DNA from: Parcubacteria group bacterium Gr01-1014_31
GTDB lineage: Bacteria; Patescibacteriota; Patescibacteriia; Buchananbacterales; GWA2-38-13
Length of the DNA: 64,000 bases
Direction of reading: 5' to 3'
Assembly: GCA_007376135.1 (NCBI GenBank)
Contig: VMFR01000003.1
Coordinates: 75,660-139,659, forward strand
The position numbers and the translations under genes are program-made. The notes beneath the pieces were generated by a model. That model searched no databases. It was not told the origin of the DNA and saw nothing but the letters and a program-made list of their open reading frames with translations. Each line of letters begins with the position of its first letter. Positions within the stretch are counted from its first letter, which is position 1. Of the stretch, positions 1 through 64,000 are shown piece after piece.

Positions 1-32
1 ACCCTAGAAGTGTTCACCCAACTATTATCACT

Positions 33-542
33 ATGATCAAACATCAAGACCAACGTGTCGGCGTCTTCGTCGACGTTGCCAACATGTACCACTCGGCCAA
101 GAATATTTTCGGCGCCCGGCTGAATTTCAAGGAAGTGCTCAAAACCGCGGTCGCCGGCCGGCCGCTCATCCGCGCCATTGCCTACGTCATCAAATCCAAC
201 AGCACCGAGGAGCAGGGATTCTTCGAGGCCCTGGATAAGCAGGGTTTCGAAGTGAAATACAAGGACCTGCAGGTGTTCGCGGGCGGCGCCAAGAAAGCCG
301 ACTGGGATGTCGGCATCGCGGTGGACGCCATCAAAATGGCCGACAAGCTCGACACGGTCGTACTGGTCACGGGCGACGGCGATTTCATTCCGCTGGTGGT
401 GTACCTGAAGGAGAACCGCGGCTGCAAGGTGGAAGTTATCGCGTTCGGCCACACCACCTCGGGCAAGCTGCTGGAAGTGGTGGACGATTTCCTGAACCTG
501 GAGGACGACAAGAAGTTTCTGCTCCAGCCCAAATCCCGCTAA
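33..542 (+). CDS. NYN/LabA-like (DUF88) domain protein
   Basis: 169-aa ORF; N-terminal VGVFVDVANMY... and LVTGDGDF motifs typical of NYN/LabA-like nuclease-fold proteins. Confidence 0.55.
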   Translation: MIKHQDQRVGVFVDVANMYHSAKNIFGARLNFKEVLKTAVAGRPLIRAIAYVIKSNSTEEQGFFEALDKQGFEVKYKDLQVFAGGAKKADWDVGIAVDAIKMADKLDTVVLVTGDGDFIPLVVYLKENRGCKVEVIAFGHTTSGKLLEVVDDFLNLEDDKKFLLQPKSR

Positions 543-679
543 TTCCTTTGACCGTTAATTCCTTAATTGCTGTCGGCAACCGTTGACGCGTTGTTAGTAG
601 TTCCCGCTGTTGGATCAGTCCGGTCGAACGGCGGGAAATACTGGTGACGCGCTGGCGGCTCAGGCAGCGTGTTGACGCT

Positions 680-2965
680 ATGGAGATACAAAAGAGCGAG
701 CCGGCCGGCGTGACGACGTTTACGACCGAGTTTTCCGGCCGTCCGCTGGTCATCGAGGTTGGCCGCCTGGCCAACCAGGCCAGCGGCAGCTGCACCGTCC
801 GTTTCGGCGAGACCGTGGTGCTGGCGACCGCCGTCATCTCGGATTCCACGCGCGATGGGATCAACTACTTCCCGTTGACGGTGGACTACGAAGAGCGGCT
901 GTATGCGGCCGGCATCATCAAAGGCAGCCGCTGGGTCAAGCGCGAGGGGCGTCCGTCCGACGAGGTCGTCCAGACCTCGCGGCTGGTGGACCGCAGCATC
1001 CGTCCGCTGTTCCCTAAAGGCATCAAGAACGACGTACAGGTCATCATCACCGTGCTGTCGTTCGACCAGGAGAACGACCCCGACGCCATTTCCTTGGTCG
1101 CCGCCTCGCTGGCGGTGGCCATTTCGCCCATTCCCTGGGACGGCCCGATCGCCGGCCTGCGGGTGGGGCGCGTCAGTTCGGAGACTGACCCCAGCCGCAA
1201 GGAATGGGTCATCAACCCTTCCATTGCCGTCCGCGAGAAGAGTGACCTGGATATGATCATCGCCGGGACCGGTGAGCGCATTATGATGGTGGAGGCCGGC
1301 GCCCAGGAAGTGCCGGAGGGCGCCATCTACGAAGCCGTTGAATTCTCCAGCAAGCCCGTTGCGCAGCTGGTTTCCATCATCCAGAAGGTCGTTGCCGCCG
1401 TCGGCAAACCCAAGGTCATGCCCGCCGCCCCGGTACTCACGGAAGGCATCGCGCCGGACGTTCTTGCCGCACTGCAAGCCAAGGCCGACGCCTGGGTGGA
1501 CCAGCATGCGCAACCGGCGTTGTTCGGCGGCTCGCTGACCACGAAAAGCTCGCGCGCCGAGGTGGTCGACGAGCTGGCCGTCAAATTCGAAGCCGAGCTG
1601 GTTTCCGCCAGTACGCCCAAGGACCAGCGCAAGCTGGCCGCCGAAATGTTCCGGCTGGCCGTGGAAGGTTTGATCAGCAAGATGATCCTGCAGAAGGGCG
1701 TGCGCGTGGACGGCCGCGCGCTGACGCAGGTGCGCCCGCTCGGGTCGGTGGTCGGCATGCTGCCGCGCACGCACGGCAGCGGTTTGTTCCACCGCGGAGA
1801 AACCCAGGTGCTGTCGGTCGTGACGCTCGGCTCGCCGGGTGATGTGCAGCTGCTGGAGAACCTGGAAGGGGAGAGCAAGAAGCGCTACATGCACCACTAC
1901 AATTTCCCACCGTTCTCGGTCGGGGAGACCGGCCGCCTCGGTTCGCCGGGCCGGCGCGAGATCGGGCACGGAATGCTGGCCGAACGCGCGCTGCTGCCGG
2001 TGCTGCCGCCCAAGGAAGAGTTCCCGTATACCATCCGCGTCGTGTCCGAGGTGCTGTCCTCCAACGGATCGTCCTCCATGGGCGCGACCTGTGGTTCGAC
2101 CTTGGCGCTGATGGACGCGGGCGTCCCCATCACCAAACCGGTGGCAGGCGTGGCCATGGGCGTGGCGACCGACGCCAAGGGCAACTACAAGATCATCACC
2201 GACCTGCAGGACCTGGAGGACGGCCTGGGCGGCATGGACTTCAAGATCGCCGGCACGCGCGACGGCATCACCGCCATCCAGATGGACACCAAGACCAAGG
2301 GGCTGACCCTGCCGATGGTGCGGCAAACCTTGGACCAGGCGCGCGAGGGGCGCTTGGCAATCCTCGATGTGATGCAGCAGGCGATCGCCGCGCCGCGTCC
2401 GGAGCTGTCGCCGTACGCCCCGCGCATCGTGACGGTCCAGATCAACCCCGACCGCATCCGCGACGTCATCGGCCCGGGCGGCAAGATCATCAATAAGATC
2501 ATTGACGAGACCGGCTGCGACATCGACATCGAACCGGATGGCCGCGTCATGATCACGGGCACCGATCTGGTGAAAACCCAGAAGGCCGTGGACTGGGTAA
2601 AACTTTTGACCAAGGAGGTCACCGTCGGCGAAACGTACGAAGGCAAGGTCACCCGCATCCTGGACTTCGGCGCGTTCGTCGAAGTCACCCCCAACAAGGA
2701 GGGGATGGTGCACATCTCGGAGCTGGCGCACTACCGTGTCAATCAGGTGACCGATGTGGTGAAGATCGGCGACACCGTGAAGGTCAAAGTCATCGCCATC
2801 GACGACCTCGGCCGCGTCAATTTGTCGGTCAAGGCGCTGCTGCCGCCACCGGAAGGCGGCGCACCGGCGTCGTCCGACGACCGCGGCTACGACCAGCCGC
2901 GCCGTCCGATGCGTCCGCACGGCCCAGGCCGGGGCGGACCCCATCGCGGCGGCCGTCGGTTCTAA
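680..2965 (+). CDS. pnp: polynucleotide phosphorylase (polyribonucleotide nucleotidyltransferase)
   Basis: Two RNase PH-like core regions followed by KH and S1 segments; start placed at MEIQK (ATG 680) rather than the GTG at 644. C-terminal RG/Pro-rich tail of about 40 aa. Confidence 0.93.
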   Translation: MEIQKSEPAGVTTFTTEFSGRPLVIEVGRLANQASGSCTVRFGETVVLATAVISDSTRDGINYFPLTVDYEERLYAAGIIKGSRWVKREGRPSDEVVQTSRLVDRSIRPLFPKGIKNDVQVIITVLSFDQENDPDAISLVAASLAVAISPIPWDGPIAGLRVGRVSSETDPSRKEWVINPSIAVREKSDLDMIIAGTGERIMMVEAGAQEVPEGAIYEAVEFSSKPVAQLVSIIQKVVAAVGKPKVMPAAPVLTEGIAPDVLAALQAKADAWVDQHAQPALFGGSLTTKSSRAEVVDELAVKFEAELVSASTPKDQRKLAAEMFRLAVEGLISKMILQKGVRVDGRALTQVRPLGSVVGMLPRTHGSGLFHRGETQVLSVVTLGSPGDVQLLENLEGESKKRYMHHYNFPPFSVGETGRLGSPGRREIGHGMLAERALLPVLPPKEEFPYTIRVVSEVLSSNGSSSMGATCGSTLALMDAGVPITKPVAGVAMGVATDAKGNYKIITDLQDLEDGLGGMDFKIAGTRDGITAIQMDTKTKGLTLPMVRQTLDQAREGRLAILDVMQQAIAAPRPELSPYAPRIVTVQINPDRIRDVIGPGGKIINKIIDETGCDIDIEPDGRVMITGTDLVKTQKAVDWVKLLTKEVTVGETYEGKVTRILDFGAFVEVTPNKEGMVHISELAHYRVNQVTDVVKIGDTVKVKVIAIDDLGRVNLSVKALLPPPEGGAPASSDDRGYDQPRRPMRPHGPGRGGPHRGGRRF

Positions 2966-2994
2966 GCCGGCCGACCGTTCCACGAAGTTTTCCA

Positions 2995-3030
2995 ACACCC
3001 GCCAGCGATTCGCTGGCGGGTGTTCCGTTT
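2995..3030 (+). terminator. hairpin downstream of pnp
   Basis: acacccgccagcg-att-cgctggcgggtgt stem followed by tccgttt. Confidence 0.5.
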
Positions 3031-3351
3031 GGCGCGGACGGCAACGCGGCATCGTCGACAATCCGTTGGGATGAAAAGGTTTCACGGGGCGTGCGGGCGT
3101 GATGTTCCGGCGATGGAAGGTCTGACAGGAGTACCTCATGAAACCTGAAACCTGGAACCTGGAACAGAACGGACCGCGTTCGGTGCCTGCATCGAGCGAA
3201 GTTCCATCGGGGCGGGGGAGTTTAGTTATTCACATGCGTGTGGATAATTTGCGAACGCAAGACATCGCTGCCCGCCCCTTACCGCATTTGAAATTTTGTG
3301 GCGAAATATGGCTCTATCACAACAAAATAGTTCCATTTTTGCAACATTTTC

Positions 3352-3380
3352 TTGACAGTCGGGGAGTATCGTGCTACAAT
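3352..3380 (+). promoter_or_regulatory. sigma70-like promoter (TTGACA-17-TACAAT)
   Basis: TTGACA at 3352-3357, 17-nt spacer, TACAAT at 3375-3380, inside a 0.9-kb non-coding gap. Confidence 0.5.
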
Positions 3381-3386
3381 GAGTAT

Positions 3387-3767
3387 GTTGTAAATTGAAA
3401 ATCAGAAAGATTTTCCCAACTGTTGTTGGGTGAATTTTTCTCCTCTGTACTTGGCTTCCGTGTTTTTACAGTCGCCGCAAAGGAGACTGGTCTGTAGATG
3501 GCGAAGCTGACCGCCACCAGATAAAAACAAAAATAAAACATCGGCTGGATCGCGGATCAACCGCGTACCAACCAAAGCCTGGTAAAGAGGCGTTCGAGTC
3601 GGCCGAACTAAGACCCGGAGTTTCAAGTAGTGATCCGTTAGGTGGGATGAGGGCGATGAACGAGCGTTCATCATCGTCATCCCACCTACCAATCCGCTTG
3701 AAACTTCACTACAAAGGCGGATACGCTACAAAATCTTTTTTGAGGGCGACTATCCGCCTTTTCATTT
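3387..3767 (+). ncRNA. candidate non-coding RNA of about 380 nt (unclassified)
   Basis: Runs from the predicted TSS after the consensus promoter to a 10-bp-stem hairpin (aaggcggata...tatccgcctt) plus U-tract at 3714-3767. No convincing ORF; internal long imperfect inverted repeat at 3620-3700. Confidence 0.3.
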
Positions 3768-3860
3768 ACCCAAAAACGCCTCGGCGCGCAGCATTGCCAA
3801 ACTGACCCTCCTTGCCTATACTATTAATATACTGAAACCCGTTCACCCTATCCCATAGCT

Positions 3861-4235
3861 ATGGACTCCAAGGCACTCGAAGCCATCAAAGTGAAACTCC
3901 AGGAGCAGGAGCGCCAGCTCAAGGAGCGATTGGAGTGGTTCACCACGCAAGACCAGCAGAATCCGGCGGACTACCACTCACGGTTCCCTGACTACGGCAG
4001 CAAGGAGGATGAGAACGCCGCCGAAGTTTCGGCCTACTCCGACCGGCTGTCGCTTGAACACACGGTGGAGTCAGACTTGCGCGACGTGAAAACAGCGCTC
4101 GCCAACATCACCAAGGGCACGTATGGTATTTGCCGCTATTGTAAAAAGCCGATCGAAGAGAAGCGGCTGCTGATCCGGCCCACCTCTAGCTCCTGCGTGC
4201 AGTGCAAAAAGCAACTCAAGGGCGAGGCCGCGTGA
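3861..4235 (+). CDS. DksA/TraR-family C4 zinc-finger protein
   Basis: N-terminal coiled-coil-like region; C-terminal CRYC...CVQC (CxxC-x17-CxxC). Confidence 0.8.
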   Translation: MDSKALEAIKVKLQEQERQLKERLEWFTTQDQQNPADYHSRFPDYGSKEDENAAEVSAYSDRLSLEHTVESDLRDVKTALANITKGTYGICRYCKKPIEEKRLLIRPTSSSCVQCKKQLKGEAA

Positions 4236-4717
4236 CGTTTCTCGCCGCCGCGGTCGCCGGGATGGCGACCGTCCTGGCGATGACCGCCGCCGACCGCGCC
4301 GTTAAAATATTCTTTCTGACCCACCCCGCCGCCGGCGGGGTGGTCGTTGCTGGACAGCTGCAGCTGCGGCTCGCGACCAACCCCGACCTCGCGTTCAGTC
4401 TTCCGTTCCCGCTCGCGCTGACCCTCGCGTTGTCCGGCGCAGCGGTCGTACTGTTCGTCTGGTGGCTGGTGGCGACGATATATCGTCGCGCGCTGGTCCC
4501 GACCCTGGCGTTGGAGTGTATCGTCGCGGGCGCCGCCTCCAACCTGACGGACCGGTTGCGTTGGGGCCACGTCGTCGACTACATTGACGTGCCGTGGTTC
4601 ACCGTGTTCAATCTGGCGGACGTGCTCATCACCGCTGGCGTCGCATTGCTCGTACTCCGTGAAGTTGTGTGTTGGGGGCGCCGGCGGCGGAGCGATAACG
4701 TGAAACTTGAGACGTGA
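4232..4717 (+). CDS. lspA: lipoprotein signal peptidase (signal peptidase II)
   Basis: Multi-TM protein with NLTDRLRWGHVVDYIDV and FNLADVLI motifs. Start ambiguous between GTG 4202, GTG 4232 (4-nt overlap with the upstream stop) and ATG 4262. Confidence 0.85.
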   Translation: MTFLAAAVAGMATVLAMTAADRAVKIFFLTHPAAGGVVVAGQLQLRLATNPDLAFSLPFPLALTLALSGAAVVLFVWWLVATIYRRALVPTLALECIVAGAASNLTDRLRWGHVVDYIDVPWFTVFNLADVLITAGVALLVLREVVCWGRRRRSDNVKLET

Positions 4718-4774
4718 AACGTGAAGCAGCCCGATGATCGGGTTTCACGTTTTACGTTTTACACTCCACGACGT

Positions 4775-6304
4775 ATGCCTGCCCGCGTGTTATCCGCCGC
4801 GCTCGTTGGACTGGACGCCGTTCCGGTTGAAGTGGAAGCCGACCTGTCGGCACAGCTGCCGGGCTTGCTCATCGTCGGGCTGCCCGATCAAGCGGTGGAA
4901 GAATCGCGCGAGCGTGTTCGCAGCGCCCTGAAGAATGCCGGCATCCCGCCGCTGCGGCAGAAGATTACCATCAATCTCGCACCCGGCGACTTGCGCAAGG
5001 AGGGTGCCGCCTACGACCTGCCCATCGCCGTTGCCATTCTCCTGGCGGCCGGTCATTTGCAACTGCGGCAGCCGTGGGCGACGCAGCTGTTCGCCGGCGA
5101 GTTGAGTCTGGATGGGAGCGTGCGGGCAATCCCGGGCGTACTGCCCATTGCCCTGCTTTCCAAGGCGCGCGGCATCACCAATTTGTATGTTCCGGAAGCC
5201 AACGTCAGCGAGGCGTGCCTGGTGCCGGGCGTTACCGTCTACGGCGTTGCCACGCTGCGCGATCTGGCGCTGCATCTGAAGGGGGAGGCCGAGATCGCCG
5301 CGCGCAGTTCCGCAGGGCTTCCCCCGCAGGCGGCGCTGGCGGAGGCCGACGTGGATTTTTCCGCCATTCAGGGGCAGGAGAGCGTCAAGCGGGCGCTGGA
5401 GATCGCGGCCGCCGGCGGCCACAACATCCTTTTGTCCGGCCCGCCGGGGGCGGGGAAGACTTTGCTCGCGCGCGCATTTTCCGGCATCCTGCCGCAGATG
5501 ACCGACGAGGAGGTGCTGGAGGTAACGCGTATCTATAGTGTCGCGGGTTTGTTGCCGCCTGGCGTGCCGCTGGTGCGCCAGCGGCCGTTCCGCAGCCCTC
5601 ACCATTCGGCCTCCGCCATCAGTCTGGTGGGCGGTGGCTCCACGCCCAAGCCCGGCGAGGTCACGTTGGCGCACCGGGGCGTGCTGTTCCTGGATGAATT
5701 TCCGGAGTTCCCGCGCGCGGCGCTGGAACACCTGCGCCAGCCGCTGGAGGACGGGGTGGTGACGGTTGCGCGCGTGGCGGCCAGTGTGCGTTTCCCGGCG
5801 CGTTTTCTGCTGGTGGCGGCGGCTAACCCCTGCCCGTGCGGGTACTTGTCCGACCCGCAGCGGCCGTGCGTCTGTTCGCCGACCCAGGTGTTGCGCTACC
5901 GCAAGCGTATCTCCGGCCCGATGCTGGACCGGATCGACCTGCACGTGGAGGTTCCGCCGGTGCAGTTCGAAAAGCTCGCCGCCCCCCAGCCGGGGGAATC
6001 CACGGCGGCCGTACGGACGCGCGTGCAGCAAGCGCGCGACCGCCAGACCGCGCGGTTTACCGCCGCCGCTTCCGGCGCGCTGACGAATGCCGAGATGGGT
6101 TTGGAGGACCTCAAGATCTTCGTGCGATTGGATGAAGCGACCGTCGCGTTCCTGCGCCAAGCCGTCCCCAAGTTGCAGCTGTCGGCCAGAGGCTACCACC
6201 GCGCGCTTAAAGTTGCGCGCACCATTGCCGACCTGGCGGGGGAGGACACTATTTCCCAGCAGCATGTCGCAGAAGCGTTGCAGTACCGACCGGCCGCAGA
6301 ATAA
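4775..6304 (+). CDS. comM: YifB/ComM-family Mg-chelatase-like AAA+ ATPase
   Basis: N-terminal Lon-protease-like segment, Walker A GPPGAGKT and a C-terminal Mg-chelatase-like region; start placed at MPARVLSAAL. Confidence 0.88.
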   Translation: MPARVLSAALVGLDAVPVEVEADLSAQLPGLLIVGLPDQAVEESRERVRSALKNAGIPPLRQKITINLAPGDLRKEGAAYDLPIAVAILLAAGHLQLRQPWATQLFAGELSLDGSVRAIPGVLPIALLSKARGITNLYVPEANVSEACLVPGVTVYGVATLRDLALHLKGEAEIAARSSAGLPPQAALAEADVDFSAIQGQESVKRALEIAAAGGHNILLSGPPGAGKTLLARAFSGILPQMTDEEVLEVTRIYSVAGLLPPGVPLVRQRPFRSPHHSASAISLVGGGSTPKPGEVTLAHRGVLFLDEFPEFPRAALEHLRQPLEDGVVTVARVAASVRFPARFLLVAAANPCPCGYLSDPQRPCVCSPTQVLRYRKRISGPMLDRIDLHVEVPPVQFEKLAAPQPGESTAAVRTRVQQARDRQTARFTAAASGALTNAEMGLEDLKIFVRLDEATVAFLRQAVPKLQLSARGYHRALKVARTIADLAGEDTISQQHVAEALQYRPAAE

Positions 6305-6501
6305 TTTTTCTGCCACCTTTCTAGGAAAGGTGGCGCCAAAGTCGCGAGCCGTCTCGAAATTTAGAAAAAAACAGACTCGCTCGGCGTAAAATCGCTATGC
6401 GCACGCGACCTTAGCACGCGATTTCCCACCGCCTAGCTCGCCTCGATTTTTTACCTAAATTTCTCCAATGCTCGCATCGTATTGTTACTAACCGTTAAAG
6501 T

Positions 6502-7188
6502 ATGGAAGAACTTAACCACACAGCTGATGAATTGTTGCGGATAAAAGATTGGGTATTACGGAACTATCACAATGACGTCTATCCGCTTTTTATAAACAGT
6601 CAAACAGTTGGCGCGGCAGATGGTGTATTTCATTTTGGAATTGTACGGAATATTATGGCGTACATAGAAACCTGTGGCGCCATACATTCAGGGTGGGCTG
6701 AGCTGGATCAGAGAGGTGATTACGATACAAAGAAAGTAGCTACTTCTGAAAAATCTATACGTTTTATTGTCGAATTCTTGTCCGTTATTGATAAGAATTA
6801 TCGTGAAAATGGTAAATTATTTTACAACATGTATAGACATGGTTCGACTCACTTACTGAGACCCCACAGGTTGAAGAGTAGGGCAACTGGTATGATATAT
6901 TCTTGGTGGTGGTATTCTGGCGATAGATGTACGATTCATGACAAGGTGGAGGGGTTTAAAAGAGACGACGGCGTTCGTGTGAGTCATTTAGAGTTAATTA
7001 AGGTACCCAACCAGAATGTTTACCTACTTCCTGTTTCATTTCCCTGCCTTTGCGCGGATGTAGAAAAAGCAGTAGGAAATTTTTATGATTCTTTGGTTGG
7101 TGCAAGGAGAAAGGGAGATTTACCCCCTGAACAGCGGCGGGCATTAACGTTTATTGCAAACGGCGTAGTAACACGGGGTGACATTTAG
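6502..7188 (+). CDS. hypothetical protein encoded in a low-GC islet
   Basis: 228-aa ORF at about 38-40% GC, well below the 63% background; no recognisable domain; 11-nt overlap with the next gene. Confidence 0.55.
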   Translation: MEELNHTADELLRIKDWVLRNYHNDVYPLFINSQTVGAADGVFHFGIVRNIMAYIETCGAIHSGWAELDQRGDYDTKKVATSEKSIRFIVEFLSVIDKNYRENGKLFYNMYRHGSTHLLRPHRLKSRATGMIYSWWWYSGDRCTIHDKVEGFKRDDGVRVSHLELIKVPNQNVYLLPVSFPCLCADVEKAVGNFYDSLVGARRKGDLPPEQRRALTFIANGVVTRGDI

Positions 7189-7924
7189 TTCACATATGAC
7201 CAATAAGTATTGGGAACAGCAGTCCGTCAGTGTTAATAGGCTCCGTCAGCAGGGTGCACAAAATTTTTTCCAAAGTATCCCGAACATCCAGCACGCCTTT
7301 CACCCGGGCGAGCGGTGGCTGTGCTGTATTGATGAGGGGTGCCCCGGCGGGGTGAATCTGGCCGGTTCAGGCATACTGCTCGGCGTGGAAGGGGCGGCCA
7401 GGATCGCGCACGACGCGGGAGTCACCGCCATCACCAGTCACGAAGAGTGCGGCGCGGCCAAACTTTGGGCAAAGCAATCCGGCAAGAATGCCGAGACCTC
7501 CGACGATTACGGCAAGGAGTTTTCTGCCGAACTGGCCAAAAGGCTGGGAGTTTCCTACTGCCACCTGCCGCTGTCCGAAATGACGCGGCCGGCCGGCTTG
7601 CATGTGGCGCGCGTCATCTACTACGACGGCACCGGCACGTTCGACCCGGCGCGCCTGCCTGAACTGCCGCCAGGATTTGTCATCAGCCGCCGCTATTTGG
7701 ATACGGAGTACGCGCTGCGCGAGTGCGGCATTGCGATCAGTATCGCCCTGGGCGACCACGGGTTTGGCGCCCGCTTCACCCCCAAGGAACCGCTGCTTAT
7801 CGTTGCCATTGGGCATCCGACCGATCCGGTGCTCTCGTTGGAGAAATTGCGGGCGGAGCTGGAACCCGTCGCCGCCGCGGAGGGCCCGCGCGTGGCCGTG
7901 GACGGGCTGGTTGCCAAATGGTGA
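7178..7924 (+). CDS. hypothetical protein
   Basis: 248-aa ORF, GC-rich except at its 5' end, no recognisable domain (CCIDEGC motif). Confidence 0.5.
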   Translation: MTFSSHMTNKYWEQQSVSVNRLRQQGAQNFFQSIPNIQHAFHPGERWLCCIDEGCPGGVNLAGSGILLGVEGAARIAHDAGVTAITSHEECGAAKLWAKQSGKNAETSDDYGKEFSAELAKRLGVSYCHLPLSEMTRPAGLHVARVIYYDGTGTFDPARLPELPPGFVISRRYLDTEYALRECGIAISIALGDHGFGARFTPKEPLLIVAIGHPTDPVLSLEKLRAELEPVAAAEGPRVAVDGLVAKW

Positions 7925-7939
7925 GGATGATGGTATAGT

Positions 7940-8380
7940 TTGGCCGTTATGAATACGTCTCGGTTGTTGCGCACCATCGGTATATTCGGGGTCATCGTCG
8001 TTGTCGCCGTGGCCGTCGTTGGTCCGGTGGTGATGTCCAGAATGGCCGGCCACCAGCATGAGGCATCGGTTTCCGGCTGCCCGTTCCAGGGGATGGCCGC
8101 TATTTGTCCTATGACCGCAATGGACCACGTCGGCTTGTGGCGGCAGCTGTTGGCCGGCTTTGCGCCAACCACGATGTTGCTGGGGCTCATCCTGCTGTCG
8201 GTGTTCGTCGTCGCGACCCTCCGTCTCTGCTTTTCCTATCAGTACTGGAAGAAACGGCGCTGGCGGGGGATACCGCGCTATCTCACTCAGCATCCGCTGG
8301 CGATGCTCTCCGATTTTTTGCAGCAGGCGCTGGCCGCCGGTGTGCTGCAGCCCAAAGTTTTTCCTGCTCGCGTCAGTTAG
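7940..8380 (+). CDS. small membrane protein with a His/Cys/Met-rich loop (possible metal binding)
   Basis: Two TM segments flank MAGHQHEASVSGCPFQGMAAICPM; sits immediately upstream of the copper cluster. Confidence 0.4.
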   Translation: MAVMNTSRLLRTIGIFGVIVVVAVAVVGPVVMSRMAGHQHEASVSGCPFQGMAAICPMTAMDHVGLWRQLLAGFAPTTMLLGLILLSVFVVATLRLCFSYQYWKKRRWRGIPRYLTQHPLAMLSDFLQQALAAGVLQPKVFPARVS

Positions 8381-8465
8381 TACGTGCGGACTTTGCCAAC
8401 GTGGAACGTTGTGGCAAGGGTTTCCCCGCAGGTGCTTTTTTATTTTCTTGATTCTTACCTGACGT

Positions 8466-10193
8466 ATGGAGCAAACCTCTAAAACCTACGAATTGAAGAT
8501 CCATGGCATGCACTGCGCCAGCTGCGAGATCCTGGTGGAGCGGCGTTTCCAGAAAGTTTCCGGCGTGCAGCGCGTGCGGGCCAACTACGCCAGCGGCAAA
8601 GCGGTGGTGACCGCCGAGCAGGAACCCGACTTGGCCGCGCTGGAGAAAACGATCGCCGCGGAAGGCTACCGGGTGAGCCGCTGGGAAACAGCGGCACCGG
8701 CCGTCAACCCCGGCCGCGAGTGGCGGGAATTGGGCGGCGTCTTTCTCGTCGTGGTCGCGCTGTACCTGGTGCTGCGCCGCTTCGAATTCATCCCCGCGAG
8801 CATCGGCATCAGCGAGGGCATGAGCTACGGCGTCGTGTTCCTCATCGGGCTGGTCGCCGCCGTGTCATCCTGCATTGCCGTCACCGGCGGGCTGCTGTTG
8901 GCGGTGGCGGCCAAGTACAATGAGCAGCATCCGCACCTGAGCGGCGCACAGCGTTTCCGGCCGCACCTCTTCTTTAACGCCGGCCGCGTCGTGTCGTACA
9001 CACTGCTGGGCGGTGTGGTCGGGGCGCTCGGGTCTATGCTGACGTTCACGCCAGCAATGACCGGCTACCTGACCCTGGGTGTGAGCGTCGTGATGATCGC
9101 GCTCGGCCTGCAGCTGCTTAAGGTTTTCCCCTGGGCCGCGCGCTTGCAGGTCAAACCGCCGAAGTTTCTTGCGCATCGCATCCACGCCCTCTCCGACTCC
9201 GGGCATCCGGCCGGTCCGGCGCTGCTGGGCGCGGGCACGTTCTTTCTGCCGTGTGGATTCACCCAAGCGTTGCAGCTGTACGTGCTGTCGCAGGGCGACT
9301 GGCAGCGGGGCGCGCTGACGATGTTCATATTTTCGCTCGGCACGTTGCCCGCGCTCCTGTCGCTGGGCATCGTCTCCAGCTTCGCCCGCGGCGGTTTCCA
9401 GCGCTACTTCCTGAAATTCTCGGGCGCGGTGGTGCTGCTGTTGGGGTTGTGGAACATCAATAACGGCCTGACGCTGGCCGGCTTCAACGTCCAGATCCCG
9501 GGGTTCTCGGGCGTAGAAAAGGCCGTGGCAACTGTTCGTGAGGAGTGGACCGACCCGAACGTTACCTTCAACGGCAAAGAGCAGGTGGTGAAAATGGATG
9601 TCGTTTCGGCCGGCTACCGGCCCGCGCGATTCACCATCCGTCAGAACGTCCCGGTGCGCTGGGAGATCAATGGCATCAACACCTACGGCTGCCAGAGCGT
9701 CATCCTGATGCCAAAGCTGAACATCACGAAGTACGTGCAGCAGGGACCCAACGTGCTGGAGTTCACCCCCACTGCGGCGGGCGAGCTGCCATTTCATTGT
9801 TCGATGGGCATGTACCGCGGCAGTTTTACCGTGGTGCCGAATGCTGCCGCCCCTTCGGACGCGCCGCGGCCCGCTCCGTCCCAACCGGCGGCCTGCGACC
9901 CAACCATCTCAAACTGCCTGGAAGCGCAGCGTCTGCAGATGGAAATTTCCCGCGAGCGCGGGTTTTACCCCAACGACTTTACCGTGCGCAAGGGAGTGCC
10001 CGTCGAACTGGAGATCGACACCAAAGTTCCGATGGGCGGCTGTATGAGCGTGATGGTCATTCCGCGCTATAAGGTAGCCCACCGGCTGACGCTGGGAAAA
10101 TCCGTGGTACGATTTACTCCGACGGAAAGCGGCGTGATACCCTTTACGTGTAGTATGGGGTCCAAAATGGGCCAGTTCACGGTGCTCAATTGA
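8466..10193 (+). CDS. HMA domain - polytopic permease (DsbD_2/TauE-like) - tandem cupredoxin fusion protein, putative copper handling
   Basis: N-terminal GMHCASC heavy-metal-associated motif, 7-8 TM segments with Cys-containing helices (SSCIAVTGG, FLPCGFT), then two cupredoxin-like repeats (FHCSMGMYRG, FTCSMGSKMG). Confidence 0.75.
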   Translation: MEQTSKTYELKIHGMHCASCEILVERRFQKVSGVQRVRANYASGKAVVTAEQEPDLAALEKTIAAEGYRVSRWETAAPAVNPGREWRELGGVFLVVVALYLVLRRFEFIPASIGISEGMSYGVVFLIGLVAAVSSCIAVTGGLLLAVAAKYNEQHPHLSGAQRFRPHLFFNAGRVVSYTLLGGVVGALGSMLTFTPAMTGYLTLGVSVVMIALGLQLLKVFPWAARLQVKPPKFLAHRIHALSDSGHPAGPALLGAGTFFLPCGFTQALQLYVLSQGDWQRGALTMFIFSLGTLPALLSLGIVSSFARGGFQRYFLKFSGAVVLLLGLWNINNGLTLAGFNVQIPGFSGVEKAVATVREEWTDPNVTFNGKEQVVKMDVVSAGYRPARFTIRQNVPVRWEINGINTYGCQSVILMPKLNITKYVQQGPNVLEFTPTAAGELPFHCSMGMYRGSFTVVPNAAAPSDAPRPAPSQPAACDPTISNCLEAQRLQMEISRERGFYPNDFTVRKGVPVELEIDTKVPMGGCMSVMVIPRYKVAHRLTLGKSVVRFTPTESGVIPFTCSMGSKMGQFTVLN

Positions 10194-10200
10194 TAATGTT

Positions 10201-10437
10201 ATGGCAACAACTGCCTTGATGATTTCGGGCACGCATTGTGAGTCTTGCAAAGCGCTGTTGGAGGAAGTGTGCCGCGAGGTGCCGAACGTCCGTTCGTGCG
10301 CGGTGGATTACCGTACTGGCCGCACCGTGGTGGAACACGACGGCGACGTTGATTGGGCGGCGTTCGAGCGGGCGGTCAGCGAGCTGGGCTCGCTGTACCG
10401 GGTGGAACTGCCGCCAGCAGCCTCGGGCGTTAAGTAA
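10201..10437 (+). CDS. HMA-domain metallochaperone (CopZ-like)
   Basis: 78 aa with a GTHCESC metal-binding motif and ferredoxin-like fold pattern. Confidence 0.75.
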
Positions 10438-10446
10438 TCTCTTGGT

Positions 10447-10482
10447 ATGAAGCAAACCACACTGAACATCGTCGGCATGCAC
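10447..10482 (+). pseudogene. truncated duplicate of the copA 5' end ([12 protein letters not shown]...)
   Basis: 36 nt encode [12 protein letters not shown], paralogous to the copA start [16 protein letters not shown], then break into the ccccgccatgcggcgggg hairpin; the mini-ORF stop overlaps the copA ATG. Confidence 0.4.
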
Positions 10483-10523
10483 CCCGCCATGCGGCGGGGC
10501 AGGCTGCGCGTATCTTTCTGCCT

Positions 10524-12710
10524 ATGAAGTCAACTACGTTAACGATCGTCGGCATGCATTGTGCCTCCTGTGTGCTGCGCAACGAACGGGCGTTGAAAAA
10601 ATTGCCCGGCGTTACCAGCGCCGTGGTCAACTTTGCCACGCATACCGCGACGGTGGATTACGATGAGACGAAGATCGGCGAACACCACATGGTGAAAGCT
10701 ATCACCGACAATGGCTACAAGGTCATGACGCACGAGATGGCCGAGCACCATCACGCCTCGGAGCAGGAGGAAGTCGCCCGCGTACGGACCCGTGCATTCT
10801 TTGCGCTCGCCTTGGCCGTGCCGACCGTGGTGCTGGCGATGGGCGATATCATGCTGCCGTGGGAAATCATTGGCATCAACGCCAGCATCTGGCTGCAGGC
10901 GGCGCTGAGCGCGGCAGTCATCCTCGGGTTCGGCGCGGAGTTCCACCTTGGCATGCTCAAGCAGGCGCGCCATGGTACGGCGGATATGGATACGCTCATT
11001 TCCATCGGTACGCTGGCGGCCCTGGGGTTCAGCCTGTGGGCGATGGCCGTCGGCGAGCCCCATCGTTACTTCGAGACCGGTGCGGCTATCGCCGCGCTCA
11101 TCCTGCTGGGCCGCTATTTTGAGGCCAAAAGCCGCGGCCGGGCGTCCGCCGCGATAGAAAAATTGATGCAGCTGGGGGCAAAAACGGCACGCCTGGTCAG
11201 CGGCGGTAAAGAGAAAGAAATTCCCATTGAAGAGGTGGCGGTCGGCAACGTCCTGTTGGTCAAGCCCGGAGAGAAGATGCCGGTGGACGGCGCGGTCGTC
11301 GCGGGTGAATCCAGTGTGGACGAATCCATGCTGACCGGGGAGAGCATGCCGGTCAGCAAACGCGTCGGCGATACCGTCTTTGGCGCCACCATCAACATCA
11401 ACGGCGCCATCCAGCTCAAGGCGACGAAGGTCGGGAAGGACACGGTGTTGTCCCAGATCGTCAAGATGGTCGCCGATGCCCAGGCCAAGAAAGCCCCCAT
11501 CCAGAAACTGGTGGACCGAATCTCAGGCGTGTTCGTGCCGGTCGTGCTGGTGATCGCGCTCCTGACGGCCGCCATCTGGCTGTTGGTGACCGGCGATATT
11601 GCCGCCAGCGTCATTCCTGCCGTCGCGGTGTTGGTCATCGCCTGCCCGTGCGCGCTGGGGCTGGCGACGCCGACCGCCATCCTCGTGGGTACCGGTGTGG
11701 GCGCGAATCGCGGCATCCTAATTAAGAACGGCGAAGCGCTGGAGAAAGGCAAACATATCGATGTGGTCATCTTTGATAAGACCGGCACGCTGACGGAAGG
11801 CAAGCCGCGGGTCACCGATATCGCGCCGCTCGGCGACGGGGTCAGCGCCGATGAGCTGCTTGCCGGTGCGGCGGCGGTGGAACGATTGTCCGAACACCCG
11901 CTGGCAGCGGCGGTCGCTGCCGCCGCGGAGGAGCGCGGGCTGCCGCGGGAGGAAGCGCGTGAATTCACCGCGGTGCCCGGCAAAGGCGTGCGCGCGACCG
12001 TCGGGAGCGAGGTATGGCTGGTCGGCAACGCGCGTTTCCTGGAAGCATCGGGTATTGCCACCGCATCCGCTCGCGATGCCATCGCTGCGCTTGAAGCGCA
12101 GGCAAAAACGGTCGTTGCGGTCGCCCGCGGTTCGCGGCTGATGGGGGCCATCGCCATTGCCGACACCTTGAAACCCGACGCGCCCGAAGCGGTGAAGCGG
12201 CTGGCCGCCCGCGGCATCACTTCCATTATGTTGACCGGCGACAACCGCCGCACGGCGGAGGCCATCGGCAAGCAGGTCGGGATCTCCGCGCTGCTGGCGG
12301 AAGTTTTGCCGCAGGACAAGGCCGCTAAGGTGTCGCTGCTCCAGCAGGAGGGCAAGGCCGTAGCGTTCGTCGGCGACGGCATCAACGACGCGCCCGCTCT
12401 GGCGCAGGCCAACCTCGGCGTCGCGATCGGGACCGGCACCGATATTGCCATTGAAGCCGGCGACATCGTGCTGATCAAAGGCAGCCCGCTCAAGGTAGTG
12501 GAGGCGATCGCGCTGTCGCAGCTGACCTTCCGCACCATCGTCCAGAACCTGTTCTGGGCGTTCGGCTACAACGTCGCGGCGATTCCCTTGGCGGCGCTGG
12601 GCTGGCTCAACCCGATGATCGCGGCCGGCGCGATGGCGCTTTCCAGCATCAGCGTAGTCGGGAATAGCTTGCGCATCCGTCACCGTACGGCCGGCTGGGG
12701 GGAGAAGTAG
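10524..12710 (+). CDS. copA: copper-translocating P1B-type ATPase
   Basis: N-terminal HMA (GMHCASC), CPC motif ([11 protein letters not shown]), DKTGT phosphorylation site and GDGINDAP hinge. Confidence 0.93.
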
Positions 12711-12723
12711 CATCGGTACATAA

Positions 12724-12757
12724 GATCGGGGCGCACGTTGCGCCCCGATCTTTTTAT
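12724..12757 (+). terminator. intrinsic terminator after copA
   Basis: gatcggggcgcacgttgcgccccgatc hairpin plus ttttta. Confidence 0.6.
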
Positions 12758-12770
12758 CTGCGGGAACCGT

Positions 12771-12786
12771 TACGGCTGTTCCTTGA
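12771..12786 (+). repeat. 16-nt direct repeat, left copy (tacggctgttccttga)
   Basis: Identical 16-mer recurs at 13474-13489, where it encodes the last codons of murA on the other strand. Confidence 0.4.
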
Positions 12787-12979
12787 CATTTTTTTAAAAA
12801 CAGTGTTACGTTGGCCGTAGTTCGTCCAGTCGTTTCTCCCAGACCTTTGACAACGGAAAGGAGGTGCACTTCGCACGATGTTCGTGCGTTTGGTCCCGTC
12901 GTTGTTCGGTGTTTTGTTTGTCGTACGGTGTCTGTTACCCGTTGCCGGCTCTTGATGAGCCACAACAGAAGGAGATGTC

Positions 12980-13231
12980 ATGGGAACGACGAAAGATTGT
13001 CCCGATTGCGGTGACACCGGCAAGTGTCAGCGTTGCGACGGTACGGGCGACCTCTCAGATGTCATCACCGATATAGTGGAAGGCATCTTGACGATGGGAA
13101 ACGAGATGGGGCATGAGTGTCCTGATTGCGACGGCAAGGGCGAATGCCCAACCTGCGATGGCTCGGGCGAGGTAGAAGACGACGATGATGAGGAAGATGA
13201 TGACGGCGAAAACGGCGACGAAGAAGTCTAA
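12980..13231 (+). CDS. small Cys-rich protein with four CxxCxGxG(x)C motifs and an acidic tail
   Basis: 83 aa: CPDCGDTGKCQRCDGTGD ... CPDCDGKGECPTCDGSGE (DnaJ CR-type-like zinc-binding repeats), then a D/E-rich C-terminus; AAGGAG RBS 7 nt upstream; low-GC context. Confidence 0.6.
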   Translation: MGTTKDCPDCGDTGKCQRCDGTGDLSDVITDIVEGILTMGNEMGHECPDCDGKGECPTCDGSGEVEDDDDEEDDDGENGDEEV

Positions 13232-13472
13232 AATAGTTAGTACCTTATACATAAGGGCTTAAAAGCCCGTTGACAGAAGAATTTTACGCCGCAAGGCGTG
13301 GAATGAACCGGATATAGCCTGCGGCCAGCGCTTATGCGCAGGTCATTCGAATAACTGCGAAATCAACCCGCACCCTCGTTGGTGTGGATCAATAAAATTG
13401 TTTGTCATTGCGAACTCGAGTTCGGGCCCGCTGTTCAGATGTGAACGGCGGGCTTTCCTTTTTTGGAGTGCC

Positions 13473-14771
13473 CTACGGCTGTTCCTTGATGTCGGCGCCC
13501 AGTTTCCGTAACCGCGCGGAGAGGTGCTCGTAGCCGCGGTCGATGGAGTAGGTACCCCGCAACACGGACGCCCCCTTGGCGGCCAGCATCCCGATGACCA
13601 GAATGGTGGCGGGACGCAGTGCCGGCGGGCACATGATCTCGGCGCCCTTGAGCGGCGTTGGCCCGGTGATGAACACGCGATGCGGGTCGGCCAGGTGAAT
13701 GGTCGCGCCGAGCTTGGCGAACTCCATATAGTAGATGGCGCGGTTCTCGAAGACCCAGTCATGGATGAGGGTGGTGCCGTGCGCCTGCGAGGCGATGGGC
13801 ACGAAGAACGGCAGGTTATCGATGCCCAGCCCCGGGAACGGCCGGCCGTAGATCTTGTCATCCAGCGCGGTCAGTTTGCCCGGCTTGGTGCGCAGGTCCA
13901 CCAGGGTGAAATTCCCCGAAGCCGAGCGGTAACGCCGCAGCACGCGGCAGGAAAACCCCATCTTTTCCAGCTTCAGCAGCTCCAGTTTCAGGAAATCCTC
14001 CGGACAGCCGATGATGGTGAGCGGCGATTTGGTGGTCGCCGACAGCGACAGCCAAAAGATCGCTTCGGTCGGGTCCGGGATGAGATGGTAGCGCGTCCCG
14101 TACAGCTTGCTTACGCCGGTGACCACCAAGGTCGTGGTGCCGATACCATCGATCTTGGCGCCCATCGCGGTCAGCAGGTGGCAGAGATCCTGGACCTGGT
14201 AGTTGGCCGATGCGAGCGTGATGGTCGTCACGCCGCGGGCCAATACCGCCGCAAACAACGCGTTCTCGGTCGGGGTATCGCCCGATTCGTACATTGTGAT
14301 GTCGGCGCCCCGCACGACTGCTCCCCGCTGGACCTGGTAAGCGAAGTGGGTGGTTTTGATGCGTACGCCGAATTTTTCCAGGGCGTAGAAGTGCGGCAAC
14401 ACGGTACGGCGTCCCAGCTGGCAGCCGCCGGAGCGGGGGATGCCAAAGTGGCCGGTGCGGTGCAAGAGCGATCCCAGCAGGAGCAGCACCGAACGGGTGC
14501 GGACCGCCGCCACGGCGTCGATGCGGGTCAGCTGTAGCCGGGCAGGAGCGATCAGTTCCAGGTCGCGGCCGCGCCAGCGCACCTTCACGCCGATGGACGA
14601 CAGGACTTTGGCCATGCTGTCCACTTCAGCGATGCGGGGCGCCATCTTGATGACCAACGGATCGGTCGTCAGCAGGGCGGCGCACATTGCCGACACCGCC
14701 GAGTTCTTGGCCGCGCGCACGTCCGCCGTGCCCGACAGCCGTTTGCCGCCGTTGATGAAGTAGGTTGCCAT
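13473..14771 (-). CDS. murA: UDP-N-acetylglucosamine 1-carboxyvinyltransferase
   Basis: Full-length MurA (432 aa) with conserved motifs throughout (e.g. GAxxxGCxxLG region). Confidence 0.93.
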   Translation of the reverse strand: MATYFINGGKRLSGTADVRAAKNSAVSAMCAALLTTDPLVIKMAPRIAEVDSMAKVLSSIGVKVRWRGRDLELIAPARLQLTRIDAVAAVRTRSVLLLLGSLLHRTGHFGIPRSGGCQLGRRTVLPHFYALEKFGVRIKTTHFAYQVQRGAVVRGADITMYESGDTPTENALFAAVLARGVTTITLASANYQVQDLCHLLTAMGAKIDGIGTTTLVVTGVSKLYGTRYHLIPDPTEAIFWLSLSATTKSPLTIIGCPEDFLKLELLKLEKMGFSCRVLRRYRSASGNFTLVDLRTKPGKLTALDDKIYGRPFPGLGIDNLPFFVPIASQAHGTTLIHDWVFENRAIYYMEFAKLGATIHLADPHRVFITGPTPLKGAEIMCPPALRPATILVIGMLAAKGASVLRGTYSIDRGYEHLSARLRKLGADIKEQP

Positions 14772-14858
14772 GTCGTAGGGAGGTAGCTGGTAGTAGGTAG
14801 TCTGTAGAATTAGTGCTCCGCCTTCTATTCTACAAGCTACTCCCTACAAGCTACAAGC

Positions 14859-16189
14859 TTATTTCAGGTAGCTGAACGGGTTTCGGCGGTAGCCGCCGGC
14901 TCGGACCTCGAAGTGCACATGCGGTCCGGTGCTGCGGCCGGTCGACCCGACCGCGGCAATGGCCTGGCCGCGGGTCACCTCATCGCCGACCTGCACGTAG
15001 AGTTTGCTGTTATGGCCGTAGAGTGTCTGCGAACCGTCGGCGTGCTGGATGACGACCATGATGCCGTAGCCGCCGTTCCAGCCGCCCTGCGCCTTGATGA
15101 TGCGGCCGTCATCGGCGGCGTACACCGCCGTGCCGGTGGGGCAGGCGATGTCCACGCCCGTATGCCGCCACCCGAAGTACTGGGTGATGCGGCGGCAGGT
15201 TGCCGGCCAACCGAGCTTCCCGCTGCCGGTGATGGTCGGGGTGCTCGCGGCCGGCCGCCGCAGCGCATAGGTGGGCGTGGGCCGAGGCTTGGCGCCGCCC
15301 GGCACCAGCAGCAATTCTCCCACCTGGAGATCATTGGCCGAGGCCAGTTTGTTGGCGCTGATGATGGCATCGGCATCCACGCCGTAGCGCGTGGCGATCT
15401 TGCCCACGGTTTCCCCTCGCGCGACCTTGTGCCGGACGCCCGAAATGGGGAGGATGGTCAGTTTTTGGCCGGGACGGATGATCGAGTAGGCCGTCAGACT
15501 GTTCTCCCACAGGATGGTATTGATGCTGATGCTAAACCGCGCCGATACGCCCGAGATGGTGTCGCCCTCCTGCACGGTGTAGACCATGATGTCGTTGCGC
15601 GGCGCGCCCGGGGCCAGATCCTCGGCCGCGGTGCCATCCGTGGGCAAACGCAGCGGTTTGATCACCGCGCTCCCGCCCATCGTGGTCGGCGGAGAAAGCT
15701 CCTGGTCGGCGGCGGCGGCATCCAGCCGGGTTCCCGGGGCAACGGCCGATTGGCTCAGGTAGCGCCGGACCACGGGCGTCGCCGGCGGATGTACCTCCTC
15801 CAGGTCGTCGTAGGTCGTGTCGCGGCTCAAGCCGGTGAAGACGTTGGCGTAGGTGAGTTCGTCGCGCTTCACTTCGTAGGCGTTGAGGTTGGCGGTCACC
15901 ACCGTCAGCGCGATGCCGATGAAGGTGACGTGAAATACGTAGCGCCGCGTGAACAGGTGCAAGATGCGGCTGCGCTGTTCCAGCGGCGCATAGAATTTCA
16001 GCAGTCCGCGCTTCAGCGCCAGCAGCACCCCGAAGAGCGGGAGCAGCAGGGTGAAGAACGCACGGCCGATGGCGCGCACCGTCGCGCCCGTGAAGCGGGC
16101 AAGCGGCAAAAACAGCTTCAAGACGCCGACGGCCACCCGCATTGTGGTGGCCAGCAATTTCACCAGGATTTTTTTCAGGAGGCTTCTCA
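14859..16189 (-). CDS. M23-family peptidase with LysM domains
   Basis: N-terminal TM; two LysM repeats (YTVQEGDTISGVSARF, VARGETVGKIATRYGV); C-terminal M23 motifs (HxxxD, GSTGRSTGPHVHFE). The ORF stays open to 16385, but the extra 5' part is AT-rich and holds a divergent consensus promoter, so the start is more likely at MRSLLKK. Confidence 0.85.
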
Positions 16190-16333
16190 TCACTTCATCA
16201 TTGAGGCTAGCAGAGAGGAGGGGCTTGGTCAACGCAACGAGGAAGTCATTTTTTGGCTCTGTCAATAGGTTTTTCAGGTTTTTGGATGATTTATACTCTT
16301 GATTGAGCCAAAAAGGTTGTTGATATTTACTAT

Positions 16334-16362
16334 TGACAAAAGTTAATATACTTGGTATAATA
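16334..16362 (+). promoter_or_regulatory. consensus sigma70 promoter (TTGACA-17-TATAAT)
   Basis: Exact -35 and -10 hexamers with a 17-nt spacer. Confidence 0.5.
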
Positions 16363-16455
16363 CTTTTTATACTGAACCTTGCCATTAAGTACCGTTACCA
16401 GATCGTGGTGGTCTGGTGGTATGTCGTTTGTGTCCTTTTTTGAGGAGAGTGTCCA

Positions 16456-16668
16456 ATGAGGCACCAACAGTCATGCGCCGTCATGGAGCAGCCGGTCGTC
16501 GCGGAAGCCGTCGTCGTGAGCTTCCCCCAGTCCCCGCACGTGGGAACTCCGCGCGAGCCCGACCGCAGGGTCGAGTACCGCGCTGACGGGGTCCGTGGCT
16601 GCTACGTCGCGCGGTTGCCGCGCTACCGCAGTTCCGGCCACAGCCGGTTCCACGGTCGGCGGAACTAG
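16456..16668 (+). CDS. hypothetical small protein (70 aa), tentative
   Basis: GGAGAG RBS 6 nt upstream of the ATG; lies between the consensus promoter and an intrinsic terminator (16706-16750); no homology recognised. Confidence 0.25.
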   Translation: MRHQQSCAVMEQPVVAEAVVVSFPQSPHVGTPREPDRRVEYRADGVRGCYVARLPRYRSSGHSRFHGRRN

Positions 16669-16705
16669 TTCCGCCTTCGGCACCTCTCTCCCATCTCATT
16701 CCGAC

Positions 16706-16750
16706 GGCCCCGGCACGCTCTGCGCGCCGGGGCTTTCATTTCGCTTTTTT
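16706..16750 (+). terminator. intrinsic terminator
   Basis: ggccccggc-acgctctgcgc-gccggggc hairpin followed by tttcatttcgctttttt. Confidence 0.55.
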
Positions 16751-16794
16751 GGCTTGGTTTCCGAGTAGCGCTGGGGTAGAATGTTCCCGTACCT

Positions 16795-17832
16795 ATGGAT
16801 CCGCTACTGCTCGGTATTTTCGTGCTCCTAGTGGCGTTGCTCGCCGCGGTCGGCTTTCTGGTCGTTCGGCTGCGTCGGCCCGTTGTTCCCGACCAGTCCA
16901 TGCTGATGCTGCAGCAGCAGCTGGCGGAACTGCGGCAATCGGTGGACGGCAGACTCACTGAATCCACGCGCGTCTTGCAGCAGCAGTTCGGTGAAAGCAC
17001 CCGCATTGTGCGCGACGTCACTGACCGGCTGGCCAAGCTGGATGAGACCAACCGCCAGGTGGTGTCGTTTGCCGACCAGCTTAACCGGCTGCAGGACATT
17101 TTGAAAAATCCCAAGCAGCGGGGGGTATTTGGCGAGTACTACCTGGAGCAGTTGCTGGCGAAGGCCTTCCAGCCCACCCAGTACCAGATGCAGTACAAAT
17201 TCAAGGACGGCCTCATCGTGGATGCCGCGCTGTTCTTCGGCGACAAGATAATTCCCATCGACTCCAAGTTCTCGCTGGAGAACTACAACCGCATCACCGA
17301 GGAGCGCGATACGATGGAACGCGAAAAATTGGAAAAACTTTTTAAACAGGACCTGAAGAACCGCATTGACGAAACGGCCAAGTACATTCGTCCGGCCGAG
17401 GGCACGATGGAGTTCGCCTTCATGTTCATCCCGGCCGAAGGGATATTCTACGACCTGCTGGTCAACAAGGTCGGCGCCATCAAGGTCAACACGCGCGACC
17501 TGCTGGACTACGCCGTGCACGAAAAGCGGGTCCACATCGTGTCGCCGACCACGTTCTACGTGACGCTGCAATCCCTGATGGTCGGCATGCGGGCGTTCGC
17601 CATCCAGGAATCCACCAAGCAGATCATCAAGAACGTCGGGGTGCTGGGCTCCCATCTGCGCGCCTACGAGGATTACTTTCGCAAGGTCGGCGGCCATCTG
17701 GGCACGACCGTGAACGCCTACAACGCCGCCGCCAAGGAACTCGGGAAGATCGATAAAGACGTCGTGAAGCTGGCCGGCGGGGAAGCCACAATCGACCCGT
17801 TGCTTATCGACCGGCCGCAGGAGCAGGAGTGA
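16795..17832 (+). CDS. rmuC: DNA recombination protein RmuC
   Basis: N-terminal TM, long coiled coil and the RmuC C-terminal region (GEYYLEQLL, IDSKF). Confidence 0.85.
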   Translation: MDPLLLGIFVLLVALLAAVGFLVVRLRRPVVPDQSMLMLQQQLAELRQSVDGRLTESTRVLQQQFGESTRIVRDVTDRLAKLDETNRQVVSFADQLNRLQDILKNPKQRGVFGEYYLEQLLAKAFQPTQYQMQYKFKDGLIVDAALFFGDKIIPIDSKFSLENYNRITEERDTMEREKLEKLFKQDLKNRIDETAKYIRPAEGTMEFAFMFIPAEGIFYDLLVNKVGAIKVNTRDLLDYAVHEKRVHIVSPTTFYVTLQSLMVGMRAFAIQESTKQIIKNVGVLGSHLRAYEDYFRKVGGHLGTTVNAYNAAAKELGKIDKDVVKLAGGEATIDPLLIDRPQEQE

Positions 17833-18209
17833 GTATGCCGCGCCGCTACTTCGCCTTCCGCTACTTTTTCCCGACCTACCTGTATCTCGGGTTGGTGGTG
17901 CTGCTACTGGGCGTATGGCCGCGATTGGATTCGGTGTGGTTTGATGTGCCGTTCTGGTACTCGCTGGTGGAGGTCGCGTACGCCGTGGGTCTCATAATGT
18001 TTTTCGCCATCATGTTTGTGATACCCGTGCATCTGGTGTTTGGCTGGGTGGACCGGAGCGGGTTTCCCACGGAACCGGCTCCGGCGGTGGCCGTGGTTGC
18101 GCTCGGCGCACTGATCGTGCTGGCAAATTATGCCGCTGTGGCGTTCCTTGCGCGGCGCCGCGCCGCGCGGCGCATGCCGGGCTGGCCGGCCAAGTGGCCG
18201 ACGGTCTGA
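17829..18209 (+). CDS. hypothetical membrane protein
   Basis: 126 aa with 3 predicted TM helices; 4-nt overlap with rmuC. Confidence 0.4.
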   Translation: MSMPRRYFAFRYFFPTYLYLGLVVLLLGVWPRLDSVWFDVPFWYSLVEVAYAVGLIMFFAIMFVIPVHLVFGWVDRSGFPTEPAPAVAVVALGALIVLANYAAVAFLARRRAARRMPGWPAKWPTV

Positions 18210-18257
18210 TAAGAACGTTCGGCGTCCTGCCACAGCAGAATGAATAGGTAGGGAACG

Positions 18258-19187
18258 GTGATGGCCATCGGCGACGACCAGCAGGGAGAAAAGAATCTTG
18301 CCGCGGCGGTGCTCCGCACGCTGGCGTATTTTGACGTCTTTGATTATCCGTTGACCGCGCTGGAAGTGCAGCGCTGGCTGTGGCGGAAGCGGGCAAGCGC
18401 CAGCGAGGTGGTACAAGTACTGCAGCAGTTGGAGCAGGCCCGCCGGCTGCAGCGTGTGCATGGCTACTACCATCTGCCCGGGCGCTCGGCGGCCGTTGCC
18501 GCCCGTTGGCAGCGCTATCTGGACGCCGAACTGAAATTCCGTCGCGCCCTGCGGGCCGCCGGCTGGCTCCGCTGGCTGCCGGCGGTGCGATTGGTTGCGG
18601 TCTGCAACAACGCGGCGTACGGCAACGCCAAAACGGAAAGCGACATCGATCTGTTCATTGTGGTCGCCCCCGGCCGACTATGGCTGACGCGGTTGGCTGT
18701 CACCGTCATCATGCAGCTGCTCGGACTGCGGCGGCATGGCGGGCGCATCGCTAACCGCTGTTGTTTGAGTTTCTACGTGACGGCGAATGCCGCCGACCTG
18801 TCGCGGTTTTCGCTCGCACCCGATGACCCGTACCTCGTATACTGGCTGGCGACCCTGGCGGTCATCTATGCGCGTGCAGGCGAGGCAGAGTCGTTCTGGC
18901 ACGCCAATGCCTGGGTGAAGGAATGGTTACCCAATGGGCAACCGCGCCTGCTTTCTGCGCGTCGGAGCGTGCCTGCACCCCAGCACTGGCTGCTGCCGGA
19001 AGGGAGCGCGGGACTGGAGTACATCGCGCGACGGTTGCAGCGGGCGAAAATGGCTACCCGTGAACGCGCACGCGCTTCGCGTCTGGGCGTGGTCATCTCC
19101 GACGACGTTTTGAAATTCCACGAAGAGGACCGTCGCACCGCCTACCGGCAGCAATGGGAAGAGCGCTGTCAGGCGCAGGGCGTATGA
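18258..19187 (+). CDS. nucleotidyltransferase-fold domain protein
   Basis: AYGNAKTESDIDLFIV matches the hG[GS]...DhD NTase motif; sits upstream of an O-antigen-ligase-like gene. Confidence 0.5.
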   Translation: MMAIGDDQQGEKNLAAAVLRTLAYFDVFDYPLTALEVQRWLWRKRASASEVVQVLQQLEQARRLQRVHGYYHLPGRSAAVAARWQRYLDAELKFRRALRAAGWLRWLPAVRLVAVCNNAAYGNAKTESDIDLFIVVAPGRLWLTRLAVTVIMQLLGLRRHGGRIANRCCLSFYVTANAADLSRFSLAPDDPYLVYWLATLAVIYARAGEAESFWHANAWVKEWLPNGQPRLLSARRSVPAPQHWLLPEGSAGLEYIARRLQRAKMATRERARASRLGVVISDDVLKFHEEDRRTAYRQQWEERCQAQGV

Positions 19188-20506
19188 CCACCGTGCCACA
19201 GCTGCGGGTGAGGCCGAGCCAGTTGCTGCTGGCGGCGGTGGTATTCTTGCTGCCCTGGCAGGCGCGGTTCTTGTGGGGCTCGCGGCGGTTGAACGGCGCG
19301 TTCTGGGAGTACGGCAGTTTCAGCCTCTATGCGCTGGAACTCGTGGTCTGGGTGTGCCTGATTTCCGCGTTTGCCCGCCTGCTGGCAACGCGCGGGGCGT
19401 CAGCGCCGTTCTCCTGGCGCCGTTTCTTTACCTCCAAGGGTGTGGTGGTCGCGGGTGCCGCGGGGCTCACGCTTTTGTCCTGGCTGTCCATCGCGTGGTC
19501 GGAGGACCGGGCGCTGGCATTGCAGGCCGCGTTCCGGCTGACCGAGGGGGTCGCGCTGCTCATCGTGCTGGCGCAAACGGCGCGCCGCGGTCGGGCTTTG
19601 GCCGGGCAGGCCTGGGCGCTGGCGGCAGCCGCGCAGGGCATAGTTGCGGCCGCGCAATTTTTTACGCAGCGCATCGCCGGCAGCGTGTGGCTTGGCGTTG
19701 ACCCGCAGCTACCCTCTGAACTTGGCGCGTCGGTCATTGAGCTGGCGGACGGCCGATTCCTGCGCGCGTACGGCACATTCCCGCACCCTAATATCCTGGC
19801 CGGGTTTTTGGCCATTGGCGTTCTGCTCGCAGGGGAGTGGTATGTGCGGGAGTACCGCAGTGTGCAGCGCATCCTTGCCATGAGTTGCGGGGTGGTCGCT
19901 GGCGCCGGACTGGTGTTTTCGCTGTCGCGGGCCGGCGGTTTGGCCCTCGTGGTCGGATTGGCGGCGTGGCTCCTCTCCCGCGGAACGCGCCGGCAAACCC
20001 TAGTACCGCCGTTGCGCTTCTCTCTCGCGGTGGGCCTCAGTGCGGCAACGGCATTGGCCATTCTGTGGCCGTTGGTTGCCACGCGTGCCGTCGGGGTTGG
20101 TCGTCTGGAGGCCAAGTCAACGCAGGAGCGCCGGATGCTGCTGCGCGAAGGCGCGCTCGTGGCGCGGGAAAATTTTTCGATCGGCGCGGGCATCGGACAG
20201 ACGACGCTGGCGCAGTACCGGCGCGACCCGGCGCAACAGGGCTGGGCCTACCAGCCGCCGCATAACGTCGCGCTCGTGGTGGTGATCGAACTGGCCGTGG
20301 ATGGAGTACTTCTGCTCCTGCTGCTGGCGGCGGGTGTGGCTTTGCGCGCGGCGCGAAATGGCAATAGCGCAGGTATTGGTCTGCTGGCAGTCTTGGCGGT
20401 GGTTGGATGGTTTGATCATTACCTTTGGACGCTCTTGCCCGGTATTCTGATGGCGTGCTTGGCCTTGGGATTCGCCGCCGGCGAGCCTCCAGACAATAGG
20501 GGATAG
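19154..20506 (+). CDS. O-antigen ligase (Wzy_C) family membrane protein
   Basis: 10-12 TM helices with a central periplasmic loop; LVFSLSRAGGLALVVG motif. An alternative start at MTTVPQ would give a 4-nt overlap with the upstream gene. Confidence 0.75.
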   Translation: MGRALSGAGRMTTVPQLRVRPSQLLLAAVVFLLPWQARFLWGSRRLNGAFWEYGSFSLYALELVVWVCLISAFARLLATRGASAPFSWRRFFTSKGVVVAGAAGLTLLSWLSIAWSEDRALALQAAFRLTEGVALLIVLAQTARRGRALAGQAWALAAAAQGIVAAAQFFTQRIAGSVWLGVDPQLPSELGASVIELADGRFLRAYGTFPHPNILAGFLAIGVLLAGEWYVREYRSVQRILAMSCGVVAGAGLVFSLSRAGGLALVVGLAAWLLSRGTRRQTLVPPLRFSLAVGLSAATALAILWPLVATRAVGVGRLEAKSTQERRMLLREGALVARENFSIGAGIGQTTLAQYRRDPAQQGWAYQPPHNVALVVVIELAVDGVLLLLLLAAGVALRAARNGNSAGIGLLAVLAVVGWFDHYLWTLLPGILMACLALGFAAGEPPDNRG

Positions 20507-20557
20507 CTTGGCTTTATCAAGCGGTAAAATCGCTAATTACCGAGGCGATTTTTTTGG

Positions 20558-20587
20558 TTGACACTTTCTTGACAAACCAGGTACAAT
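20558..20587 (+). promoter_or_regulatory. sigma70-like promoter of groES-groEL (TTGACA-18-TACAAT)
   Basis: Hexamers at 20558-20563 and 20582-20587. Confidence 0.55.
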
Positions 20588-20613
20588 GGCGTACCATGGC
20601 GCTACGGAACGAT

Positions 20614-20640
20614 TTAGCACTCATATATAATGAGTGCTAG
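20614..20640 (+). promoter_or_regulatory. CIRCE operator (HrcA binding site)
   Basis: TTAGCACTC-N9-GAGTGCTAG, which matches the CIRCE consensus except the final base (G rather than A), 58 nt upstream of groES. Confidence 0.85.
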
Positions 20641-20697
20641 TTATCCCCGCCATCATTGTTTTTATACTTTAAGAATTCTTAACCACCACAGCGCGCT

Positions 20698-20991
20698 ATG
20701 TCGAATGCCACATCCAAACTGCGGCCCCTAGGCAACCGGGTCATCGTGCAGCCGCTCAGCGAGGAAGAAAAGACCGGAAGCGGCATCATTTTGCCGGACT
20801 CCGTGGATAAGGAGAAGAAGGCAGAAGGGAAGATCATCGCCATCGGCAGCGGCGACAAGATCGTGAAGCTGGGTCTCAAGGTCGGCGACCGCGTCATCTT
20901 TGGCAAATACGCCGGCGAAGAGGTCAAGGTCGACGACATTGAATACAAGATCCTTACCGACGAGGACGTCCTCGCGGTTGTGGAATCGTAA
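20698..20991 (+). CDS. groES: co-chaperonin GroES
   Basis: 97 aa, canonical GroES sequence. Confidence 0.95.
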   Translation: MSNATSKLRPLGNRVIVQPLSEEEKTGSGIILPDSVDKEKKAEGKIIAIGSGDKIVKLGLKVGDRVIFGKYAGEEVKVDDIEYKILTDEDVLAVVES

Positions 20992-21018
20992 CGGAGGGTT
21001 GAACGTACTCTATATACT

Positions 21019-22668
21019 ATGGCTAAACTCATCCTGTTCGGCGAAGATGCCCGCGCCAAGATCAAGAGGGGCATTGACCAGCTGGCCAACGCCGTGCGCG
21101 TCAGCCTCGGCCCCAAGGGTCGCGAGGTCGTGTTCGATAAGGGCTTTGGCAGCCCGACGGTCACCAACGACGGCGTGACCATCGCCAAGGAGATCGAATT
21201 GGAGGACAAATTCGAGAACATCGGCGCTCAGCTCATCAAAGAGGTCGCCGAGAAGACCAACGACGTCGCGGGCGACGGCACTACGACCGCGACCGTACTG
21301 GCCCAGGCCTTGGTCGAGGAAGGCCTCAAGAACGTCGCCGCCGGTAACGACCCGCTGGCGCTCAAGTCGGGGATGCAAAAGGCCCTGGCCGCAGCGGTTG
21401 ACGGACTGAAGTCGATCGCCAAGCCGGTCCACGGCAAAAAAGAGGTGGCGCAGGTCGCGACCATCTCCAGTCTGGACGAGCAGGTTGGCACGATGATCGC
21501 CGACATCATGGAGGAGGTCGGGAAGGACGGCGTGGTCACGGTGGAAGAGGGCCAGACGTTCGGATTGAGCAAAGAAGTGGTGCAGGGCATGCGCTTTGAT
21601 AAGGGGTACGTGTCCGGCTACATGGTCACCAACGCCGAGCGCATGGAGGCAGTCTACGAAGACCCCTACCTTTTGGTGACCGACCAGAAAGTATCGGCCA
21701 TCGCCGACATCCTGCCGCTGCTGGAAGAGATCGCGCGCTCGGGCCGCAAGGAGCTGGTCCTTATCGCCGATGAAGTGGAAGGCGAAGCGCTGGCGACGTT
21801 CGTCGTCAACAAGCTGCGCGGCACCCTGTCGGTGCTGGCGATCAAAGCCCCGGGCTTTGGCGACCGTCGCAAGGACGTGCTCAACGACATCGCGGTCCTG
21901 ACCGGGGCCACAATGATCTCGGAGGAGACCGGCAAGAAGCTTGAGAACGCCAAGTTCGTGGACCTGGGCCGTGCCGATAAGGTGATCGCGACCAAGGAGT
22001 ACACGACCGTCATTGGCGGCAAGGGCGACAAGGCCAAGCTTTCGGCCCGCGTAGCGCAGATCCGCAAGGAGATCGACGCCACCGACTCGGAGTTCGACAA
22101 AGAGAAGCTGACCGAGCGGCTGGCGAAGCTCTCGGGCGGCGTGGGCGTCATCAAGGTGGGCGCCGCGACCGAGACCGAGATGAAGGAAAAGAAGTTCAAG
22201 ATCGAGGACGCGCTGAATGCGACCCGCGCGGCCGTGGAAGAGGGCGTCGTGCCGGGCGGCGGTGCCGCGCTGGTGAAGGTGGCCAATGCCTTCAACGAAC
22301 TGCTGGCCAAGAGCAAGACGCCGCTGACCGATGAGGAGAAGGTCGGCGCCAAGATCGTGCAGGCGGCCCTCGTTGCGCCGTTGCGGCAGATCGCCCTGAA
22401 CGCCGGCATCAAGGACATCTCCCTTATTGTCAACGACATCAAGGACATCAAACAGGCGACCACCGGCTACGATTTCGCCGCGATGAAAAAGTGCGATATG
22501 TTCCAGGCGGGCATCATCGATCCGCTCAAGGTGACGCGCACTGCGCTGGAGAACGCCGTCTCCATCGCCAGTCTGTTGGTGACGACCGAAGCCATCATCA
22601 CCGACAAGCCCGAAAAGAAGGACGAGAAGGGCGGCATGCCCGGTATGGGTGGGATGGACATGATGTGA
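21019..22668 (+). CDS. groEL: chaperonin GroEL
   Basis: 549 aa, canonical GroEL with a C-terminal GGM repeat tail. Confidence 0.97.
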   Translation: MAKLILFGEDARAKIKRGIDQLANAVRVSLGPKGREVVFDKGFGSPTVTNDGVTIAKEIELEDKFENIGAQLIKEVAEKTNDVAGDGTTTATVLAQALVEEGLKNVAAGNDPLALKSGMQKALAAAVDGLKSIAKPVHGKKEVAQVATISSLDEQVGTMIADIMEEVGKDGVVTVEEGQTFGLSKEVVQGMRFDKGYVSGYMVTNAERMEAVYEDPYLLVTDQKVSAIADILPLLEEIARSGRKELVLIADEVEGEALATFVVNKLRGTLSVLAIKAPGFGDRRKDVLNDIAVLTGATMISEETGKKLENAKFVDLGRADKVIATKEYTTVIGGKGDKAKLSARVAQIRKEIDATDSEFDKEKLTERLAKLSGGVGVIKVGAATETEMKEKKFKIEDALNATRAAVEEGVVPGGGAALVKVANAFNELLAKSKTPLTDEEKVGAKIVQAALVAPLRQIALNAGIKDISLIVNDIKDIKQATTGYDFAAMKKCDMFQAGIIDPLKVTRTALENAVSIASLLVTTEAIITDKPEKKDEKGGMPGMGGMDMM

Positions 22669-22738
22669 TCCCACCGAAGGCGAGATCATCCCGAGCGAGT
22701 CCGATGGATATCGGACGAGTCGAGGGATCCAACGTTGA

Positions 22739-22771
22739 AAAATCCCCCGGTCTACGACCGGGGGATTTTTT
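22739..22771 (+). terminator. intrinsic terminator after groEL
   Basis: atcccccggtc-tac-gaccgggggat hairpin plus ttttttg. Confidence 0.75.
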
Positions 22772-22999
22772 GCCTGGTTGAGCCGTTCGCGATGGATTAC
22801 GGCGCGGACATACATAGGCCGTGCTTGATTTTTGGCCGCCCCGGGGTAGACTGACCGCAGTGAGGAGGGGCACGGTTGCCTCTCCGTTCTTTAAAAATCC
22901 ACCCTGGGCGCGAGGAAGGAGGTATCCGCCCGTTGCGTCGATGGCCGCTCCGTTCGCGGAGCAAGGTTCATGGGCCTTTTCCCACAAAGGAGGTTCGCC

Positions 23000-23719
23000 A
23001 TGACGCGAACCATAGCATTGCTGTCGCTCTTCGTTCTGGTGGCAGCGTGCGCGTTGCTTGGGCCGTTCACCGAACGGTCCGGCGCCCCGCCCGCTCCGTC
23101 GCCTCCTGTCGTGGCCGATCTGTCGGTCACGCACATCCCGCTGCCGTCCCCTCTGGACGACCCCTTGCCTGCGCTATGCGCACCCGAGGCGGTCCTGCCC
23201 GAGGTTCTCCCGATGGCCGCCATGCCGTCCATCACCATGACGGCGTACTCTGCCATCGCGGCGCTCCCGCCGCACCCCATCTTCGCGCCGGACTTCCCGG
23301 AAACCTTGCCGCCATCGCCGGCAGACCCCGCCTGCGCTCCGCAGACGGTCGCGCTGCCCGAGATGTCCGCAATGACCGCCGAGGAGGTGGCGAACGCCTT
23401 AGACAAGAAGGTGAAGGTGCAGGAGCACGAAGCAGTGGAGATCGCGGTCCGTGACCTTGCCGGCAACGTGCTGGCCACCCGCGCCCATCCGCGCATCCTC
23501 GGCAAGTCGCCACAAGCCGGCGACTTCAAGCAGCTGACGTTGTACAGCGCGTACGCGGCCGATGAGAACGGCCGTATCCTCACCGATGCCCGCGGCGACC
23601 CCATGCCTGCCGCCAGCGCCGTGCCGATCGGCACCATCAGCGTGAGTAACGCCTGCACCGCGCAGAATCTGCGCATCGCCCTCGAAGGCTTCCAGACGTT
23701 CGTCGCCAGTCTGAACTGA
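23000..23719 (+). CDS. hypothetical secreted/lipoprotein-like protein
   Basis: AAAGGAGG RBS; signal peptide MTRTIALLSLFVLVAAC; Pro-rich N-terminal region. Confidence 0.5.
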   Translation: MTRTIALLSLFVLVAACALLGPFTERSGAPPAPSPPVVADLSVTHIPLPSPLDDPLPALCAPEAVLPEVLPMAAMPSITMTAYSAIAALPPHPIFAPDFPETLPPSPADPACAPQTVALPEMSAMTAEEVANALDKKVKVQEHEAVEIAVRDLAGNVLATRAHPRILGKSPQAGDFKQLTLYSAYAADENGRILTDARGDPMPAASAVPIGTISVSNACTAQNLRIALEGFQTFVASLN

Positions 23720-23865
23720 TCATCATCGGTTCCGTCTGGCCAGCGGCTGCTGGCCTATCAGCGCCCCTCTCGTGGGGCAACTGCCGTGACGGCGGGTTCA
23801 CCCGAGCCCGCCGCCTTTTTGTCTCCCTGGAGTTGCTGCCTGGCGTTTGTCGCCAAGGAGGTTCT

Positions 23866-24459
23866 ATGGTTTCTGTCGTATGGCGGGCGGGCTTTCTGTC
23901 GGCCCTCTGCTGGGGCTGCGCTGCGCCCGGCACCCCGCCGTTCACCGCGGCCCCTTGGGCGCTGCCCCATGGTACCGTCCGCGAGGTCGTCGTCGACCAC
24001 GTCCATGTGGGCAGCCGCGAGGTGGGCGCGCGACTAGCCGCCGCCGTGGCGGCCATCACCGATACGAACGTCTGTAGCACGGTCCGCGTGGTCGCGCGCA
24101 ACCGTCAACTGTTGGCGTGCGCGACCATCTGTGCACAAACAGACCACTGGCGTTTCGCCGACGCGCGCGACCTGCTGGCTGGTTGCCTGGAGGGAGTTCA
24201 GAACTGGCAGACGCCAGTCATTATGGTCTCCGCCAATGAAGGCGGCACCGACGTGCTCGCAACGGCCGCCTTTACCCCGCGGGAAGGGGACCGTCGCGCG
24301 GATACCTGCCGTTGTCAGGTAAGATCGTTGGGCGGAACGCCGCTGTTCATTTGTTTTGAGGGGATGACCCCCCAAGAGGGTGATCATCTTGCCACCCGCG
24401 GCATGGTGCTCTACCACCATCGGGCGCGGCAGTCCGCCGAAAAAGCAGGGGCGCACTAG
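23866..24459 (+). CDS. hypothetical protein (probably secreted)
   Basis: AAGGAGG RBS before MVSVVW; hydrophobic N-terminus; Cys-rich. Confidence 0.4.
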   Translation: MVSVVWRAGFLSALCWGCAAPGTPPFTAAPWALPHGTVREVVVDHVHVGSREVGARLAAAVAAITDTNVCSTVRVVARNRQLLACATICAQTDHWRFADARDLLAGCLEGVQNWQTPVIMVSANEGGTDVLATAAFTPREGDRRADTCRCQVRSLGGTPLFICFEGMTPQEGDHLATRGMVLYHHRARQSAEKAGAH

Positions 24460-24580
24460 CGTATGGTCGTGCCGTGTCCTTTCCTTATTTTTTACGATGG
24501 GCTGCCGCCGCGGCCCATCGTTTTTTTATGGTATACTGTGACGGTATCCCGTTGGGGCGGGGGTAATAATTTTTTTCAGT

Positions 24581-26965
24581 ATGGCAAAAATGTCGTTCGT
24601 GCGATGGTTCGACCAGTTAGGCATCAAGGACGTGCCGTTGGTGGGGGGTAAGAACGCTTCCTTGGGCGAGATGTATCGCAAGCTGGTGCCCAAGGGCGTC
24701 GCCGTGCCCAACGGTTTTGCCATTACCGCCGAAGCCTACTTTTATCTTTTGAAAAAGGCCGGTATCCGCGACGATATCCGTCGCATTCTGTCGGACTTAA
24801 ACACCAAGGACCTGCGTAACTTGCAGGCCCGCGGCCGCGCCGTACGCCAGGCGATCCTCGGCGCTGATATCCCGCCCGACCTGGAGGTGATGATCGCCGC
24901 CAGCTATCGCCAGTTGGAACGTCAGTACGGGAAGAACGTGGACGTCGCCGTGCGTTCATCGGCGACGGCCGAGGACCTGCCAGACGCGTCGTTCGCCGGC
25001 CAGCAGGAAACCTATCTCAACATCCGCGGCGTGCCAATGCTGCTGGACGCCTGCCGGCGGTGTTTCGCGTCGCTCTTCACCGACCGCGCCATTTCCTACC
25101 GCACGGACAAGCACTTTGACCACTTCCGCGTCGGGTTGTCCATCGGGGTGCAGAAAATGGTCAGGTCCGACCGGGCCTGCTCGGGCGTGATGTTCTCCAT
25201 CGACACCGAGTCGGGTTTCCGCGACGCGGTGCTCATCAACGGCAGCTGGGGGTTGGGCGAGAATATCGTGCAGGGAGCCGTCACCCCGGATGAATGGTAC
25301 GTGCACAAGCCGACCCTGAAGAAGGGGTTTGCCTCCATCATCGGCCGCGTGCTGGGCGGTAAGCGGGTCAAAATGATCTACAGCCGCGGCGCAACGCCGA
25401 CCGTCAATGTGCCCACGAGTCGGGTCGAACGGCAGCGGTTCTCGTTGACCGATAAGGAAGTGTATTCTCTGGCACGCTGGGCGTGCATCGTGGAGGACCA
25501 CTACCGCAAGCCGATGGATATGGAGTGGGCCAAGGATGGCATCACGGGCAAGCTGTTCATCGTGCAGGCGCGGCCCGAGACGGTGCAATCGCGCCGTGAC
25601 ACTTCCATCCTTGAGGAGTATGTGTTGTCGGGTCACGGCAAAGTACTTTGCAGCGGCGCGCCGGTCGGCAGCAAGATCGGCGTGGGGAAAGCGCGCGTCA
25701 TCCACGACGTGTCCGGCATCCACCAGTTCAAGGCCGGCGAGGTTTTGGTGACCGAGATGACCGACCCTGATTGGGAGCCGATCATGAAGATCGCAGCCGG
25801 CATTGTCACCAACCGCGGCGGACGCACTTGCCATGCGGCCATCGTCTCGCGCGAGCTGGGCATCCCTTGCATCGTCGGGACCAACGACGCCACCACGAAC
25901 ATCGCCACCGGCCGGCCGGTGACCGTTTCGTGCGCGGAAGGCAACGTCGGCAAGGTCTACGAAGGCGCGCTCAAATTCCTGGTCCGCAAGCATAACCTGC
26001 GCCACCTCAAGCGGCCCAAGACCAAGGTGATGCTGAACGTCGGCAGCCCCGACATCGCGTTCAGCTCTTCATTCATTCCCAACGACGGCGTCGGGCTAGC
26101 CCGCGAGGAGTTCATCATCAACGACCAGATCAAGATCCACCCCAACGCGCTGCTCGGCTACGCCAAGCTCAAGGATGGCAAGGTCAAACGGCAGATCGAT
26201 GCGCTGACCATCGGCTATCCCAACAAGGTGTTGTACTACGTGGACAAGCTGGCCGAAGGCATCGGCAAGATCGCGGCCGCGTTCTACCCCAAGGACGTCA
26301 TCGTGCGGTTCTCGGATTTCAAGACCAACGAGTACGCCAACCTCGTCGGCGGCACGGCGTTCGAGCCCGTGGAGTCCAACCCGATGATCGGGTGGCGGGG
26401 TTCGTCGCGCTACTACGATCCGAAGTTCAAAGCCGCCTTCGCGCTGGAGTGCCGCGCCATCCACAAGGTGCGCGAGACCATGGGGCTGACCAATCTGAAG
26501 GTGATGGTGCCGTTCTGCCGCACCATCAAAGAGGGCAAGCAGGTGTTGGAGGTCATGCGGCAGAACGGCTTGCGCCGCGGGGTCAAGGGGCTGGAGGTCT
26601 ATGTCATGTGCGAAATTCCGTCCAACGTCGTGCTGGCAGAAGAATTCGCCAAGATCTTCGACGGGTTTTCCATCGGTTCCAACGATCTGACCCAGCTGAC
26701 GCTCGGCGTGGACCGTGATTCGGAGCTGGTGGCGCATATCTACGATGAGCGCAACGCCGCCGTCAAAACGCTGATTTCCCAAGTTATCCGCGCCGCGAAG
26801 AAACACCATCGCAAGATCGGCATCTGCGGCCAGGCGCCCTCCGATTTCCCTGACTTCGCGCAGTTCCTGGTGGAGCAGGGAATAGATTCCATTTCGCTCA
26901 ACCCCGACACCGTCGTGAAAACCACCATCGCCATCCTCAAGAAGGAACGGGGATTGAAAAAGTAA
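24581..26965 (+). CDS. ppsA: phosphoenolpyruvate synthase (pyruvate, water dikinase)
   Basis: 794 aa with the PEP-utilising-enzyme region layout of PpsA; phosphohistidine region (GGRTCHAAIVSRELG). Confidence 0.92.
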   Translation: MAKMSFVRWFDQLGIKDVPLVGGKNASLGEMYRKLVPKGVAVPNGFAITAEAYFYLLKKAGIRDDIRRILSDLNTKDLRNLQARGRAVRQAILGADIPPDLEVMIAASYRQLERQYGKNVDVAVRSSATAEDLPDASFAGQQETYLNIRGVPMLLDACRRCFASLFTDRAISYRTDKHFDHFRVGLSIGVQKMVRSDRACSGVMFSIDTESGFRDAVLINGSWGLGENIVQGAVTPDEWYVHKPTLKKGFASIIGRVLGGKRVKMIYSRGATPTVNVPTSRVERQRFSLTDKEVYSLARWACIVEDHYRKPMDMEWAKDGITGKLFIVQARPETVQSRRDTSILEEYVLSGHGKVLCSGAPVGSKIGVGKARVIHDVSGIHQFKAGEVLVTEMTDPDWEPIMKIAAGIVTNRGGRTCHAAIVSRELGIPCIVGTNDATTNIATGRPVTVSCAEGNVGKVYEGALKFLVRKHNLRHLKRPKTKVMLNVGSPDIAFSSSFIPNDGVGLAREEFIINDQIKIHPNALLGYAKLKDGKVKRQIDALTIGYPNKVLYYVDKLAEGIGKIAAAFYPKDVIVRFSDFKTNEYANLVGGTAFEPVESNPMIGWRGSSRYYDPKFKAAFALECRAIHKVRETMGLTNLKVMVPFCRTIKEGKQVLEVMRQNGLRRGVKGLEVYVMCEIPSNVVLAEEFAKIFDGFSIGSNDLTQLTLGVDRDSELVAHIYDERNAAVKTLISQVIRAAKKHHRKIGICGQAPSDFPDFAQFLVEQGIDSISLNPDTVVKTTIAILKKERGLKK

Positions 26966-27004
26966 GTAGGGTGGTAGTCGGGTAGGATTGTAGGACAAGA
27001 AAAA

Positions 27005-27261
27005 ATGGGTGAACGGAATTCATTGCGCTCATACCGTGATCTCATCGTATGGGAGAAAGCGGTGAATTTGGTCGTCGCCATGTATGGGCTCACGGAAACA
27101 TTCCCCAAGTTGGGTCTGGCGCCGAGCTAGAAACGCAATTGGAAATCGTCCAACGGCTTGGATTCGGAAAAGAAGCCGAGGTTAGTAAAACCGCCGCACT
27201 ACTTGAAGAAGTGATGCGGATGTTGAACCGCCTCATCGCCACGCTGCAATTGACTGAATAA
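27005..27261 (+). pseudogene. four-helix-bundle protein gene (23S rRNA IVS-type family), internally deleted and frameshifted
   Basis: Frame 1 encodes the conserved helix-1 (SYRDLIVWEKAVNLVVAMYGLTETFPK) and then stops. Frame 2, overlapping, encodes the conserved C-terminus (GSGAELETQLEIVQRLGF...LEEVMRMLNRLIATL). The middle of about 40 codons is missing. Confidence 0.6.
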
Positions 27262-27304
27262 TTACTACCGACTACTTTCCTACCAACCTACCTCACTCAC
27301 GTTT

Positions 27305-28099
27305 ATGTTCTGGCAAGAACACGCCCTTCCCGCAGTCGCGCTCCAGCTCGGTTCCGTCACCATCTATTGGTACGGCGTGACTATGGTACTGGCCATCGCC
27401 GTCGGCGTGATGGTCGCAAGGAACCTGGCCCAACGCACCGGGTTGGCACAACCCCAGGCCGTGTACGACCTGGCATTTGTGGTGGCACTCTCGGCGCTGG
27501 CGGGCGCTCGGCTGTACGCCGTGCTGTTATTCTGGCCCGACTACGCCGCCGACCCCTGGGAAATTTTCAAAGTCTGGCATGGCGGCTTGGCTATCCACGG
27601 GGCGCTGGCGGCCGGAGCGCTGGCGCTTCTGGTCTACTGCCGGCGCAAGCGGTATTCGTTCTGGGCGTGGGCGGATATCCTCGCGGTCGCCCTTCCCGCC
27701 GGGCAGGCCATCGGCCGTTGGGGCAACTACTTCAACCAGGAGCTGTTCGGCCCGCCCACCTCGCTGCCGTGGGGGATATTTATTGACCCCACATACCGGC
27801 CAGCCGGGTTCGAACAGGCAGTGGTGTTCCATCCGGTCTTTCTCTATGAATCACTCTTGAATTTGGCGTTATTCCTTATGCTGTGGCGGCTCTTCCGGCA
27901 TCGGCGGCAGGTGGGCGTCATGGTTGCCGCCTATGTGACTGGGTACGGTATTATCCGTTTGCTGATGGAGCAGCTGCGGTTGGACCCCACGCCGGAATTG
28001 TTCGGCATCCGCTGGCCGATCGTGGTCAGCGCGCTGCTCATCGTCGGCGGGTTGGTGGGGCTGGCCGGCCGGCAGCGGCGGCCCGCGGCCGGGGCGTGA
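27305..28099 (+). CDS. lgt: prolipoprotein diacylglyceryl transferase
   Basis: Lgt signature GRWGNYFNQELFG and conserved TM topology. Confidence 0.92.
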   Translation: MFWQEHALPAVALQLGSVTIYWYGVTMVLAIAVGVMVARNLAQRTGLAQPQAVYDLAFVVALSALAGARLYAVLLFWPDYAADPWEIFKVWHGGLAIHGALAAGALALLVYCRRKRYSFWAWADILAVALPAGQAIGRWGNYFNQELFGPPTSLPWGIFIDPTYRPAGFEQAVVFHPVFLYESLLNLALFLMLWRLFRHRRQVGVMVAAYVTGYGIIRLLMEQLRLDPTPELFGIRWPIVVSALLIVGGLVGLAGRQRRPAAGA

Positions 28100-28139
28100 C
28101 GTTTTCCGCCTGCTGGCTGCGTGCTATACTGGAGGACGT

Positions 28140-28568
28140 ATGCGGTATCGGAAATTTTTGGTCACGGGGGGCCTGCTGGCCGTTGCCGTGCTGGCGGTCG
28201 CCTTGCCCCTGGTCGTTTTGGCGCAGGCAACCCAGCCGGTGACCCTGCCTAACCCCATCCAGATCAACGACCCGCGCCAGCTCATCGGGCGGGTCATCAG
28301 CGCCGTCCTGGGGCTGGTCGGTTCCATTGCGCTGGTCATCTTCATGTGGGGAGGGTTCCAGTGGATGACCTCGGCGGGGAATGCCGAAAAGGTCACCAAA
28401 GGAAAAAATGCCATTCTTTGGGCAGCGCTGGGTTTGGCGGTCATCTTTTCCAGCTACGCCCTGGTGCGGTACGCGCTCAATGCGTTGAAACCGCAGGCAG
28501 AACCGAGCCAGGGTGTGCCGGGCACCGGAACCGGGGTGCCAGGTACCGGAACTGCGGTGCCGCCGTAG
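28140..28568 (+). CDS. TrbC/VirB2-like (T4SS-pilin-like) small secreted membrane protein
   Basis: Signal peptide, hydrophobic hairpin with FMWGGFQWMTSAGNAEKVTKGKNAILWAALG motif, GTG-rich tail; GGAGGA RBS. Confidence 0.5.
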   Translation: MRYRKFLVTGGLLAVAVLAVALPLVVLAQATQPVTLPNPIQINDPRQLIGRVISAVLGLVGSIALVIFMWGGFQWMTSAGNAEKVTKGKNAILWAALGLAVIFSSYALVRYALNALKPQAEPSQGVPGTGTGVPGTGTAVPP

Positions 28569-28646
28569 GGGTCGCGGGAAGCGGGAGGACGTACAGGGGA
28601 GTAAAATTTTGGTCTTATGAAGGCCATTTTTTGTTCTGTAATTATC

Positions 28647-28675
28647 TTGACAAATGACTAATCTTATGGTATCAT
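28647..28675 (+). promoter_or_regulatory. sigma70-like promoter (TTGACA-17-TATCAT) of the four-gene operon
   Basis: Lies in a 280-bp AT-rich gap; a second TTGACA occurs at about 28722. Confidence 0.45.
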
Positions 28676-28847
28676 AAATTGTTGCATCAATTAGCCACTT
28701 TTTGGCTTATTGGTGCGGTCCCTTGACAATTCAAGGCGAAAAGCAAAAGAGGCGCCTCGGTGGCCCTCCTTTTCACGTTGATTTGTCTAGGTGTGTGTCT
28801 TAGGTGATTCGGAATTCAAAGGATTCAGTGTAAAGGAGGATGCCATC

Positions 28848-29756
28848 ATGGCAGACAGAAACAGAGACAGAGATCGAGGCGGCAGGGGTGGAGGCGGCGG
28901 CGGAAAGCAAAGCCCATCCACCATCTGCACGTACTGCGGTGCGCGCTACATGATCCAGGATGGGTGCAAGCACAAGGACGACCGTGCAACGCACGGCGAC
29001 GGTGCGCCCGTTCGGTTCCGCGAGTGCATGGCGTGCCACGGACAAGCGCCGAACAACGGCGTTTGTCTCAACTGCCAGCAGAACCCGGGCAAGGGCGGCA
29101 AGCAGCCCAGCTGCCCGGCCTGCAACAATCCGCTGCCGGCCAGCGAGACCAAGTGTCGCTGCGGCTGGGAGTCGGGAATGTGGCAGTGCAAGGACTGCCA
29201 CCTGTGGTGGAAGTCCGACCAGGTCGAGTGCCTCAAGTGCCTCAAAGCGGCGGAGAAAGAGCACAAACGTGCGTGCACCTTCGTCACCTGCCCGACCTGC
29301 CGCCGGCCCTACAAGGCCGAGAATAAGTGGTGCGACCACTGCAACGTCAAGTGCGACCTGTGCCAGAAATGGTACCCGAAGGACCTGACGAAGTGCCCGT
29401 TCTGTGACAAGCCCGTGACGTACGATCTGAAAGTGCTGGTCGATGAGGACGCAACGAACCGGCGGCACGAGCTGCTGGTGACGTTCCTCAAGACGGTCGG
29501 CACCAAGCCGCCGCAAGGCGTCGCGGCCACGGTTCGGGTGCTCGACCCGGCGGTACCAACACCGCCGGGGGGAGAGCCCATCGAGCCTGGTGGTACGGTC
29601 GTTCATGCACCGTACCGCGAGGACGATCGGAAGGTTCGCATCGTTCTGGTCAACTGCGCTGACGGAAACGTCGGCACCTTCACAACGGAGGCCGTGTTGA
29701 CCGGGCGGCGCACGAAGTTCCGCTGGCCGAGTTACCCTCGCGATCCGGCGCGGTGA
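28848..29756 (+). CDS. multi-zinc-ribbon protein (10 or more CxxC pairs) with an RGG-rich N-terminus and an uncharacterised C-terminal domain
   Basis: AAGGAGG RBS 8 nt upstream. MADRNRDRDRGGRGGGGGG, then repeated CxxC pairs (CTYC, CMAC, CLNC, CPAC, CKDC, CLKC, CPTC, CDHC, CDLC, CPFC), then a C-terminal region of about 110 aa. Confidence 0.6.
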   Translation: MADRNRDRDRGGRGGGGGGKQSPSTICTYCGARYMIQDGCKHKDDRATHGDGAPVRFRECMACHGQAPNNGVCLNCQQNPGKGGKQPSCPACNNPLPASETKCRCGWESGMWQCKDCHLWWKSDQVECLKCLKAAEKEHKRACTFVTCPTCRRPYKAENKWCDHCNVKCDLCQKWYPKDLTKCPFCDKPVTYDLKVLVDEDATNRRHELLVTFLKTVGTKPPQGVAATVRVLDPAVPTPPGGEPIEPGGTVVHAPYREDDRKVRIVLVNCADGNVGTFTTEAVLTGRRTKFRWPSYPRDPAR

Positions 29757-29788
29757 ACCATCAACCATCAACCGACAAGGAGTGTGAC

Positions 29789-30928
29789 ATGGAAGTTCTC
29801 GTTAAGGCCTTCATCCTGCTCCCTATCCTGGGAGTATGTCTGGTCGGTAACTACTGGCTGGGCAAGTGGCGCTTCCACGGCTTTCGTGGGGTGCGGGGCG
29901 CGAGCGATCGCGACTACCGGCGCAGCGTCTCCAGCATCGTGCCGCTGATCGCCGCCGTCGTTTCGGCGTTCATTTTCTTCGGCGACCATACCGACAGCTA
30001 TCGGATGGTGCCGGTGTGGTTTCTCGGCATCTGGGGGACGCTGCTGGTCGTTGTTAACGGCTGGTACGCCATCGCCCTGTGGCGAGAATCGCTCTGCGAG
30101 CCCGCCAACCTGCTTCTTCTCGGCTTCTACCATCTCGGTGGATTCTGGGGGAACTGGCGGTCGGGAAAGGACAATGAATCCCGGCCTGGTACCCAGCACA
30201 ACGGTTGGGCTTGGGCGGCGTTGTCTTTCTGGTTGCTGCTGTCCTTATCGTTCTGGACCCATGGCTCGCCGCTCCAATTCGAAGGGGCGGATGCATGGGA
30301 CCTGGCGGCCAATGCTAAGGCGACCGTGGTGAACACGGTTCGTGGCAGCGGCATTCCGGAGGCAGTGGCATCGGCTAAGGACTACGGCCAAAAGGTCGTT
30401 GCCGACGGCAACGAAAGGTACGCCGGCACGCCGCTGGGGAAAGCATTGGGCTGGCTCGCAACGCCAGCCGCGCCTGTCCCAGTGGTACCGGCAACTACCC
30501 CGGCTCCGCTGCTCCCATTGTTCCCGCGCAGCTATTCGTGGCTGATCGTCTGGGTTGCGGGTACTCTCTGGGCGTCCTTCGCCAACATCTACTGCCGACG
30601 CGACGAGGCCGAACGCTTCGTCCGTTGGATTGGTACATTCTTTGCGGCCATCATCGGACGCAAGAAGGCGTTGCCGGTAACCCAGGCCGCCGGCACGACC
30701 GTCGTCGGTGCACCCGCGGCGACAACCGCTGCGGCACCTCCGGCCGACGAACGGCATGGGTCCAAGGCGGAAGGTGGCAAGGACCAGCGGCATGCCCCTC
30801 CTACATTCTTGCAACGAACGGCTGAAGAAGCCGCCGCTGAGGTCGTCGTTCGCCAGGGCGGACGGTGGGTCGAGCAACTGGTCGAAGGGGCCTCCCGCCT
30901 GCTGCGTGGCCGGCGGAAGCATACGTAA
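29789..30928 (+). CDS. polytopic membrane protein (about 7 TM), uncharacterised
   Basis: AAGGAG RBS before MEVLVKAF (alternative GTG at 29753 overlaps the upstream stop as GTGA); 5 N-terminal TM helices, a soluble loop of about 90 aa, 2 more TM helices and an Ala/Thr/Pro-rich tail. Confidence 0.55.
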   Translation: MEVLVKAFILLPILGVCLVGNYWLGKWRFHGFRGVRGASDRDYRRSVSSIVPLIAAVVSAFIFFGDHTDSYRMVPVWFLGIWGTLLVVVNGWYAIALWRESLCEPANLLLLGFYHLGGFWGNWRSGKDNESRPGTQHNGWAWAALSFWLLLSLSFWTHGSPLQFEGADAWDLAANAKATVVNTVRGSGIPEAVASAKDYGQKVVADGNERYAGTPLGKALGWLATPAAPVPVVPATTPAPLLPLFPRSYSWLIVWVAGTLWASFANIYCRRDEAERFVRWIGTFFAAIIGRKKALPVTQAAGTTVVGAPAATTAAAPPADERHGSKAEGGKDQRHAPPTFLQRTAEEAAAEVVVRQGGRWVEQLVEGASRLLRGRRKHT

Positions 30929-30960
30929 CCAACAACCAACACAGAACCAAGGAGTTCATC

Positions 30961-32193
30961 ATGATTCAGAAGCTTCGGGAGTTCGGACAACTGTTTCAGG
31001 AGTTTGGCTGGACGTTCGGCGGCTTTTTGTTCGCCGCCATGGCCAGCCTCGCGTTCGGATCCTTCCTCTTCGGGTTCAGCGGGATGCTGATGATCATCGT
31101 GATCATCGCGGTCGCCACCGTGCTGCTGTCCAAGGGCAAGGACCTGTTCGTCCGTCCGGCGAAGTTCGCCGGGGTCGCGCTCGTCGCCCTCGCCGCGTTC
31201 CTGGCGTCGTGGGTGGTCGTGACCGAGATCTTCACGGACGTGGCGAAAACCACCATCGGCGGCGTGGTCAGTGTCGTCTTGGCGTTGCTGGTGGCGTTCC
31301 GTTACGCCGGCAGCGCGCGCAAGAACGCGTACCACACGCTGGCGCTGTTGGCGTGCGGCGGCTACTTGACGCTGGCCGGTATTGGTCAGTGGGGGCTGAC
31401 GCCGGCGCAACGCGCAGGCGGCGAAACCCGCTCGCGCTACGTTCTGCGGTCGCTCTACGATTGGTGGAACAGCCATAAGGATACGGTGGCCATCAGCGTC
31501 GGCCGTTCGGCGGATGAAACCCGTTTGGCAGCTCGGATGCTGGATGAGGTGACCGTGCATACCCCCGGTCTGACGTCGGATTTCAAAGACGACCATGGGG
31601 TGACCATCACCGCGTACCGCATCCATGAAGGCGACGTGCTGCTGCGCTTTCCCGGCGAAGACGTAAAAACGTTCGACGGGGAAGACTACGTCAAGGTGAA
31701 GGTGGATGGTGATCCGCCCATCCTTGGTTGGTTCAAGTTCCGCACCTGGCACAAGAACCTCGCCAAGAAGGTTGTCACCCCCAGCTCCTCGACGTCGGCG
31801 CCATCGCCGGTAGCGGCAACCAGCACGCCGATCGTGCGACCCGCCACCGTCGTTGCACCGACGCTTCCTCTCGTACCCGCTCTTGCACCGTCCGTCTTGG
31901 ATGAGGAAACGGTGGTCGCGAATAAGGACCACTGGACCATCACCAAGGTGCCGGTGAAACTGCAGGAGCACGTGTGGATCGGGCCGTTCCCTTCGGAAGG
32001 GGACGGCAAACGGCTGGTCGTCTGTATCGACGGCGGCCAACCGGTCACCATCCAGCCGTACCTGTGGCCGAACGGAAAGTACGGCGCGCGCATCCATCGG
32101 ATGAGCGGCGACCAGGCCACACAGTACCTGTGGGTGCGAGTGAGCGACGGCGCTCCTCTCACCATCAGGCTCAACAAGAACCGTCCCTACTGA
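30961..32193 (+). CDS. membrane-anchored protein (4-5 N-terminal TM) with a soluble C-terminal domain of about 250 aa, uncharacterised
   Basis: AAGGAG RBS before MIQKLREF; Ser/Pro/Thr/Ala-rich linker; C-terminal domain ends ...WVRVSDGAPLTIRLNKNRPY. Confidence 0.55.
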   Translation: MIQKLREFGQLFQEFGWTFGGFLFAAMASLAFGSFLFGFSGMLMIIVIIAVATVLLSKGKDLFVRPAKFAGVALVALAAFLASWVVVTEIFTDVAKTTIGGVVSVVLALLVAFRYAGSARKNAYHTLALLACGGYLTLAGIGQWGLTPAQRAGGETRSRYVLRSLYDWWNSHKDTVAISVGRSADETRLAARMLDEVTVHTPGLTSDFKDDHGVTITAYRIHEGDVLLRFPGEDVKTFDGEDYVKVKVDGDPPILGWFKFRTWHKNLAKKVVTPSSSTSAPSPVAATSTPIVRPATVVAPTLPLVPALAPSVLDEETVVANKDHWTITKVPVKLQEHVWIGPFPSEGDGKRLVVCIDGGQPVTIQPYLWPNGKYGARIHRMSGDQATQYLWVRVSDGAPLTIRLNKNRPY

Positions 32194-32205
32194 AAGGAGT
32201 CCAAC

Positions 32206-33687
32206 GTGTCGAAAAACAGATCCGATCGAGAGCGGCAGGAGCGCCTGACCGCTCTCAAGAAGCTGTTCCAGCGCGTCGCGCCCGCCGGCATCCCCGGCGA
32301 GCGCTACGGCACCAACCGCAAGCTGGGGGAGCTTGTTCAGGAGCTGGGCCTTACCGTCGAGCTGCTGGACGCCCCCGATTTGCCCTCCGAGGCGAAGTTG
32401 TGCGAGCTCCTCGCGACGCCCGCGCAGCCCGCCCCTGCAGCCGCCGGTGCGGACCTCCCGGTGCCCGAACCGTCGGCTGCCGACTTCGCGCCGATTGACC
32501 TGCTGGTGGATCAGCCGGAGCCGTCCGTCTCCGAAACCGTTCCCGGGGCGGTTCCCGATGAACCGTTCCAACCGGCGCCGGCCGAGGCTCGAATTGAGCC
32601 GAATCCGGACCGGTCCGACGTTCCCGAGCCGTCCGTGCCGCAAGGTACGGGCGGCTCGGACACCTCCGACACTCGCCCCGAGCCCGACCTTGCGGCTATC
32701 CTGGAGGAATTCAGCGAGGCCGACGGCGGCGAGCCGGAGGCCGACGATGCGTACGGCGACCGCGACCTGTTGGGTGAAGCGTTCGAAGGCGGCGGTGAAG
32801 ACGGGGAGGATGAAGAGTCCCTCCGGCTTGATCCGCCGCCCCGACTGCTCGTCCAACCCGTTCGCGCGGCCCTCACGTCGCGCCAGAAGCTGGTCATCGC
32901 GATCGGCTCCGCGGCGGCGCTGGTGTTCGTGTCCGTTTCGTTGACCGTGCTGTTCATCAAGAGCCGCCAGCCCGCGCTGGCCGTTGATCCGGCGGTTGTC
33001 GCGACGCTGCGCAGCGAGAATGCGAAGCTTCGAACGGCCACCAGTGACGCAACGGCCAAATCGGATGCTGCCGAGCAGCAGCGGAAGGCGGCCCACATGC
33101 AAGTGTTGGCTGCCGAACAATTGGCGCAGGAGGCACTGGCCGGACAGATTGCGGCGCTCGAGCGCGAAACCAAAGCGCGTGAAGAGCGCGAGAAGGAAGA
33201 TGAAGATCGCGCGCGGGCTACCCATGCCAGCCGTACCTTCAAAAGCCTTCGCGACCTGAGCGATGAGGACGCCGAGCGTTTGGCGCAGATGTCCGGCCTG
33301 GATAAAGACCAGGTCAAGGCTTCAACGCCCGATATGCTCGATGCCCAGCGTCGCATCCGCGAGCTCCAGAAGCAGCTCAAGCAGCGGCCGAAGCTTTCGG
33401 CGCCCGGCACAGCTGCTCCCACCGCACCTTCCGTATCGCCGCCACCACCGAAGGCGGAAGCCGGTGGCGACCGTACCGTGAACGTCGGGATTGCTGTCGA
33501 TTTCGACGGCGCTGCCTCAACGGGAAACATCCAGGAGTACCGTTGGCGGTTCGGCGATGGCGATGAGGCCACGGGCAAGACCGTGGCCCATACCTACGCC
33601 ACCAGCTCAATGTTCACGGTCACTTTGACCGTTACGGACGACCGGGGCCAAACGGCCCAGGATTCGTTCACCGTAACGGTGAAGTGA
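32206..33687 (+). CDS. bitopic protein: cytoplasmic N-terminal domain plus acidic/Pro-rich disordered region, single TM, coiled coil, C-terminal PKD domain
   Basis: AAAGGAG RBS and GTG start; TM at about residues 225-247 (LVIAIGSAAALVFVSVSLTVLFI); heptad-like Ala/Glu/Gln/Lys/Arg-rich segment; C-terminal YRWRFGDGDEATGKTVAHTYATSSMFTVTLTVTDDRGQ (PKD-type). Confidence 0.6.
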   Translation: MSKNRSDRERQERLTALKKLFQRVAPAGIPGERYGTNRKLGELVQELGLTVELLDAPDLPSEAKLCELLATPAQPAPAAAGADLPVPEPSAADFAPIDLLVDQPEPSVSETVPGAVPDEPFQPAPAEARIEPNPDRSDVPEPSVPQGTGGSDTSDTRPEPDLAAILEEFSEADGGEPEADDAYGDRDLLGEAFEGGGEDGEDEESLRLDPPPRLLVQPVRAALTSRQKLVIAIGSAAALVFVSVSLTVLFIKSRQPALAVDPAVVATLRSENAKLRTATSDATAKSDAAEQQRKAAHMQVLAAEQLAQEALAGQIAALERETKAREEREKEDEDRARATHASRTFKSLRDLSDEDAERLAQMSGLDKDQVKASTPDMLDAQRRIRELQKQLKQRPKLSAPGTAAPTAPSVSPPPPKAEAGGDRTVNVGIAVDFDGAASTGNIQEYRWRFGDGDEATGKTVAHTYATSSMFTVTLTVTDDRGQTAQDSFTVTVK

Positions 33688-33748
33688 TGTCGTTCCTTCC
33701 GGGTGGCCAGCGCTACGGATAACCGTGGCCCCGGCCCCCTCCCACCTT

Positions 33749-33786
33749 GAAGGCGGTTGAGCCCAGCTCTCCGCCTTCTTTTTTTA
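33749..33786 (+). terminator. intrinsic terminator closing the four-gene operon
   Basis: gaaggcggttgagcccagctctccgccttc hairpin plus tttttttta. Confidence 0.7.
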
Positions 33787-33811
33787 TGCCTGGCAACGGT
33801 ATACTGACCCT

Positions 33812-35515
33812 ATGACCCTCTCCAATTTCCGGCGGCCGGCCTTGGTTGCCATCATCCTGCTGGCGGCAGTCATGCGGTTCTGGCAACTGCCGGCCGGTGA
33901 TGTCATCTCCGACGAGGCGCTCATCGGTTTCCGTTCAGTCGGCTATATCGACTACCTGGCGTCACCCGACCAGCCGACGACCTGGGAGCAGTTCTCGGGC
34001 CCGGTTCCCGCCTGGGCCTACCTGTCGTTCCACGACCATCCGCCGCTGACGTTCCTGGTGCAATGGGCGTCGTTCAAGACCTTTGGCGTCAACGGATTCG
34101 CGTTACGACTGCCATTCGCGCTCGCCGGTATTCTGTCGGTGTGGCTTATCTATCTGCTGATGCGGCGCCTGTTCCATGAGGCCGCCGCCCTGTTGGCCGC
34201 GCTGCTGTGCGCGCTGGCTACCGCCACCGTCTGGAACTCGCGGCTGGGGCTGCAGGAGTCTCTGCTGATAATGTTTTCCCTGCTGGCCGCGTACTGGTAC
34301 CGCCGGGCGCTGGATGATCATCGATTTTTGCCGGCCGTCGGGCTGGCGCTCGGCCTGGGCCTGCTGACCAAGTACACGATCGTCGCGGTGGCACTCGCGC
34401 TCTTGGTCCATTTCCTCATCTATCGGCGCGATTATTTTCGGCTGCGCACGTTCTGGATCGGGGGCGCGGTGTTCCTGCTCTTGGCATCGCCGCTCATTAT
34501 CTACAACTTGATGCTGTATCGCGCCACCGGGCATTTTGATTTGCAACTGTCCTATCTTCTGGGACAGCGGGTAGGGGAGTGGCAGTCGTTGCCCGGCAAG
34601 GAGCAGATCGGCGCCTGGCCCGAACGTTTCGTCAGCTATTGGGAGCATCTGCGACCGATGCTGTCGCCGCCGCTGCTGGTCCTGGTCATGCTCGGGGCCG
34701 CGCTGTTCGTCGTCCTGTGGTTCACAAGTAACGACCCGGAATCCAGCTACACGCTCCTGGGACTGCTGACGGTGAGCTGGGCGGGGATGTTGTTGTTCAT
34801 CGGACCGTCCACAAGATTTGTATCGGTCCTGGTCGTGTGGCTATTGATGGCCGCGGCCGTGGTGGCAACGGCGCTGCGCACGCCGTACGCCGTGTTGCGG
34901 GGAGTCCTGGCGGCAGTGTTCGTCGGGGTGGTGGCGTACGAGGGGATGTTTGCCGTGCGGACGGTGATCGCCGACCGGCCGTCAGGACGGCCGGGCTTGG
35001 CCTATTCCGGGTTGCTGCGGTCCGACATGGAGCGCTGGGGTTATCAGCAACTGGACCGGTATTTGGCCGGCGCATTGTCGGGCCGCCGGCCCCAGGTGTT
35101 GCCGAATGTCCGTAACGATTTTTTGCGGCGGCTGCAAGCGCGTGTCGAGCGCAGTGCGCTGCGGCCCACACCGATGCTCATTGTCTACGACGCCAACCTT
35201 TACGACCTGGGAGCGCTTTGGACCCTGCACCGCCGTCTCGTCTATGAGGGTTGGCCGGTGATCACTGCCGAACAGTTCCTAGCGGCCGGGGAATCCTTCT
35301 GGCGGCAAGCAGGCATTCGGGAATTCATATTCGTAAAAATCGGTGGCGGCATGCTGTTGCAGGCTCCCGCCGAACGGACCATTGGCGGGGAAAAATTGGC
35401 GCAGCAGTTGGACGCGCAAGGCGTTCCCAAGGCAGCCGTGGCAAGCCCACGGCTTGGGACGGCGGCCTTCACCATCTACCGTTGGGGCGAGGGGAGCGGG
35501 GGGCCGCCCAAATAG
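33812..35515 (+). CDS. GT39/GT83-type (PMT_2 / ArnT-like) membrane glycosyltransferase
   Basis: 11-13 TM helices; N-terminal DE motif region; LGLLTKYT motif. Confidence 0.8.
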   Translation: MTLSNFRRPALVAIILLAAVMRFWQLPAGDVISDEALIGFRSVGYIDYLASPDQPTTWEQFSGPVPAWAYLSFHDHPPLTFLVQWASFKTFGVNGFALRLPFALAGILSVWLIYLLMRRLFHEAAALLAALLCALATATVWNSRLGLQESLLIMFSLLAAYWYRRALDDHRFLPAVGLALGLGLLTKYTIVAVALALLVHFLIYRRDYFRLRTFWIGGAVFLLLASPLIIYNLMLYRATGHFDLQLSYLLGQRVGEWQSLPGKEQIGAWPERFVSYWEHLRPMLSPPLLVLVMLGAALFVVLWFTSNDPESSYTLLGLLTVSWAGMLLFIGPSTRFVSVLVVWLLMAAAVVATALRTPYAVLRGVLAAVFVGVVAYEGMFAVRTVIADRPSGRPGLAYSGLLRSDMERWGYQQLDRYLAGALSGRRPQVLPNVRNDFLRRLQARVERSALRPTPMLIVYDANLYDLGALWTLHRRLVYEGWPVITAEQFLAAGESFWRQAGIREFIFVKIGGGMLLQAPAERTIGGEKLAQQLDAQGVPKAAVASPRLGTAAFTIYRWGEGSGGPPK

Positions 35516-35789
35516 GCGTATGACGGTATCATCAATGGGTGTGGATAAATCCATTGACCACGTAGCGCAACCATGCTATACTTATTTTAGAGAGTAGGTT
35601 CTGAGTGGACGTTCACAGGGTGAGGAGAGGTAGATGGGCCACAGGGTAAGGCTCATGGCACCGAACATTTCGGTGGCAGGAGTCTTACCCCCAACCCTCC
35701 AACTTTTTCTCTCGAAGCATTTCGCTTCACCCCCGTGACTCTGTCACACCTCACATTTCCAACCTACTCTCTTTCTTTTTGCCTAAAAT

Positions 35790-36227
35790 ATGCAGTTGGT
35801 AAGCGATGATCTGCGCGACGGCGAGCTGATGCCGTCAACGTTCACCTGCGACGGGCAGGATGTGGCGCCGCAGTTGGGTTGGCGCAACGTTCCTGAAGGG
35901 ACGAAAAGTTTTGCCCTACGTTGTTTTGACCCTGATGCACCCGGCGGCGGGTTCACGCACTGGCTGGTTGCCAATCTCCCCCACACGTGCCGTCAACTCC
36001 CGCGCGGCGGGCCGCTGCCCGATGCGGCGGTCGAGGTCCTCAATGATTTCGGAAAAACCGGGTATGGCGGACCGTGTCCGCCATCCGGCACGCATCGGTA
36101 CGAGTTCACGCTCTACGCGTTGAACGTGGTGGAGCTGCGCGGGCTCACGGCGGAAAATTTTTTGGACCAGGTGCGTCGTTGTGCCGTGGCGCAAGCGACG
36201 CTGACGGCACCCTACCGGCGACGTTAG
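35790..36227 (+). CDS. YbhB/YbcL-family phosphatidylethanolamine-binding protein (PEBP/RKIP-like)
   Basis: DPDAPGGGFTHWLVANLP motif typical of bacterial PEBP. Confidence 0.85.
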   Translation: MQLVSDDLRDGELMPSTFTCDGQDVAPQLGWRNVPEGTKSFALRCFDPDAPGGGFTHWLVANLPHTCRQLPRGGPLPDAAVEVLNDFGKTGYGGPCPPSGTHRYEFTLYALNVVELRGLTAENFLDQVRRCAVAQATLTAPYRRR

Positions 36228-36266
36228 CGCGCCGGCAGCGAGAACCCGCCATTTCGGCGGATTTTT

Positions 36267-37523
36267 TCATTCCGGAATGTAGACGGTGGTTGGCGGCGAC
36301 GCGGGGATGCTGATAGTCTTGCGGTAGCCGACCCGGTCGTGCGCATTATCCGTAGTACCCCACATCGCGCCGGACGCAATGGTGGACTCGCCGTACTTAT
36401 CGTTGAGCCGGTCGGCAGCCGCCGCCAGGAGTTTTGGCTTGAGGATGTCATCAAACAGCGACTGCTGCCCGGATGTTGGCTGCAGGTCCGTCACGCTGAC
36501 GGCAAGTTGGGTGGCCGCATCGGGCAGGGGACGGGAGAACAACAGCGCGTTGGCAGCACGCAGGATATCCGGCGTCGTGAAGAGCGGTTCCGCTGCCCGC
36601 TTGCTGCCGCCCCGGCCGTGGCCGTGCTGCAGACCGCAGTAGGCAAATATCCCCCGCGCTTCCAGGTTCTGGCTGCGCAGCCGCCGGCCGGTGCGTTCGC
36701 ACAGTTTCGCGAGTATCGGCCGCAGGTAGGCGGGGTCGTCGGTGCGCTTCGGCAGGCAGTAGGAATGACCGATGGATTTCGGCGCGGCCGGCGTTGTCGC
36801 CACATCGGAAAGTTCTACGCCGTTGACGTTCGCCCATAGGTAGTACCCGGGCTTGCCTAGGCAGGCGATCAAATTGGCCACCGGGTAGCGGCGCAGGTCA
36901 TTGAGCGTGGCAATGCCCAGCCGCCACAGCCGCCAGGCGGTCTTGTGTTTGATGCCCCAGGCATCGGTGATGCGGACGCGAGAAAATATTGCCGCCACAG
37001 TATCGGGGGTGACCATCAGGACGCCGCCCTTGGGCGCCACATCGGAACCGAATTTCGCCAAAAATCGCGTGGAGCTGACGCCGACGGAGCATTGCAGCCA
37101 GTCGCCGACCTCGGTTTTGATGCGCCGTTGGATTTGGCGCGCCAGCAGCTCGGCCTGGGGGAGCTCGCGCACCCAGCCGGTCATGTCCAAAAATGCTTCA
37201 TCGATGCTGTAGGGTTCCACGCGGTCGGTATACTGCGCGAGGATGGAAAATATTTTTTCCGTCGTGCTGCGGTATTTGGATGGTTCATTTTGGACCAGGA
37301 TGATGCCGGGGTAGATCTTTTTGGCGTCACTGATGCGCATGCCGGTTTTGACCCCGACCTTCTTGGCCTCCATGGAGGACGCGATGATGCAGCCGTTGCC
37401 GTTCTTGGTTTTTGGCAGGTACGCGCACACGCCCAGCGGTTTGCCGCGCAGGAAAGGATTGGCCTGCTGCTCCACAGAGGCAAAGTAGCTATTCATATCG
37501 ATATGCAGTATCACTTTTTGCAT
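36267..37523 (-). CDS. dinB: DNA polymerase IV (Y-family)
   Basis: MQKVILHIDMNSYFASVEQ N-terminus and conserved palm/finger motifs; C-terminal extension of about 60 aa. Confidence 0.9.
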   Translation of the reverse strand: MQKVILHIDMNSYFASVEQQANPFLRGKPLGVCAYLPKTKNGNGCIIASSMEAKKVGVKTGMRISDAKKIYPGIILVQNEPSKYRSTTEKIFSILAQYTDRVEPYSIDEAFLDMTGWVRELPQAELLARQIQRRIKTEVGDWLQCSVGVSSTRFLAKFGSDVAPKGGVLMVTPDTVAAIFSRVRITDAWGIKHKTAWRLWRLGIATLNDLRRYPVANLIACLGKPGYYLWANVNGVELSDVATTPAAPKSIGHSYCLPKRTDDPAYLRPILAKLCERTGRRLRSQNLEARGIFAYCGLQHGHGRGGSKRAAEPLFTTPDILRAANALLFSRPLPDAATQLAVSVTDLQPTSGQQSLFDDILKPKLLAAAADRLNDKYGESTIASGAMWGTTDNAHDRVGYRKTISIPASPPTTVYIPE

Positions 37524-37617
37524 ATCATGGAGAGTTCATTTCTACACTTTTTTGGAAAGGGCGGGTTCGAGGGGGTATGGGCCACCTCACGTATAAAGTT
37601 ATGTCTAGTGCGAGAAT

Positions 37618-38430
37618 TTAATTAGGATTGGGCTTCACGTGACTTTTGATAAGAATTTTTACTACTGCTTCAAGTTTTAGTGTCTCTACATCTTGATTAA
37701 ATTGACCATGGGGAATCTTTGGGATTACGGCATTGGGAATATTGCCGTGCGCTGTTGGGTTACCCCACTTCAAAATTATTTTTATGAAATCATCTTCGGT
37801 GATAGTCCCCCGCGCTTCTGGCGAGAGGGCTCTATACATGTTCGCTGCTTTTGTTCTCCCGCCACGGTTTAGTGATGTAATAATTTCGATAATACGTATA
37901 TAGCCTAAGAACCTCCAGCCAAGTTCGTTATATAAATCCGTCGCCGATCTCCACAGATAAAAGACATCCTCGTATTTTTTGTATATGTCGAAGGACGGTA
38001 AGTTTTCTACCAATTTACAATTTGTTCGATGGAAAATGATACCACCCGAAACGCTGGATTGTCCGCCCATGAGCAAAGGCCTCTTCCGTCTATCAAGATT
38101 TAACGTAAAAGTGGCATCGTCATAGACTTGGAAAAAATCGTAGTTTGATAAAAAGAATGGAACTTGGAATATCCCCGCCAAATAAGCAGTAATCTTATTA
38201 AGCTTTTCTAATGAGTGATGATAAGCGAGGTAGGGGTCCGTATCCTGAATGCGAATAATTAATGAGATTATATTAGTGCCATCTCTCTCGAAGTGATTAT
38301 CTAATGTCATTACAGAATTTTCATTAATCCATAGAATGTAATCGTCAGAAGATAAGACTTTTTTGAGTCTTATCCCTGACGCTATAGAGGTGTACTCTAC
38401 GTAAAATTTTTTAGTATTTCCTTCTTCCAT
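37618..38430 (-). CDS. hypothetical protein encoded in a low-GC islet
   Basis: About 36% GC against the 63% background. The ORF extends to 38514, but composition breaks at about 38440, so the start is more likely at MEEGNTKK. No recognisable domain. Confidence 0.5.
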   Translation of the reverse strand: MEEGNTKKFYVEYTSIASGIRLKKVLSSDDYILWINENSVMTLDNHFERDGTNIISLIIRIQDTDPYLAYHHSLEKLNKITAYLAGIFQVPFFLSNYDFFQVYDDATFTLNLDRRKRPLLMGGQSSVSGGIIFHRTNCKLVENLPSFDIYKKYEDVFYLWRSATDLYNELGWRFLGYIRIIEIITSLNRGGRTKAANMYRALSPEARGTITEDDFIKIILKWGNPTAHGNIPNAVIPKIPHGQFNQDVETLKLEAVVKILIKSHVKPNPN

Positions 38431-38840
38431 ACTTTTGGTACTAAGATGTAACCCAATGCGCCCATTGGAGAAATTTAGGCAGCATTGCGCCGTGAGGAGG
38501 AGCGTTCCCGCCACGGGAAATTTCGCGACTGTCTGAGGGCGCCCCCGGGGCGGCCGAGTTAGCGAAATTAGCCGACGAGGAACGGCTCAATGCTCTAAAT
38601 TTGGACACGGGGCGCGACTTTGGCGGTACCTTCGCGCCTACAGCACCTTAACTTGGTTCATCTTCGTCGCTTTTGCGGTGGCCGGGTTCTTGGGGCTGGT
38701 CGGCATCACTACACTGGTGGCATCCGCAGGTCGGTAGATTTTCAGACGGAAAGTTTGTCGTGCCGAAGCGCCTGGCGGATGCCGGGCGCTTTTGGATGTG
38801 TCTCAACATCCTTGGTCTCTCTGCGGGAAGGAGAATTATT

Positions 38841-38870
38841 CCCCCTTACGAAGGAGGGGTGAGGGGAGGT
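38841..38870 (+). repeat. GC-rich hairpin repeat, copy 1 (cccccttacgaaggaggggtgaggggaggt)
   Basis: About 90% identical to copy 3 and inverted relative to copy 2; brackets the DUF559 gene. Confidence 0.6.
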
Positions 38871-39226
38871 GACGGGAGATGGCGGACGATACTATCCAGC
38901 ACGGCATCGCGGTTGTGGTAGATGTCCGTGTTTGTGAAACGAAGCACGGTCATGCCCAGCGACTGGAGATACGCTTGTCGTCGAACGTCGTAGGTGACCG
39001 CGGATGGCGTGACGTGTGAGTCGCCATCAATTTCAATTGCTACGTGCGTCCGCGGGCAGTAGAAATCAACGATGAAAGGGCCGATGCTGACCTGACGACG
39101 GAATTTATAGCCGTTGAGATGTTTGCCGCGCAGGTAATACCACAGTAGAAGTTCGGCGAATGGCATACGGTTTCGCAGTCCGCGCCGCCGTGTTCGTTGT
39201 TCGGTTTGATTGAAAATTTTGGTCAT
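38846..39226 (-). CDS. DUF559 (Vsr/MutH-like endonuclease fold) domain protein
   Basis: FRRQVSIGPFIVDFYC...VAIEIDGDSH...VLRFTN motif series typical of DUF559. Confidence 0.75.
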   Translation of the reverse strand: MTKIFNQTEQRTRRRGLRNRMPFAELLLWYYLRGKHLNGYKFRRQVSIGPFIVDFYCPRTHVAIEIDGDSHVTPSAVTYDVRRQAYLQSLGMTVLRFTNTDIYHNRDAVLDSIVRHLPSPPLTPPS

Positions 39227-39275
39227 CGTTTTACGTCTTTTAACCCCCAGGATACAACGTATCCACCCCCTCTAG

Positions 39276-39296
39276 CTCCCCCTTCGTAAGGGGGAG
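39276..39296 (+). repeat. GC-rich hairpin repeat, copy 2 (inverted palindromic form: ctccccctt-cgt-aagggggag)
   Basis: Shares a core with copies 1 and 3. Confidence 0.5.
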
Positions 39297-39338
39297 AATA
39301 TTTCGCAAGGGGAGGAACTTTTTATATCGTCAGTTCTT

Positions 39339-39370
39339 CCCCTCCTTACGAAGGAGGGGGTAGGGGAGGT
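39339..39370 (+). repeat. GC-rich hairpin repeat, copy 3 (cccctccttacgaaggagggggtaggggaggt)
   Basis: Contains the cccctcctt-acg-aaggagggg hairpin; ends at the stop of the adjacent minus-strand ORF. Confidence 0.6.
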
Positions 39371-39666
39371 TATCCGGTGGCATACCATTCGCTCAACCGC
39401 CACGATAGCCGGCGGGTGGAAAAGGCCAGTTTGAAATAGTTGGCGGCGTCGGAAACGTTGAAGTAGTAGATGATATCCTCGCCGTCGCGTTCGCGGTGCA
39501 CCAGGTTGAGTTTCTCGACCTGATATTTTTTTCCGCGCCAGCGAAAAACGAGCGGCATGACTTTGTTGCCGGCAATACGGGGTTTTACGACCGGCCGGTC
39601 AACACAGGCCAAGACCGGAGAAAAGCTGGCCAGGACCTCGATGGGCTCATCAATTACTTCTTGCAT
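39370..39666 (-). CDS. hypothetical protein
   Basis: 98-aa ORF, no recognisable domain. Confidence 0.35.
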   Translation of the reverse strand: MQEVIDEPIEVLASFSPVLACVDRPVVKPRIAGNKVMPLVFRWRGKKYQVEKLNLVHRERDGEDIIYYFNVSDAANYFKLAFSTRRLSWRLSEWYATG

Positions 39667-39873
39667 AGCAGGATGGTGGTAGCAAATTTATCATGCCGGC
39701 GATTTCCTTGATTCTTACTTCCTGCTTCTTGATTCTTCCGTTAGACGCACCAGCAGGGGAGCGTGCGGTTGCGGGCAAAGATCCGCCGCAGGCGCTTGTG
39801 CTGCATGTAGTCAAAGCAGTAGCGCCAGAGCAGTTTGTTGATGGCTTTTGCCATAGATAATTAATGTTACGTG

Positions 39874-40497
39874 TTAGGTGGTTTGGAATTTTCTGATGAT
39901 GCCCCGCACCACGCCCTGGATCAGGGGGTCTTTGGCGTAGATGGGCTGCATCGCGGCGTTGGCCGGCTGTAGCCGGATGCGGTTTTGCTCGCGGTAGAAT
40001 TTTTTTAACGTGGCGTAGGCGTTGTCCAGCAGTGCCACCACCACGTCGCCGTTCTTGGGACTCGGATTGCGCTGCACGATGACTAGGTCGCCGTCCAATA
40101 TCCCTTCATTCACCATGGACTGTCCGCGGACCTTCAGCACGTAGGTGTTGGCAGGGTCGGCGACCAGGTCGGCGGGCACGGCGATGGCCTCGTTGCTGTC
40201 GGCCGCTGCGTCGGTGTCGATGGGTTTACCGGCGGTGATGAGGCCGGCGAGCGGCACTAGCACGGCCCTGGAGATATTCAGCGCGGCGTTGATGGGCTGC
40301 AGTGCGCCACCGCGGCCGCCTGGCAGCTTGAGGTAGCCCTTGGCTTCCAGGGTAGCCAGGTGCTCGGCCACGGTGGCCTTCGACCGCAGTTTGAAATTTT
40401 TAGCGATCTCCTCGTAGGTGGGGGAGTACCCCTCGCCTTGGAGAGTGCCCAGAACGTATTTCAGGATGGCCGATTGTTTTTTGGTAAGCGATTTCAT
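39874..40497 (-). CDS. lexA: LexA repressor
   Basis: Start placed at MKSLTKKQSAILKYV (wHTH), Ala-Gly cleavage site region, S24 peptidase Ser/Lys motifs (GQSM, KRVIGV-like); the upstream 160 codons of the ORF are not LexA-like. Confidence 0.9.
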   Translation of the reverse strand: MKSLTKKQSAILKYVLGTLQGEGYSPTYEEIAKNFKLRSKATVAEHLATLEAKGYLKLPGGRGGALQPINAALNISRAVLVPLAGLITAGKPIDTDAAADSNEAIAVPADLVADPANTYVLKVRGQSMVNEGILDGDLVIVQRNPSPKNGDVVVALLDNAYATLKKFYREQNRIRLQPANAAMQPIYAKDPLIQGVVRGIIRKFQTT

Positions 40498-40530
40498 GTG
40501 CTTTAGGTTACGTGTTCCATAACGATAACC

Positions 40531-40545
40531 GAACAAAAACCGAAC
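40531..40545 (-). promoter_or_regulatory. candidate SOS box (GTTC-N7-GTTC direct repeat on the lexA strand)
   Basis: GAACaaaaaccGAAC on the plus strand, 34-48 nt upstream of the lexA ATG; resembles the alphaproteobacterial-type LexA box. Confidence 0.35.
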
Positions 40546-40599
40546 GTCAAGTGGATAACTATAATTGCAAACCATTCGCAATAGTCGTATGGTGACGGT

Positions 40600-40989
40600 A
40601 TGAGTGAGTATCTCGCGCGGGTCCGTCAGGCTGGCTGCCGTCTCACCAAAGCACGGCGGGCGGTCATCGCGTACCTGCAGGCGCATGATGAGCCGCAGAC
40701 CGCCGCAACGGTTCACCGGGGCCTGCGGGGGATGCGGACCGACCTGGCGTCGGTGTACCGGACGCTGGAGCTGCTGGAGCGGCTCGGGGTGGTGAGCCGA
40801 GAATCGGACGGCAAGACCGCTGCCTACGCGCTTGCCGACCACCATCACCATCATATCGTCTGCCGCGGCTGCCATCGTAAAACGTGCCTGCCCTGCGCGC
40901 TGCGCCTGCCCTCGCCGCGCGGGTTTTCCGCCGTCCAGCACCAGGTCGTGCTGACGGGTGTGTGCGCCAGTTGCGCACAATCGTCGTAA
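40600..40989 (+). CDS. Fur-family transcriptional regulator (Zur-like)
   Basis: N-terminal wHTH, HHHHH and CRGC motifs, C-terminal CxxC; located upstream of metal ABC transporter genes. Confidence 0.8.
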   Translation: MSEYLARVRQAGCRLTKARRAVIAYLQAHDEPQTAATVHRGLRGMRTDLASVYRTLELLERLGVVSRESDGKTAAYALADHHHHHIVCRGCHRKTCLPCALRLPSPRGFSAVQHQVVLTGVCASCAQSS

Positions 40990-40994
40990 TATCT

Positions 40995-41717
40995 ATGTCC
41001 GTCAAGACCCCGGCCGCTATTGACGCCCACCATCTGACCGTCCGCTTCGGCCGCGAGACCGTCCTGGATGATGTGACGTTTTCGTTGGCGCGGGGGGAGA
41101 TCGTCGCGGTCATCGGTCCCAACGGTTCAGGCAAGACGACGCTGCTCCAGGCCGTCCTCGGGTTGCAGCCGTACGAGGGTATCATCCGCGTATTCGGCAA
41201 GCCGGTACGGGAAACGCTCGGCAGGATCGGCTACGTGCCGCAGCGGTTCGCTTTCGACCGGACCTTTCCCCTGACGGTCGGCGAATTTTTGCGGCTGCGC
41301 GGCGCCAAACCCAAGCACCGCGACTGGCGCCAGGCGGTGCTCGCTGAGGTCAACTTGACCGGCGGCGAAAGCCAGCCCGTCGGAGAACTCTCCGGCGGCG
41401 AGCTGCAACGATTGCTGATCGCCAACGCCTTGATGGGGGAGCCCGAATTGCTGCTGCTGGATGAGCCGACTGCCGGCGTGGATGTGGCTGGCGAGCGCGG
41501 GTTCTATGAGCTGGTCGCTCATCTGCACCGCAGCCATCAGATGACCGTGCTGATGGTATCCCATGACTTGGCGATGGTGGCGCGACAGGCGACCAAGATC
41601 ATCTGTCTGAACCGCGAATTGGTGTGTTTCGGACCGCCCGCGCAGGCCATTGCCCCCGACGTGCTGCGCCAGCTGTACGGCGAAGGCGCGCACATCGCCG
41701 CGCATCACCCCCATTGA
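40995..41717 (+). CDS. metal ABC transporter ATP-binding protein (ZnuC-like)
   Basis: Walker A GPNGSGKTT, ABC signature LSGGE, Walker B LLLLDEP. Confidence 0.85.
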   Translation: MSVKTPAAIDAHHLTVRFGRETVLDDVTFSLARGEIVAVIGPNGSGKTTLLQAVLGLQPYEGIIRVFGKPVRETLGRIGYVPQRFAFDRTFPLTVGEFLRLRGAKPKHRDWRQAVLAEVNLTGGESQPVGELSGGELQRLLIANALMGEPELLLLDEPTAGVDVAGERGFYELVAHLHRSHQMTVLMVSHDLAMVARQATKIICLNRELVCFGPPAQAIAPDVLRQLYGEGAHIAAHHPH

Positions 41718-41718
41718 T

Positions 41719-42525
41719 ATGCTGCCGACCGGATCTCTCGCCTTGCCGCTGCTCGCCAGCATCGCGCTCGCCGCGGTGTTGTCGTGGCTGGGCGTGTTCG
41801 TGGTGATGAAGAAAATGTCGTTCATTGCCGACGGTATCGCCCATGCCAGTTTGGCGGGGGTCGCGCTGGGAGTTTTGTTCCATGCCGATCCGCTGTACAC
41901 GGCCCTGGCGTTCAGCTTGGGCGTCGGGGTCGTGATCTACTATCTTGAGCGCCGGACCACGCTGCCGGTGGACACCATCATCACGCTGCTGTTCACCGCC
42001 AGCCTCGCGGTCGGCATTTTGCTGATGAGCCGCGAGGGCGGCGACGTGGAGGCGCTGGAGAAGTCGCTGTTCGGCGATGCCGCCGCCATCGGTTGGTCCG
42101 AAGTGGTAACCGTGGCGGTGCTGGCACTGGGCGAGGTGCTGTTTCTCACCCGCTACTACCAGCGGCTCGCGCTGATGATCTTTGACCGTGCCAGCGCGTA
42201 CGTGGCCGGTATCCGGGTGGAACGGCTGCAGCTGGGTTTCTACCTGGCGCTGGTGGTGGCGATTGTCCTGGGCATTAAGATCTTTGGCGTGCTGCTGGTT
42301 GGCGCCTTGATGGTCATTCCCGCGTCGGCGGCAAAATTGGTGTCACGCTCGTTCCACGGCGCCATTGCCTTGTCGGCGATATTTTCCATACTGATCGTGG
42401 GGAGCGGCATGCCGCTGGCGTACGCGTTCGACCTGCCCGCCAGCGCGGTCGTGGTACTCACCGGCGTCATCCTCTTCACCTTCATGATGGGCGTTTCCCG
42501 CTTCGTGTTCGCCCGGCGTTCCTGA
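41719..42525 (+). CDS. ABC-3 family metal permease (ZnuB-like)
   Basis: 8-TM ABC-3 permease fold. Confidence 0.85.
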   Translation: MLPTGSLALPLLASIALAAVLSWLGVFVVMKKMSFIADGIAHASLAGVALGVLFHADPLYTALAFSLGVGVVIYYLERRTTLPVDTIITLLFTASLAVGILLMSREGGDVEALEKSLFGDAAAIGWSEVVTVAVLALGEVLFLTRYYQRLALMIFDRASAYVAGIRVERLQLGFYLALVVAIVLGIKIFGVLLVGALMVIPASAAKLVSRSFHGAIALSAIFSILIVGSGMPLAYAFDLPASAVVVLTGVILFTFMMGVSRFVFARRS

Positions 42526-42584
42526 GTCCGCACGAAAAAAAGATCCAGGGTGTTTGCCCGGATCTTTTATTGCACCACCGGACC

Positions 42585-42740
42585 TTACGCCAGCCGGACG
42601 GCGGCGATCATGAGGCCGATGCTGGTGGTGACCGCCAGGACGACCGCGGTCCATGCCACCACTTTGGCGACAAAGTATTCGGTCGGCCGCGGCTTGCTGC
42701 GGATGAAACGTTGCCCGAGCGCTTTGAGCGGGTTTTGCAT
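42585..42740 (-). CDS. small C-terminally anchored membrane protein, tentative
   Basis: 51 aa counted from MQNPLK, single TM helix; last gene of the rpiB-rpe unit. Confidence 0.3.
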   Translation of the reverse strand: MQNPLKALGQRFIRSKPRPTEYFVAKVVAWTAVVLAVTTSIGLMIAAVRLA

Positions 42741-42756
42741 AGGCCGGAGAGAGAGG

Positions 42757-43386
42757 TTATTGTTCTTGGTCGTCCGACGGGTAGTGCGCGTGGTCGCGGC
42801 CTTTCTTGATCTCACGGATGACCGCCGCCACCAGGCGCTTGGGGTCATGCTCGAACACGATATGCAGCTTCCCGCGTTTCGCGGCCTTCAGGATATCTCT
42901 GATCTCTTTCGTGATACCGCCGGAGTCATCCAGCACGCCGATGACCTTTTTATCCTCGAAGGCGACCGTGAATTCGTTCAGGGTGCCGATGCGGCCGCAG
43001 ACGATGATGACGGCGTCGCTAGAGCGGGTCAAGAGGAGGTTTCTCGCCGCATAGCCCGAGCCGGTGAAGATGATGAGGTCGCTGTATTGGAGCGGCAGCC
43101 GGTACTTGCGGGTGTGCTCCGACGACGTGGAAGCGGGGGAGAACCCGATACAGGTGCCGCCGGCCAGTTTGCAGCCCTTGGCGGCCAGTTGCGGGATGCC
43201 GGTGGTGGCGCCGTGCGTCAGGATGGCGCCGACGCGGGCGATCTCGCGGCCGATGGCAATGGCCTTGTCGCCGGCGAGTTCCAGGCATTCGCCCTGGGCG
43301 GCGCCGGAGACGCAGAGCTTCAGGCTGGGTGCGTAGCGGTGGTTGGACTTAGCGCGACGGCGGATTTTGGTAGGCGTCATGGGCAA
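42757..43386 (-). CDS. TIGR00725 / LOG-like Rossmann-fold protein
   Basis: GxxxGIPQ...GGTCIGF..., PxSxxE and GGxGTLxE motifs of the SLOG/TIGR00725 family; the 5' end overlaps rpe, so the true start is probably internal. Confidence 0.6.
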   Translation of the reverse strand: MPMTPTKIRRRAKSNHRYAPSLKLCVSGAAQGECLELAGDKAIAIGREIARVGAILTHGATTGIPQLAAKGCKLAGGTCIGFSPASTSSEHTRKYRLPLQYSDLIIFTGSGYAARNLLLTRSSDAVIIVCGRIGTLNEFTVAFEDKKVIGVLDDSGGITKEIRDILKAAKRGKLHIVFEHDPKRLVAAVIREIKKGRDHAHYPSDDQEQ

Positions 43387-44011
43387 GGGTGGTCAATTGT
43401 TGAAAAGTGGAGGAAAATCCTTTGGGATGGAGGGCGCTGCCGATGACGAGGAGGTTGGCGCCGGCGGCGGCGAGCTGCGCGACGGTTGCAAGATTGGCGC
43501 CGCCGTCGACTTCGACGTTGCCGTGGGGGTGGATCTGGCGCGCCAGCTTCAACCGCGGCACGGTTTCGGGCAGCAGCGGCTGGCCGCCCCAGCCGGGCTT
43601 GACCCCCATGATCAGCAGGGTATCGGTCAGTCCGAGGAACGGTTGGGCCGCTTCCACCGGCGTTTCGGGGTTCAGTGCGATGCCGGCGAGTTTTCCCAAC
43701 TGGCCGATTGCTTGCAGAATGCGGCGAGGTTCCTGCGTCGTTTCCAGGTGGAAGATGATTTTTTTTACCCACGGGTAGTGCCAGCGGGAGATCTCGTCGG
43801 TGGTGACGTTGGTCATCAGGTGGACCTCGAACGCGAGCCGCGGCTTGCAGCCGTCAATGAATTCCGGGTCGTGGAAAGTTTGGGTCGGCACGAACGTTCC
43901 GTCGGCCACATCCAGCTGCGTCCAAGCAACCTCATGGCGCGAAAGCAGCGAGATGCGGCTGCGGCATTTTGCTGCCGTCGGTACCAGGATGGAAGGGATG
44001 ATCTCTACCAT
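43349..44011 (-). CDS. rpe: ribulose-phosphate 3-epimerase
   Basis: DVADGTFVP... and TIM-barrel Rpe motifs. Confidence 0.88.
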   Translation of the reverse strand: MVEIIPSILVPTAAKCRSRISLLSRHEVAWTQLDVADGTFVPTQTFHDPEFIDGCKPRLAFEVHLMTNVTTDEISRWHYPWVKKIIFHLETTQEPRRILQAIGQLGKLAGIALNPETPVEAAQPFLGLTDTLLIMGVKPGWGGQPLLPETVPRLKLARQIHPHGNVEVDGGANLATVAQLAAAGANLLVIGSALHPKGFSSTFQQLTTLAHDAYQNPPSR

Positions 44012-44024
44012 AACAGCCGTTCGG

Positions 44025-44477
44025 TTAGCGGCCGAGTTTGGACAGCATCGCGACGCGGCGCTGGTGCCTGGGGATACGGCTTTCCTCAGTCTTCAGCCAG
44101 GCGGAGAGGATCTGGCGCGCGCGCGGCAGCGTGGTTTCCCAGGCGGCGAGCACCAGGACGTTGGCATGGTCGTCATGACGTGCCATTTTTGCCGAGAACG
44201 GGGAGCCGCACAGGACCGCGCGTACCCGCCGGTTGCGATTGGCCGCAATGGCCATGCCATGCCCGGAACCGCAGATGAGCACGCCCAGCCCGCGTCCGCG
44301 CGCCACCGCTTGGGCGACGGCCGCCGCGAACACCGGGTAGTCGTCGCGGGGGTCGAGAGTTTTGGCTCCCAAGTCAACCACGCGGCGCCCCCGGCGGGAT
44401 ATCCAGGCGCCAAGCCGTTGCTTGAGGCGAAAGCCGTTGTGGTCGGCGCCAAAAAATATGGAAGGAGTGGTGTGCAT
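44025..44477 (-). CDS. rpiB: ribose-5-phosphate isomerase B
   Basis: GADHNG, ICGSGHGMAIAANR motifs. Confidence 0.88.
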   Translation of the reverse strand: MHTTPSIFFGADHNGFRLKQRLGAWISRRGRRVVDLGAKTLDPRDDYPVFAAAVAQAVARGRGLGVLICGSGHGMAIAANRNRRVRAVLCGSPFSAKMARHDDHANVLVLAAWETTLPRARQILSAWLKTEESRIPRHQRRVAMLSKLGR

Positions 44478-44522
44478 ACCCCTCCCTCTAGTATAGCGGA
44501 GCCGCGGCTCGTCGGCTACGCA

Positions 44523-45245
44523 TTACCAGAACACCAGTTTGAGGCCCACCGCCAGCAGCGCCGCCAGCACCACCTTGCGGAATGCCGCGGCCGGGATGAC
44601 CGCGACGAGTCTTCGTCCTACCCAGGTTCCCAGGAAGCTGCAGGGAACGGCCAAGGCCATGACTTGCAGCAGGTGAGCGTTGAGGTGAACGTCGTTGCTC
44701 AGGTAGATGGGGATGCGCGTGACGTCGGTGACGATGGCCAGCAGCGCGGCGGTCGCTATGTACGTTTCCTTCGGCAGACCGAATGCATTCAGGAACAGCG
44801 AGCGCAGCGCTCCACCGGTGCCGAGGATCCCTGCCGACAACCCCGAGCCCATGCCGCCGACGAGCGCCACCCGCAGTTTTGGCGGGAGCGTGACCAGGCG
44901 GTGGGTAAGCGAATAGGCGGCAAATCCGACCAGGAACAGACCGAGCAGAAGTTCCAGGGCCTTGGTGTCAAGGTTCGCCCACAGCGTGGCCCCGAGGTAG
45001 GAGAATACCACGCTGGCGGCGCCGAAGGGGACGAACACCTCCCACTGGATGGTCCGGAACAGGAAGATCTTGAAGCAGTTGCCGATAACATGTAGCATCG
45101 CCACGACCAGGATCGCCGCTTTGACGTCCAAAAAAAACGACGCCGCCGGCGTGAGCGTGGTGGCGGTGCCAAATCCCGCGACGGTTCCTATGAAGTCGGC
45201 GACGAACACGACCCCCAGGAATATGAGGGTGGTGGCGAGTTCCAT
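44523..45245 (-). CDS. TauE/SafE-family (sulfite exporter-like) membrane protein
   Basis: 7-8 TM helices with duplicated GxGGG-type motifs. Confidence 0.8.
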   Translation of the reverse strand: MELATTLIFLGVVFVADFIGTVAGFGTATTLTPAASFFLDVKAAILVVAMLHVIGNCFKIFLFRTIQWEVFVPFGAASVVFSYLGATLWANLDTKALELLLGLFLVGFAAYSLTHRLVTLPPKLRVALVGGMGSGLSAGILGTGGALRSLFLNAFGLPKETYIATAALLAIVTDVTRIPIYLSNDVHLNAHLLQVMALAVPCSFLGTWVGRRLVAVIPAAAFRKVVLAALLAVGLKLVFW

Positions 45246-45421
45246 ACATTCCAGTGTACGGCGACTCGCAGCGGCAGGAAAGGGCGGTCAAAGGGGATAA
45301 GTACCCGGCAACCTCGATAACCATCAATGCATTTCTTGGCTCACCGCAGGCGAAAGAAAACAGGGATTGACGGGAATCATCCTGCGTGCTAGGCTTGTCA
45401 CAACCTTGACAGTTGAATACG

Positions 45422-45558
45422 GATTATCAAGAGCGTCGCTTGCTTGTCCCGCGTTCGCGGGGCAGAAAGGGTACTGGCCCGATAGCGACCAGCAACTCGA
45501 CCCTCATGCTTGGGGGTGCCAGAGTGCTAACTCCAGCCCATGCGGGGAAGATAATCGC
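45422..45558 (+). promoter_or_regulatory. SAM-I (S-box) riboswitch aptamer
   Basis: UUAUCAAGAG (P1), AGGGUACUGGCCCGAU and CCAGCAAC (P2/kink-turn and junction), GUGCUAACUCCAGC, closing GAAGAUAAUC; extended P2 insertion. Confidence 0.75.
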
Positions 45559-45567
45559 AAGCGAAAG

Positions 45568-45589
45568 CTCTTGTCCCCAAGAGTTTTTT
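45568..45589 (+). terminator. riboswitch expression-platform terminator
   Basis: ctcttg-tcccca-caagag plus tttttt; the 5' arm can alternatively pair with AAGAG of the aptamer P1 region. Confidence 0.6.
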
Positions 45590-45603
45590 GATTGACGTAA
45601 TGA

Positions 45604-45627
45604 CCCTTCCCGACGGAAGGGTTTTTT
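45604..45627 (+). terminator. second tandem hairpin-U terminator
   Basis: cccttcc-cgac-ggaaggg plus tttttt. Confidence 0.5.
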
Positions 45628-45643
45628 CGTCAGTTGCATTCTG

Positions 45644-46510
45644 TTGTCCTTTATGACCACCAGAGGAGTATACGTCATGCACTTTTCCATCAACCGTTTG
45701 CTGCCGCCCGACCTGCAGTGCGAGGGCAGCGGAGACCTTGTCGTGCCCCCATGGGCGTTCCAGCCCGATGCCTGGAGCTTCGCCTTTCTCCGCGGGTTGC
45801 GGCGGGAAGCGACCGCGCTGAACGGGAAGAAGGTCTGGGAGATCGGCGTTGGCACCGGGCTCAACCTGATGCTATTGGCGCAGTGGTGCCCGCGATCCGT
45901 CTTTTACTTCTCCGACCTCAACCCGGACTGCACGCCGTTGGCCCGGCGCAACATCGGCGATCAGCTCGATGGCCGCGGCCGTCCGCTCGAGGGCCAGTGG
46001 GACCTCGTTTCCCGCCTCGATCGGGCGAGCGTGCCGCCCCGCGTTGATGCGGTCATCGCCTGCATTCCGCAGGTACCCACGGCGCTTGACCTCTCGGTGG
46101 GCGATAACCTTGCCCACTACTACCGCCCGGAACACTACCGGGAGGCTCACCTGCACGCGCTCGGACTCGGTCTCAATGAGGCATTGCTCCGGCGGGCCCG
46201 CAGCGTGCTGGCTCCGGGCGGTCAGGTGATCCTGAACCTTGGCGGTCGGCCAGGGGTCGCCCGACTGGTCGCGATGTTCCAGGAATGCGGGTATCGCTGT
46301 CGGACCGTCCATGAGGAGGTCATTCCGCAGCACCGCGAGACCTCGCTTTCCACCCTTGCCGGCCTGGAAGCCGGTGGTCAGGAGGACTTCGAGTTCTTCG
46401 CTGACGCGTCAGCAACGATGCGCATCAACGCCCGCGTGGCCGAGCCCCGTCGGTTGGCGAGCCAGCCGGTCTTCCACAAGATCTACGTGGTCGCCGGTAG
46501 CGCCGCGTAA
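45644..46510 (+). CDS. class I SAM-dependent methyltransferase (substrate unknown)
   Basis: Motif I VWEIGVGTGLN; the start may instead be at MHFSINRLL (45677). Confidence 0.65.
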   Translation: MSFMTTRGVYVMHFSINRLLPPDLQCEGSGDLVVPPWAFQPDAWSFAFLRGLRREATALNGKKVWEIGVGTGLNLMLLAQWCPRSVFYFSDLNPDCTPLARRNIGDQLDGRGRPLEGQWDLVSRLDRASVPPRVDAVIACIPQVPTALDLSVGDNLAHYYRPEHYREAHLHALGLGLNEALLRRARSVLAPGGQVILNLGGRPGVARLVAMFQECGYRCRTVHEEVIPQHRETSLSTLAGLEAGGQEDFEFFADASATMRINARVAEPRRLASQPVFHKIYVVAGSAA

Positions 46511-46590
46511 CGTCCTCGGAGCGGCTGCTGGTCACTCCCGCAGCCGCTCCCACTCTTTTTCTCCACCTGCTCAAGTAACGCGAAAAATCT

Positions 46591-47469
46591 ATGACCCTGC
46601 AAAAAGACCGAGTCTATATCCTGGCGGGCGCGACCGGTAGCGAGATCTTGCGCCGCGGTTTCCCCACCAAGCTGCCGCTGTGGTCAGCCCAGGTATTGTT
46701 TGAGAAACCGGAATTGGTCCGGCAGATCTACGTCGATTATATTCGCGCGGGGGCCGATATTATCGTGACCAATACCTTCCGCACGCAGCGCCGGACGCTC
46801 GCCAAGGCCGGCCGCGCCGATGCGACCGGGCGCATCAATCGCCTGGCGGTGGACCTTGCCCTTCAGGCGCGCGGGGAAGCGGCGGGCGGCCAGCCGGTGC
46901 TCATCGGCGCGAGCATGACGACGCTGGAAGATTGCTACCGGCCGGACTTGCTGCCGACCGCGCAGGAGATGGAAGCCGAGCATCGCGAGCAGGCCCAGCT
47001 TTTAGCGAGCGCGCCGATCGATTTTTTTCTACTGGAAACATTCAACAGCATCCAGGAGGCCGTCATAGCGGCGCGCGCTGCCGCCGCGACTGGCAAACCC
47101 CTGATGGTCAGTTTCACCGCCAATACGCGCGGTGACATTCTGAACGGCGACCAATGGAGTGAGGCGATCCGCCAGGTGGAGGAATTCTCCCCGCTGGCCA
47201 TCATGGTCAACTGCGTACCCCCAGCCGTTGCGACCGCGGCGCTGGAAAAGATCAAACGGAGCACGGCGCTGCCGTTCGGCGCGTATGCCAATGGGGCCGG
47301 CGAAGCCGACACGACCGATGGCTGGAAATTCTCCTCCGGTGACCGCATCGGCCAGTATCTTGACCACTGCCGCGACTGGGCGGATATGGGGGCGACCATC
47401 ATCGGCGGATGCTGCGGGACCAACCACGAGTACACGCGCGCTTACCGCCAGTTCCGGCGTCCGCAGTGA
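46591..47469 (+). CDS. mmuM: homocysteine S-methyltransferase
   Basis: Pfam S-methyl_trans-type sequence with a GGCCGT zinc-binding motif near the C-terminus. Confidence 0.85.
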   Translation: MTLQKDRVYILAGATGSEILRRGFPTKLPLWSAQVLFEKPELVRQIYVDYIRAGADIIVTNTFRTQRRTLAKAGRADATGRINRLAVDLALQARGEAAGGQPVLIGASMTTLEDCYRPDLLPTAQEMEAEHREQAQLLASAPIDFFLLETFNSIQEAVIAARAAAATGKPLMVSFTANTRGDILNGDQWSEAIRQVEEFSPLAIMVNCVPPAVATAALEKIKRSTALPFGAYANGAGEADTTDGWKFSSGDRIGQYLDHCRDWADMGATIIGGCCGTNHEYTRAYRQFRRPQ

Positions 47470-47488
47470 CCCGAAAAAAACGCCGTGC

Positions 47489-47517
47489 TTGACACGGTGA
47501 TTTTTTCGCCGTATACT
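47489..47517 (+). promoter_or_regulatory. sigma70-like promoter (TTGACA-17-TATACT)
   Basis: Overlaps a bidirectional hairpin after mmuM. Confidence 0.5.
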
Positions 47518-47676
47518 CGGCGTGGCGCAGCCGTACCTTACAACGTCGGTCCCCTCCAGGGCTAAGTCCAGACGGCTGCCTGGCTTTGGTCCTGGAGGGC
47601 AGGACCCCTGGTCCGGCGGGCGGAGTTGGTCGCCGACTCGCCCCCTCCACTGCTTATCCTTAAGCACGGTGGGAAT

Positions 47677-47814
47677 ATGCACGGCATTTTCCTGCTCGTC
47701 TTCACCTTCGTCCTGGTGAAGCTGTTCTTCCCCGACCTCGGGGGAGAAGTGGAGAGCCTCCTGATGGGGGCTATCGAGACGTTGAAAAACGTCATCGGTA
47801 GCACCCCAGTCTAG
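47677..47814 (+). CDS. small hydrophobic peptide (45 aa), tentative
   Basis: GGTGGGA RBS; MHGIFLLVFTFVLVKLFF...; preceded by a GC-rich structured leader of about 150 nt; followed by a 11-bp-stem hairpin at 47820-47845. Confidence 0.35.
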   Translation: MHGIFLLVFTFVLVKLFFPDLGGEVESLLMGAIETLKNVIGSTPV

Positions 47815-47889
47815 GCGACAGAGAGTCTTCTTTCGAAGACTCTCTTCTCCTTGGCACCTTCGCTCGAGGGTATTTTTTTTACGGGAAAA

Positions 47890-48075
47890 TCACTCTACCG
47901 CGTCCAGCTCCTCCAGCGCTCCGTCCAGTCCGTCATCCAGGAGCGCGGGGTCGGGAGTGGCGGACGGTTGCGGCGAGGGAAGGGGCGCCGGCGGGGCGGC
48001 GGGAACGGCGCGCTGGCACCCAGCGGCCGTCAGCGCAAGCGCCGCCGCGAGCATGATGAGCATGTTCTTTTTCAT
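47890..48075 (-). CDS. small lipoprotein
   Basis: MKKNMLIMLAAALALTAAGC lipobox, Pro/Ala-rich, acidic C-terminus. Confidence 0.45.
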   Translation of the reverse strand: MKKNMLIMLAAALALTAAGCQRAVPAAPPAPLPSPQPSATPDPALLDDGLDGALEELDAVE

Positions 48076-48077
48076 AC

Positions 48078-49214
48078 CTATTTCAGCGCGGGGGTAATGT
48101 CGCGGATGAAAGTTTGCCAAGCGGCGCGCACTTCAAGGATAATGGCGCGGCGTTGCGTTTTGGTGGTGGCGAGATTGAAGCGTTGTTTTGCCTCTTCTTG
48201 GGCGGTGATGAATTGCGCGACGCGAGCAACCGGCGCGCCGCGTTCCACGAGGTCTTCGGCGCGTTCTTCCAGGTCGTAGAAGCGGAATTTGATTAGGGCG
48301 TAGACCTGCGTCCGCAGGGTCACGCGGCAGTCGTCCTGCTCGTTGGCCGGCAGTTGAGCGCAGGCAGACGCGGCAGCCGTCAGGTCCTCAACGCCAAGAA
48401 TTTTTTTGACGCAAGCGATACGCTTCGGGCCGACCGGAAATTCCCAGCATGCCTGCAGCTGCCGGTAGCGGCTGACACATTGCTCCCGCGCTGTGGTATC
48501 GCCGAGCGTGCGGCACTCCTCGGGCAGGTAGAGGATGGCTTGCTGGCGGGCAAGTTCTGTTTCCGAGAGCCGCAGGCGGCAACTGATGCGTTCCGGCAGC
48601 GCCGGCAGATCGGAGCACAGAAGTTCGATATGGACGGGCGTGAGGGACGGCGTGGGTGAAGGTAATGGTCGGGACGTAGGGGTTGGCCGCGGCTTGTTTC
48701 TGGGGTCGTTACCGCTGCGAATTTCGGTGCGGTCGTCAAAGCCGTCACCATCGGTATCTTTGGCGTTCGGGTTGGTGCCGAGCCGCTGTTCCTCCACGTC
48801 CGATAGTCCGTCCCCGTCGGCGTCGGACGGCGGGATGGGTTGGGAGAGTTGGCACGCCTGTTCGGTCGGCGGCTCGGGCGTTTCGGCCGTGGGACAGTCG
48901 AAGTTCAGCGTGCAGCTACGCTGCTGGCGGACGCCGTCGCAGATCGACCACGCACCGCACTCCCATGTGTCCTCCGTGCACGGCGGGGTGCAGGCTTGCT
49001 GTTCGGCCGGCTTTTGGTCCGTGACGCCGGGGCAGTCGTACGAGAGCGTGCAGCTCCGGGTTTGTGTGCCGTCTGCGCTACAGGCCGACCAATCGCTGCA
49101 AAACCACGTGTCGTTGGCGCAGGCCGGAGAGCCGCCCCCGCCGCTGCCGACCGCTAAAACCGCAGGTGCCGTGGCCAGCAGTGCTGCGGCGGTTATGAGG
49201 AGAGTCTTTCCCAT
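48078..49214 (-). CDS. secreted Cys-rich protein with duplicated W/C modules and DxDxDG calcium-binding-type repeats
   Basis: Signal peptide; two modules of about 45 aa (C..DTW.C..WS.C...G.Q.RSCTL..DCP); DADGDGLSD and DTDGDGFDD repeats; Pro-rich linker; C-terminal helical domain. Confidence 0.6.
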   Translation of the reverse strand: MGKTLLITAAALLATAPAVLAVGSGGGGSPACANDTWFCSDWSACSADGTQTRSCTLSYDCPGVTDQKPAEQQACTPPCTEDTWECGAWSICDGVRQQRSCTLNFDCPTAETPEPPTEQACQLSQPIPPSDADGDGLSDVEEQRLGTNPNAKDTDGDGFDDRTEIRSGNDPRNKPRPTPTSRPLPSPTPSLTPVHIELLCSDLPALPERISCRLRLSETELARQQAILYLPEECRTLGDTTAREQCVSRYRQLQACWEFPVGPKRIACVKKILGVEDLTAAASACAQLPANEQDDCRVTLRTQVYALIKFRFYDLEERAEDLVERGAPVARVAQFITAQEEAKQRFNLATTKTQRRAIILEVRAAWQTFIRDITPALK

Positions 49215-49226
49215 AGAACGCCGCCA

Positions 49227-50081
49227 TTGTACCATAGGGGCAGTTTTTCCCGGAATATGCCTCACTCACGGCCCATCCCCGCGGCAGCCGTCCGCCGCCT
49301 ACGCCGCAAGCTTTTGGCATGGTACCGCCGCCATGGCACGGATTTTTTGTGGCGCCATCGTCCGACCCCGTACCGCGTGCTGGTGGCCGAAGTGATGTTG
49401 CAGCAAACCCAGGTCAGTAGAGTGGAACCAAAGTACCGCGCGTTCCTGCGCCGCTACCCGACCCTGCGCGCGCTGGCGCGCGCAAAAACCCGTGAATTAC
49501 TCACCCTGTGGTCGGGGCTTGGCTACAATCGCCGTGCGCTTGCACTGCGGGATTGCGCCCGCACGGTGGTCGCGCGCCACGGCGGCCGTTTGCCGGACGC
49601 GTTGGTCGCATTGTTGGCGCTGCCGGGCATCGGGTCCTACACCGCCCACGCCATCAACATTTTTGCCCGTAATCGCGACGAGGTCTGCGTGGACACCAAC
49701 GTCCGCCGTGTCCTTATCCACGAGCTTTCGCTTCCCTCGGATTGCCCGCCCGCGCGGGTGGAACAGGTCGCCCTGCAGGTATTGCCGAAAGGACGTTCCC
49801 GCGAGTGGCACAATGCCTTGATGGATTACGGCCGCACGGTCGCGACGGGTCGGGCAACCGGCGTTCGTTCGTCGCCGCGTCGTCCTGAACCGTTCGTCGG
49901 TTCCTCGCGGTATTACCGCGGGAGGCTCATGGCCGCGCTGGTCGGCCGTCCGTTCATGCCGTGGCAAACGCTTGCCCGTCATTTGCGTTTGCCCTTCGCC
50001 AGAGTAAAAAAGATCGCCGCCGGGATGGCGCGCGACGGATTAGTTATTGTCCAGCCCAGCGGGGCAGAGTTGCCGCGCTAG
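49227..50081 (+). CDS. HhH-GPD base-excision glycosylase (MutY/Nth-like; no Fe-S cluster motif seen)
   Basis: LLAWYRRHGTDFLWR, VMLQQTQV, HhH GIGSYTA, catalytic VDTNVRRV. Confidence 0.7.
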   Translation: MYHRGSFSRNMPHSRPIPAAAVRRLRRKLLAWYRRHGTDFLWRHRPTPYRVLVAEVMLQQTQVSRVEPKYRAFLRRYPTLRALARAKTRELLTLWSGLGYNRRALALRDCARTVVARHGGRLPDALVALLALPGIGSYTAHAINIFARNRDEVCVDTNVRRVLIHELSLPSDCPPARVEQVALQVLPKGRSREWHNALMDYGRTVATGRATGVRSSPRRPEPFVGSSRYYRGRLMAALVGRPFMPWQTLARHLRLPFARVKKIAAGMARDGLVIVQPSGAELPR

Positions 50082-50818
50082 CTTATCCATCGTTCCACCA
50101 GGAACCCGACCGCGTAGGCGGCGACCGCAGCCGAACCGCCCACCAGCAGCATCTGCAGGCCGCCCCAGTACCATTTCTGTACGGTCAGCCGGCTGCGAGA
50201 GGCGCCGACCGCGAACATCGCGGTGGCGGTCATGACAATCGAGGCTTGGACGGCGGCAACGCCCGATAGGCGCAGAAGGTAGGGGATGAGCGGCACCATG
50301 CCGGCGGCGGCGAAGGCAACGAACGTCGCCAAACCGCGACGGGCGGGGCTTGCCGGGTGGTCTTCAATGACCCCCAATTCCTCGCGCATCATGAAGTCCA
50401 CCCATCGTTTTTTATCAGCGGTGATGGTGCGTGCCGCTTCCTGCAGCAGCGGCGGGGTGAACCCCCAGCGGCGAAAGATCTCCTCCACTTCTTCTTTTTC
50501 CATTTCCGGGAATTTTTCTATCTCCTCGATCTCTCCGAGCCGCTGGCGGCGCTGGTAGTCCACCTCCGAGCGCTGTCCCAGATAGTTGCCCAAGCCCATG
50601 GAGAGGCCATCCGCCAGGAGGTTGGCCAGGCCGAAAATGAGCACCGTGAAGGGCGCCAAGTGGGCGCCTTGGGCGCCGGCGACCACCGCGAACGTGGTCA
50701 CCAGCCCGTCGTTTGCGCCGAAAATAAAGTCGGCCAGGTAGCGGCCGCTGGCGGTGCCCTGGCGTTTGTCGGCCAGCTCGTGCTGCAGCCGAGCGAGTTG
50801 TTTGGCGTGTTTATCCAT
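50078..50818 (-). CDS. VIT1/CCC1-family iron/manganese transporter
   Basis: FGANDGLVTTFAVVAG signature, central cytoplasmic helices, 5 TM; start placed at MDKHAKQ. Confidence 0.8.
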   Translation of the reverse strand: MDKHAKQLARLQHELADKRQGTASGRYLADFIFGANDGLVTTFAVVAGAQGAHLAPFTVLIFGLANLLADGLSMGLGNYLGQRSEVDYQRRQRLGEIEEIEKFPEMEKEEVEEIFRRWGFTPPLLQEAARTITADKKRWVDFMMREELGVIEDHPASPARRGLATFVAFAAAGMVPLIPYLLRLSGVAAVQASIVMTATAMFAVGASRSRLTVQKWYWGGLQMLLVGGSAAVAAYAVGFLVERWIS

Positions 50819-50926
50819 GGCGGGACAACGGGAAGGAATGGGGATAGTATAGCCGGTTTTTTTCCGTTGTGCCATGCGGCGGTAAAAAAACGGGGGCGAA
50901 AGCCCCCGTTTTTTTGTCGTCGCGGT

Positions 50927-51199
50927 TTACTGCGCGTTCAATTCCTGTTCGATATCGCCCAACTCCGTATCCAGGTCCGCGGTGCCGACGGCTTCCAGGT
51001 CGGCTTGGATGGCCGCATCCTCATCGGCGTTCGCCGCCGGAGCCCCTGAATCGTCATTCTTTTTTTCCATCACGGCGCCGTTGTCGGTTTCGGTATTGCC
51101 GTTCGCGCTCTCGTCAGCGGCGGGTGCCGCCTGGCGGGTGCAGCCGGCGATGACGAGCGTTGCGGCCGCCGCGAGCAGGAGGTATTTCGAGTACTGCAT
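50927..51199 (-). CDS. small acidic lipoprotein
   Basis: MQYSKYLLLAAAATLVIAGC lipobox; start placed there, not at the ORF's first Met. Confidence 0.45.
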   Translation of the reverse strand: MQYSKYLLLAAAATLVIAGCTRQAAPAADESANGNTETDNGAVMEKKNDDSGAPAANADEDAAIQADLEAVGTADLDTELGDIEQELNAQ

Positions 51200-51215
51200 A
51201 GTGGGAAAATTAGCG

Positions 51216-51794
51216 TTACGGAGTGGTCGTGGCGGTGGAGGTGCTGGCGCCGTTTCCGCCGGAGGGATTACCGACCCGCAGCCCGCGGATCTGGGTGATG
51301 GCCTTGACCAGGTTGGCATGCGCATCCTTCAAGTCGGTGACGATCCCGCGGATGATGGTCTTGAGTTCCTCAAAGACCGTGCGCGGCGTTTCCGACCCGA
51401 CGAGTTTCTCAAGCTTCGTTTTGGCCTGGGCGACGCCATCCTTGGCTTCCTGCCAGGCGGTTTTTGCCTTGGCGACGTAGGCCTTGGCTTCGGTGGTGTC
51501 CGTTCCCTGCTGGTCGAGCGCCCGGATGCGCGCCTCGATCCGGTCGGTCAGGGTCTTGAGGCGCTCCACGCGGTTTTGCAACCGCTCGGTCATGCGGTTG
51601 AAGTGCCGCCGGACGTTCTGCTGCCGAACCACAGCGAGCTTGGCGCGGACCTCTTCGCGGCGTTCCTGCCGTTCTTCGCGGCGCGTGCCGCCCGGGCCGG
51701 TGGTCGTCGGTGTTTGCGCCAGGACCGGCAGCGCGGATGCCAGAAGCAGCGCGGTTGCGCCGAGTCCGGCGAGTCGGATCGTACAGGTTCGCAT
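51216..51794 (-). CDS. secreted alpha-helical protein, hypothetical
   Basis: Signal peptide, then a charged coiled-coil-like sequence. Confidence 0.45.
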   Translation of the reverse strand: MRTCTIRLAGLGATALLLASALPVLAQTPTTTGPGGTRREERQERREEVRAKLAVVRQQNVRRHFNRMTERLQNRVERLKTLTDRIEARIRALDQQGTDTTEAKAYVAKAKTAWQEAKDGVAQAKTKLEKLVGSETPRTVFEELKTIIRGIVTDLKDAHANLVKAITQIRGLRVGNPSGGNGASTSTATTTP

Positions 51795-51884
51795 AGGGTA
51801 CCTCGCTGGGTCAGCGGCTCAGGGGCCGTTGACGATTAGGGGATAATGGGCCCTCGGCGGTTGTGCCGCGTCGGGTGAACGAAA

Positions 51885-52559
51885 TTAACGGTACACCAGG
51901 GTGATGTGGATGGGAAGCTCGTTGCTGACGGGGTTCATCGGGCTACCCTCGTCGTATTTGAAGGAGCCCCAATCGCGGCGGTTGATGGTGACGCTGCCCT
52001 TGAGAGTAACGGAGCCGTCGGCGTTCTCCAGGATGCTGACCGGCGCAGTTACCGGCAAGGTTTTCTCGCGGATGGTCAGGTCGCCGGTCACCAGGTGCTG
52101 CTTGCCGTCCGATTCCGCTTTGGTGACGAAGAACTTCAGGGTCGGGTACTTGGTAACGTCAAAGAACGCGTCGCTCTTGAGGTGGTTGTCGCGGGCGGAA
52201 ATCCCGGTCTCGATGGAACTGGCGTCGATGACCAGCGTGGCGGAAAGTTTAGTGAAGTCGCTCCGGTCAAAGCTGCCCGTAGCCGTCATTTTTGCGAAAC
52301 GCCCGCTGCCATCGTGGAGTTTAGAATCGAAATCGAAGGCAATCTCGCTCGCGGCGGCGTCAATGACCGTCAGCACATCCTTTTTTTCCATGGCCGCCGG
52401 GGTGTCCGAGGCGGACGGGGTGGGGGAGGCGTCTCCGTCGGAAGGTGTGCCCGGGCGCGTGGCCAGCCAGTAGCCGCCGGCCGCCAGCACCAGCAGGATG
52501 ACCACGATCAGCCCGCCGTTCATTTTTTTGCCGCCCGCTGCGGCGTTGAATTGCTCCAT
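51885..52559 (-). CDS. YceI-family protein (membrane-anchored)
   Basis: N-terminal TM anchor plus a YceI-like beta-barrel region. Confidence 0.8.
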   Translation of the reverse strand: MEQFNAAAGGKKMNGGLIVVILLVLAAGGYWLATRPGTPSDGDASPTPSASDTPAAMEKKDVLTVIDAAASEIAFDFDSKLHDGSGRFAKMTATGSFDRSDFTKLSATLVIDASSIETGISARDNHLKSDAFFDVTKYPTLKFFVTKAESDGKQHLVTGDLTIREKTLPVTAPVSILENADGSVTLKGSVTINRRDWGSFKYDEGSPMNPVSNELPIHITLVYR

Positions 52560-52708
52560 AGTACAGTAATGAAATTAGTTCTTAGTATGATGATAGTAGT
52601 AGGTGGCAGCTGTTTTGGCAAGGGTGGAACTCCCTTGACGAGCGTAAAAAAAAGTGGCCGGGTAACCGGCCACCGAAGGGAAAGGTGCGGAACTGGTCGC
52701 AGAGCGGT

Positions 52709-53995
52709 TTAGGGTGCCGCCGCGATGTCGGTGCGGAACTGGCGGTCACGGAAGGTGACGCCGTTTGCCAGACGGTAAGCCGTTTGGCGGGCGTTGTCGA
52801 TGCTGTCGCCCAAGGCGACGACGTTAAGCACGCGCCCGCCGGCCGTGCAAAGATCGCCGTTTGTGCCGCGGGCGGTCGCGCCGTGAAATATGAGCCCTTC
52901 GGCCAGCGTGCCATCGGGTTGAAGGCCGCTGATGGGGAGGCCGGTGGTGGGGCCGTGCGTCGTCCCGTAGCCGGGCGCCGCCAGGACGATGCCGACGGCG
53001 GATTGCGGCCGCCAGCGCGGGTAGTAGTTGTAGAGCGTGCCAGTGGCGGCGCCCAGCAGGAGTTCGACCACGTCGCTCTCCAGCCGCGGCAGGGTCACCT
53101 GGGTTTCGGGGTCGCCGAACCGGCAGTTGATCTCCAGGACTTTGGGGCCCTGGTCGGTCAGCATCAGGCCGAAGTACAACGCGCCCACGAACGGGCGCTG
53201 GTCCCGCTGGAGGGCGCGGACCGTCGGCTTCACTATCCGTTCCATGATCTCGTGCTCCAGCGCGGGCGTGACGTCCGGCAGGGGGCTGTACGCGCCCATG
53301 CCGCCCGTGTTGGGTCCCTGGTCGCCGTCGCGCAACCGCTTGAAGTCGCGTGCCGGGCAGAGCGGGACGGCGTGGGTGCCGTCCGTGATAACGGTGAACG
53401 AACACTCGCGGCCCGTCAGGCAGTCCTCGATGATGAGCGAGTTGCCGGCCGGGCCGAAGGCCTGGTCGACCAGGATGCGGTCGATGGCCGCTTCGGCCTC
53501 GGCAATGGTTGCCGCGACCGTCACACCCTTGCCGCCACACAGGCCGTCGGCTTTGACCACGATGGGCGCGCCGTGTTGGCGCACGAACGCCTTGGCCGGA
53601 TGGGAGTGGCTGTAGCGGCGGTAGGCCGCGGTCGGAATGCGATGGCTGGTCAGGAATCCTTTACAGAATCCCTTGCTGACCTCGAGCATGGCCGCGCGCA
53701 GCGACGGGCCAAAAATGAGCAGCCCGTTGCGGCGGAAGGTGTCCGCGATACCTGCGGCGAGCGGTCCCTCGGGGCCGACCACCGTCAGGTCGATGCGCTC
53801 GGTGACGGCCAGTTCCAGCAGGCCGTGGATGTTGTCTGCCGCGATCTCGCGACAGTTGGCGAGGTGAGCGATGCCGGCGTTGCCGGGGGCGCAAAACACT
53901 TTTGCGACCAGCGGGCTGCGGGAAATCGCCCAGCATAAGGCGTGCTCGCGGCCGCCGCCGCCGACCACCAGTATGCGGTACTTGCCTTCGTCCAT
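52709..53995 (-). CDS. purD: phosphoribosylamine--glycine ligase
   Basis: MDEGKYRILVVGGGGREHAL N-terminus; ATP-grasp motifs. Confidence 0.92.
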   Translation of the reverse strand: MDEGKYRILVVGGGGREHALCWAISRSPLVAKVFCAPGNAGIAHLANCREIAADNIHGLLELAVTERIDLTVVGPEGPLAAGIADTFRRNGLLIFGPSLRAAMLEVSKGFCKGFLTSHRIPTAAYRRYSHSHPAKAFVRQHGAPIVVKADGLCGGKGVTVAATIAEAEAAIDRILVDQAFGPAGNSLIIEDCLTGRECSFTVITDGTHAVPLCPARDFKRLRDGDQGPNTGGMGAYSPLPDVTPALEHEIMERIVKPTVRALQRDQRPFVGALYFGLMLTDQGPKVLEINCRFGDPETQVTLPRLESDVVELLLGAATGTLYNYYPRWRPQSAVGIVLAAPGYGTTHGPTTGLPISGLQPDGTLAEGLIFHGATARGTNGDLCTAGGRVLNVVALGDSIDNARQTAYRLANGVTFRDRQFRTDIAAAP

Positions 53996-54137
53996 TTCAG
54001 TTCTCCTTGGGCTGTCCAACAGCTGCCGCGGTACTTCCCGCGACGTATTTGGCACGGGGTGCCAAAACGGCTGCGGGGTGGGTTGTCAAATTGCATGACC
54101 AACATCATCAGTCACCATTGTCGGTGGCCAACTCCCT

Positions 54138-54166
54138 AGGATAGCAGAAAAGACCGTTTTGTTCAA
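54138..54166 (-). promoter_or_regulatory. candidate purD promoter (TTGAAC-17-TATCCT on the minus strand)
   Basis: Hexamers read on the minus strand. Confidence 0.4.
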
Positions 54167-54303
54167 TCCCCGCGCATCATGGGCCATCGCCGGGGTGGGG
54201 ATGAGTATCGGTTGACACCCATTGATACGTTATGGTTAGATATTTTTTATAACCCGACATCTGGTCTTTCCGTGCAGCCCTTTTGGTGGAAAGGAGGAGA
54301 GAA

Positions 54304-54333
54304 GTGAACAACTTCAACCAGAACAACAACTAG
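54304..54333 (+). CDS. 9-codon Asn-rich mini-ORF (V/M-N-N-F-N-Q-N-N-N), possible leader peptide
   Basis: AGGAGG 6 nt upstream of the GTG; 6 of 8 codons after the start are AAC; followed 30 nt later by an intrinsic terminator. Confidence 0.3.
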   Translation: MNNFNQNNN

Positions 54334-54363
54334 CCACGAAGAAGCAACGGCTAGATACGTTGG

Positions 54364-54396
54364 GTGGGCAGCCCCAGAGGGCAGCCCACTTTTTTT
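54364..54396 (+). terminator. intrinsic terminator
   Basis: gtgggcagccc-cagag-gggcagcccac hairpin plus ttttttt. Confidence 0.6.
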
Positions 54397-54463
54397 GTCC
54401 GGTTGACGCCGCGCGGGGAGTGAGGTATCCTGCTTTTTCGCCCTTTTCCAAGGAGGTGCTCCG

Positions 54464-54841
54464 ATGGTTGCAAATTTTCGCTGGTTCATTCCCGACCGGC
54501 TGGCCGGCGGGTCAAAACCTTGCTACGAGGAAGATGTGCTGTGGCTGGCCATGACCCGTTTCCGCGCGGTGGTGAGTCTGGAGGACACGAGCGACTTTGT
54601 CGACCGGTTGTTGGCCGAACGCCGGTTCGCCCGCCATCGTTTGCTCATTGAGTTTGACCACACCGACCAGGAGTTGGTCGAGCCAACTGCCGACGAGCTG
54701 GCGGCCGCGCTCGCGTTTATCCGCGATCAGTTGACCGGAAAAAATCCGGTCTATGTGCACTGCAGCGCCGGCATTCGTCGCACGCGCTATTTTATCGACC
54801 GGGTCCTGTCGGTGCTCGCTCCGACCCGTCACGACTCGTGA
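54464..54841 (+). CDS. dual-specificity / tyrosine protein phosphatase-like protein
   Basis: VHCSAGIRRT (HCx5R P-loop). Confidence 0.75.
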   Translation: MVANFRWFIPDRLAGGSKPCYEEDVLWLAMTRFRAVVSLEDTSDFVDRLLAERRFARHRLLIEFDHTDQELVEPTADELAAALAFIRDQLTGKNPVYVHCSAGIRRTRYFIDRVLSVLAPTRHDS

Positions 54842-54874
54842 CGCCCCCGCCAGGGCGTCTTTTTTTGGTCGCGA

Positions 54875-55852
54875 TCAGCACGTCCCCGAGTGGTGCCGAT
54901 GAAGGATGCGGCAGACGGCGATAAGGCCGATGATGAATACCACGAGGTAGCTGAACGACAGCCAGCGCAGATTAGAGTTCCGGGCCGCGAACGCCTGCGC
55001 GGCGGGCTGTTGCACCAATACGCCCCAGCCGTGGGTCAGCACCGGTTCGAACGCGGTTACCATCGGTTGTTTGGTGATAGGGTCAGGAATAACGACGACA
55101 TCGTTTTCGCCCCGCGCGAGGCGTTGGGCGACCGGCCAGTCGGACAGGTTGACGATGTCTTGTTGGGGTTGCAAGTAGGGATGGGTAACGACGTTGCCGT
55201 GGTGGTCAAGGATAGCGATGTAGCCGAGGTCGCCGACCTTGATATTTTTGCTCCACTGGAGGAAATATTCTATGTCGATCTGCAGGCCGAGAATTCCCGC
55301 CAGCCGTTGGTCGTTCCCCATGATGGGTACGCCGACCATGACGACGTTGAGTCTCGGTTCTGCCGCGCGCCGGTAGACCTCGGACACGTAGGGGGCGCCG
55401 GCCGCCATGAGGCCGCGGTACCAGTCGCGGTCGGCGAAATTTTTCCCGATGACGTCGGGCAGTTGCGGGTCGTCGGCTTGCAGCGTTCCCGCGGCATCGA
55501 AGAGGAGCGCGCGGTCGATGGGCAGATCATCGGCCAGCGTCCGAAAGATCTCGAGAATGCTTTCGGCATCCTTCCATTGTCCGGTAGTAACCGCGCCCCG
55601 CAGCACCGGGTGGATGGAGAGCGTCAGACCAAGTGTTTTGACGCGGTCGATGCTTTCGTTGAGCGTCTGCGCCGCTGATTGCGCCAACGATTGCCGGCGC
55701 GCCAGCGTCAGGTCTGTCAGTCCGGCGTTGACTCTCCAGAAGCTGAAGACCGCGATCGCCAGTGAAGGCAACAGCAGCGCCGCGATGATGGCAGCGTGGC
55801 GAATGAGGGTGGTGGGCGATTTTTTTCGAGGTGGCGCCTCTAGGTTAGCCAT
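54875..55852 (-). CDS. Cache-type extracytoplasmic sensor domain protein (TM-sensor-TM) with no output domain
   Basis: N-terminal TM, periplasmic region of about 250 aa with a dCache-like pattern, a second TM, then ends (…CRILHRHHSGTC). Confidence 0.6.
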   Translation of the reverse strand: MANLEAPPRKKSPTTLIRHAAIIAALLLPSLAIAVFSFWRVNAGLTDLTLARRQSLAQSAAQTLNESIDRVKTLGLTLSIHPVLRGAVTTGQWKDAESILEIFRTLADDLPIDRALLFDAAGTLQADDPQLPDVIGKNFADRDWYRGLMAAGAPYVSEVYRRAAEPRLNVVMVGVPIMGNDQRLAGILGLQIDIEYFLQWSKNIKVGDLGYIAILDHHGNVVTHPYLQPQQDIVNLSDWPVAQRLARGENDVVVIPDPITKQPMVTAFEPVLTHGWGVLVQQPAAQAFAARNSNLRWLSFSYLVVFIIGLIAVCRILHRHHSGTC

Positions 55853-55915
55853 AACTCCTTTAGTATAATCCTTTTTCGGGCTGCTTGCGGTCGGCCTGGG
55901 GATAGGTGGCTGGCC

Positions 55916-55943
55916 TTGACTTTCCCGAGCTGCTTTTTATACT
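55916..55943 (+). promoter_or_regulatory. sigma70-like promoter (TTGACT-16-TATACT)
   Basis: Drives a unit of about 150 nt that ends at a terminator. Confidence 0.45.
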
Positions 55944-55985
55944 AAACCCAAGTATCGGCACCTTCCATCAACCGGAGGGAATCGT

Positions 55986-56027
55986 ATGCGAAACGAGGTC
56001 CTCCTCGAGTTCGGTTCCGGCAGCTAG
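55986..56027 (+). CDS. 13-codon mini-ORF (MRNEVLLEFGSGS) within a candidate sRNA
   Basis: GGAGGGA 7 nt upstream of the ATG. Confidence 0.25.
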   Translation: MRNEVLLEFGSGS

Positions 56028-56056
56028 CCACGGTGGTTGGCTGCCATCCCAAGGTA

Positions 56057-56094
56057 GGGCGGAGTCTCAGGAAGAGATTTCCGCCCGTTTTTTT
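56057..56094 (+). terminator. intrinsic terminator
   Basis: gggcggag-...-ttccgccc hairpin plus ttttttta. Confidence 0.6.
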
Positions 56095-56147
56095 ATTCCG
56101 CGACCTCCGTCAAGCGTCGGGCGGTGGGGCGACGGGCGGATTCGGGG

Positions 56148-58004
56148 TTATTCTTTCGCCACAACGACCGTACCGAGTCGCGCCTCCGGCTGTTGGACGG
56201 TGACCGTTGCGGTGTAGACCCACTTCGCATACAGGTCGTCTTTGAGCGCCGATTCATTCCCGAAGAAACAATGCAGCGAGCATTCCACGCGCAGGGTGTA
56301 CTGGCCGTAAGGCACCGCGGGCGTGCTGACCGTGCCGTCGGCTTCGGTGAAGCGGACGACATCGGCGGCGATCCCGGCGACATACCTGCCGACCGCGTTG
56401 CCTTGCTGGTCGGCGAGCCACACTTTTGCGCTCTGCGCCGGCACGCCGGCGGGGTTTGTGACCGTCGCTGTGACCTTGCCACTCGCGCCAACCGATGGGG
56501 CGGGGGAGGGGCTCGGTACAGCCGCTGCCTGCGTCTTGGCCGGAGCGGCGGTCGTTACCGCTTTGGCGCGAAAGGTAGCCAACACTTGTCGGAAGACTTG
56601 GGTGGCAACGCCGGTCTCGCGCTGGCTGTTGCCGAAAAAGAAATAGTACACGTGGCCTTCAATCGGAAGGTTTTTTGTTCCAGTTTTTGCCGTCGCCATG
56701 ATCTCCAGCCGGTCGTTGCCGCGAGCGGTACCCATGAGCGAGCCTTGAATTTCCCGAGTGCTGGCGATCTGTACGTCCGCACCGCTCACCGTCAACTCCC
56801 ATACCTCATCGGTCATCCCCAGGCCGGAAGGCGTTGGGTCCATGCCGACCTCAAAATATTCGCCATCCGGGCCGGTGAAGCGGAACGCCTGGGCGAATTG
56901 GCCGCGGTACTGCGGGTTTTTTTCCTGCCAAGTCGTCGGAATATCAAGGGAAAAGGTCTCCTTGGTTAGGGTCTTCCAGGTTTCTGCGGGGGGTTGGGGC
57001 TTTTGTTTGGCCAGCGTTTCGTTTGCCGCCGTGGATACCAGGTAGCCAGTTTCCAACGGCGTGGCGGTATAGACCAACTGGTAGATCCGGTCGCCGATCT
57101 TGCCCAACTTGCTGCCTTTCTCGGCGATGTTCACGACGCTGGCGGCCAGCTCCAGGTGCCGGCCCAAGAATCCGAAGAAATTTTTGGTCGCGGTGTTAGC
57201 AGTAGCCCGTTCCGCCAAGATCTCTCCGGTTTTTATCGCCATCTGTTTGGCGGCTGCGCCCGATATCCGCAGCAGGTCCTCCCCGTCGCCCTTGCCCTGC
57301 ATGATGTCGGGTTGCCCGAGCGCGCGCGTCAGCTCGGCCAGGCCCGCCGCGGCGATCAATTTCAGGTCGCTGGCCGCGATGGTTTTATCCAGCGGAATGA
57401 ATAGGCTGACGCCGTCCAGGGTCGCGGCGAAGATGTTGACGGCCAGCGCCTGCTGGTCGCGCTCTTTGCCGCGATTGACGCGCTCGCGGACGAACGCTTT
57501 TTCCTCGGCGTCGCGGGTCCTACCCCAGCCGCCACTGTAGGCGCGCACCAAGTAGATGGCGTCGGCGTCCGGGGCAACCGCGACGCTTGGCGCCAGGTCG
57601 GTCTGGAATACTGCCTGTACGGCCGCATCCACGAGCAGGTGGACGACATCCAGGTAGCGGAAAACGCTCTTGGCTTCGGCGTACACGGTTCCGACCACGG
57701 CCCCCTCGTCCGAGTACGCGCTGCGTTTATCCTTGGCCTTGGCTGCAAGGTCTCCCGATGAAACAAAATCCTTGGCGTTCAGTTTGATGACGTAGCCAAT
57801 CCAGTCCACGCCACCGCCTTCTTTGGAAGCGATGTGAAAAGCGGTTTCATTCATTTCCCCAAGGACATAATCCTGGTCGGGGGTGAGGATTTTGAACACG
57901 GGCTCCGCCGAACGCGCGGGTGCGCCAAAGAGAAGTACTGCCGCCAGCATCGGTCCGAGCATGAACGCCAGCAGGGGACGCGGGTTGCGCGGAGAAGGGG
58001 CCAT
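56148..58004 (-). CDS. secreted protein with a C-terminal carboxypeptidase-regulatory-like (prealbumin-fold) domain
   Basis: Signal peptide; C-terminal GKVTATVTNPAGVPAQSAKVWLADQQG...YTLRVE. Confidence 0.5.
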   Translation of the reverse strand: MAPSPRNPRPLLAFMLGPMLAAVLLFGAPARSAEPVFKILTPDQDYVLGEMNETAFHIASKEGGGVDWIGYVIKLNAKDFVSSGDLAAKAKDKRSAYSDEGAVVGTVYAEAKSVFRYLDVVHLLVDAAVQAVFQTDLAPSVAVAPDADAIYLVRAYSGGWGRTRDAEEKAFVRERVNRGKERDQQALAVNIFAATLDGVSLFIPLDKTIAASDLKLIAAAGLAELTRALGQPDIMQGKGDGEDLLRISGAAAKQMAIKTGEILAERATANTATKNFFGFLGRHLELAASVVNIAEKGSKLGKIGDRIYQLVYTATPLETGYLVSTAANETLAKQKPQPPAETWKTLTKETFSLDIPTTWQEKNPQYRGQFAQAFRFTGPDGEYFEVGMDPTPSGLGMTDEVWELTVSGADVQIASTREIQGSLMGTARGNDRLEIMATAKTGTKNLPIEGHVYYFFFGNSQRETGVATQVFRQVLATFRAKAVTTAAPAKTQAAAVPSPSPAPSVGASGKVTATVTNPAGVPAQSAKVWLADQQGNAVGRYVAGIAADVVRFTEADGTVSTPAVPYGQYTLRVECSLHCFFGNESALKDDLYAKWVYTATVTVQQPEARLGTVVVAKE

Positions 58005-58008
58005 AGCA

Positions 58009-58578
58009 TTACGGATTCAGCGTCGCTAGCACGCTGGCAAGCGCTGCCTGTAGTGCCTGGCGATATTCGGGCTGGGCCAGCGGGTCGTCGCTTTGCAGCA
58101 CCTGACCGATGATCGTAGCGAACGCCGCGACCTTGGGGTCCTGGGTGATGACGGCAAGGATCTCTTTCGCTTGCTCGGGGTCGCTGGTCATCAGCTGTGG
58201 TGTAGCAAACACCAGTGCGACGGCCGTGGTTTGCGTATCAATGGTGACGTTTTCCGGTATGGCAACACCCTCGTCGGTTACCACAATATTCATGAGGCCG
58301 AATTCTTTGTCGCGCAGCATGGCCGCGACCATCGTGACGCCCGCGTCGTACGCGGCTGCCGTAAACGTGCCGTCAGCGTTCACTTCGCGGCTCTCTCCGT
58401 GGCTGACGATGGTGAATTCGTTGGGGGTGAAGCCCACTGGCGCGACCAGTGTTCCCTGGAGTTTTTTCCCGCCAGTGTCCGCGGGGGCGAGTACGGGGCT
58501 GTTGGATCGCTTCCACCACAGCAGCCCGGCCGCCGCGGCGATGACCGCGACGATGATGATGACAACTGGTCTTTTCAT
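58009..58578 (-). CDS. membrane-anchored/secreted hypothetical protein
   Basis: N-terminal TM/signal anchor. Confidence 0.4.
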   Translation of the reverse strand: MKRPVVIIIVAVIAAAAGLLWWKRSNSPVLAPADTGGKKLQGTLVAPVGFTPNEFTIVSHGESREVNADGTFTAAAYDAGVTMVAAMLRDKEFGLMNIVVTDEGVAIPENVTIDTQTTAVALVFATPQLMTSDPEQAKEILAVITQDPKVAAFATIIGQVLQSDDPLAQPEYRQALQAALASVLATLNP

Positions 58579-58604
58579 ACCGTTTCAGTATGGGCCGCAA
58601 GCGG

Positions 58605-59021
58605 CTATTTAGCAATCACGCCGCCCAGATAAATGAGGCCGGTTGCCAGGCTGTTGGTGATAATGATTCTGTAGATGGCATCAAAGTGGTAGTCGGGGCT
58701 GAAGAATACCAGCGCCGTGGCGAGCGCCAGCAATCCTAGCCACGCGGCCACGAAGTATTCGCCCAGGTGGCGGCTTTTGATACGAGACGTGCGCTTGCGC
58801 AGTTCTTTTAGGACGACGTAGATACCCAAGCCCCCGAGGTACGGTTCTTGCAGGGCATCCACCATGCCGTCCAGCACCACCGACTGCCCGCCGGCACGCA
58901 AGAGAAAGAGGAGCGACAGGGTCACCCCGTAGAGGTGGGTGAATCCGCCCAGGGCGACAAACAGCCAATCAATGGGGGCGAGTCTGCGCGCTGGTGTTGC
59001 CGTGCCGGATATTTGGGACAT
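58605..59021 (-). CDS. hypothetical membrane protein
   Basis: 4 predicted TM helices. Confidence 0.4.
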   Translation of the reverse strand: MSQISGTATPARRLAPIDWLFVALGGFTHLYGVTLSLLFLLRAGGQSVVLDGMVDALQEPYLGGLGIYVVLKELRKRTSRIKSRHLGEYFVAAWLGLLALATALVFFSPDYHFDAIYRIIITNSLATGLIYLGGVIAK

Positions 59022-59061
59022 AGTTCATCTCCACTATACACCGCAGCGTCAAGCCAAACAA

Positions 59062-59090
59062 AAAACAGGCAGCGGAGCCTGTTTTTGAAG
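59062..59090 (-). terminator. intrinsic terminator (paralogous to the one at 60722)
   Basis: caggctccgctgcctg hairpin plus ttttttg on the minus strand; shares the gccaaacaaaaaacaggca motif. Confidence 0.55.
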
Positions 59091-59175
59091 TCTGGCGGGC
59101 TGGACGGATTCCACTGCGCTTGAACCCGTCGTCGTCCGCCTGGGGCGGACTCCTCCCCCATAGAGCTTCCGCTCA

Positions 59176-60600
59176 TCATATCTCAAAGTTTTGACCGGCT
59201 GCGGGGATGGTTATATTGAGTGCCGGAAAATGTTGCTGGAGAACTGCCTTGAACGCGGTCGCCTGGGGCAGCTCCGTATGCACAAGGAAAACCCGCTGTA
59301 GATCCTTCATTTGGGAAACATACGCCAGGAGTCCCCGTTGGTCAGCGTGGGCGCTTAATTCATCGACCGTGACGACGCGCGCGTGGACGTCGTACATCCG
59401 GTTGTACACGCGCACAGGCGTGATGCCGTCCTGCAATTTTCTTCCCAAGGTATGCTCCGCCTGATAGCCGGTGAGCATGATGATCGCATTTGGGTCGCTG
59501 ACCCCGTACTCAAGATGGTTCAGGATGCGCCCGCCTTCGGCCATGCCGGAGGAAGCGATGACCATGTACGGACCGTGCGCCGCGGCCAACGCTCGTGATT
59601 CTTCGACCGTCTGGAGCGAGCGCAGATTGCGGAAGGAAAACGGCGACTCATTGCGGCTGATGAAATCGGCCCAAGTTTCCTGGTCAAAGTCATCGCGGTG
59701 GCTGGCAAATACGGCCGTGATGTCGCTCGCTAGCGGGCTGTCGAGGTAGATCGGTAGGGCCGGGATTTCACCCTGATCGTAGAGCTTGTGCAAAATGTAG
59801 ATGAGCTCCTGGGTCCGCCCCAGCGCGAAGGCCGGGATGATGATCTTCCGCTTATTGTGTACGGCATCGCGAATGATCTCTTTCAAGCGGTCCGCGATCT
59901 CCGCTATCGGGCGGTGATTTTTATTGCCGTAGGTGCACTCGATGATAAGCGTTTCGACCGGTTCGGCGATGATTTCCGGTTCATGGAGGAGTGGCACATT
60001 GGTATTCCCCAGGTCACCGGTATACGCCACGGTTGTGGTGCCGCCGGGTTGGTCGCATTGAACGACCGTTACCGCCGAGCCAAGAATGTGCCCGGCATCA
60101 TAAAATTTGAATCGGCAGCGCGGGTTGAGCGGTTGCCAGTTTTGTGCCGCATGGGCATAGGGGAGCGGCGCAAAGTGCGTGGCGGCTTCTTCAGCGTCCT
60201 CGGCGGAATATAACGGCTGCAGTATCTTTTCGTCGGCTGCCGCGTGTTTTTGCATGCGTAGGTAATCCTGCTGCTGAATTTTTGCCGAATCAAGCATGAT
60301 GAGGCGCGCAATCGCCGCGGTCGCGGGCGTGGCAAAAATTTTATGGCGATAGCCGTTCTTGACCAGGACCGGCAGCATACCGCAATGATCCGCGTGCGCA
60401 TGGGAAAGGATCGTCGCGGAAATATCACTGGCGCTGAAGGGGAGTATCCGGTTCAGGGCGTCCGCCTCATGGCGTTTCCCCTGGTGCAACCCGCAGTCCA
60501 GCAAAAGGCGGAATCCCTCGGATTCGATGAGGTGCTTTGAACCAGTGATGTTTTGCGCGGCGCCAAAAAAAGTGATCTGCATACCAGCAGTGTACGGCAT
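59176..60600 (-). CDS. beta-CASP family MBL-fold ribonuclease (RNase J / CPSF-like)
   Basis: HAHADHCG metallo-beta-lactamase motif, beta-CASP and RNA-specificity C-terminal regions; the start may be at MQITFFGAA (60582). Confidence 0.8.
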   Translation of the reverse strand: MPYTAGMQITFFGAAQNITGSKHLIESEGFRLLLDCGLHQGKRHEADALNRILPFSASDISATILSHAHADHCGMLPVLVKNGYRHKIFATPATAAIARLIMLDSAKIQQQDYLRMQKHAAADEKILQPLYSAEDAEEAATHFAPLPYAHAAQNWQPLNPRCRFKFYDAGHILGSAVTVVQCDQPGGTTTVAYTGDLGNTNVPLLHEPEIIAEPVETLIIECTYGNKNHRPIAEIADRLKEIIRDAVHNKRKIIIPAFALGRTQELIYILHKLYDQGEIPALPIYLDSPLASDITAVFASHRDDFDQETWADFISRNESPFSFRNLRSLQTVEESRALAAAHGPYMVIASSGMAEGGRILNHLEYGVSDPNAIIMLTGYQAEHTLGRKLQDGITPVRVYNRMYDVHARVVTVDELSAHADQRGLLAYVSQMKDLQRVFLVHTELPQATAFKAVLQQHFPALNITIPAAGQNFEI

Positions 60601-60721
60601 CCGCGCGAATTCGGAAACTCAAAAAACCTTTACGATGGATGCCGCTTGACTTGCGGAGTGGGGGACGACCTCGGTTCGGGCATAGGCCTTTCTACGTTAC
60701 GCCCTGCAGAGACCGGCCAAA

Positions 60722-60752
60722 CAAAAAACAGGCAACGGGTGCCTGGTTTTGG
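60722..60752 (-). terminator. intrinsic terminator
   Basis: caggcacccgttgcctg hairpin plus ttttttg on the minus strand. Confidence 0.5.
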
Positions 60753-60826
60753 TGGGGTGGGGAGGAGGTGAGAGAATTAAGTTTTTTAGTTTAATATTGC
60801 AGATTAGGCTTCACCGAAATCCTCCC

Positions 60827-61606
60827 TTAGAATGGGCATTTTGTGAACCAGTGCGGAATATCTTTAGTACTACTAAGATAGTAACCAATTACTTTTTTGC
60901 TGATAATAGCCGGGTTATCTTTTTTAACAGCAAAAACTAACTCATTCCATAAATATTTTTCAGTTGGCTGCCAATTTTTTGGGTAGAAGTCTTTTGATTT
61001 AAAGTGTATAAGATTATCTCTAGTGTTTTTTAACCAAATGTATTTTTGCCATATTTCCTTAGTTTTTATACTTTCTACATTATATATTTCAGAAAGAATG
61101 GCCCCCAATTTTTCATCGAGTGTTACGTTCCTTTCAATGAAATGCTTATCATGAATTTCAGTTCCCTCCCTTCTCTCTTTTGAATATTTATAATCATCGG
61201 GCAATGATTGATTCGCGAAATGTTCAATTGCAGAATATGCGAAAATATAGCCTTGCATTAATTTTTCTATGGCATCGAATAGTTTTCCAGTTTTTTCTAT
61301 GGGTACAGTTAAATGTGTACTTTCCCCGCTGAACGTATAGGGATTATGTGCGTTGAGTAAATTTTCACCTTCTTGCCATGATTTATAAGATACATTTAAC
61401 ATCATCGCGGTTATACTTGGTATAGGAAAACTAATAATTATCGACTCAAGGCCGTACCCCATGTTGCTAAGTCCGGCCACCACTACTGTTTCCTCATCTT
61501 TGTCCCCCCTGCGTTCTTCGGGGAATAATTTTTTTGGAAGCTTGCCAAAGTTGTATGTTCTCCAATCAAACTGCTCAGAGTCTTCTACTATATTTGTGCT
61601 ATCCAT
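60827..61606 (-). CDS. hypothetical protein encoded in a low-GC islet
   Basis: About 36% GC; no recognisable domain (an RDNLIH Rx4H motif near the C-terminus is not significant). Confidence 0.5.
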   Translation of the reverse strand: MDSTNIVEDSEQFDWRTYNFGKLPKKLFPEERRGDKDEETVVVAGLSNMGYGLESIIISFPIPSITAMMLNVSYKSWQEGENLLNAHNPYTFSGESTHLTVPIEKTGKLFDAIEKLMQGYIFAYSAIEHFANQSLPDDYKYSKERREGTEIHDKHFIERNVTLDEKLGAILSEIYNVESIKTKEIWQKYIWLKNTRDNLIHFKSKDFYPKNWQPTEKYLWNELVFAVKKDNPAIISKKVIGYYLSSTKDIPHWFTKCPF

Positions 61607-61754
61607 ATATTCTTTGACAACTCATTATGATGTTTAAGTCAGCGTTTGTTAGTTATCTGCGATCACGTCTTCGCCAGTGAAATCTAACCAGTTAGTCAAC
61701 CCTTTATTGTAATGCTGTACTGTAATAGATTACTCCTCACATGAGCTAATCGCA

Positions 61755-61821
61755 AACCAAAAAACCCGTTGCCACCACTCCAGCGGACTGGGGCATTAGC
61801 AACGGATACGGAATTTCGTGG
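61755..61821 (+). repeat. 67-bp direct repeat, left copy
   Basis: About 85% identical to 63551-63617; contains the ccgttgc...gcaacgg inverted repeat; also acts as a minus-strand terminator (hairpin plus ttttttgg). Confidence 0.65.
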
Positions 61822-61970
61822 AATTAGGGTCGAAGAAAGGGTCTAATTTCTGGGCTCTTGGGCGCCGTTTAGATGTCTTAGAATATCTTCTAATTGTGTT
61901 TGTTAATTAGTATAGAAAAGAAACCTTATTTTAAGCCAAATTACCCCCCTCTTCTAATTTCTTCTAATTC

Positions 61971-63410
61971 CTACTGAATCTCGTAAAAGGTTGAGGCGCC
62001 AGATCCCCGCATGCTCACAAGTCCCAATTCATCAAGCTTATTTAAATCATTTGAGATAGTCGCTCTTGATACCTTAGGAAAAAGTTGTTGGCATTCCTTA
62101 GCTGTCATTTTTAATCTATCCTGCAACGTGTTCCAAATAAATAATTGTCGCCGGTTTAGTTCTAGAAATTTCCTTCCCGGCAAGACAACCTTGAAATTGT
62201 TAGCCATGTTTTTAAAGATTGGTTCCGGTAATCCTCGTTCGTGCATTCTGGCCAACACAATATCAATACCGCGACCGTATTCCTCCAAATAGTCCATGTC
62301 TTTCAATATTGAGGCGATAACCTCATTGCGACTAAATTGCGCTTGCTTAATGTTTTCGACGCTGACGCCAGGAGGTAAGTTTCCTGGGTTAGAAATTTCA
62401 ATTCTATTGGAAAAGATGTTCACCTGGGTATAAGTTTCCGTAATCATATAATCTCTGTGAATAATGGCGTTCGCTACAATTTCTCTTAGGGCTTCTTCGG
62501 GGTATTCATATTCCTCTACTCGTTTAGTGCCTACAATTTTTGCGGCAACGGGTATATTCCTCAAAATAAATTTTTGTATTTCATCAATTTGTTGATCCAA
62601 TGTACCTGCAATATCTAGTTTATCGCCGATAGGGCTCGCAGAGTTAATACCGTTATATTTAACACACCGGATCATAAAACGATAAAACGCCCCGGTCTTT
62701 TGGGGCAGTTCTCTTGAAAAAATAAGAAAACCGCCAACCGTAGGGACATCCCGACCCCTTATTTGAACAACGATGCCGAGATTTTTCATTACAGCATAAG
62801 TAGGCCTACCATCAACTTTTCTATCTGTTTTAGAGGCACTTGTTGCTAAGAATTTTTTGATTTTTTCTCTCGAGAGCATCTTGATGTTCGTGTCTAAGGC
62901 TGGCTCCTTATCGTATTTATAAAGTGCAGAGTTGCGGATAAATTGTTTGAGCTCCTCAAAATTGATAGATCGAGAAGTATTACCCACCCTAATGCATGCT
63001 CCATGGGGCAATCCGATTTGCTTGTTATAACAGGGCTTTCTCTCGTCAGGGACGTGTCGTATGATAACAGCTAAAATATTTTTTCCTTCATAAGGAAAAA
63101 CTTTTAATTCCGGTATTTCTGCATTGACCATAACGTCACGAAAGTAGGCAACAATTTTTTCCTGAAGCTGGGCAATGTCCCTAAGACCAACTATAGAAAT
63201 TTCACGAATTCCATCTTTCCTCACTAATTCCTTAATCCCAAAAACAATTAGACCTCCTTCGGGGTTGTGTGAAAAAGAGGAAATTGCACGCCAAATATCT
63301 CCAGGAAGACCTCCTCGAGCATCTTTGAATTCTGTGTGAGAGTTTTCGCTCCCACTGCTTCGTGCAAAATTGATCCTCTTTTTAATTTCAGCTTCAGGCA
63401 TTGTAGCCAT
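61971..63410 (-). CDS. AlbA_2 (Schlafen-like) plus HATPase_c_4 plus C-terminal wHTH protein (putative DNA-binding, RecG-like ATP-binding-protein family)
   Basis: N-terminal AlbA_2-like (GGLIVFGI...), central HATPase_c_4-like (IVANAIIHRDY...), C-terminal HTH (TAKECQQLFPKVSRATISNDLNKLDELGLV); about 38% GC. Confidence 0.75.
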   Translation of the reverse strand: MATMPEAEIKKRINFARSSGSENSHTEFKDARGGLPGDIWRAISSFSHNPEGGLIVFGIKELVRKDGIREISIVGLRDIAQLQEKIVAYFRDVMVNAEIPELKVFPYEGKNILAVIIRHVPDERKPCYNKQIGLPHGACIRVGNTSRSINFEELKQFIRNSALYKYDKEPALDTNIKMLSREKIKKFLATSASKTDRKVDGRPTYAVMKNLGIVVQIRGRDVPTVGGFLIFSRELPQKTGAFYRFMIRCVKYNGINSASPIGDKLDIAGTLDQQIDEIQKFILRNIPVAAKIVGTKRVEEYEYPEEALREIVANAIIHRDYMITETYTQVNIFSNRIEISNPGNLPPGVSVENIKQAQFSRNEVIASILKDMDYLEEYGRGIDIVLARMHERGLPEPIFKNMANNFKVVLPGRKFLELNRRQLFIWNTLQDRLKMTAKECQQLFPKVSRATISNDLNKLDELGLVSMRGSGASTFYEIQ

Positions 63411-63521
63411 ACACTGTTATATACTATAACAAAATTGTAGTTATTGCCCTAGGGATAGGATGCTGACAGCAAACGGGCAGGACCTCTCCTCCGCGTTATG
63501 CTCCGGAGGGGCAGGCGGGAT

Positions 63522-63555
63522 TCACCCCTGTGGGTTCGAATCCCTCGCTCAACCA
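63522..63555 (+). other. tRNA 3'-end-like fragment (GGTTCGAATCC T-arm), no complete tRNA
   Basis: cctgtGGGTTCGAATCCCtcgctcaacca; no matching acceptor or anticodon arms upstream. Confidence 0.3.
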
Positions 63556-63617
63556 AAAATCCGTTGCTCAGACCCCCGGCGGTCTGGGGCATTGGCAACG
63601 GATACGGATTTTTCGGA
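63551..63617 (+). repeat. 67-bp direct repeat, right copy
   Basis: See the left copy; lies immediately after the tRNA-like fragment. Confidence 0.65.
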
Positions 63618-63646
63618 ACGATTTTCAAATTCCTAGGTAAACCCTC

Positions 63647-63940
63647 CTACTGCCATCTGAACAAGAGGGGAAAGATGAAGGTGATGAACGCGGTCCACGC
63701 CGCGTAGACGGGGAGGTATCCACCCAGCCAGTTGATCATTCGTTGTTTTGCGTCTCCTTTTCGGATGTCTTGCAGGAGCGCGGAGAGGAGCCCGATCGTA
63801 TTCAGGAAGATGAGAACGTTGGCGCCGAAAACCGCGATCCGGTTTGGCGTGAATCCGTAGCTGCTCAAACGGAAGAGAATTGCCGACAGTGCGACCGCAT
63901 CAATGATCAGGCCGGTCGCCAGCAAACCCAAGGCGACCAT
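63647..63940 (-). CDS. hypothetical membrane protein
   Basis: 97 aa with 3 TM helices. Confidence 0.4.
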   Translation of the reverse strand: MVALGLLATGLIIDAVALSAILFRLSSYGFTPNRIAVFGANVLIFLNTIGLLSALLQDIRKGDAKQRMINWLGGYLPVYAAWTAFITFIFPLLFRWQ

Positions 63941-64000
63941 AGTAGAGGAATTCCATCGGCGTTCGGCTTTCCCTTCTGTTAGGCTGTAGACACTGATGGC

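What the first reader, a model, noticed from the sequence alone, without database searches (positions are those of the whole stretch)
28647..33786. Four-gene operon of uncharacterised envelope proteins: multi-zinc-ribbon protein, two polytopic membrane proteins and a TM/coiled-coil/PKD protein
The unit is self-contained. It has its own TTGACA-17-TATCAT promoter in an AT-rich gap and a strong hairpin-U terminator. Every gene has an AAGGAG-class RBS, and spacings are tight: a GTGA overlap or 32 nt, then 32 nt, then 12 nt.

Gene 1 has an RGG-rich N-terminus followed by at least ten CxxC pairs, which makes about five Zn ribbons, plus a C-terminal domain of about 110 aa with no recognisable relative. 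Gene 2 is a 7-TM protein. Gene 3 has 4-5 TM helices plus an extracytoplasmic domain of about 250 aa. Gene 4 has a cytoplasmic acidic/Pro-rich disordered region, one TM, a coiled coil and an extracellular PKD domain.

No catalytic domain is recognisable in any of the four. The architecture suggests a cytoplasm-to-surface signalling or assembly machine. It sits directly downstream of a T4SS-pilin-like gene, which could hint at a surface appendage or uptake role. I cannot map it to any named system.
Basis: partly seen in the sequence, partly recalled or inferred. Interest (0 to 1): 0.75.

Follow-up and report, generated by a model that had tools for sequence, protein, structure and literature searches.

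The report
Pilin-linked orphan envelope operon in Parcubacteria
This is a real, conserved operon of four envelope proteins with no known relatives, always found next to a secretion-type pilin gene in a few groundwater ultra-small (CPR) bacteria; it probably builds a surface contact structure, but its function is still inferred.

Summary
Four co-directional genes lie between a near-consensus sigma-70 promoter and a strong hairpin-U7 terminator: g1 28848-29756, g2 29789-30928, g3 30961-32193, g4 32206-33687. All four have AAGGAG ribosome-binding sites, and the gaps are 32, 32 and 12 nt.

The source is the MAG 'Parcubacteria group bacterium Gr01-1014_31' (CPR).

Apart from the PKD domain of g4, nothing matches Pfam, NCBIfam, PHROGs, PADLOC or PDB.

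The adjacency is not chance. Six other diverged loci (proteins 25-49% identical) keep the order g1-g2-g3 followed by a bitopic fourth gene. All four informative lineages also keep a VirB2-like T4SS_pilin gene immediately upstream. The functional unit is therefore pilin plus four genes.

The family is extremely rare: g3 has 8 relatives among 1.84 billion representative proteins. No VirB4 or other T4SS gene lies within the 64 kb window.

Surface domains behave as exchangeable cassettes, and a conserved structured 5' leader RNA, absent from Rfam, precedes g1.

Best reading, at about 0.4 confidence: a lineage-specific trans-envelope complex coupled to the pilin that displays binding domains for cell or host contact. 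Function is inferred, not shown.

The parts
28140..28568 (+). VirB2/TrbC-like pilin gene (142 aa). It has a signal peptide, two TM helices and a Gly/Pro/Thr-rich tail. It is the conserved upstream partner of the operon and lies 40 nt after lgt.
   Evidence: It matches Pfam T4SS_pilin at E = 2.8e-12, TrbC at E = 1e-5, and the NCBIfam Mbov_0395 pilin-like model at E = 1.7e-8. Homologues lie immediately upstream of g1 in L004, L006/L007 and L014. At 52-71% identity it is the most conserved protein of the set.
28610..28632 (+). Weak terminator-like hairpin plus T-run after the pilin gene
   Evidence: Listed by the terminator scan. Its free energy is only -6.9 kcal/mol with z = -1.5, so it is weak.
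28647..28675 (+). Sigma-70-type promoter: TTGACA, 17 nt, TG-extended TATCAT
   Evidence: It matches 11 of 12 consensus positions. The -35 box and the TG-extended -10 box are conserved in L004, L006 and L014. In a 97.7%-identical strain, homology starts at 28643, 4 nt before the -35 box, with an IS element upstream.
28682..28847 (+). Conserved structured 5' leader of about 166 nt. It forms hairpin P1 (28682-28718) and a long hairpin P2 (28725-28787) whose inner stem GAGGCGCC/GGCCCUC is followed by UUUU.
   Evidence: Identity normalised to the longer sequence is 63-80% for the leader against 45-61% for the coding sequences of g1-g3. RNAalifold predicts 37 pairs, 7 of them with compensatory changes. 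In this structure 89% of cells pair, against 32-49% when partners are slid, and the covariation score is 0.224 against at most 0.138. The minimum free energy of the window leader is -61 kcal/mol with z = -4.1, and P2 alone gives -28.4 kcal/mol with z = -4.5. There is no Rfam match, even at E <= 10.
28848..29756 (+). g1: a soluble, presumably cytoplasmic protein of 302 aa. It has an Arg/Gly-rich tail, 5-6 zinc ribbons and a conserved C-terminal beta-rich domain of about 110 aa.
   Evidence: It has ten CxxC motifs and 25 Cys. No TM segment was found. Homologues occupy the same position in L004, L005, L006, L008 and L014, with 2 to about 6 ribbons. No Pfam, NCBIfam or PDB match passes threshold. 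The AF2 model is unusable, with pLDDT 33.
29789..30928 (+). g2: a polytopic membrane protein of 379 aa with about 5-6 TM segments. Conserved motifs are GGFWGNW, YPRSxSWFW and FANLxCRRD. It has a cytoplasmic tail of about 110 aa.
   Evidence: Homologues are present in 6 other loci. No Pfam family is shared by any of the 7 members at E <= 10. There is no PDB match. NCBI annotates it as a hypothetical protein, G01um101431_900.
30961..32193 (+). g3: a 410-aa protein with five N-terminal TM helices. Outside the membrane it has a long helix, a small beta domain, a Pro/Thr/Ala/Ser linker and a C-terminal beta-sandwich (residues 311-410).
32206..33687 (+). g4: a bitopic protein of 493 aa with a GTG start. 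It has a conserved N-terminal domain of about 70 aa, an acidic Pro-rich linker, a TM helix (233-251), a charged helical stalk, a Pro-rich linker and a PKD domain (414-492).
   Evidence: PKD_4 matches at E = 4.8e-21. The full-length homologue in L004 is 45% identical. The fourth gene of other loci has the same bitopic, helical, Pro-rich design but carries fn3 or no Ig-like domain.
33749..33785 (+). Intrinsic terminator: an 8-bp GC-rich outer stem with an inner stem-loop, followed by U7
   Evidence: The sequence is. The free energy is -20.1 kcal/mol with z = -5.45, and none of 200 shuffles folds as well.

Best explanation
The locus is a lineage-restricted module made of a VirB2-like pilin gene plus four operon genes, found in a small clade of groundwater Parcubacteria (CPR).

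Proposed working model:
- g2 and the five-helix N-terminal part of g3 form a membrane-embedded core.
- g4 is a bitopic stalk that holds a PKD (Ig-like) domain away from the membrane.
- g3 projects a lectin-like beta-sandwich on a Pro/Thr-rich linker.
- g1, a soluble multi-zinc-ribbon protein, docks on the cytoplasmic face as an adaptor or regulator.
- The complex acts together with the VirB2-like pilin encoded just upstream. It presents exchangeable binding domains at the cell surface for contact with a host cell or substrate.
- Expression comes from a conserved sigma-70 promoter through a conserved structured 5' leader.

Shown here: gene reality, operon signals, conserved order, linkage to the pilin, the domain content, mosaic evolution of the ectodomains, and the conserved leader structure.

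Inferred: complex formation, topology (from the positive-inside rule and one natural fusion protein), the binding role, and any functional coupling to the pilin.
For: **Conserved synteny**
- The gene order recurs in L003, L004, L005, L006/L007, L008 and L014.
- Homology is supported for g1 (up to 139.7 bits), g2 (up to 89.8 bits) and g3, at only 25-49% identity.
- The pilin gene is immediately upstream of g1 in all four other lineages with upstream sequence. Its identity to the window pilin is 52-71%.
- The pilin-to-g1 intergenic distance is 229-303 nt in the other loci and 279 nt in the window. Gaps inside the operon are 10-38 nt.

**Selection and coding**
- GC3 is 0.73-0.82.
- Against a 97.7%-identical strain, g1 has 5 synonymous and 5 non-synonymous differences, giving pN/pS of about 0.3. 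These are small counts.

**Topology and surface exposure**
- g3 has five TM helices, and its basic loops face the cytoplasm.
- PKD (E = 4.8e-21) is typically an extracellular domain.
- P0004 in L014 fuses a TM-plus-motif N-terminus to the g3 C-terminal domain. The N-terminus is homologous to the L014 fourth gene (E = 2.5e-9). The C-terminal domain is 83% identical to the window's.
- This fusion places both ectodomains in the same compartment.

**Cassette-like ectodomains**
- Between the window and L004, the g3 C-terminal domain is 82% identical in protein with dS 0.64. The g4 PKD domain is 83% identical with dS 0.33.
- The remaining regions of g3 and g4 are 27-42% identical, except the g4 N-terminal domain at 59% with dS 0.71. 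Their dS ranges from 0.9 to above 2.
- Other loci replace PKD with fn3 or with nothing, and carry a different g3 C-terminal domain.

**Fold of the g3 C-terminal domain**

**Background from the literature**
- VirB2-like pilins are widespread in Patescibacteria, and in many genomes they are not encoded near virB4 (PMC12102498).
- They are essential in the one species tested genetically (PMC10633639).
Against: - There is no experimental or expression data.
- No protein-protein interaction was modelled. The AF2 model of g1 failed, with pLDDT 33. g2 was not modelled. Only the C-terminal domain of g3 is confident.
- The lectin similarity is at fold level only. Identity is 10%, and Foldseek against PDB gives a best E-value of 0.04.
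- The pilin has its own weak terminator and the operon has its own promoter.
- In a closely related strain, an IS element separates g1 from whatever lies upstream, and g1 and the start of g2, the only operon genes on those contigs, remain intact. Co-transcription with the pilin is therefore not required.
- Homology of the fourth gene across all loci is not established. It holds only for the window versus L004, and for L003, L014 and P0004 among themselves.
- The lower dS of the cassettes rests on 83-110 codons.
Confidence: 0.4

Rival explanations
1. The module is a highly diverged pilus-biogenesis or T4SS sub-assembly. g2 and/or g3 would be functional analogues of VirB6/CedA-type polytopic platform proteins. 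g4 would resemble VirB8 or VirB10, being bitopic with a Pro-rich region and a coiled coil. Together they would polymerise or anchor the VirB2-like pilin, using a VirB4 ATPase encoded elsewhere in the genome.
For: - The module is strictly adjacent to a VirB2-like pilin in every informative lineage.
- The protein architectures parallel VirB6 and VirB10 in outline.
- In Patescibacteria, pilin genes lay away from virB4 in about 40% of pilin-containing assemblies (PMC12102498).
Against: - No Pfam or NCBIfam T4SS model matches any of the 7 g2 or 8 g3 family members, even at E <= 10. This includes TrbL/VirB6 and the VirB8 and VirB10 models.
- No VirB4, VirB6 or coupling protein is encoded in the 64 kb window.
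- The module is far rarer than the patescibacterial T4SS. It occurs at one locus among 185,579 species-representative genomes.
Confidence: 0.25
2. The module is a trans-envelope sensor. Extracellular domains (the g3 beta-sandwich and the g4 PKD) would bind a ligand. The signal would pass through the membrane core to g1, whose zinc ribbons and Arg/Gly-rich tail bind nucleic acid. One possible target is the operon's own structured leader, giving autoregulation.
For: - g1 combines zinc ribbons with an RGG-like tail, both typical of nucleic-acid binders.
- Its zinc-ribbon region weakly resembles an archaeal zinc-ribbon RNA-binding protein (E = 0.011).
- A conserved structured leader lies directly upstream of g1.
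- No enzyme or ATPase is encoded in the operon.
Against: - The RGG tail is not conserved in the homologues L004, L006, L008 and L014.
- The number of ribbons varies from 2 to about 6.
- No DNA- or RNA-binding domain, sigma or anti-sigma domain, or kinase domain was detected.
- The PDB match is not significant.
Confidence: 0.15
3. The genes are cargo or a remnant of a mobile element such as a prophage, an integrative element or a filamentous-phage-like unit. The pilin-like protein would be a coat protein, and the membrane proteins would serve morphogenesis or exclusion.
For: - The distribution is very patchy and rare.
- All four genes have strong SD sequences, while lgt, the PMT gene and the PEP synthase gene do not.
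- An IS element abuts the promoter in a sister strain.
- Ectodomain cassettes appear to be exchanged between loci.
Against: - There are no hits in PHROGs, in IMG/VR, or in the phage and plasmid collections.
- No integrase, replication gene or ATPase is adjacent.
- The same chromosomal context, lgt followed by the pilin, occurs in two diverged lineages, the window and L014. This argues for vertical inheritance.
- GC and GC3 equal those of the surrounding genome.
Confidence: 0.05
4. The four ORFs are unrelated hypothetical genes adjacent by chance, or are not real genes. One alternative would be that the 878-aa antisense ORF at 30589-33225 is the true gene.
For: A very long antisense ORF spans g2 to g4.
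Against: - Plus-strand homologues keep the same order in six other loci.
- The PKD domain on the plus strand matches at E = 4.8e-21.
- The RBS, promoter and terminator are all on the plus strand.
- The antisense product is Arg/Gly/Leu/Ala-rich, as expected of a shadow frame in GC-rich DNA.
Confidence: 0.01

Closest known systems
Patescibacterial / monoderm-type (MPF-FATA-like) type IV secretion system with VirB2-like pilins (PMC12102498; PMC10633639)
   Same: A VirB2/TrbC-like pilin gene (PF18895) is part of the conserved unit. The partners are polytopic and bitopic membrane proteins. The host is a CPR bacterium. In this phylum, pilin genes are often encoded away from virB4.
   Different: No VirB4, VirB6, VirB3, VirB8 or coupling protein lies in or near the locus. 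None of g1-g4 matches any T4SS profile. The module is orders of magnitude rarer than the patescibacterial T4SS.
Archaeal Ced/Ted DNA-import systems (VirB2-like pilin, polytopic VirB6-like CedA/TedA, VirB4-like ATPase); recalled from my own knowledge, not tested here
   Same: They are minimal sets that pair a VirB2-like pilin with polytopic membrane proteins.
   Different: Ced and Ted include a VirB4-family ATPase. No ATPase is present here and no sequence similarity was detected.
Pam pilus of CPR bacteria (bioRxiv 10.64898/2026.03.03.709456)
   Same: It is a CPR-specific surface appendage system with Ig-like domains.
   Different: Pam pilins are Ig-fold subunits assembled by donor-strand exchange with chaperone-like factors, and occur mainly in Saccharimonadia and Microgenomatia. 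The only similarity here is a sub-threshold PamR hit on the PKD domain (E = 0.11, 11 bits against a cut-off of 300).
PKD/fn3-bearing bacterial surface adhesins and small beta-sandwich lectins (LecA/PA-IL, EclA)
   Different: Here the domains are anchored by polytopic or bitopic membrane segments within a four-protein operon. There is no sequence similarity to lectins and no sugar-binding residues were checked.

Membership tests
Type IV secretion system (VirB/Trb, including monoderm MPF-FATA) | VirB4-family ATPase encoded in or near the cluster | tested here: not met
   A Pfam scan of 37 ORFs across the 64 kb window, including all the largest ones, found no VirB4/CagE/TrbE, AAA_10 or coupling-protein domain. 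The rest of the genome could not be examined.
Type IV secretion system (VirB/Trb, including monoderm MPF-FATA) | VirB2/TrbC-like pilin | tested here: met
   PF18895 matches at E = 2.8e-12, above its cut-off. PF04956 matches at E = 1e-5.
Type IV secretion system (VirB/Trb, including monoderm MPF-FATA) | VirB6/TrbL-type polytopic channel protein and VirB8- or VirB10-type bitopic proteins, recognisable by profile | tested here: not met
   No such Pfam or NCBIfam hit exists for g2, g3 or g4, or for any of the 7 g2 and 8 g3 family members at E <= 10. CONJScan profiles were not available.
PKD-domain proteins | Match to the PKD/PKD_4 profile above the gathering score | tested here: met
   g4 residues 414-492 match PKD_4 at 75 bits (cut-off 27) and PKD at 45.6 bits (cut-off 23.5).
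Zinc-ribbon proteins | Paired CxxC...CxxC knuckles | tested here: met
   g1 has ten CxxC motifs plus one CxC, arranged as 5-6 pairs. Pfam ribbon models are sub-threshold (UPF0547, E = 0.02). Metal binding was not tested.
Pam pilus system of CPR | Match to the PamA, PamB or PamR family models | tested here: not met
   The only hit is NF058578 PamR at E = 0.11 and 11.4 bits, against a cut-off of 300, on 26 residues of the PKD domain.
Multihaem cytochrome c (the NCBI product name of g4: 'lipoprotein cytochrome c, 27 heme-binding site') | CxxCH haem-binding motifs and a lipobox Cys | tested here: not met
   g4 contains one Cys and no CxxCH motif. The database name is wrong.
Known cis-regulatory RNA families (Rfam 15) | Covariance-model match for the 5' leader | tested here: not met
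   There is no match at gathering scores over the whole window, and none at E <= 10 on 28560-28870.
Phage or defence-system protein families | Match to PHROGs or PADLOC models, or to phage or plasmid records | tested here: not met
   PHROGs and PADLOC gave no hits for g1-g4 or the pilin. The g2 family alignment found nothing in IMG/VR. tblastn found no match for g2 and g3 in the phage collection, or for g1 and g2 in the plasmid collection.

The most novel reading that the evidence does not exclude
The five genes encode a previously undescribed envelope machine that lacks its own ATPase. It would insert, anchor or polymerise a VirB2-like pilin independently of a canonical T4SS. It would carry horizontally exchangeable receptor-binding cassettes that set host or partner specificity in an episymbiotic CPR lineage. 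Its expression would be gated by a new structured leader RNA, possibly bound by the multi-zinc-ribbon protein g1.
Probability: 0.15. Interest if true: 0.8.

Novelty: new variant of a known kind. Interest (0 to 1): 0.55.

Why it matters
CPR/Patescibacteria are thought to live attached to other cells. VirB2-like pilins are among their few conserved, and where tested essential, envelope components. How these pilins are used is still unknown.

This locus gives a compact candidate partner set for such a pilin: four proteins from families with no annotation, plus a conserved regulatory leader. Its surface domains look like swappable specificity cassettes.

If the model holds, it would offer a handle on host recognition in Parcubacteria. 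It would also be an example of a pilin working outside a recognisable T4SS.

If it does not hold, the module remains a well-delimited, conserved gene set of unknown function, and the three protein families and one RNA motif are still worth registering.

Tried and rejected
**Family and sequence searches that found nothing**
- I searched Pfam, NCBIfam, PHROGs and PADLOC with all four proteins. Only the PKD domain matched.
- I scanned every family member of g2 and g3 against Pfam at E <= 10. No family was shared.
- Profile searches of PDB sequences for the g1, g2 and g3 families found nothing significant.
- Word-indexed homology searches for g1, for the g2 alignment and for the g1 alignment recovered only the window's own proteins and the L008 proteins.

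**Collection scans**
- The scan of GTDB species-representative genomes found one locus, identical to L006.
- JGI metagenomes and IMG/VR gave none.
- A DNA pattern for the leader produced more than 120 hits in metagenomes and 8 in IMG/VR. nhmmer and tblastn showed all of them to be chance matches.

**Structure work**
The model had pLDDT 33 and was unusable.
- AF2 on g3 gave a confident model only for the C-terminal domain.
- The afdb50 library was unavailable.

**Other tests**
- hhalign of the g2 family against the g3 family shows they are unrelated.
- An HMM of the 'LSWxxLxDxNxKRxxxxHGI' motif from L003, L014 and P0004 did not detect the window's g4. That resemblance is by eye only.
- I considered and rejected the antisense 878-aa ORF as a gene, a second promoter at the internal TTGACA (no -10 box), and a leader peptide.

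Full report
**1. What is at the coordinates**

The region 28647-33786 contains four plus-strand ORFs:
- g1, 28848-29756, 302 aa
- g2, 29789-30928, 379 aa
- g3, 30961-32193, 410 aa
- g4, 32206-33687, 493 aa, with a GTG start

An independent gene caller gives the same boundaries on two public contigs identical to the window. GC3 is 0.73-0.82, as in neighbouring housekeeping genes. Each start is preceded by AAGGAG(G). The gaps are 32, 32 and 12 nt.

The promoter scan finds TTGACA-17-TATCAT, TG-extended, at 28647-28675, matching 11 of 12 positions. It lies in an AT-rich gap with GC 0.44 overall and 0.32 at the core, against 0.64 in the operon.

The terminator at 33749-33785 folds at -20.1 kcal/mol (z = -5.45) and ends in U7.

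For g2 I see about five clear TM segments plus one or two amphipathic ones, not a demonstrated seven.

**2. Source and surroundings**

g2 is identical to 'hypothetical protein G01um101431_900' of the MAG 'Parcubacteria group bacterium Gr01-1014_31', on a 159.7-kb contig. NCBI names the pilin 'Uncharacterized protein' and g1 and g3 'hypothetical protein'. It names g4 'lipoprotein cytochrome c, 27 heme-binding site'. That name is wrong, because g4 has one Cys and no CxxCH motif.

The window is ordinary chromosome. Its genes include PNPase, a Mg-chelatase-like ATPase, a Cu-ATPase, MurA/EPSP-like, an M23/LysM peptidase, RmuC, GroEL, PEP synthase, Lgt, a PMT_2 glycosyltransferase, PBP, DinB and LexA.

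No VirB4, VirB6, coupling protein, integrase or phage gene lies in the 64 kb.

Directly upstream of the operon, 40 nt after lgt, is a 142-aa protein that matches T4SS_pilin (PF18895, E = 2.8e-12) and TrbC/VirB2.

**3. The proteins**

- **g1.** It has no TM segment. It starts with RDRDRGGRGGGGGG and carries ten CxxC motifs plus one CxC (25 Cys), which makes 5-6 zinc ribbons. A conserved beta-rich C-terminal domain of about 110 aa follows.
- **g2.** It is polytopic, with family motifs GGFWGNW, YPRSxSWFW and FANLxCRRD, and has a long C-terminal tail.
- **g3.** It has five N-terminal helices. The basic loops (SKGKDLFVRPAK and FRYAGSARKNAYH) put the N-terminus inside the cell and residues from about 146 to 410 outside.
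- **g4.** It has a conserved N-terminal domain of about 70 aa and an acidic Pro-rich segment (37 D/E and 26 P in 155 residues). Then come one TM helix and a charged helical segment. In the best heptad register, 56% of a/d positions are hydrophobic, against 37% overall. A Pro-rich linker and a PKD domain (E = 4.8e-21) follow.

Nothing else matches Pfam, NCBIfam, PHROGs, PADLOC or PDB sequences.

**4. Is the adjacency conserved?**

Yes. An exhaustive HMMER search with g3 against 1.84 billion representative proteins found only 8 proteins at E <= 0.001, one of which is the window's own g3 at 99% identity. Looking up where the other hits are encoded gave six independent loci:

| Locus | Gene products in order (aa) |
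|---|---|
| L004 | pilin fragment, 248, 347, 342, 504 with PKD |
| L006/L007 | pilin, 252, 339, 581, 518-528 with fn3 |
| L014 | Lgt, pilin, 256, 306, 477, 348, 261 |
| L005 | >=103, 340, 454, 328 |
| L008 | 197, 344, 452 |
| L003 | >=296, 424, 289 |

phmmer confirms that the flanking genes are homologues of g1, g2 and g3. g1 scores up to 139.7 bits and g2 up to 89.8 bits.

Identities to the window proteins are as follows:

| Protein | Identity to window |
|---|---|
| pilin | 52-71% |
| g1 | 37-42% |
| g2 | 26-36% |
| g3 | 25-49% |
| g4 | 45% (L004 only) |

In every lineage with sequence upstream of g1 (L004, L006/L007, L014 and the window), the pilin gene comes first. The spacer is 229-303 nt. 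The conserved unit is therefore pilin plus four genes.

The fourth gene is homologous only between the window and L004, and separately among L003, L014 and P0004. Elsewhere it keeps the same design (bitopic, helical, Pro-rich) with a different ectodomain or none.

**5. Rarity**

- A scan of 185,579 species-representative genomes found one locus. It is the L006 contig, a 5.7-kb piece labelled Planctomycetales that is probably mis-binned.
- JGI metagenomes and IMG/VR gave none.
- tblastn found nothing in the phage collection for g2 and g3, or in the plasmid collection for g1 and g2.
- The other hits come from Logan, ENA and JGI (L018) metagenome assemblies. At least one of these is labelled groundwater.

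**6. Mosaic ectodomains**

Between the window and L004, the g3 C-terminal domain is 82% identical with dN 0.11 and dS 0.64. The g4 PKD domain is 83% identical with dN 0.08 and dS 0.33.

Most other segments of the same genes are 27-42% identical with dS of 0.9 to above 2. The exception is the g4 N-terminal domain, at 59% identity and dS 0.71.

P0004 in L014 joins a TM-plus-motif N-terminus of the fourth-gene type to a g3-type C-terminal domain. That domain is 83% identical to the window's and 88% identical to L004's, with dS 0.35 against L004. L014's own g3 carries a divergent C-terminal domain.

Low dN together with lower dS suggests two things: purifying selection on these domains, and more recent exchange of them between loci. 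This is typical of surface specificity modules. The regions are short, so the evidence is suggestive only.

**7. A conserved structured leader (not in the original finding)**

The pilin-g1 spacer is better conserved at the DNA level than the coding sequences. Identity normalised to the longer sequence is 63-80% for the leader and 45-61% for g1-g3. The -35 box and the TG-extended -10 box are conserved.

Downstream, two structures are predicted: a 5'-proximal hairpin (28682-28718) and a long hairpin (28725-28787). The inner stem of the long hairpin, GAGGCGCC...GGCCCUC, is followed by UUUU.

Support for the structure:
- RNAalifold predicts 37 pairs, 7 with compensatory changes.
- For that structure, 89.3% of cells pair, against 32-49% when partners are slid. 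The covariation score is 0.224, against at most 0.138.
- The window leader folds at -61 kcal/mol (z = -4.1).
- L006 is weaker (z = -2.0) and L014 is not distinguishable from shuffles (z = -0.7).

The alignment has only four independent sequences, so this is promising but not proven. There is no Rfam match.

The CCCUCCUUUU strand is complementary to the SD region AAAGGAGG in the window and L004, but not in L006. A switch that sequesters the SD is therefore only a possibility.

**8. Strain variation**

Contigs from a 97.7%-identical population (L010-L013) match the window only from 28643 onward, 4 nt before the -35 box. Upstream they carry an rve-family transposase gene and a PLDc_2 gene.

The promoter, leader, g1 and the start of g2 stay intact in that strain. 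In g1, synonymous and non-synonymous differences are 5 and 5, giving pN/pS of about 0.3. The operon is thus transcriptionally autonomous from the pilin gene.

**9. Interpretation**

The evidence establishes a conserved, lineage-restricted envelope module genetically coupled to a VirB2-like pilin. It has a cytoplasmic zinc-ribbon component, two polytopic proteins, and outward-facing binding-type domains that vary like cassettes.

- **Best model (about 0.4).** A trans-envelope complex presents these domains for cell or host contact and works with the pilin.
- **Closest rival (about 0.25).** A very diverged pilin-assembly or T4SS sub-complex uses a VirB4 encoded elsewhere. Architecture and pilin linkage favour it. 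The lack of any profile similarity and the absence of T4SS genes in 64 kb count against it.
- **Sensor or regulator reading (about 0.15).** This rests on the nucleic-acid-binder look of g1 and on the leader. However, the RGG tail is not conserved.
- **Mobile-element origin (about 0.05).** The vertical lgt-pilin context and the lack of phage or plasmid matches disfavour it.
- **Chance adjacency.** This is refuted.

Literature context: VirB2-like pilins are widespread in Patescibacteria and lay away from virB4 in about 40% of pilin-containing assemblies (PMC12102498). They were essential in Southlakia epibionticum (PMC10633639). The recently described Pam pilus is a different system.

**10. Verdict**

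The operon is real, conserved and unannotated, and it belongs to no named system. I rate its novelty as a new variant of a known kind, namely pilin-associated envelope apparatus built from unrelated, unclassified components. There is a minority chance that it is categorically new.

Interest is moderate at 0.55. A CPR specialist would want to see it because of the strict pilin linkage, the cassette-like ectodomains and the new leader RNA. Lineage-specific hypothetical operons are common in CPR genomes, however, and no function has been demonstrated.

Noticed in passing
window 28682-28847 (also L004 229-399, L006 430-577, L014 1848-1994): A conserved structured 5' leader lies upstream of g1. It is more conserved than the flanking coding sequences. 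It has two hairpins with compensatory changes and an inner GC stem followed by UUUU, which could act as an attenuator or switch. It is absent from Rfam.
   Followed up: yes
L010 1-3693, L011, L012, L013 versus window 28643: In a 97.7%-identical strain, homology to the window begins exactly 4 nt before the -35 box. Upstream are an rve-family IS transposase gene and a PLDc_2 gene instead of the pilin and lgt. This is an IS-associated rearrangement at the operon boundary.
   Followed up: partly
L014 6517-7302 (P0004): A natural fusion protein joins an N-terminal TM-plus-motif region of the fourth-gene type to a g3-type C-terminal beta-sandwich, 83-88% identical to those of the window and L004. 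The ectodomain cassettes (g3 C-terminal domain and g4 PKD) have much lower dN and dS than the rest of their genes.
   Followed up: partly
window 30589-33225 (-): An 878-aa antisense ORF spans g2, g3 and g4 without a stop codon. Its product is Arg/Gly/Leu/Ala-rich, and it is most likely a shadow frame of GC3-rich genes rather than a gene.
   Followed up: partly
window 32206-33687: The NCBI product name for g4, 'lipoprotein cytochrome c, 27 heme-binding site', is a mis-annotation. The protein has one Cys, no CxxCH motif and no lipobox.
   Followed up: yes
L006/L009 (CAYNXT010000109.1): The only copy of the module in the GTDB species-representative set is a 5.7-kb contig in a MAG labelled 'uncultured Planctomycetales bacterium'. 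Its 71%-identical pilin and shared leader suggest it is a mis-binned Parcubacteria contig.
   Followed up: no
window 27305-28568 and L014 492-1765: lgt and the pilin gene are separated by 40-41 nt in both the window and L014. This is a conserved tight lgt-pilin pair, although the pilin has no lipobox.
   Followed up: no
window 27280-27304, 33787-33811, 24556-24580 versus the operon starts: lgt, the PMT_2 glycosyltransferase gene and the PEP synthase gene lack an obvious Shine-Dalgarno sequence. The PMT gene has TATACT only 6 nt before its ATG, so its mRNA may be leaderless. All four operon genes carry AAGGAG.
   Followed up: no
window 37600-39900 and 60800-63500: These are low-GC islands (0.38-0.53, against 0.60 for the window). 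The first holds a 298-aa ORF with no Pfam match. L001 has a 96-bp insertion relative to the window at 38632/38633. The second holds a Schlafen AlbA_2/HATPase_c_4 gene. Both may be acquired DNA.
   Followed up: no
window 36267-37523 (-) and 39874-40980 (-): A DinB (IMS) gene and a LexA homologue with an N-terminal extension of about 160 aa lie close together downstream of the operon. This may be an SOS-type pair in a CPR genome.
   Followed up: no

What the first reader, a model, noticed from the sequence alone, without database searches (positions are those of the whole stretch)
60722..63617. Low-GC accessory islet: orphan gene plus an AlbA_2/HATPase_c_4 DNA-binding protein flanked by 67-bp direct repeats and a tRNA 3'-end-like fragment
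Two adjacent minus-strand genes (60827-61606 and 61971-63410) sit at about 36-38% GC in a 63% GC background. The second is bracketed by about 85%-identical 67-bp direct repeats at 61755-61821 and 63551-63617. Each repeat holds a ccgttgc/gcaacgg hairpin followed by a T-run, so each also works as a minus-strand terminator.

Immediately left of the right repeat is GGTTCGAATCC, a canonical tRNA T-arm sequence with no full tRNA around it. This looks like a tRNA-derived att remnant. Together these signatures suggest a site-specific insertion of a cargo gene of the Schlafen/AlbA_2 ATP-binding type, which is frequently found in defence/mobile islands. No integrase remains.
Basis: partly seen in the sequence, partly recalled or inferred. 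Interest (0 to 1): 0.55.

Follow-up and report, generated by a model that had tools for sequence, protein, structure and literature searches.

The report
Gene cassette stack behind tRNA-Asp
The AT-rich patch is real. It is two separately imported genes (a Schlafen-type RNase/ATPase and an uncharacterised enzyme-like protein) within a longer stack of swapped-in gene cassettes behind a tRNA-Asp gene of a Parcubacteria (CPR) bacterium, and the "direct repeats" are copies of that tRNA's terminator marking cassette boundaries.

Summary
Two minus-strand genes at 35% and 40% GC sit in a 61% GC background. An 80%-identical hairpin+T-run repeat lies on each side of the second gene, and GGTTCGAATCC sits beside the right copy.

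- A near-identical metagenome contig extends 6.6 kb past the window end. It shows an intact tRNA-Asp 5.4 kb beyond the right repeat and a third copy of the repeat.
- In a related genome (L077) the same repeat directly follows tRNA-Asp, so it is a tRNA-Asp terminator variant. It is not a duplication made by inserting one gene.
- In four related Parcubacteria genomes the DNA downstream of tRNA-Asp is a different stack of small cassettes. Every boundary ends in ...CCCG, the tRNA discriminator position. Left-side and right-side boundary sequences combine freely.
- The AlbA_2 gene and the 259-aa gene are two adjacent cassettes of this stack.
- GGTTCGAATCC is one arm of a hairpin in a recurrent tRNA-Asp-derived junction element, not a T-loop.
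- No integrase lies within about 40 kb.

The AlbA_2 protein is a typical "Schlatpase-HTH" protein with an intact E-x4-E-x-K nuclease motif. The "orphan" belongs to a family with 648 cluster representatives and an invariant R-x4-H pair.

The closest analogue is a tRNA-anchored island built by successive integrations. This is a new variant of moderate interest.

The parts
59027..59095 (-). Terminator F2c (R1 type: CCAGACTTCAAAAACAGGC..GCCTGTTTTTTGTTTGG). It follows the last tRNA-Asp 3' fragment and marks the distal end of the array.
   Evidence: 93.5% identical over 62 nt to the tRNA-Asp 3' end plus terminator at L001 1675-1736. Flagged by the terminator scan. Folds at -20.3 kcal/mol, z -4.5.
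59096..59140 (-). X3: a tRNA-Asp 3' fragment (..GGGTTCAAGCGCAGTGGAATCCGTCCAGCCCG) ending at the discriminator G. The ENA assembly carries an extra 34-nt hairpin (H2) here.
   Evidence: The 9-mer TCCAGCCCG is at 59096 on the reverse strand. Alignment with tRNA-Asp and with X1/X2. Indel against L001.
59176..60600 (-). Beta-CASP/metallo-beta-lactamase RNase gene (474 aa). It is the backbone neighbour of tRNA-Asp and the last gene-bearing unit of the array.
   Evidence: Pfam Beta-Casp 3e-36, RMMBL, Lactamase_B. 85% aa identity and syntenic with tRNA-Asp in L002.
60691..60753 (-). Terminator F2b (R1 type), the boundary between the 259-aa cassette and the beta-CASP unit. It is preceded at 60751-60778 by a degenerate cassette-end motif, TTCTCTCACCTCCTCCCCACCCCACCA.
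   Evidence: 92.5% identical over 40 nt to the terminator that follows tRNA-Asp (L001 1700-1739). Terminator scan hit at 60745-60729. Junction table.
60827..61606 (-). 259-aa protein of an uncharacterised family with a likely enzyme signature (R-x4-H, HEPN-like). It forms its own cassette, 60754-61808.
   Evidence: No Pfam hit. phrog_17113 at 4.5e-15. 648 cluster representatives. Invariant D14, R16, E128, N132, K166, R196, H201. AlphaFold2 pLDDT 92.4 with no Foldseek match. Homologues sit in unrelated contexts.
61750..61808 (-). It is the first element of the 259-aa cassette and terminates the AlbA_2 transcript.
   Evidence: 89.5% identical to the element directly following tRNA-Asp in L077.
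61809..61850 (-). M-like 3' end of the AlbA_2 cassette (CTTTCTTCGACCCTAATTCCACGAAATTCCG), ending at the boundary ..CCG|TATCC.
   Evidence: Similarity with the HEAT_2 cassette end (L001 4150-4182) and with motif M in L002, L077 and L079.
61971..63410 (-). Schlafen(AlbA_2)-GHKL ATPase(HATPase_c_4)-wHTH protein ('Schlatpase-HTH', pSlfn HisKinase-HTH class), 479 aa. It forms its own cassette, 61809-63473.
   Evidence: Pfam. E22, E27, K29 (E-x4-E-x-K) invariant in 28 homologues. PADLOC pAgo profile hit over the SLFN+GHKL part. Literature.
63458..63473 (-). R3 remnant, TTTGCTGTCAGCATCC. This is the first half of the terminator that follows tRNA-Asp in L002 and L077, truncated where the low-GC DNA begins.
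   Evidence: Identical 16-mer after ..CCCG in L002 8568 and at L077 junctions.
63474..63550 (-). Junction element X2.
   Evidence: 90% identical over 50 nt to X3 in L001. Fold. Homologous elements after tRNA-Asp in L002, L077 and L079.
63551..63604 (-). It terminates the cupin-membrane gene. With X2 it forms a gene-less 131-nt unit.
   Evidence: Boundary ..AAAATCCG|TATCCGTTGC at 63605|63604.
63647..64000 (-). 3' end of a 481-aa cupin + membrane-domain gene that runs off the window.
   Evidence: The frame is open to the window end. Full gene at L001 5509-6954 with Cupin_2/AraC_binding.

Best explanation
The window comes from Parcubacteria group bacterium Gr01-1014_31, a CPR/Patescibacteria bacterium. 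The low-GC islet is two neighbouring single-gene cassettes: the AlbA_2 cassette (window 61809-63473) and the 259-aa cassette (60754-61808). They sit in an array of at least 7 units that fills the 8.3 kb between an intact tRNA-Asp(GTC), 5.4 kb past the right repeat, and the beta-CASP RNase gene.

How the array was most likely built (inferred): repeated site-specific integration at the 3' end of tRNA-Asp. Each incoming unit starts with its own copy of a tRNA-Asp downstream terminator. Each unit ends with a pseudo-tRNA-Asp 3' end, either element X or motif M, finishing in CCCG. Older units are pushed away from the tRNA. No recombinase is encoded nearby, so it must act in trans or be lost.

What the repeats do now (inferred from hairpin plus U-run): they act as intrinsic terminators that insulate each cassette.

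Cargo function (inferred from homology):
- The AlbA_2 protein is a Schlafen nuclease-GHKL ATPase-wHTH protein. It is probably an ATP-controlled tRNA/RNA nuclease used in phage defence or abortive infection (about 0.5).
- The 259-aa protein is an enzyme of unknown fold relationship with an R-x4-H pair, possibly a HEPN-like RNase (about 0.35).
- The two genes are not a functional pair.
For: Shown:
1. L001/L068 (ENA contig) is identical to window 59106-64000 and extends 6.6 kb further. It carries tRNA-Asp at L001 1618-1694.
2. The repeat has a third copy after the HEAT_2 gene (L001 4169-4235, 88-93% identical). In L077 it directly follows the tRNA-Asp discriminator (94%, 89% and 88% to the three copies).
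3. In the closest genome, L002 (beta-CASP 85% aa identity, tRNA-Asp 98.7% nt identity), the order rplT - tRNA-Asp - beta-CASP is conserved. The tRNA-to-beta-CASP interval is 1.43 kb (one AI-2E transporter gene) against 8.3 kb here, with no shared cargo.
4. Junction table across four genomes (ours, L002, L077, L079). Every boundary ends in CCCG|. Left types (tRNA/X or M) and right types (R1-R5) occur in most combinations. The intact tRNA is followed by R1 here, R3 in L002, R2 in L077 and a GIY-YIG gene in L079.
5. The tRNA-Asp 3' 13-mer CCCGTCCAGCCCG occurs 4 times on one strand within 4.4 kb of L077 (expected 0.0002). The 9-mer occurs 3 times in our locus, always co-oriented with the tRNA.
6. 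The same ParE/Phd cassette (81% nt identity) is in ours, L077 and L079 behind different junctions. The gene-less R3+X unit is 96% identical between L002 (position 1) and L077 (position 6).
7. These repeat families are absent from the other 59 kb of the window.
8. Cassette GC is heterogeneous: 0.37, 0.40, 0.48, 0.52, 0.58.
9. AlbA_2 and 259-aa homologues sit in unrelated contexts elsewhere and are AT-richer than their hosts.
10. Catalytic E22/E27/K29 are invariant.

Published work:
- Slfn-HisKinase-HTH is 19.2% of prokaryotic Schlafens, and Slfn nucleases cleave tRNA in defence (PMC13056530).
Against: - No integrase or recombinase domain was found in window 24-64 kb, in the 7 kb beyond it, or in the arrays of L002, L077 and L079.
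- The identity shared at M-type junctions is only CCCG, too short for a classical att core.
- No excised circle or precise empty site for the two-gene islet was observed. The only other sample with this locus is 100% identical.
- Under strict tRNA-proximal insertion, the AT-rich (apparently recent) cassettes would be among the oldest. This requires insertion at internal junctions or slow amelioration.
- The beta-CASP gene, a conserved neighbour, is itself bracketed by junction elements.
- HisKinase-type Schlafen fusions tested in E. coli gave no defence phenotype.
- The 259-aa model has no Foldseek match, and only 1 of 70 family members touches a HEPN Pfam model, at E=0.008.
Confidence: 0.6

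Rival explanations
1. Homologous recombination, not a site-specific recombinase, builds and shuffles the array. DNA taken up from related cells is patched in using the conserved tRNA-Asp gene and the 50-180-nt terminator/X linkers as homology anchors. Gene conversion keeps the linkers similar.
For: - No recombinase lies anywhere near the four arrays.
- Linkers are 80-96% identical within and between genomes and are long enough for recombination.
- The ParE/Phd cassette body starts just after the terminator T-run rather than at CCCG.
- The window and the ENA assembly differ by a clean 34-nt hairpin indel in X3.
Against: - Left and right junction types switch exactly at CCCG with unrelated sequence on either side.
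- Several clean partial-tRNA repeats are only 13-15 nt long, too short for efficient homologous exchange.
- All copies are co-oriented with the tRNA.
Confidence: 0.2
2. F1, F2 and X are themselves small mobile or self-propagating non-coding elements (REP/MITE-like, tRNA-derived) that inserted between pre-existing genes. The genes were acquired independently.
For: - Gene-less units exist: F1b+X2 (131 nt), R1+long X (242 nt), R3+X in L002 and L077.
- X has inverted T-arm-like ends.
- All elements abut a fixed CCCG, reminiscent of target-specific insertion.
Against: - No copy in the other 59 kb of the window.
- Every copy lies in the tRNA-Asp interval and in one orientation.
- It does not explain why cargo differs completely between genomes whose flanks are 85-98% identical.
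Confidence: 0.1
3. A single site-specific insertion of the AlbA_2 gene duplicated a 67-bp att site. GGTTCGAATCC is the remnant of a plus-strand tRNA that served as the target.
For: - The two repeats do flank the AlbA_2 gene.
- The T-arm 13-mer GGGTTCGAATCCC is identical to that of the local tRNA-Asp.
Against: - A third and a fourth copy exist at other gene ends and directly after tRNA-Asp in L077.
- The 259-aa gene is equally AT-rich but lies outside the bracket.
- The left boundaries of the two repeats differ: cupin-gene tail versus M-like motif.
- The 11-mer is one arm of hairpin H1 in a minus-strand element that recurs three times.
- No plus-strand tRNA or fragment is detected by ARAGORN or Rfam.
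Confidence: 0.05

Closest known systems
tRNA-anchored genomic islands built by successive integrations (Prochlorococcus tycheposon islands; bioRxiv 10.1101/2020.12.28.424599)
   Same: - An intact tRNA at one end.
- Partial tRNA repeats scattered through the island.
- New elements push older ones further in.
- Cargo differs between close relatives.
- A streamlined host genome without classical mobile elements.
   Different: - Here the units are tiny (0.13-2.8 kb), mostly single genes or gene-less.
- None carries an integrase or replication module.
- Each starts with a terminator of the tRNA.
- Many end in a non-tRNA motif (M) or in a tRNA fragment with inserted hairpins (X).
- The host is a CPR bacterium.
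Integron cassette arrays / CALINs (clusters of attC sites lacking an integrase)
   Same: - Co-oriented, mostly single-gene cassettes including toxin-antitoxin genes.
- A hairpin-forming element at each boundary.
- Array content varies between relatives.
- No integrase in cis (as in CALINs).
   Different: - The hairpin arms read CCGTTGC...GCAACGG (GTT before AAC), the reverse of attC's RYYYAAC...GTTRRRY.
- The hairpins carry U-runs like terminators.
- The array is anchored on a tRNA 3' end rather than on attI next to intI.
- Cassettes carry their own promoters (for example TTGACA-17-TAATAT before the ParE/Phd pair).
Integrase-less elements flanked by att sites that accumulate beside integrative elements (CIMEs, accretion model; from my own knowledge, not checked in a paper here)
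   Same: Units bounded by att-like repeats but lacking recombination genes, stacked in tandem at one chromosomal site.
   Different: No autonomous partner element is visible. The units are much smaller.
Prokaryotic Schlafen 'Schlatpase' proteins: pSlfn HisKinase-HTH class (PMC13056530) and the SLFN-GHKL module of SLFN-pAgo (bioRxiv 10.64898/2026.05.29.728809)
   Same: - SLFN_AlbA_2 + HATPase_c_4 + C-terminal HTH.
- Invariant E-x4-E-x-K.
- About 475 aa, the commonest architecture.
- Located in a variable region with toxin-antitoxin genes.
   Different: - No activity or defence phenotype has been shown for this stand-alone class; two HisKinase fusions tested in E. coli were negative.
- This copy is from a CPR bacterium and shares at most 65% identity with any other sequence.
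HEPN-domain RNases (R-x4-6-H)
   Same: An invariant R196-x4-H201 in a helical C-terminal half. The gene sits in an accessory, defence-like neighbourhood. A PHROG family match.
   Different: - No Pfam HEPN model matches the protein.
- There is no Foldseek match to any solved or viral predicted structure.
- Additional invariant D14, R16, E128, N132 and K166 suggest a different or composite active site.

Membership tests
Prokaryotic Schlafen / Schlatpase-HTH | SLFN_AlbA_2 domain (PF04326) | tested here: met
   E=1e-9, 39.4 bits against a 25.3-bit cut-off, residues 22-149.
Prokaryotic Schlafen / Schlatpase-HTH | Catalytic E-x4-(E/D)-x-K motif | tested here: met
   E22-NSHT-E27-F-K29. All three residues are invariant in 28 homologues. 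Motif definition from PMC13056530.
Prokaryotic Schlafen / Schlatpase-HTH | GHKL-type ATPase domain (PF13749 HATPase_c_4) fused C-terminally | tested here: met
   E=2e-24, residues 328-410. E310, N314, H318, R319 are invariant. Matches the SLFN+GHKL part of the PADLOC pAgo profile.
Prokaryotic Schlafen / Schlatpase-HTH | C-terminal helix-turn-helix | tested here: inconclusive
   HTH_DeoR E=4.4e-4 (20.4 bits, below the 21-bit cut-off). ArsR/SdpR-type NCBIfam hits at 4e-4 to 2e-3.
Prokaryotic Schlafen / Schlatpase-HTH | RNA (tRNA) cleavage and phage defence | not testable with these tools
   Needs biochemistry or heterologous expression. HisKinase-type fusions tested in the literature were negative.
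tRNA-targeting integrative island | Intact tRNA gene at one end | tested here: met
   tRNA-Asp(GTC) at L001 1618-1694, window-equivalent about 68907-68983. ARAGORN, and Rfam at 67.7 bits.
tRNA-targeting integrative island | Direct repeat(s) of the tRNA 3' end at the far end or at internal junctions | tested here: met
   TCCAGCCCG 3 times in L068 and 5 times in L077, all co-oriented. The window copy is at 59096, and X2 has one mismatch.
tRNA-targeting integrative island | Integrase gene inside the element, usually next to the tRNA | tested here: not met
   No recombinase Pfam family among the called genes of L001/L068, L078, L200 and L079, nor among the L077 and L002 array ORFs scanned.
tRNA-targeting integrative island | Relatives with a shorter or empty site | tested here: met
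   L002 has 1.43 kb between tRNA-Asp and beta-CASP against 8.3 kb here, with no shared cargo. This is at island level only. No exact empty site for the two-gene islet was found.
Integron / CALIN | attC sites with R'' RYYYAAC ... R' GTTRRRY and a cassette boundary at G|TT | tested here: not met
   Read directly from the sequence: arms are CCGTTGC...GCAACGG on both strands and boundaries are at CCCG|.
Integron / CALIN | intI integrase next to the array (integron only) | tested here: not met
   None in the annotated neighbourhoods.
Intrinsic (rho-independent) terminator | GC-rich hairpin followed by a U-run, just downstream of a co-oriented stop codon | tested here: met
   - F1c: -25.9 kcal/mol, 150 nt after the AlbA_2 stop.
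- F1b: -29.1 kcal/mol, 43 nt after the cupin stop.
- F1a: -39.7 kcal/mol.
- F2b and F2c were flagged by the scan.
Termination activity itself was not tested.
HEPN RNase (259-aa protein) | R-x4-6-H motif | tested here: met
   R196 and H201 are invariant in 70 family members.
HEPN RNase (259-aa protein) | Match to a HEPN family model or HEPN fold | tested here: not met
   - No Pfam hit for the protein.
- 1 of 70 members hits HEPN_RiboL-PSP at E=0.008.
- No PDB profile hit.
- No Foldseek hit at E<0.001 in PDB or BFVD, despite pLDDT 92.

The most novel reading that the evidence does not exclude
This Parcubacteria lineage runs an integron-like cassette system that has not been described. A trans-encoded (or novel, unrecognisable) recombinase captures promoter-bearing single-gene cassettes at the 3' end of tRNA-Asp. 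The tRNA end would serve as the attI equivalent. The pseudo-tRNA ends (X, M) plus the following hairpin would serve as the attC equivalent. The result is a rapidly turning-over stack of defence-type genes in genomes otherwise thought to lack mobile-element machinery.
Probability: 0.2. Interest if true: 0.75.

Novelty: new variant of a known kind. Interest (0 to 1): 0.45.

Why it matters
CPR/Patescibacteria have tiny genomes, and how they acquire and exchange accessory genes is poorly understood.

This locus shows a concrete, repeatable architecture in four related genomes. The architecture is a tRNA-Asp-anchored stack of very small cassettes: toxin-antitoxin, Schlafen nuclease, NYN, GIY-YIG, Bro-N, DUF4238 and unknowns. 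Boundaries are exact, junction modules reassort, and no recombinase is present in cis.

If a dedicated enzyme is found, it would be a new cassette-capture system. Even if not, the junction motifs give a simple way to find variable or defence gene pools in CPR metagenomes. They also explain why assemblies break at this locus.

The analysis also places a stand-alone Schlatpase-HTH protein and a large uncharacterised R-x4-H family in a defence-like context, which nominates both for testing.

Tried and rejected
- tRNA/tmRNA detection in the window: ARAGORN and Rfam at E<=10 found nothing. I briefly considered that the 250-nt stretch after tRNA-Asp (L001 1737-2007) was a truncated tmRNA. Rfam and ARAGORN do not support this, and the real tmRNA lies upstream in the relatives.
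- attC/integron reading of the hairpins: rejected on core-site order and boundary position.
- Exact-protein look-up of the 479-aa ORF: failed because public gene calls start 3 codons later, giving 476 aa.
- Second sample (Logan SRR8863434): 100% identical, so no strain variation.
- Viral collections: the 20-mer tRNA-Asp end gave 0 hits. The 15-mer gave more than 120 apparently random hits and was not pursued. There were no AlbA_2 relatives in viral contigs.
- A strict motif-M pattern finds only L079 and nothing in the window at up to 3 mismatches, so M copies here are degenerate.
- Single-sequence AlphaFold of the 259-aa protein was useless (pLDDT 32). The alignment-based model was good but matched nothing.
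- The conserved 200-aa protein just upstream of tRNA-Asp was checked as a possible hidden recombinase. It has no Pfam, PHROG or PDB match.
- Repeated tRNA-Asp ends were looked for in Staskawiczbacteria loci that also pair tRNA-Asp with beta-CASP. None was found, so the array is lineage-specific.
- No covariation could be scored in the F1 hairpin because the copies are too similar.

Full report
**1. Checking the observation**

The window holds two minus-strand ORFs at the stated coordinates: 60827-61606 (259 aa) and 61971-63410 (479 aa).
- Their GC is 35.0% and 40.2%, with GC3 of 0.33 and 0.37.
- The rest of the window is 61.3% GC, and the neighbouring genes have GC3 of 0.69-0.75.
- The 479-aa protein has SLFN_AlbA_2 (1e-9), HATPase_c_4 (2e-24) and a weak C-terminal HTH.

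The two repeats at 61755-61821 and 63551-63617 are real.
- They are 80% identical with gaps and 77% without.
- They are the longest non-coding repeat pair in the window.
- They contain the CCGTTGC...GCAACGG hairpin, which occurs 3 times against 0.01 expected.
- On the minus strand each folds (-25.9 and -29.1 kcal/mol) and is followed by a U-run.

GGTTCGAATCC occurs once, at 63533-63543. ARAGORN finds no tRNA in the window, and Rfam finds none even at E<=10. So the description is accurate, apart from small numerical differences and the word "orphan".

**2. What lies beyond the window**

An exact-protein look-up of the flanking beta-CASP RNase returned ENA contig k139_318532 (L001/L068). It is identical to window 59106-64000 and continues 6.6 kb past the window's right end. 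The source organism is Parcubacteria group bacterium Gr01-1014_31.

In coding-strand order the extension carries:
- infC-rpmI-rplT and a 200-aa protein;
- an intact tRNA-Asp(GTC) (L001 1618-1694);
- a HEAT-repeat gene;
- a Phd/ParE toxin-antitoxin pair;
- a cupin-membrane gene, whose 3' end is window 63647-64000;
- the AlbA_2 gene, the 259-aa gene and the beta-CASP gene.

I call this family F1.

A second terminator family, F2, follows three things:
- the tRNA-Asp;
- the 259-aa gene (window 60691-60753);
- the beta-CASP gene (window 59027-59095). This copy is preceded by the tRNA-Asp 3' end, GTCCAGCCCGCCA.

A third recurrent element, X, appears three times. One copy is at window 63474-63550, and that is where GGTTCGAATCC lies.

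**3. Relatives**

- **L002.** A genome scan with the beta-CASP protein showed the lineage is Patescibacteria. It gave one close relative, L002, at 85% aa identity. In L002 the order rplT - tRNA-Asp - beta-CASP is conserved. The tRNA-to-beta-CASP interval is 1.43 kb with one AI-2E transporter gene, against 8.3 kb here. Nothing in the interval is shared.
- **L077.** A metagenome scan with the F1 hairpin pattern returned a single contig. It is a third relative in which the F1 element starts immediately after the tRNA-Asp discriminator base.
- **L079.** A fourth relative was reached through the 200-aa anchor protein.

**4. Junction analysis**

I aligned all boundaries (plus). Every unit downstream of tRNA-Asp ends in ...CCCG, the position of the tRNA discriminator.

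The left side of each boundary is one of two types:
- **tRNA-Asp-like.** This is either a clean 13-15-nt copy or element X. X is a T-arm-derived hairpin H1 (GGGATTC..GAATCCC), an inserted hairpin H2, then TCCAGCCCG.
- **Motif M.** Consensus GTTCTCACATCCTCCACGACGCCCCG.

The right side is one of several terminators, or a gene:
- R1 = F2;
- R2 = F1;
- R3 = TTTGCTGTCAGCATCC...;
- R4 = TTTTCAAAATCCGGCC...;
- R5 = a gene directly (GIY-YIG).

Left and right types occur in most combinations. The intact tRNA is followed by R1 here, R3 in L002, R2 in L077 and a GIY-YIG gene in L079.

The tRNA-Asp 3' 13-mer occurs four times on one strand in 4.4 kb of L077 (expected 0.0002). The 9-mer occurs three times in our locus. 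All copies are co-oriented with the tRNA. These repeat families are absent from the other 59 kb of the window.

Cargo differs between genomes.
- Here: HEAT_2; a small reverse ORF; ParE/Phd + cupin-membrane; AlbA_2; the 259-aa gene.
- L077: Bro-N + DUF4238; a 490-aa protein; GIY-YIG; ParE/Phd.
- L079: GIY-YIG; NYN; ParE/Phd.

The ParE/Phd cassette is shared (81% nt identity) but sits behind different junctions. The gene-less R3+X unit is 96% identical at position 1 in L002 and position 6 in L077.

**5. Consequences for the finding**

The AlbA_2 gene and the 259-aa gene are two separate units.
- **AlbA_2 unit, window 63473 down to 61809.** It begins with a 16-nt remnant of the R3 terminator, right after X2's CCTGCCCG. 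It ends in an M-like motif, ...AATTCCG.
- **259-aa unit, window 61808 down to about 60754.** It ends in a degenerate M / pseudo-acceptor, CCCCACCCCACCA, followed by F2b.

The two repeats therefore do mark unit boundaries. But they are copies of a tRNA-Asp terminator carried at the head of different units, not the two halves of one insertion.

GGTTCGAATCC is the complement of the 5' arm of hairpin H1 (window 63517-63544). It is tRNA-Asp-derived in the sense that the 13-mer GGGTTCGAATCCC equals the tRNA-Asp T-arm. It is not the T-loop of a decayed plus-strand tRNA.

**6. Mechanism (inferred)**

The pattern has four features: an intact tRNA, co-oriented partial tRNA repeats, exact boundaries at the end of the tRNA, and array content that differs between close relatives. 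This is the signature of successive site-specific integrations at a tRNA 3' end, with newer units pushing older ones away. The same has been described for Prochlorococcus islands (bioRxiv 10.1101/2020.12.28.424599).

Several things differ here.
- Units are very small.
- No integrase or replication gene was found in window 24-64 kb, in the extension, or in the three relatives' arrays.
- M-type ends carry almost no tRNA identity.
- X has odd hairpin insertions.

The hairpins are not attC sites: the core order is reversed, boundaries are at CCCG, and U-runs are present.

**7. The cargo**

*AlbA_2 protein*
- It has more than 500 homologues of about 475 aa, mostly in Patescibacteria. The best shares 65% identity.
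- Homologues lie in unrelated contexts. One sits in a low-GC insertion inside the ribosomal-protein operon.
- They are always AT-richer than their hosts.
- E22, E27 and K29, the Schlafen E-x4-E-x-K catalytic motif, are invariant. So are the GHKL-type residues E310 and N314.
- This is the Slfn-HisKinase-HTH class, 19.2% of prokaryotic Schlafens (PMC13056530). It is also the "Schlatpase" module with a C-terminal HTH (bioRxiv 10.64898/2026.05.29.728809).
[quoted passage not shown] This is not shown for the stand-alone class, and the two HisKinase fusions tested in E. coli were negative.

*259-aa protein*
- It is not an orphan. It has 648 cluster representatives at E<=1e-3 and a phrog_17113 hit.
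- D14, R16, E128, N132, K166, R196 and H201 are invariant.
- R196-x4-H201 fits the HEPN motif. However, no HEPN model or fold matches: only 1 of 70 family members touches a HEPN Pfam model, at E=0.008, and there is no PDB or Foldseek hit despite a pLDDT-92 model.

*The pair*
- The two genes are never neighbours elsewhere. They are separated by a terminator and 365 nt. I treat them as independent.

**8. Novelty and verdict**

The islet itself is an ordinary pair of accessory genes of known or uncharacterised families. The informative result is the architecture around it: a tRNA-Asp-anchored, integrase-less stack of small cassettes with reassorting junction modules, seen in four related CPR genomes.

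This is a new variant of a known kind, the tRNA-anchored island built by tandem accretion. Interest is moderate (0.45). The most novel reading that remains open is an integron-like, trans-acting cassette-capture system (probability about 0.2).

Noticed in passing
window 59101-59105 versus L001 11496-11539: The NCBI-derived window and the ENA assembly of the same population are identical over 59106-64000. They differ by a clean 34-nt indel. The ENA copy of element X3 carries hairpin H2 (CGCCTGCCCCTCCGAAGCCTTACGCGGAGGAGGG). The window copy lacks it, leaving a plain tRNA-Asp 3' fragment.
   Followed up: partly
L001 11605-11627 (end of ENA contig k139_318532): The contig ends in Illumina adapter sequence AGATCGGAAGAGCACACGTCTGA. 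Three ENA contigs of this genome break at or near repeat elements (window about 59.0 kb and about 40 kb).
   Followed up: no
L001 994-1617 (upstream of tRNA-Asp; conserved in L079 10580-11203): A roughly 620-nt non-coding stretch between the conserved 200-aa gene and tRNA-Asp. It contains three tandem imperfect palindromic units, GTCAYYCCC..hairpin..GAATCCAGWAAC (about L001 1075-1205). Function unknown.
   Followed up: no
L001 1737-2007; L077 (reverse strand) 3150-2983 and 1360-1225: A long form of element X (180-200 nt) with a conserved core GGGATTCGAACCCG..AAAGGGGTCGGGGAAA..GTTTCCCCGTGGCGGA.. ending in a tRNA-Asp 3' end. It is followed by its own terminator. It has no Rfam match and could be a small structured RNA.
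   Followed up: partly
window 37001-39500: A second lower-GC patch (48-53%). It has a 30-nt repeat, CCCCCTTACGAAGGAGGGG.., at 38841 and 39341, and a DUF559/MTES_1575 gene nearby. A similar small palindrome, CCCCCTTCGTAAGGGGGAG, lies between the Phd and ParE genes (L001 about 5200). Other dips are at 3001-4000 and 6001-7000.
   Followed up: no
L072 6001-9200: The closest homologue of the AlbA_2 protein (65% identity) sits in a low-GC (31-36%) three-gene insertion inside the ribosomal-protein operon, between rplE and rpsN. It is accompanied by an NTP_transf_2 protein.
   Followed up: partly
L073 5626-5720: Another AlbA_2 homologue lies 280 nt from an unusually long (95-nt) tRNA-Thr call. This may be another tRNA-linked insertion.
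   Followed up: no
L002 4099-4486, L077 8248-8640, L079 8002-8392: The tmRNA genes of the three relatives encode a long 22-residue tag, ANSLISKVK[T/M/A]AFARLSLVPAVA. smpB-tmRNA-infC-rpmI-rplT synteny precedes tRNA-Asp.
   Followed up: no
L011 2353-2429, L023 8674-8750, L028 9397-9473: In Staskawiczbacteria, a tRNA-Asp/tRNA-Met/tRNA-Met cluster lies directly upstream of the beta-CASP RNase gene, in the opposite orientation. So the tRNA-Asp/beta-CASP adjacency is older than the cassette array.
   Followed up: partly
L001 5486-5508 (window-equivalent about 65093-65115): A truncated cassette-end motif, GGTTCTCACCTCCTCGACAACCT, runs straight into the ATG of the cupin-membrane gene. This suggests the ParE/Phd and cupin units were fused by a deletion of their junction.
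   Followed up: no
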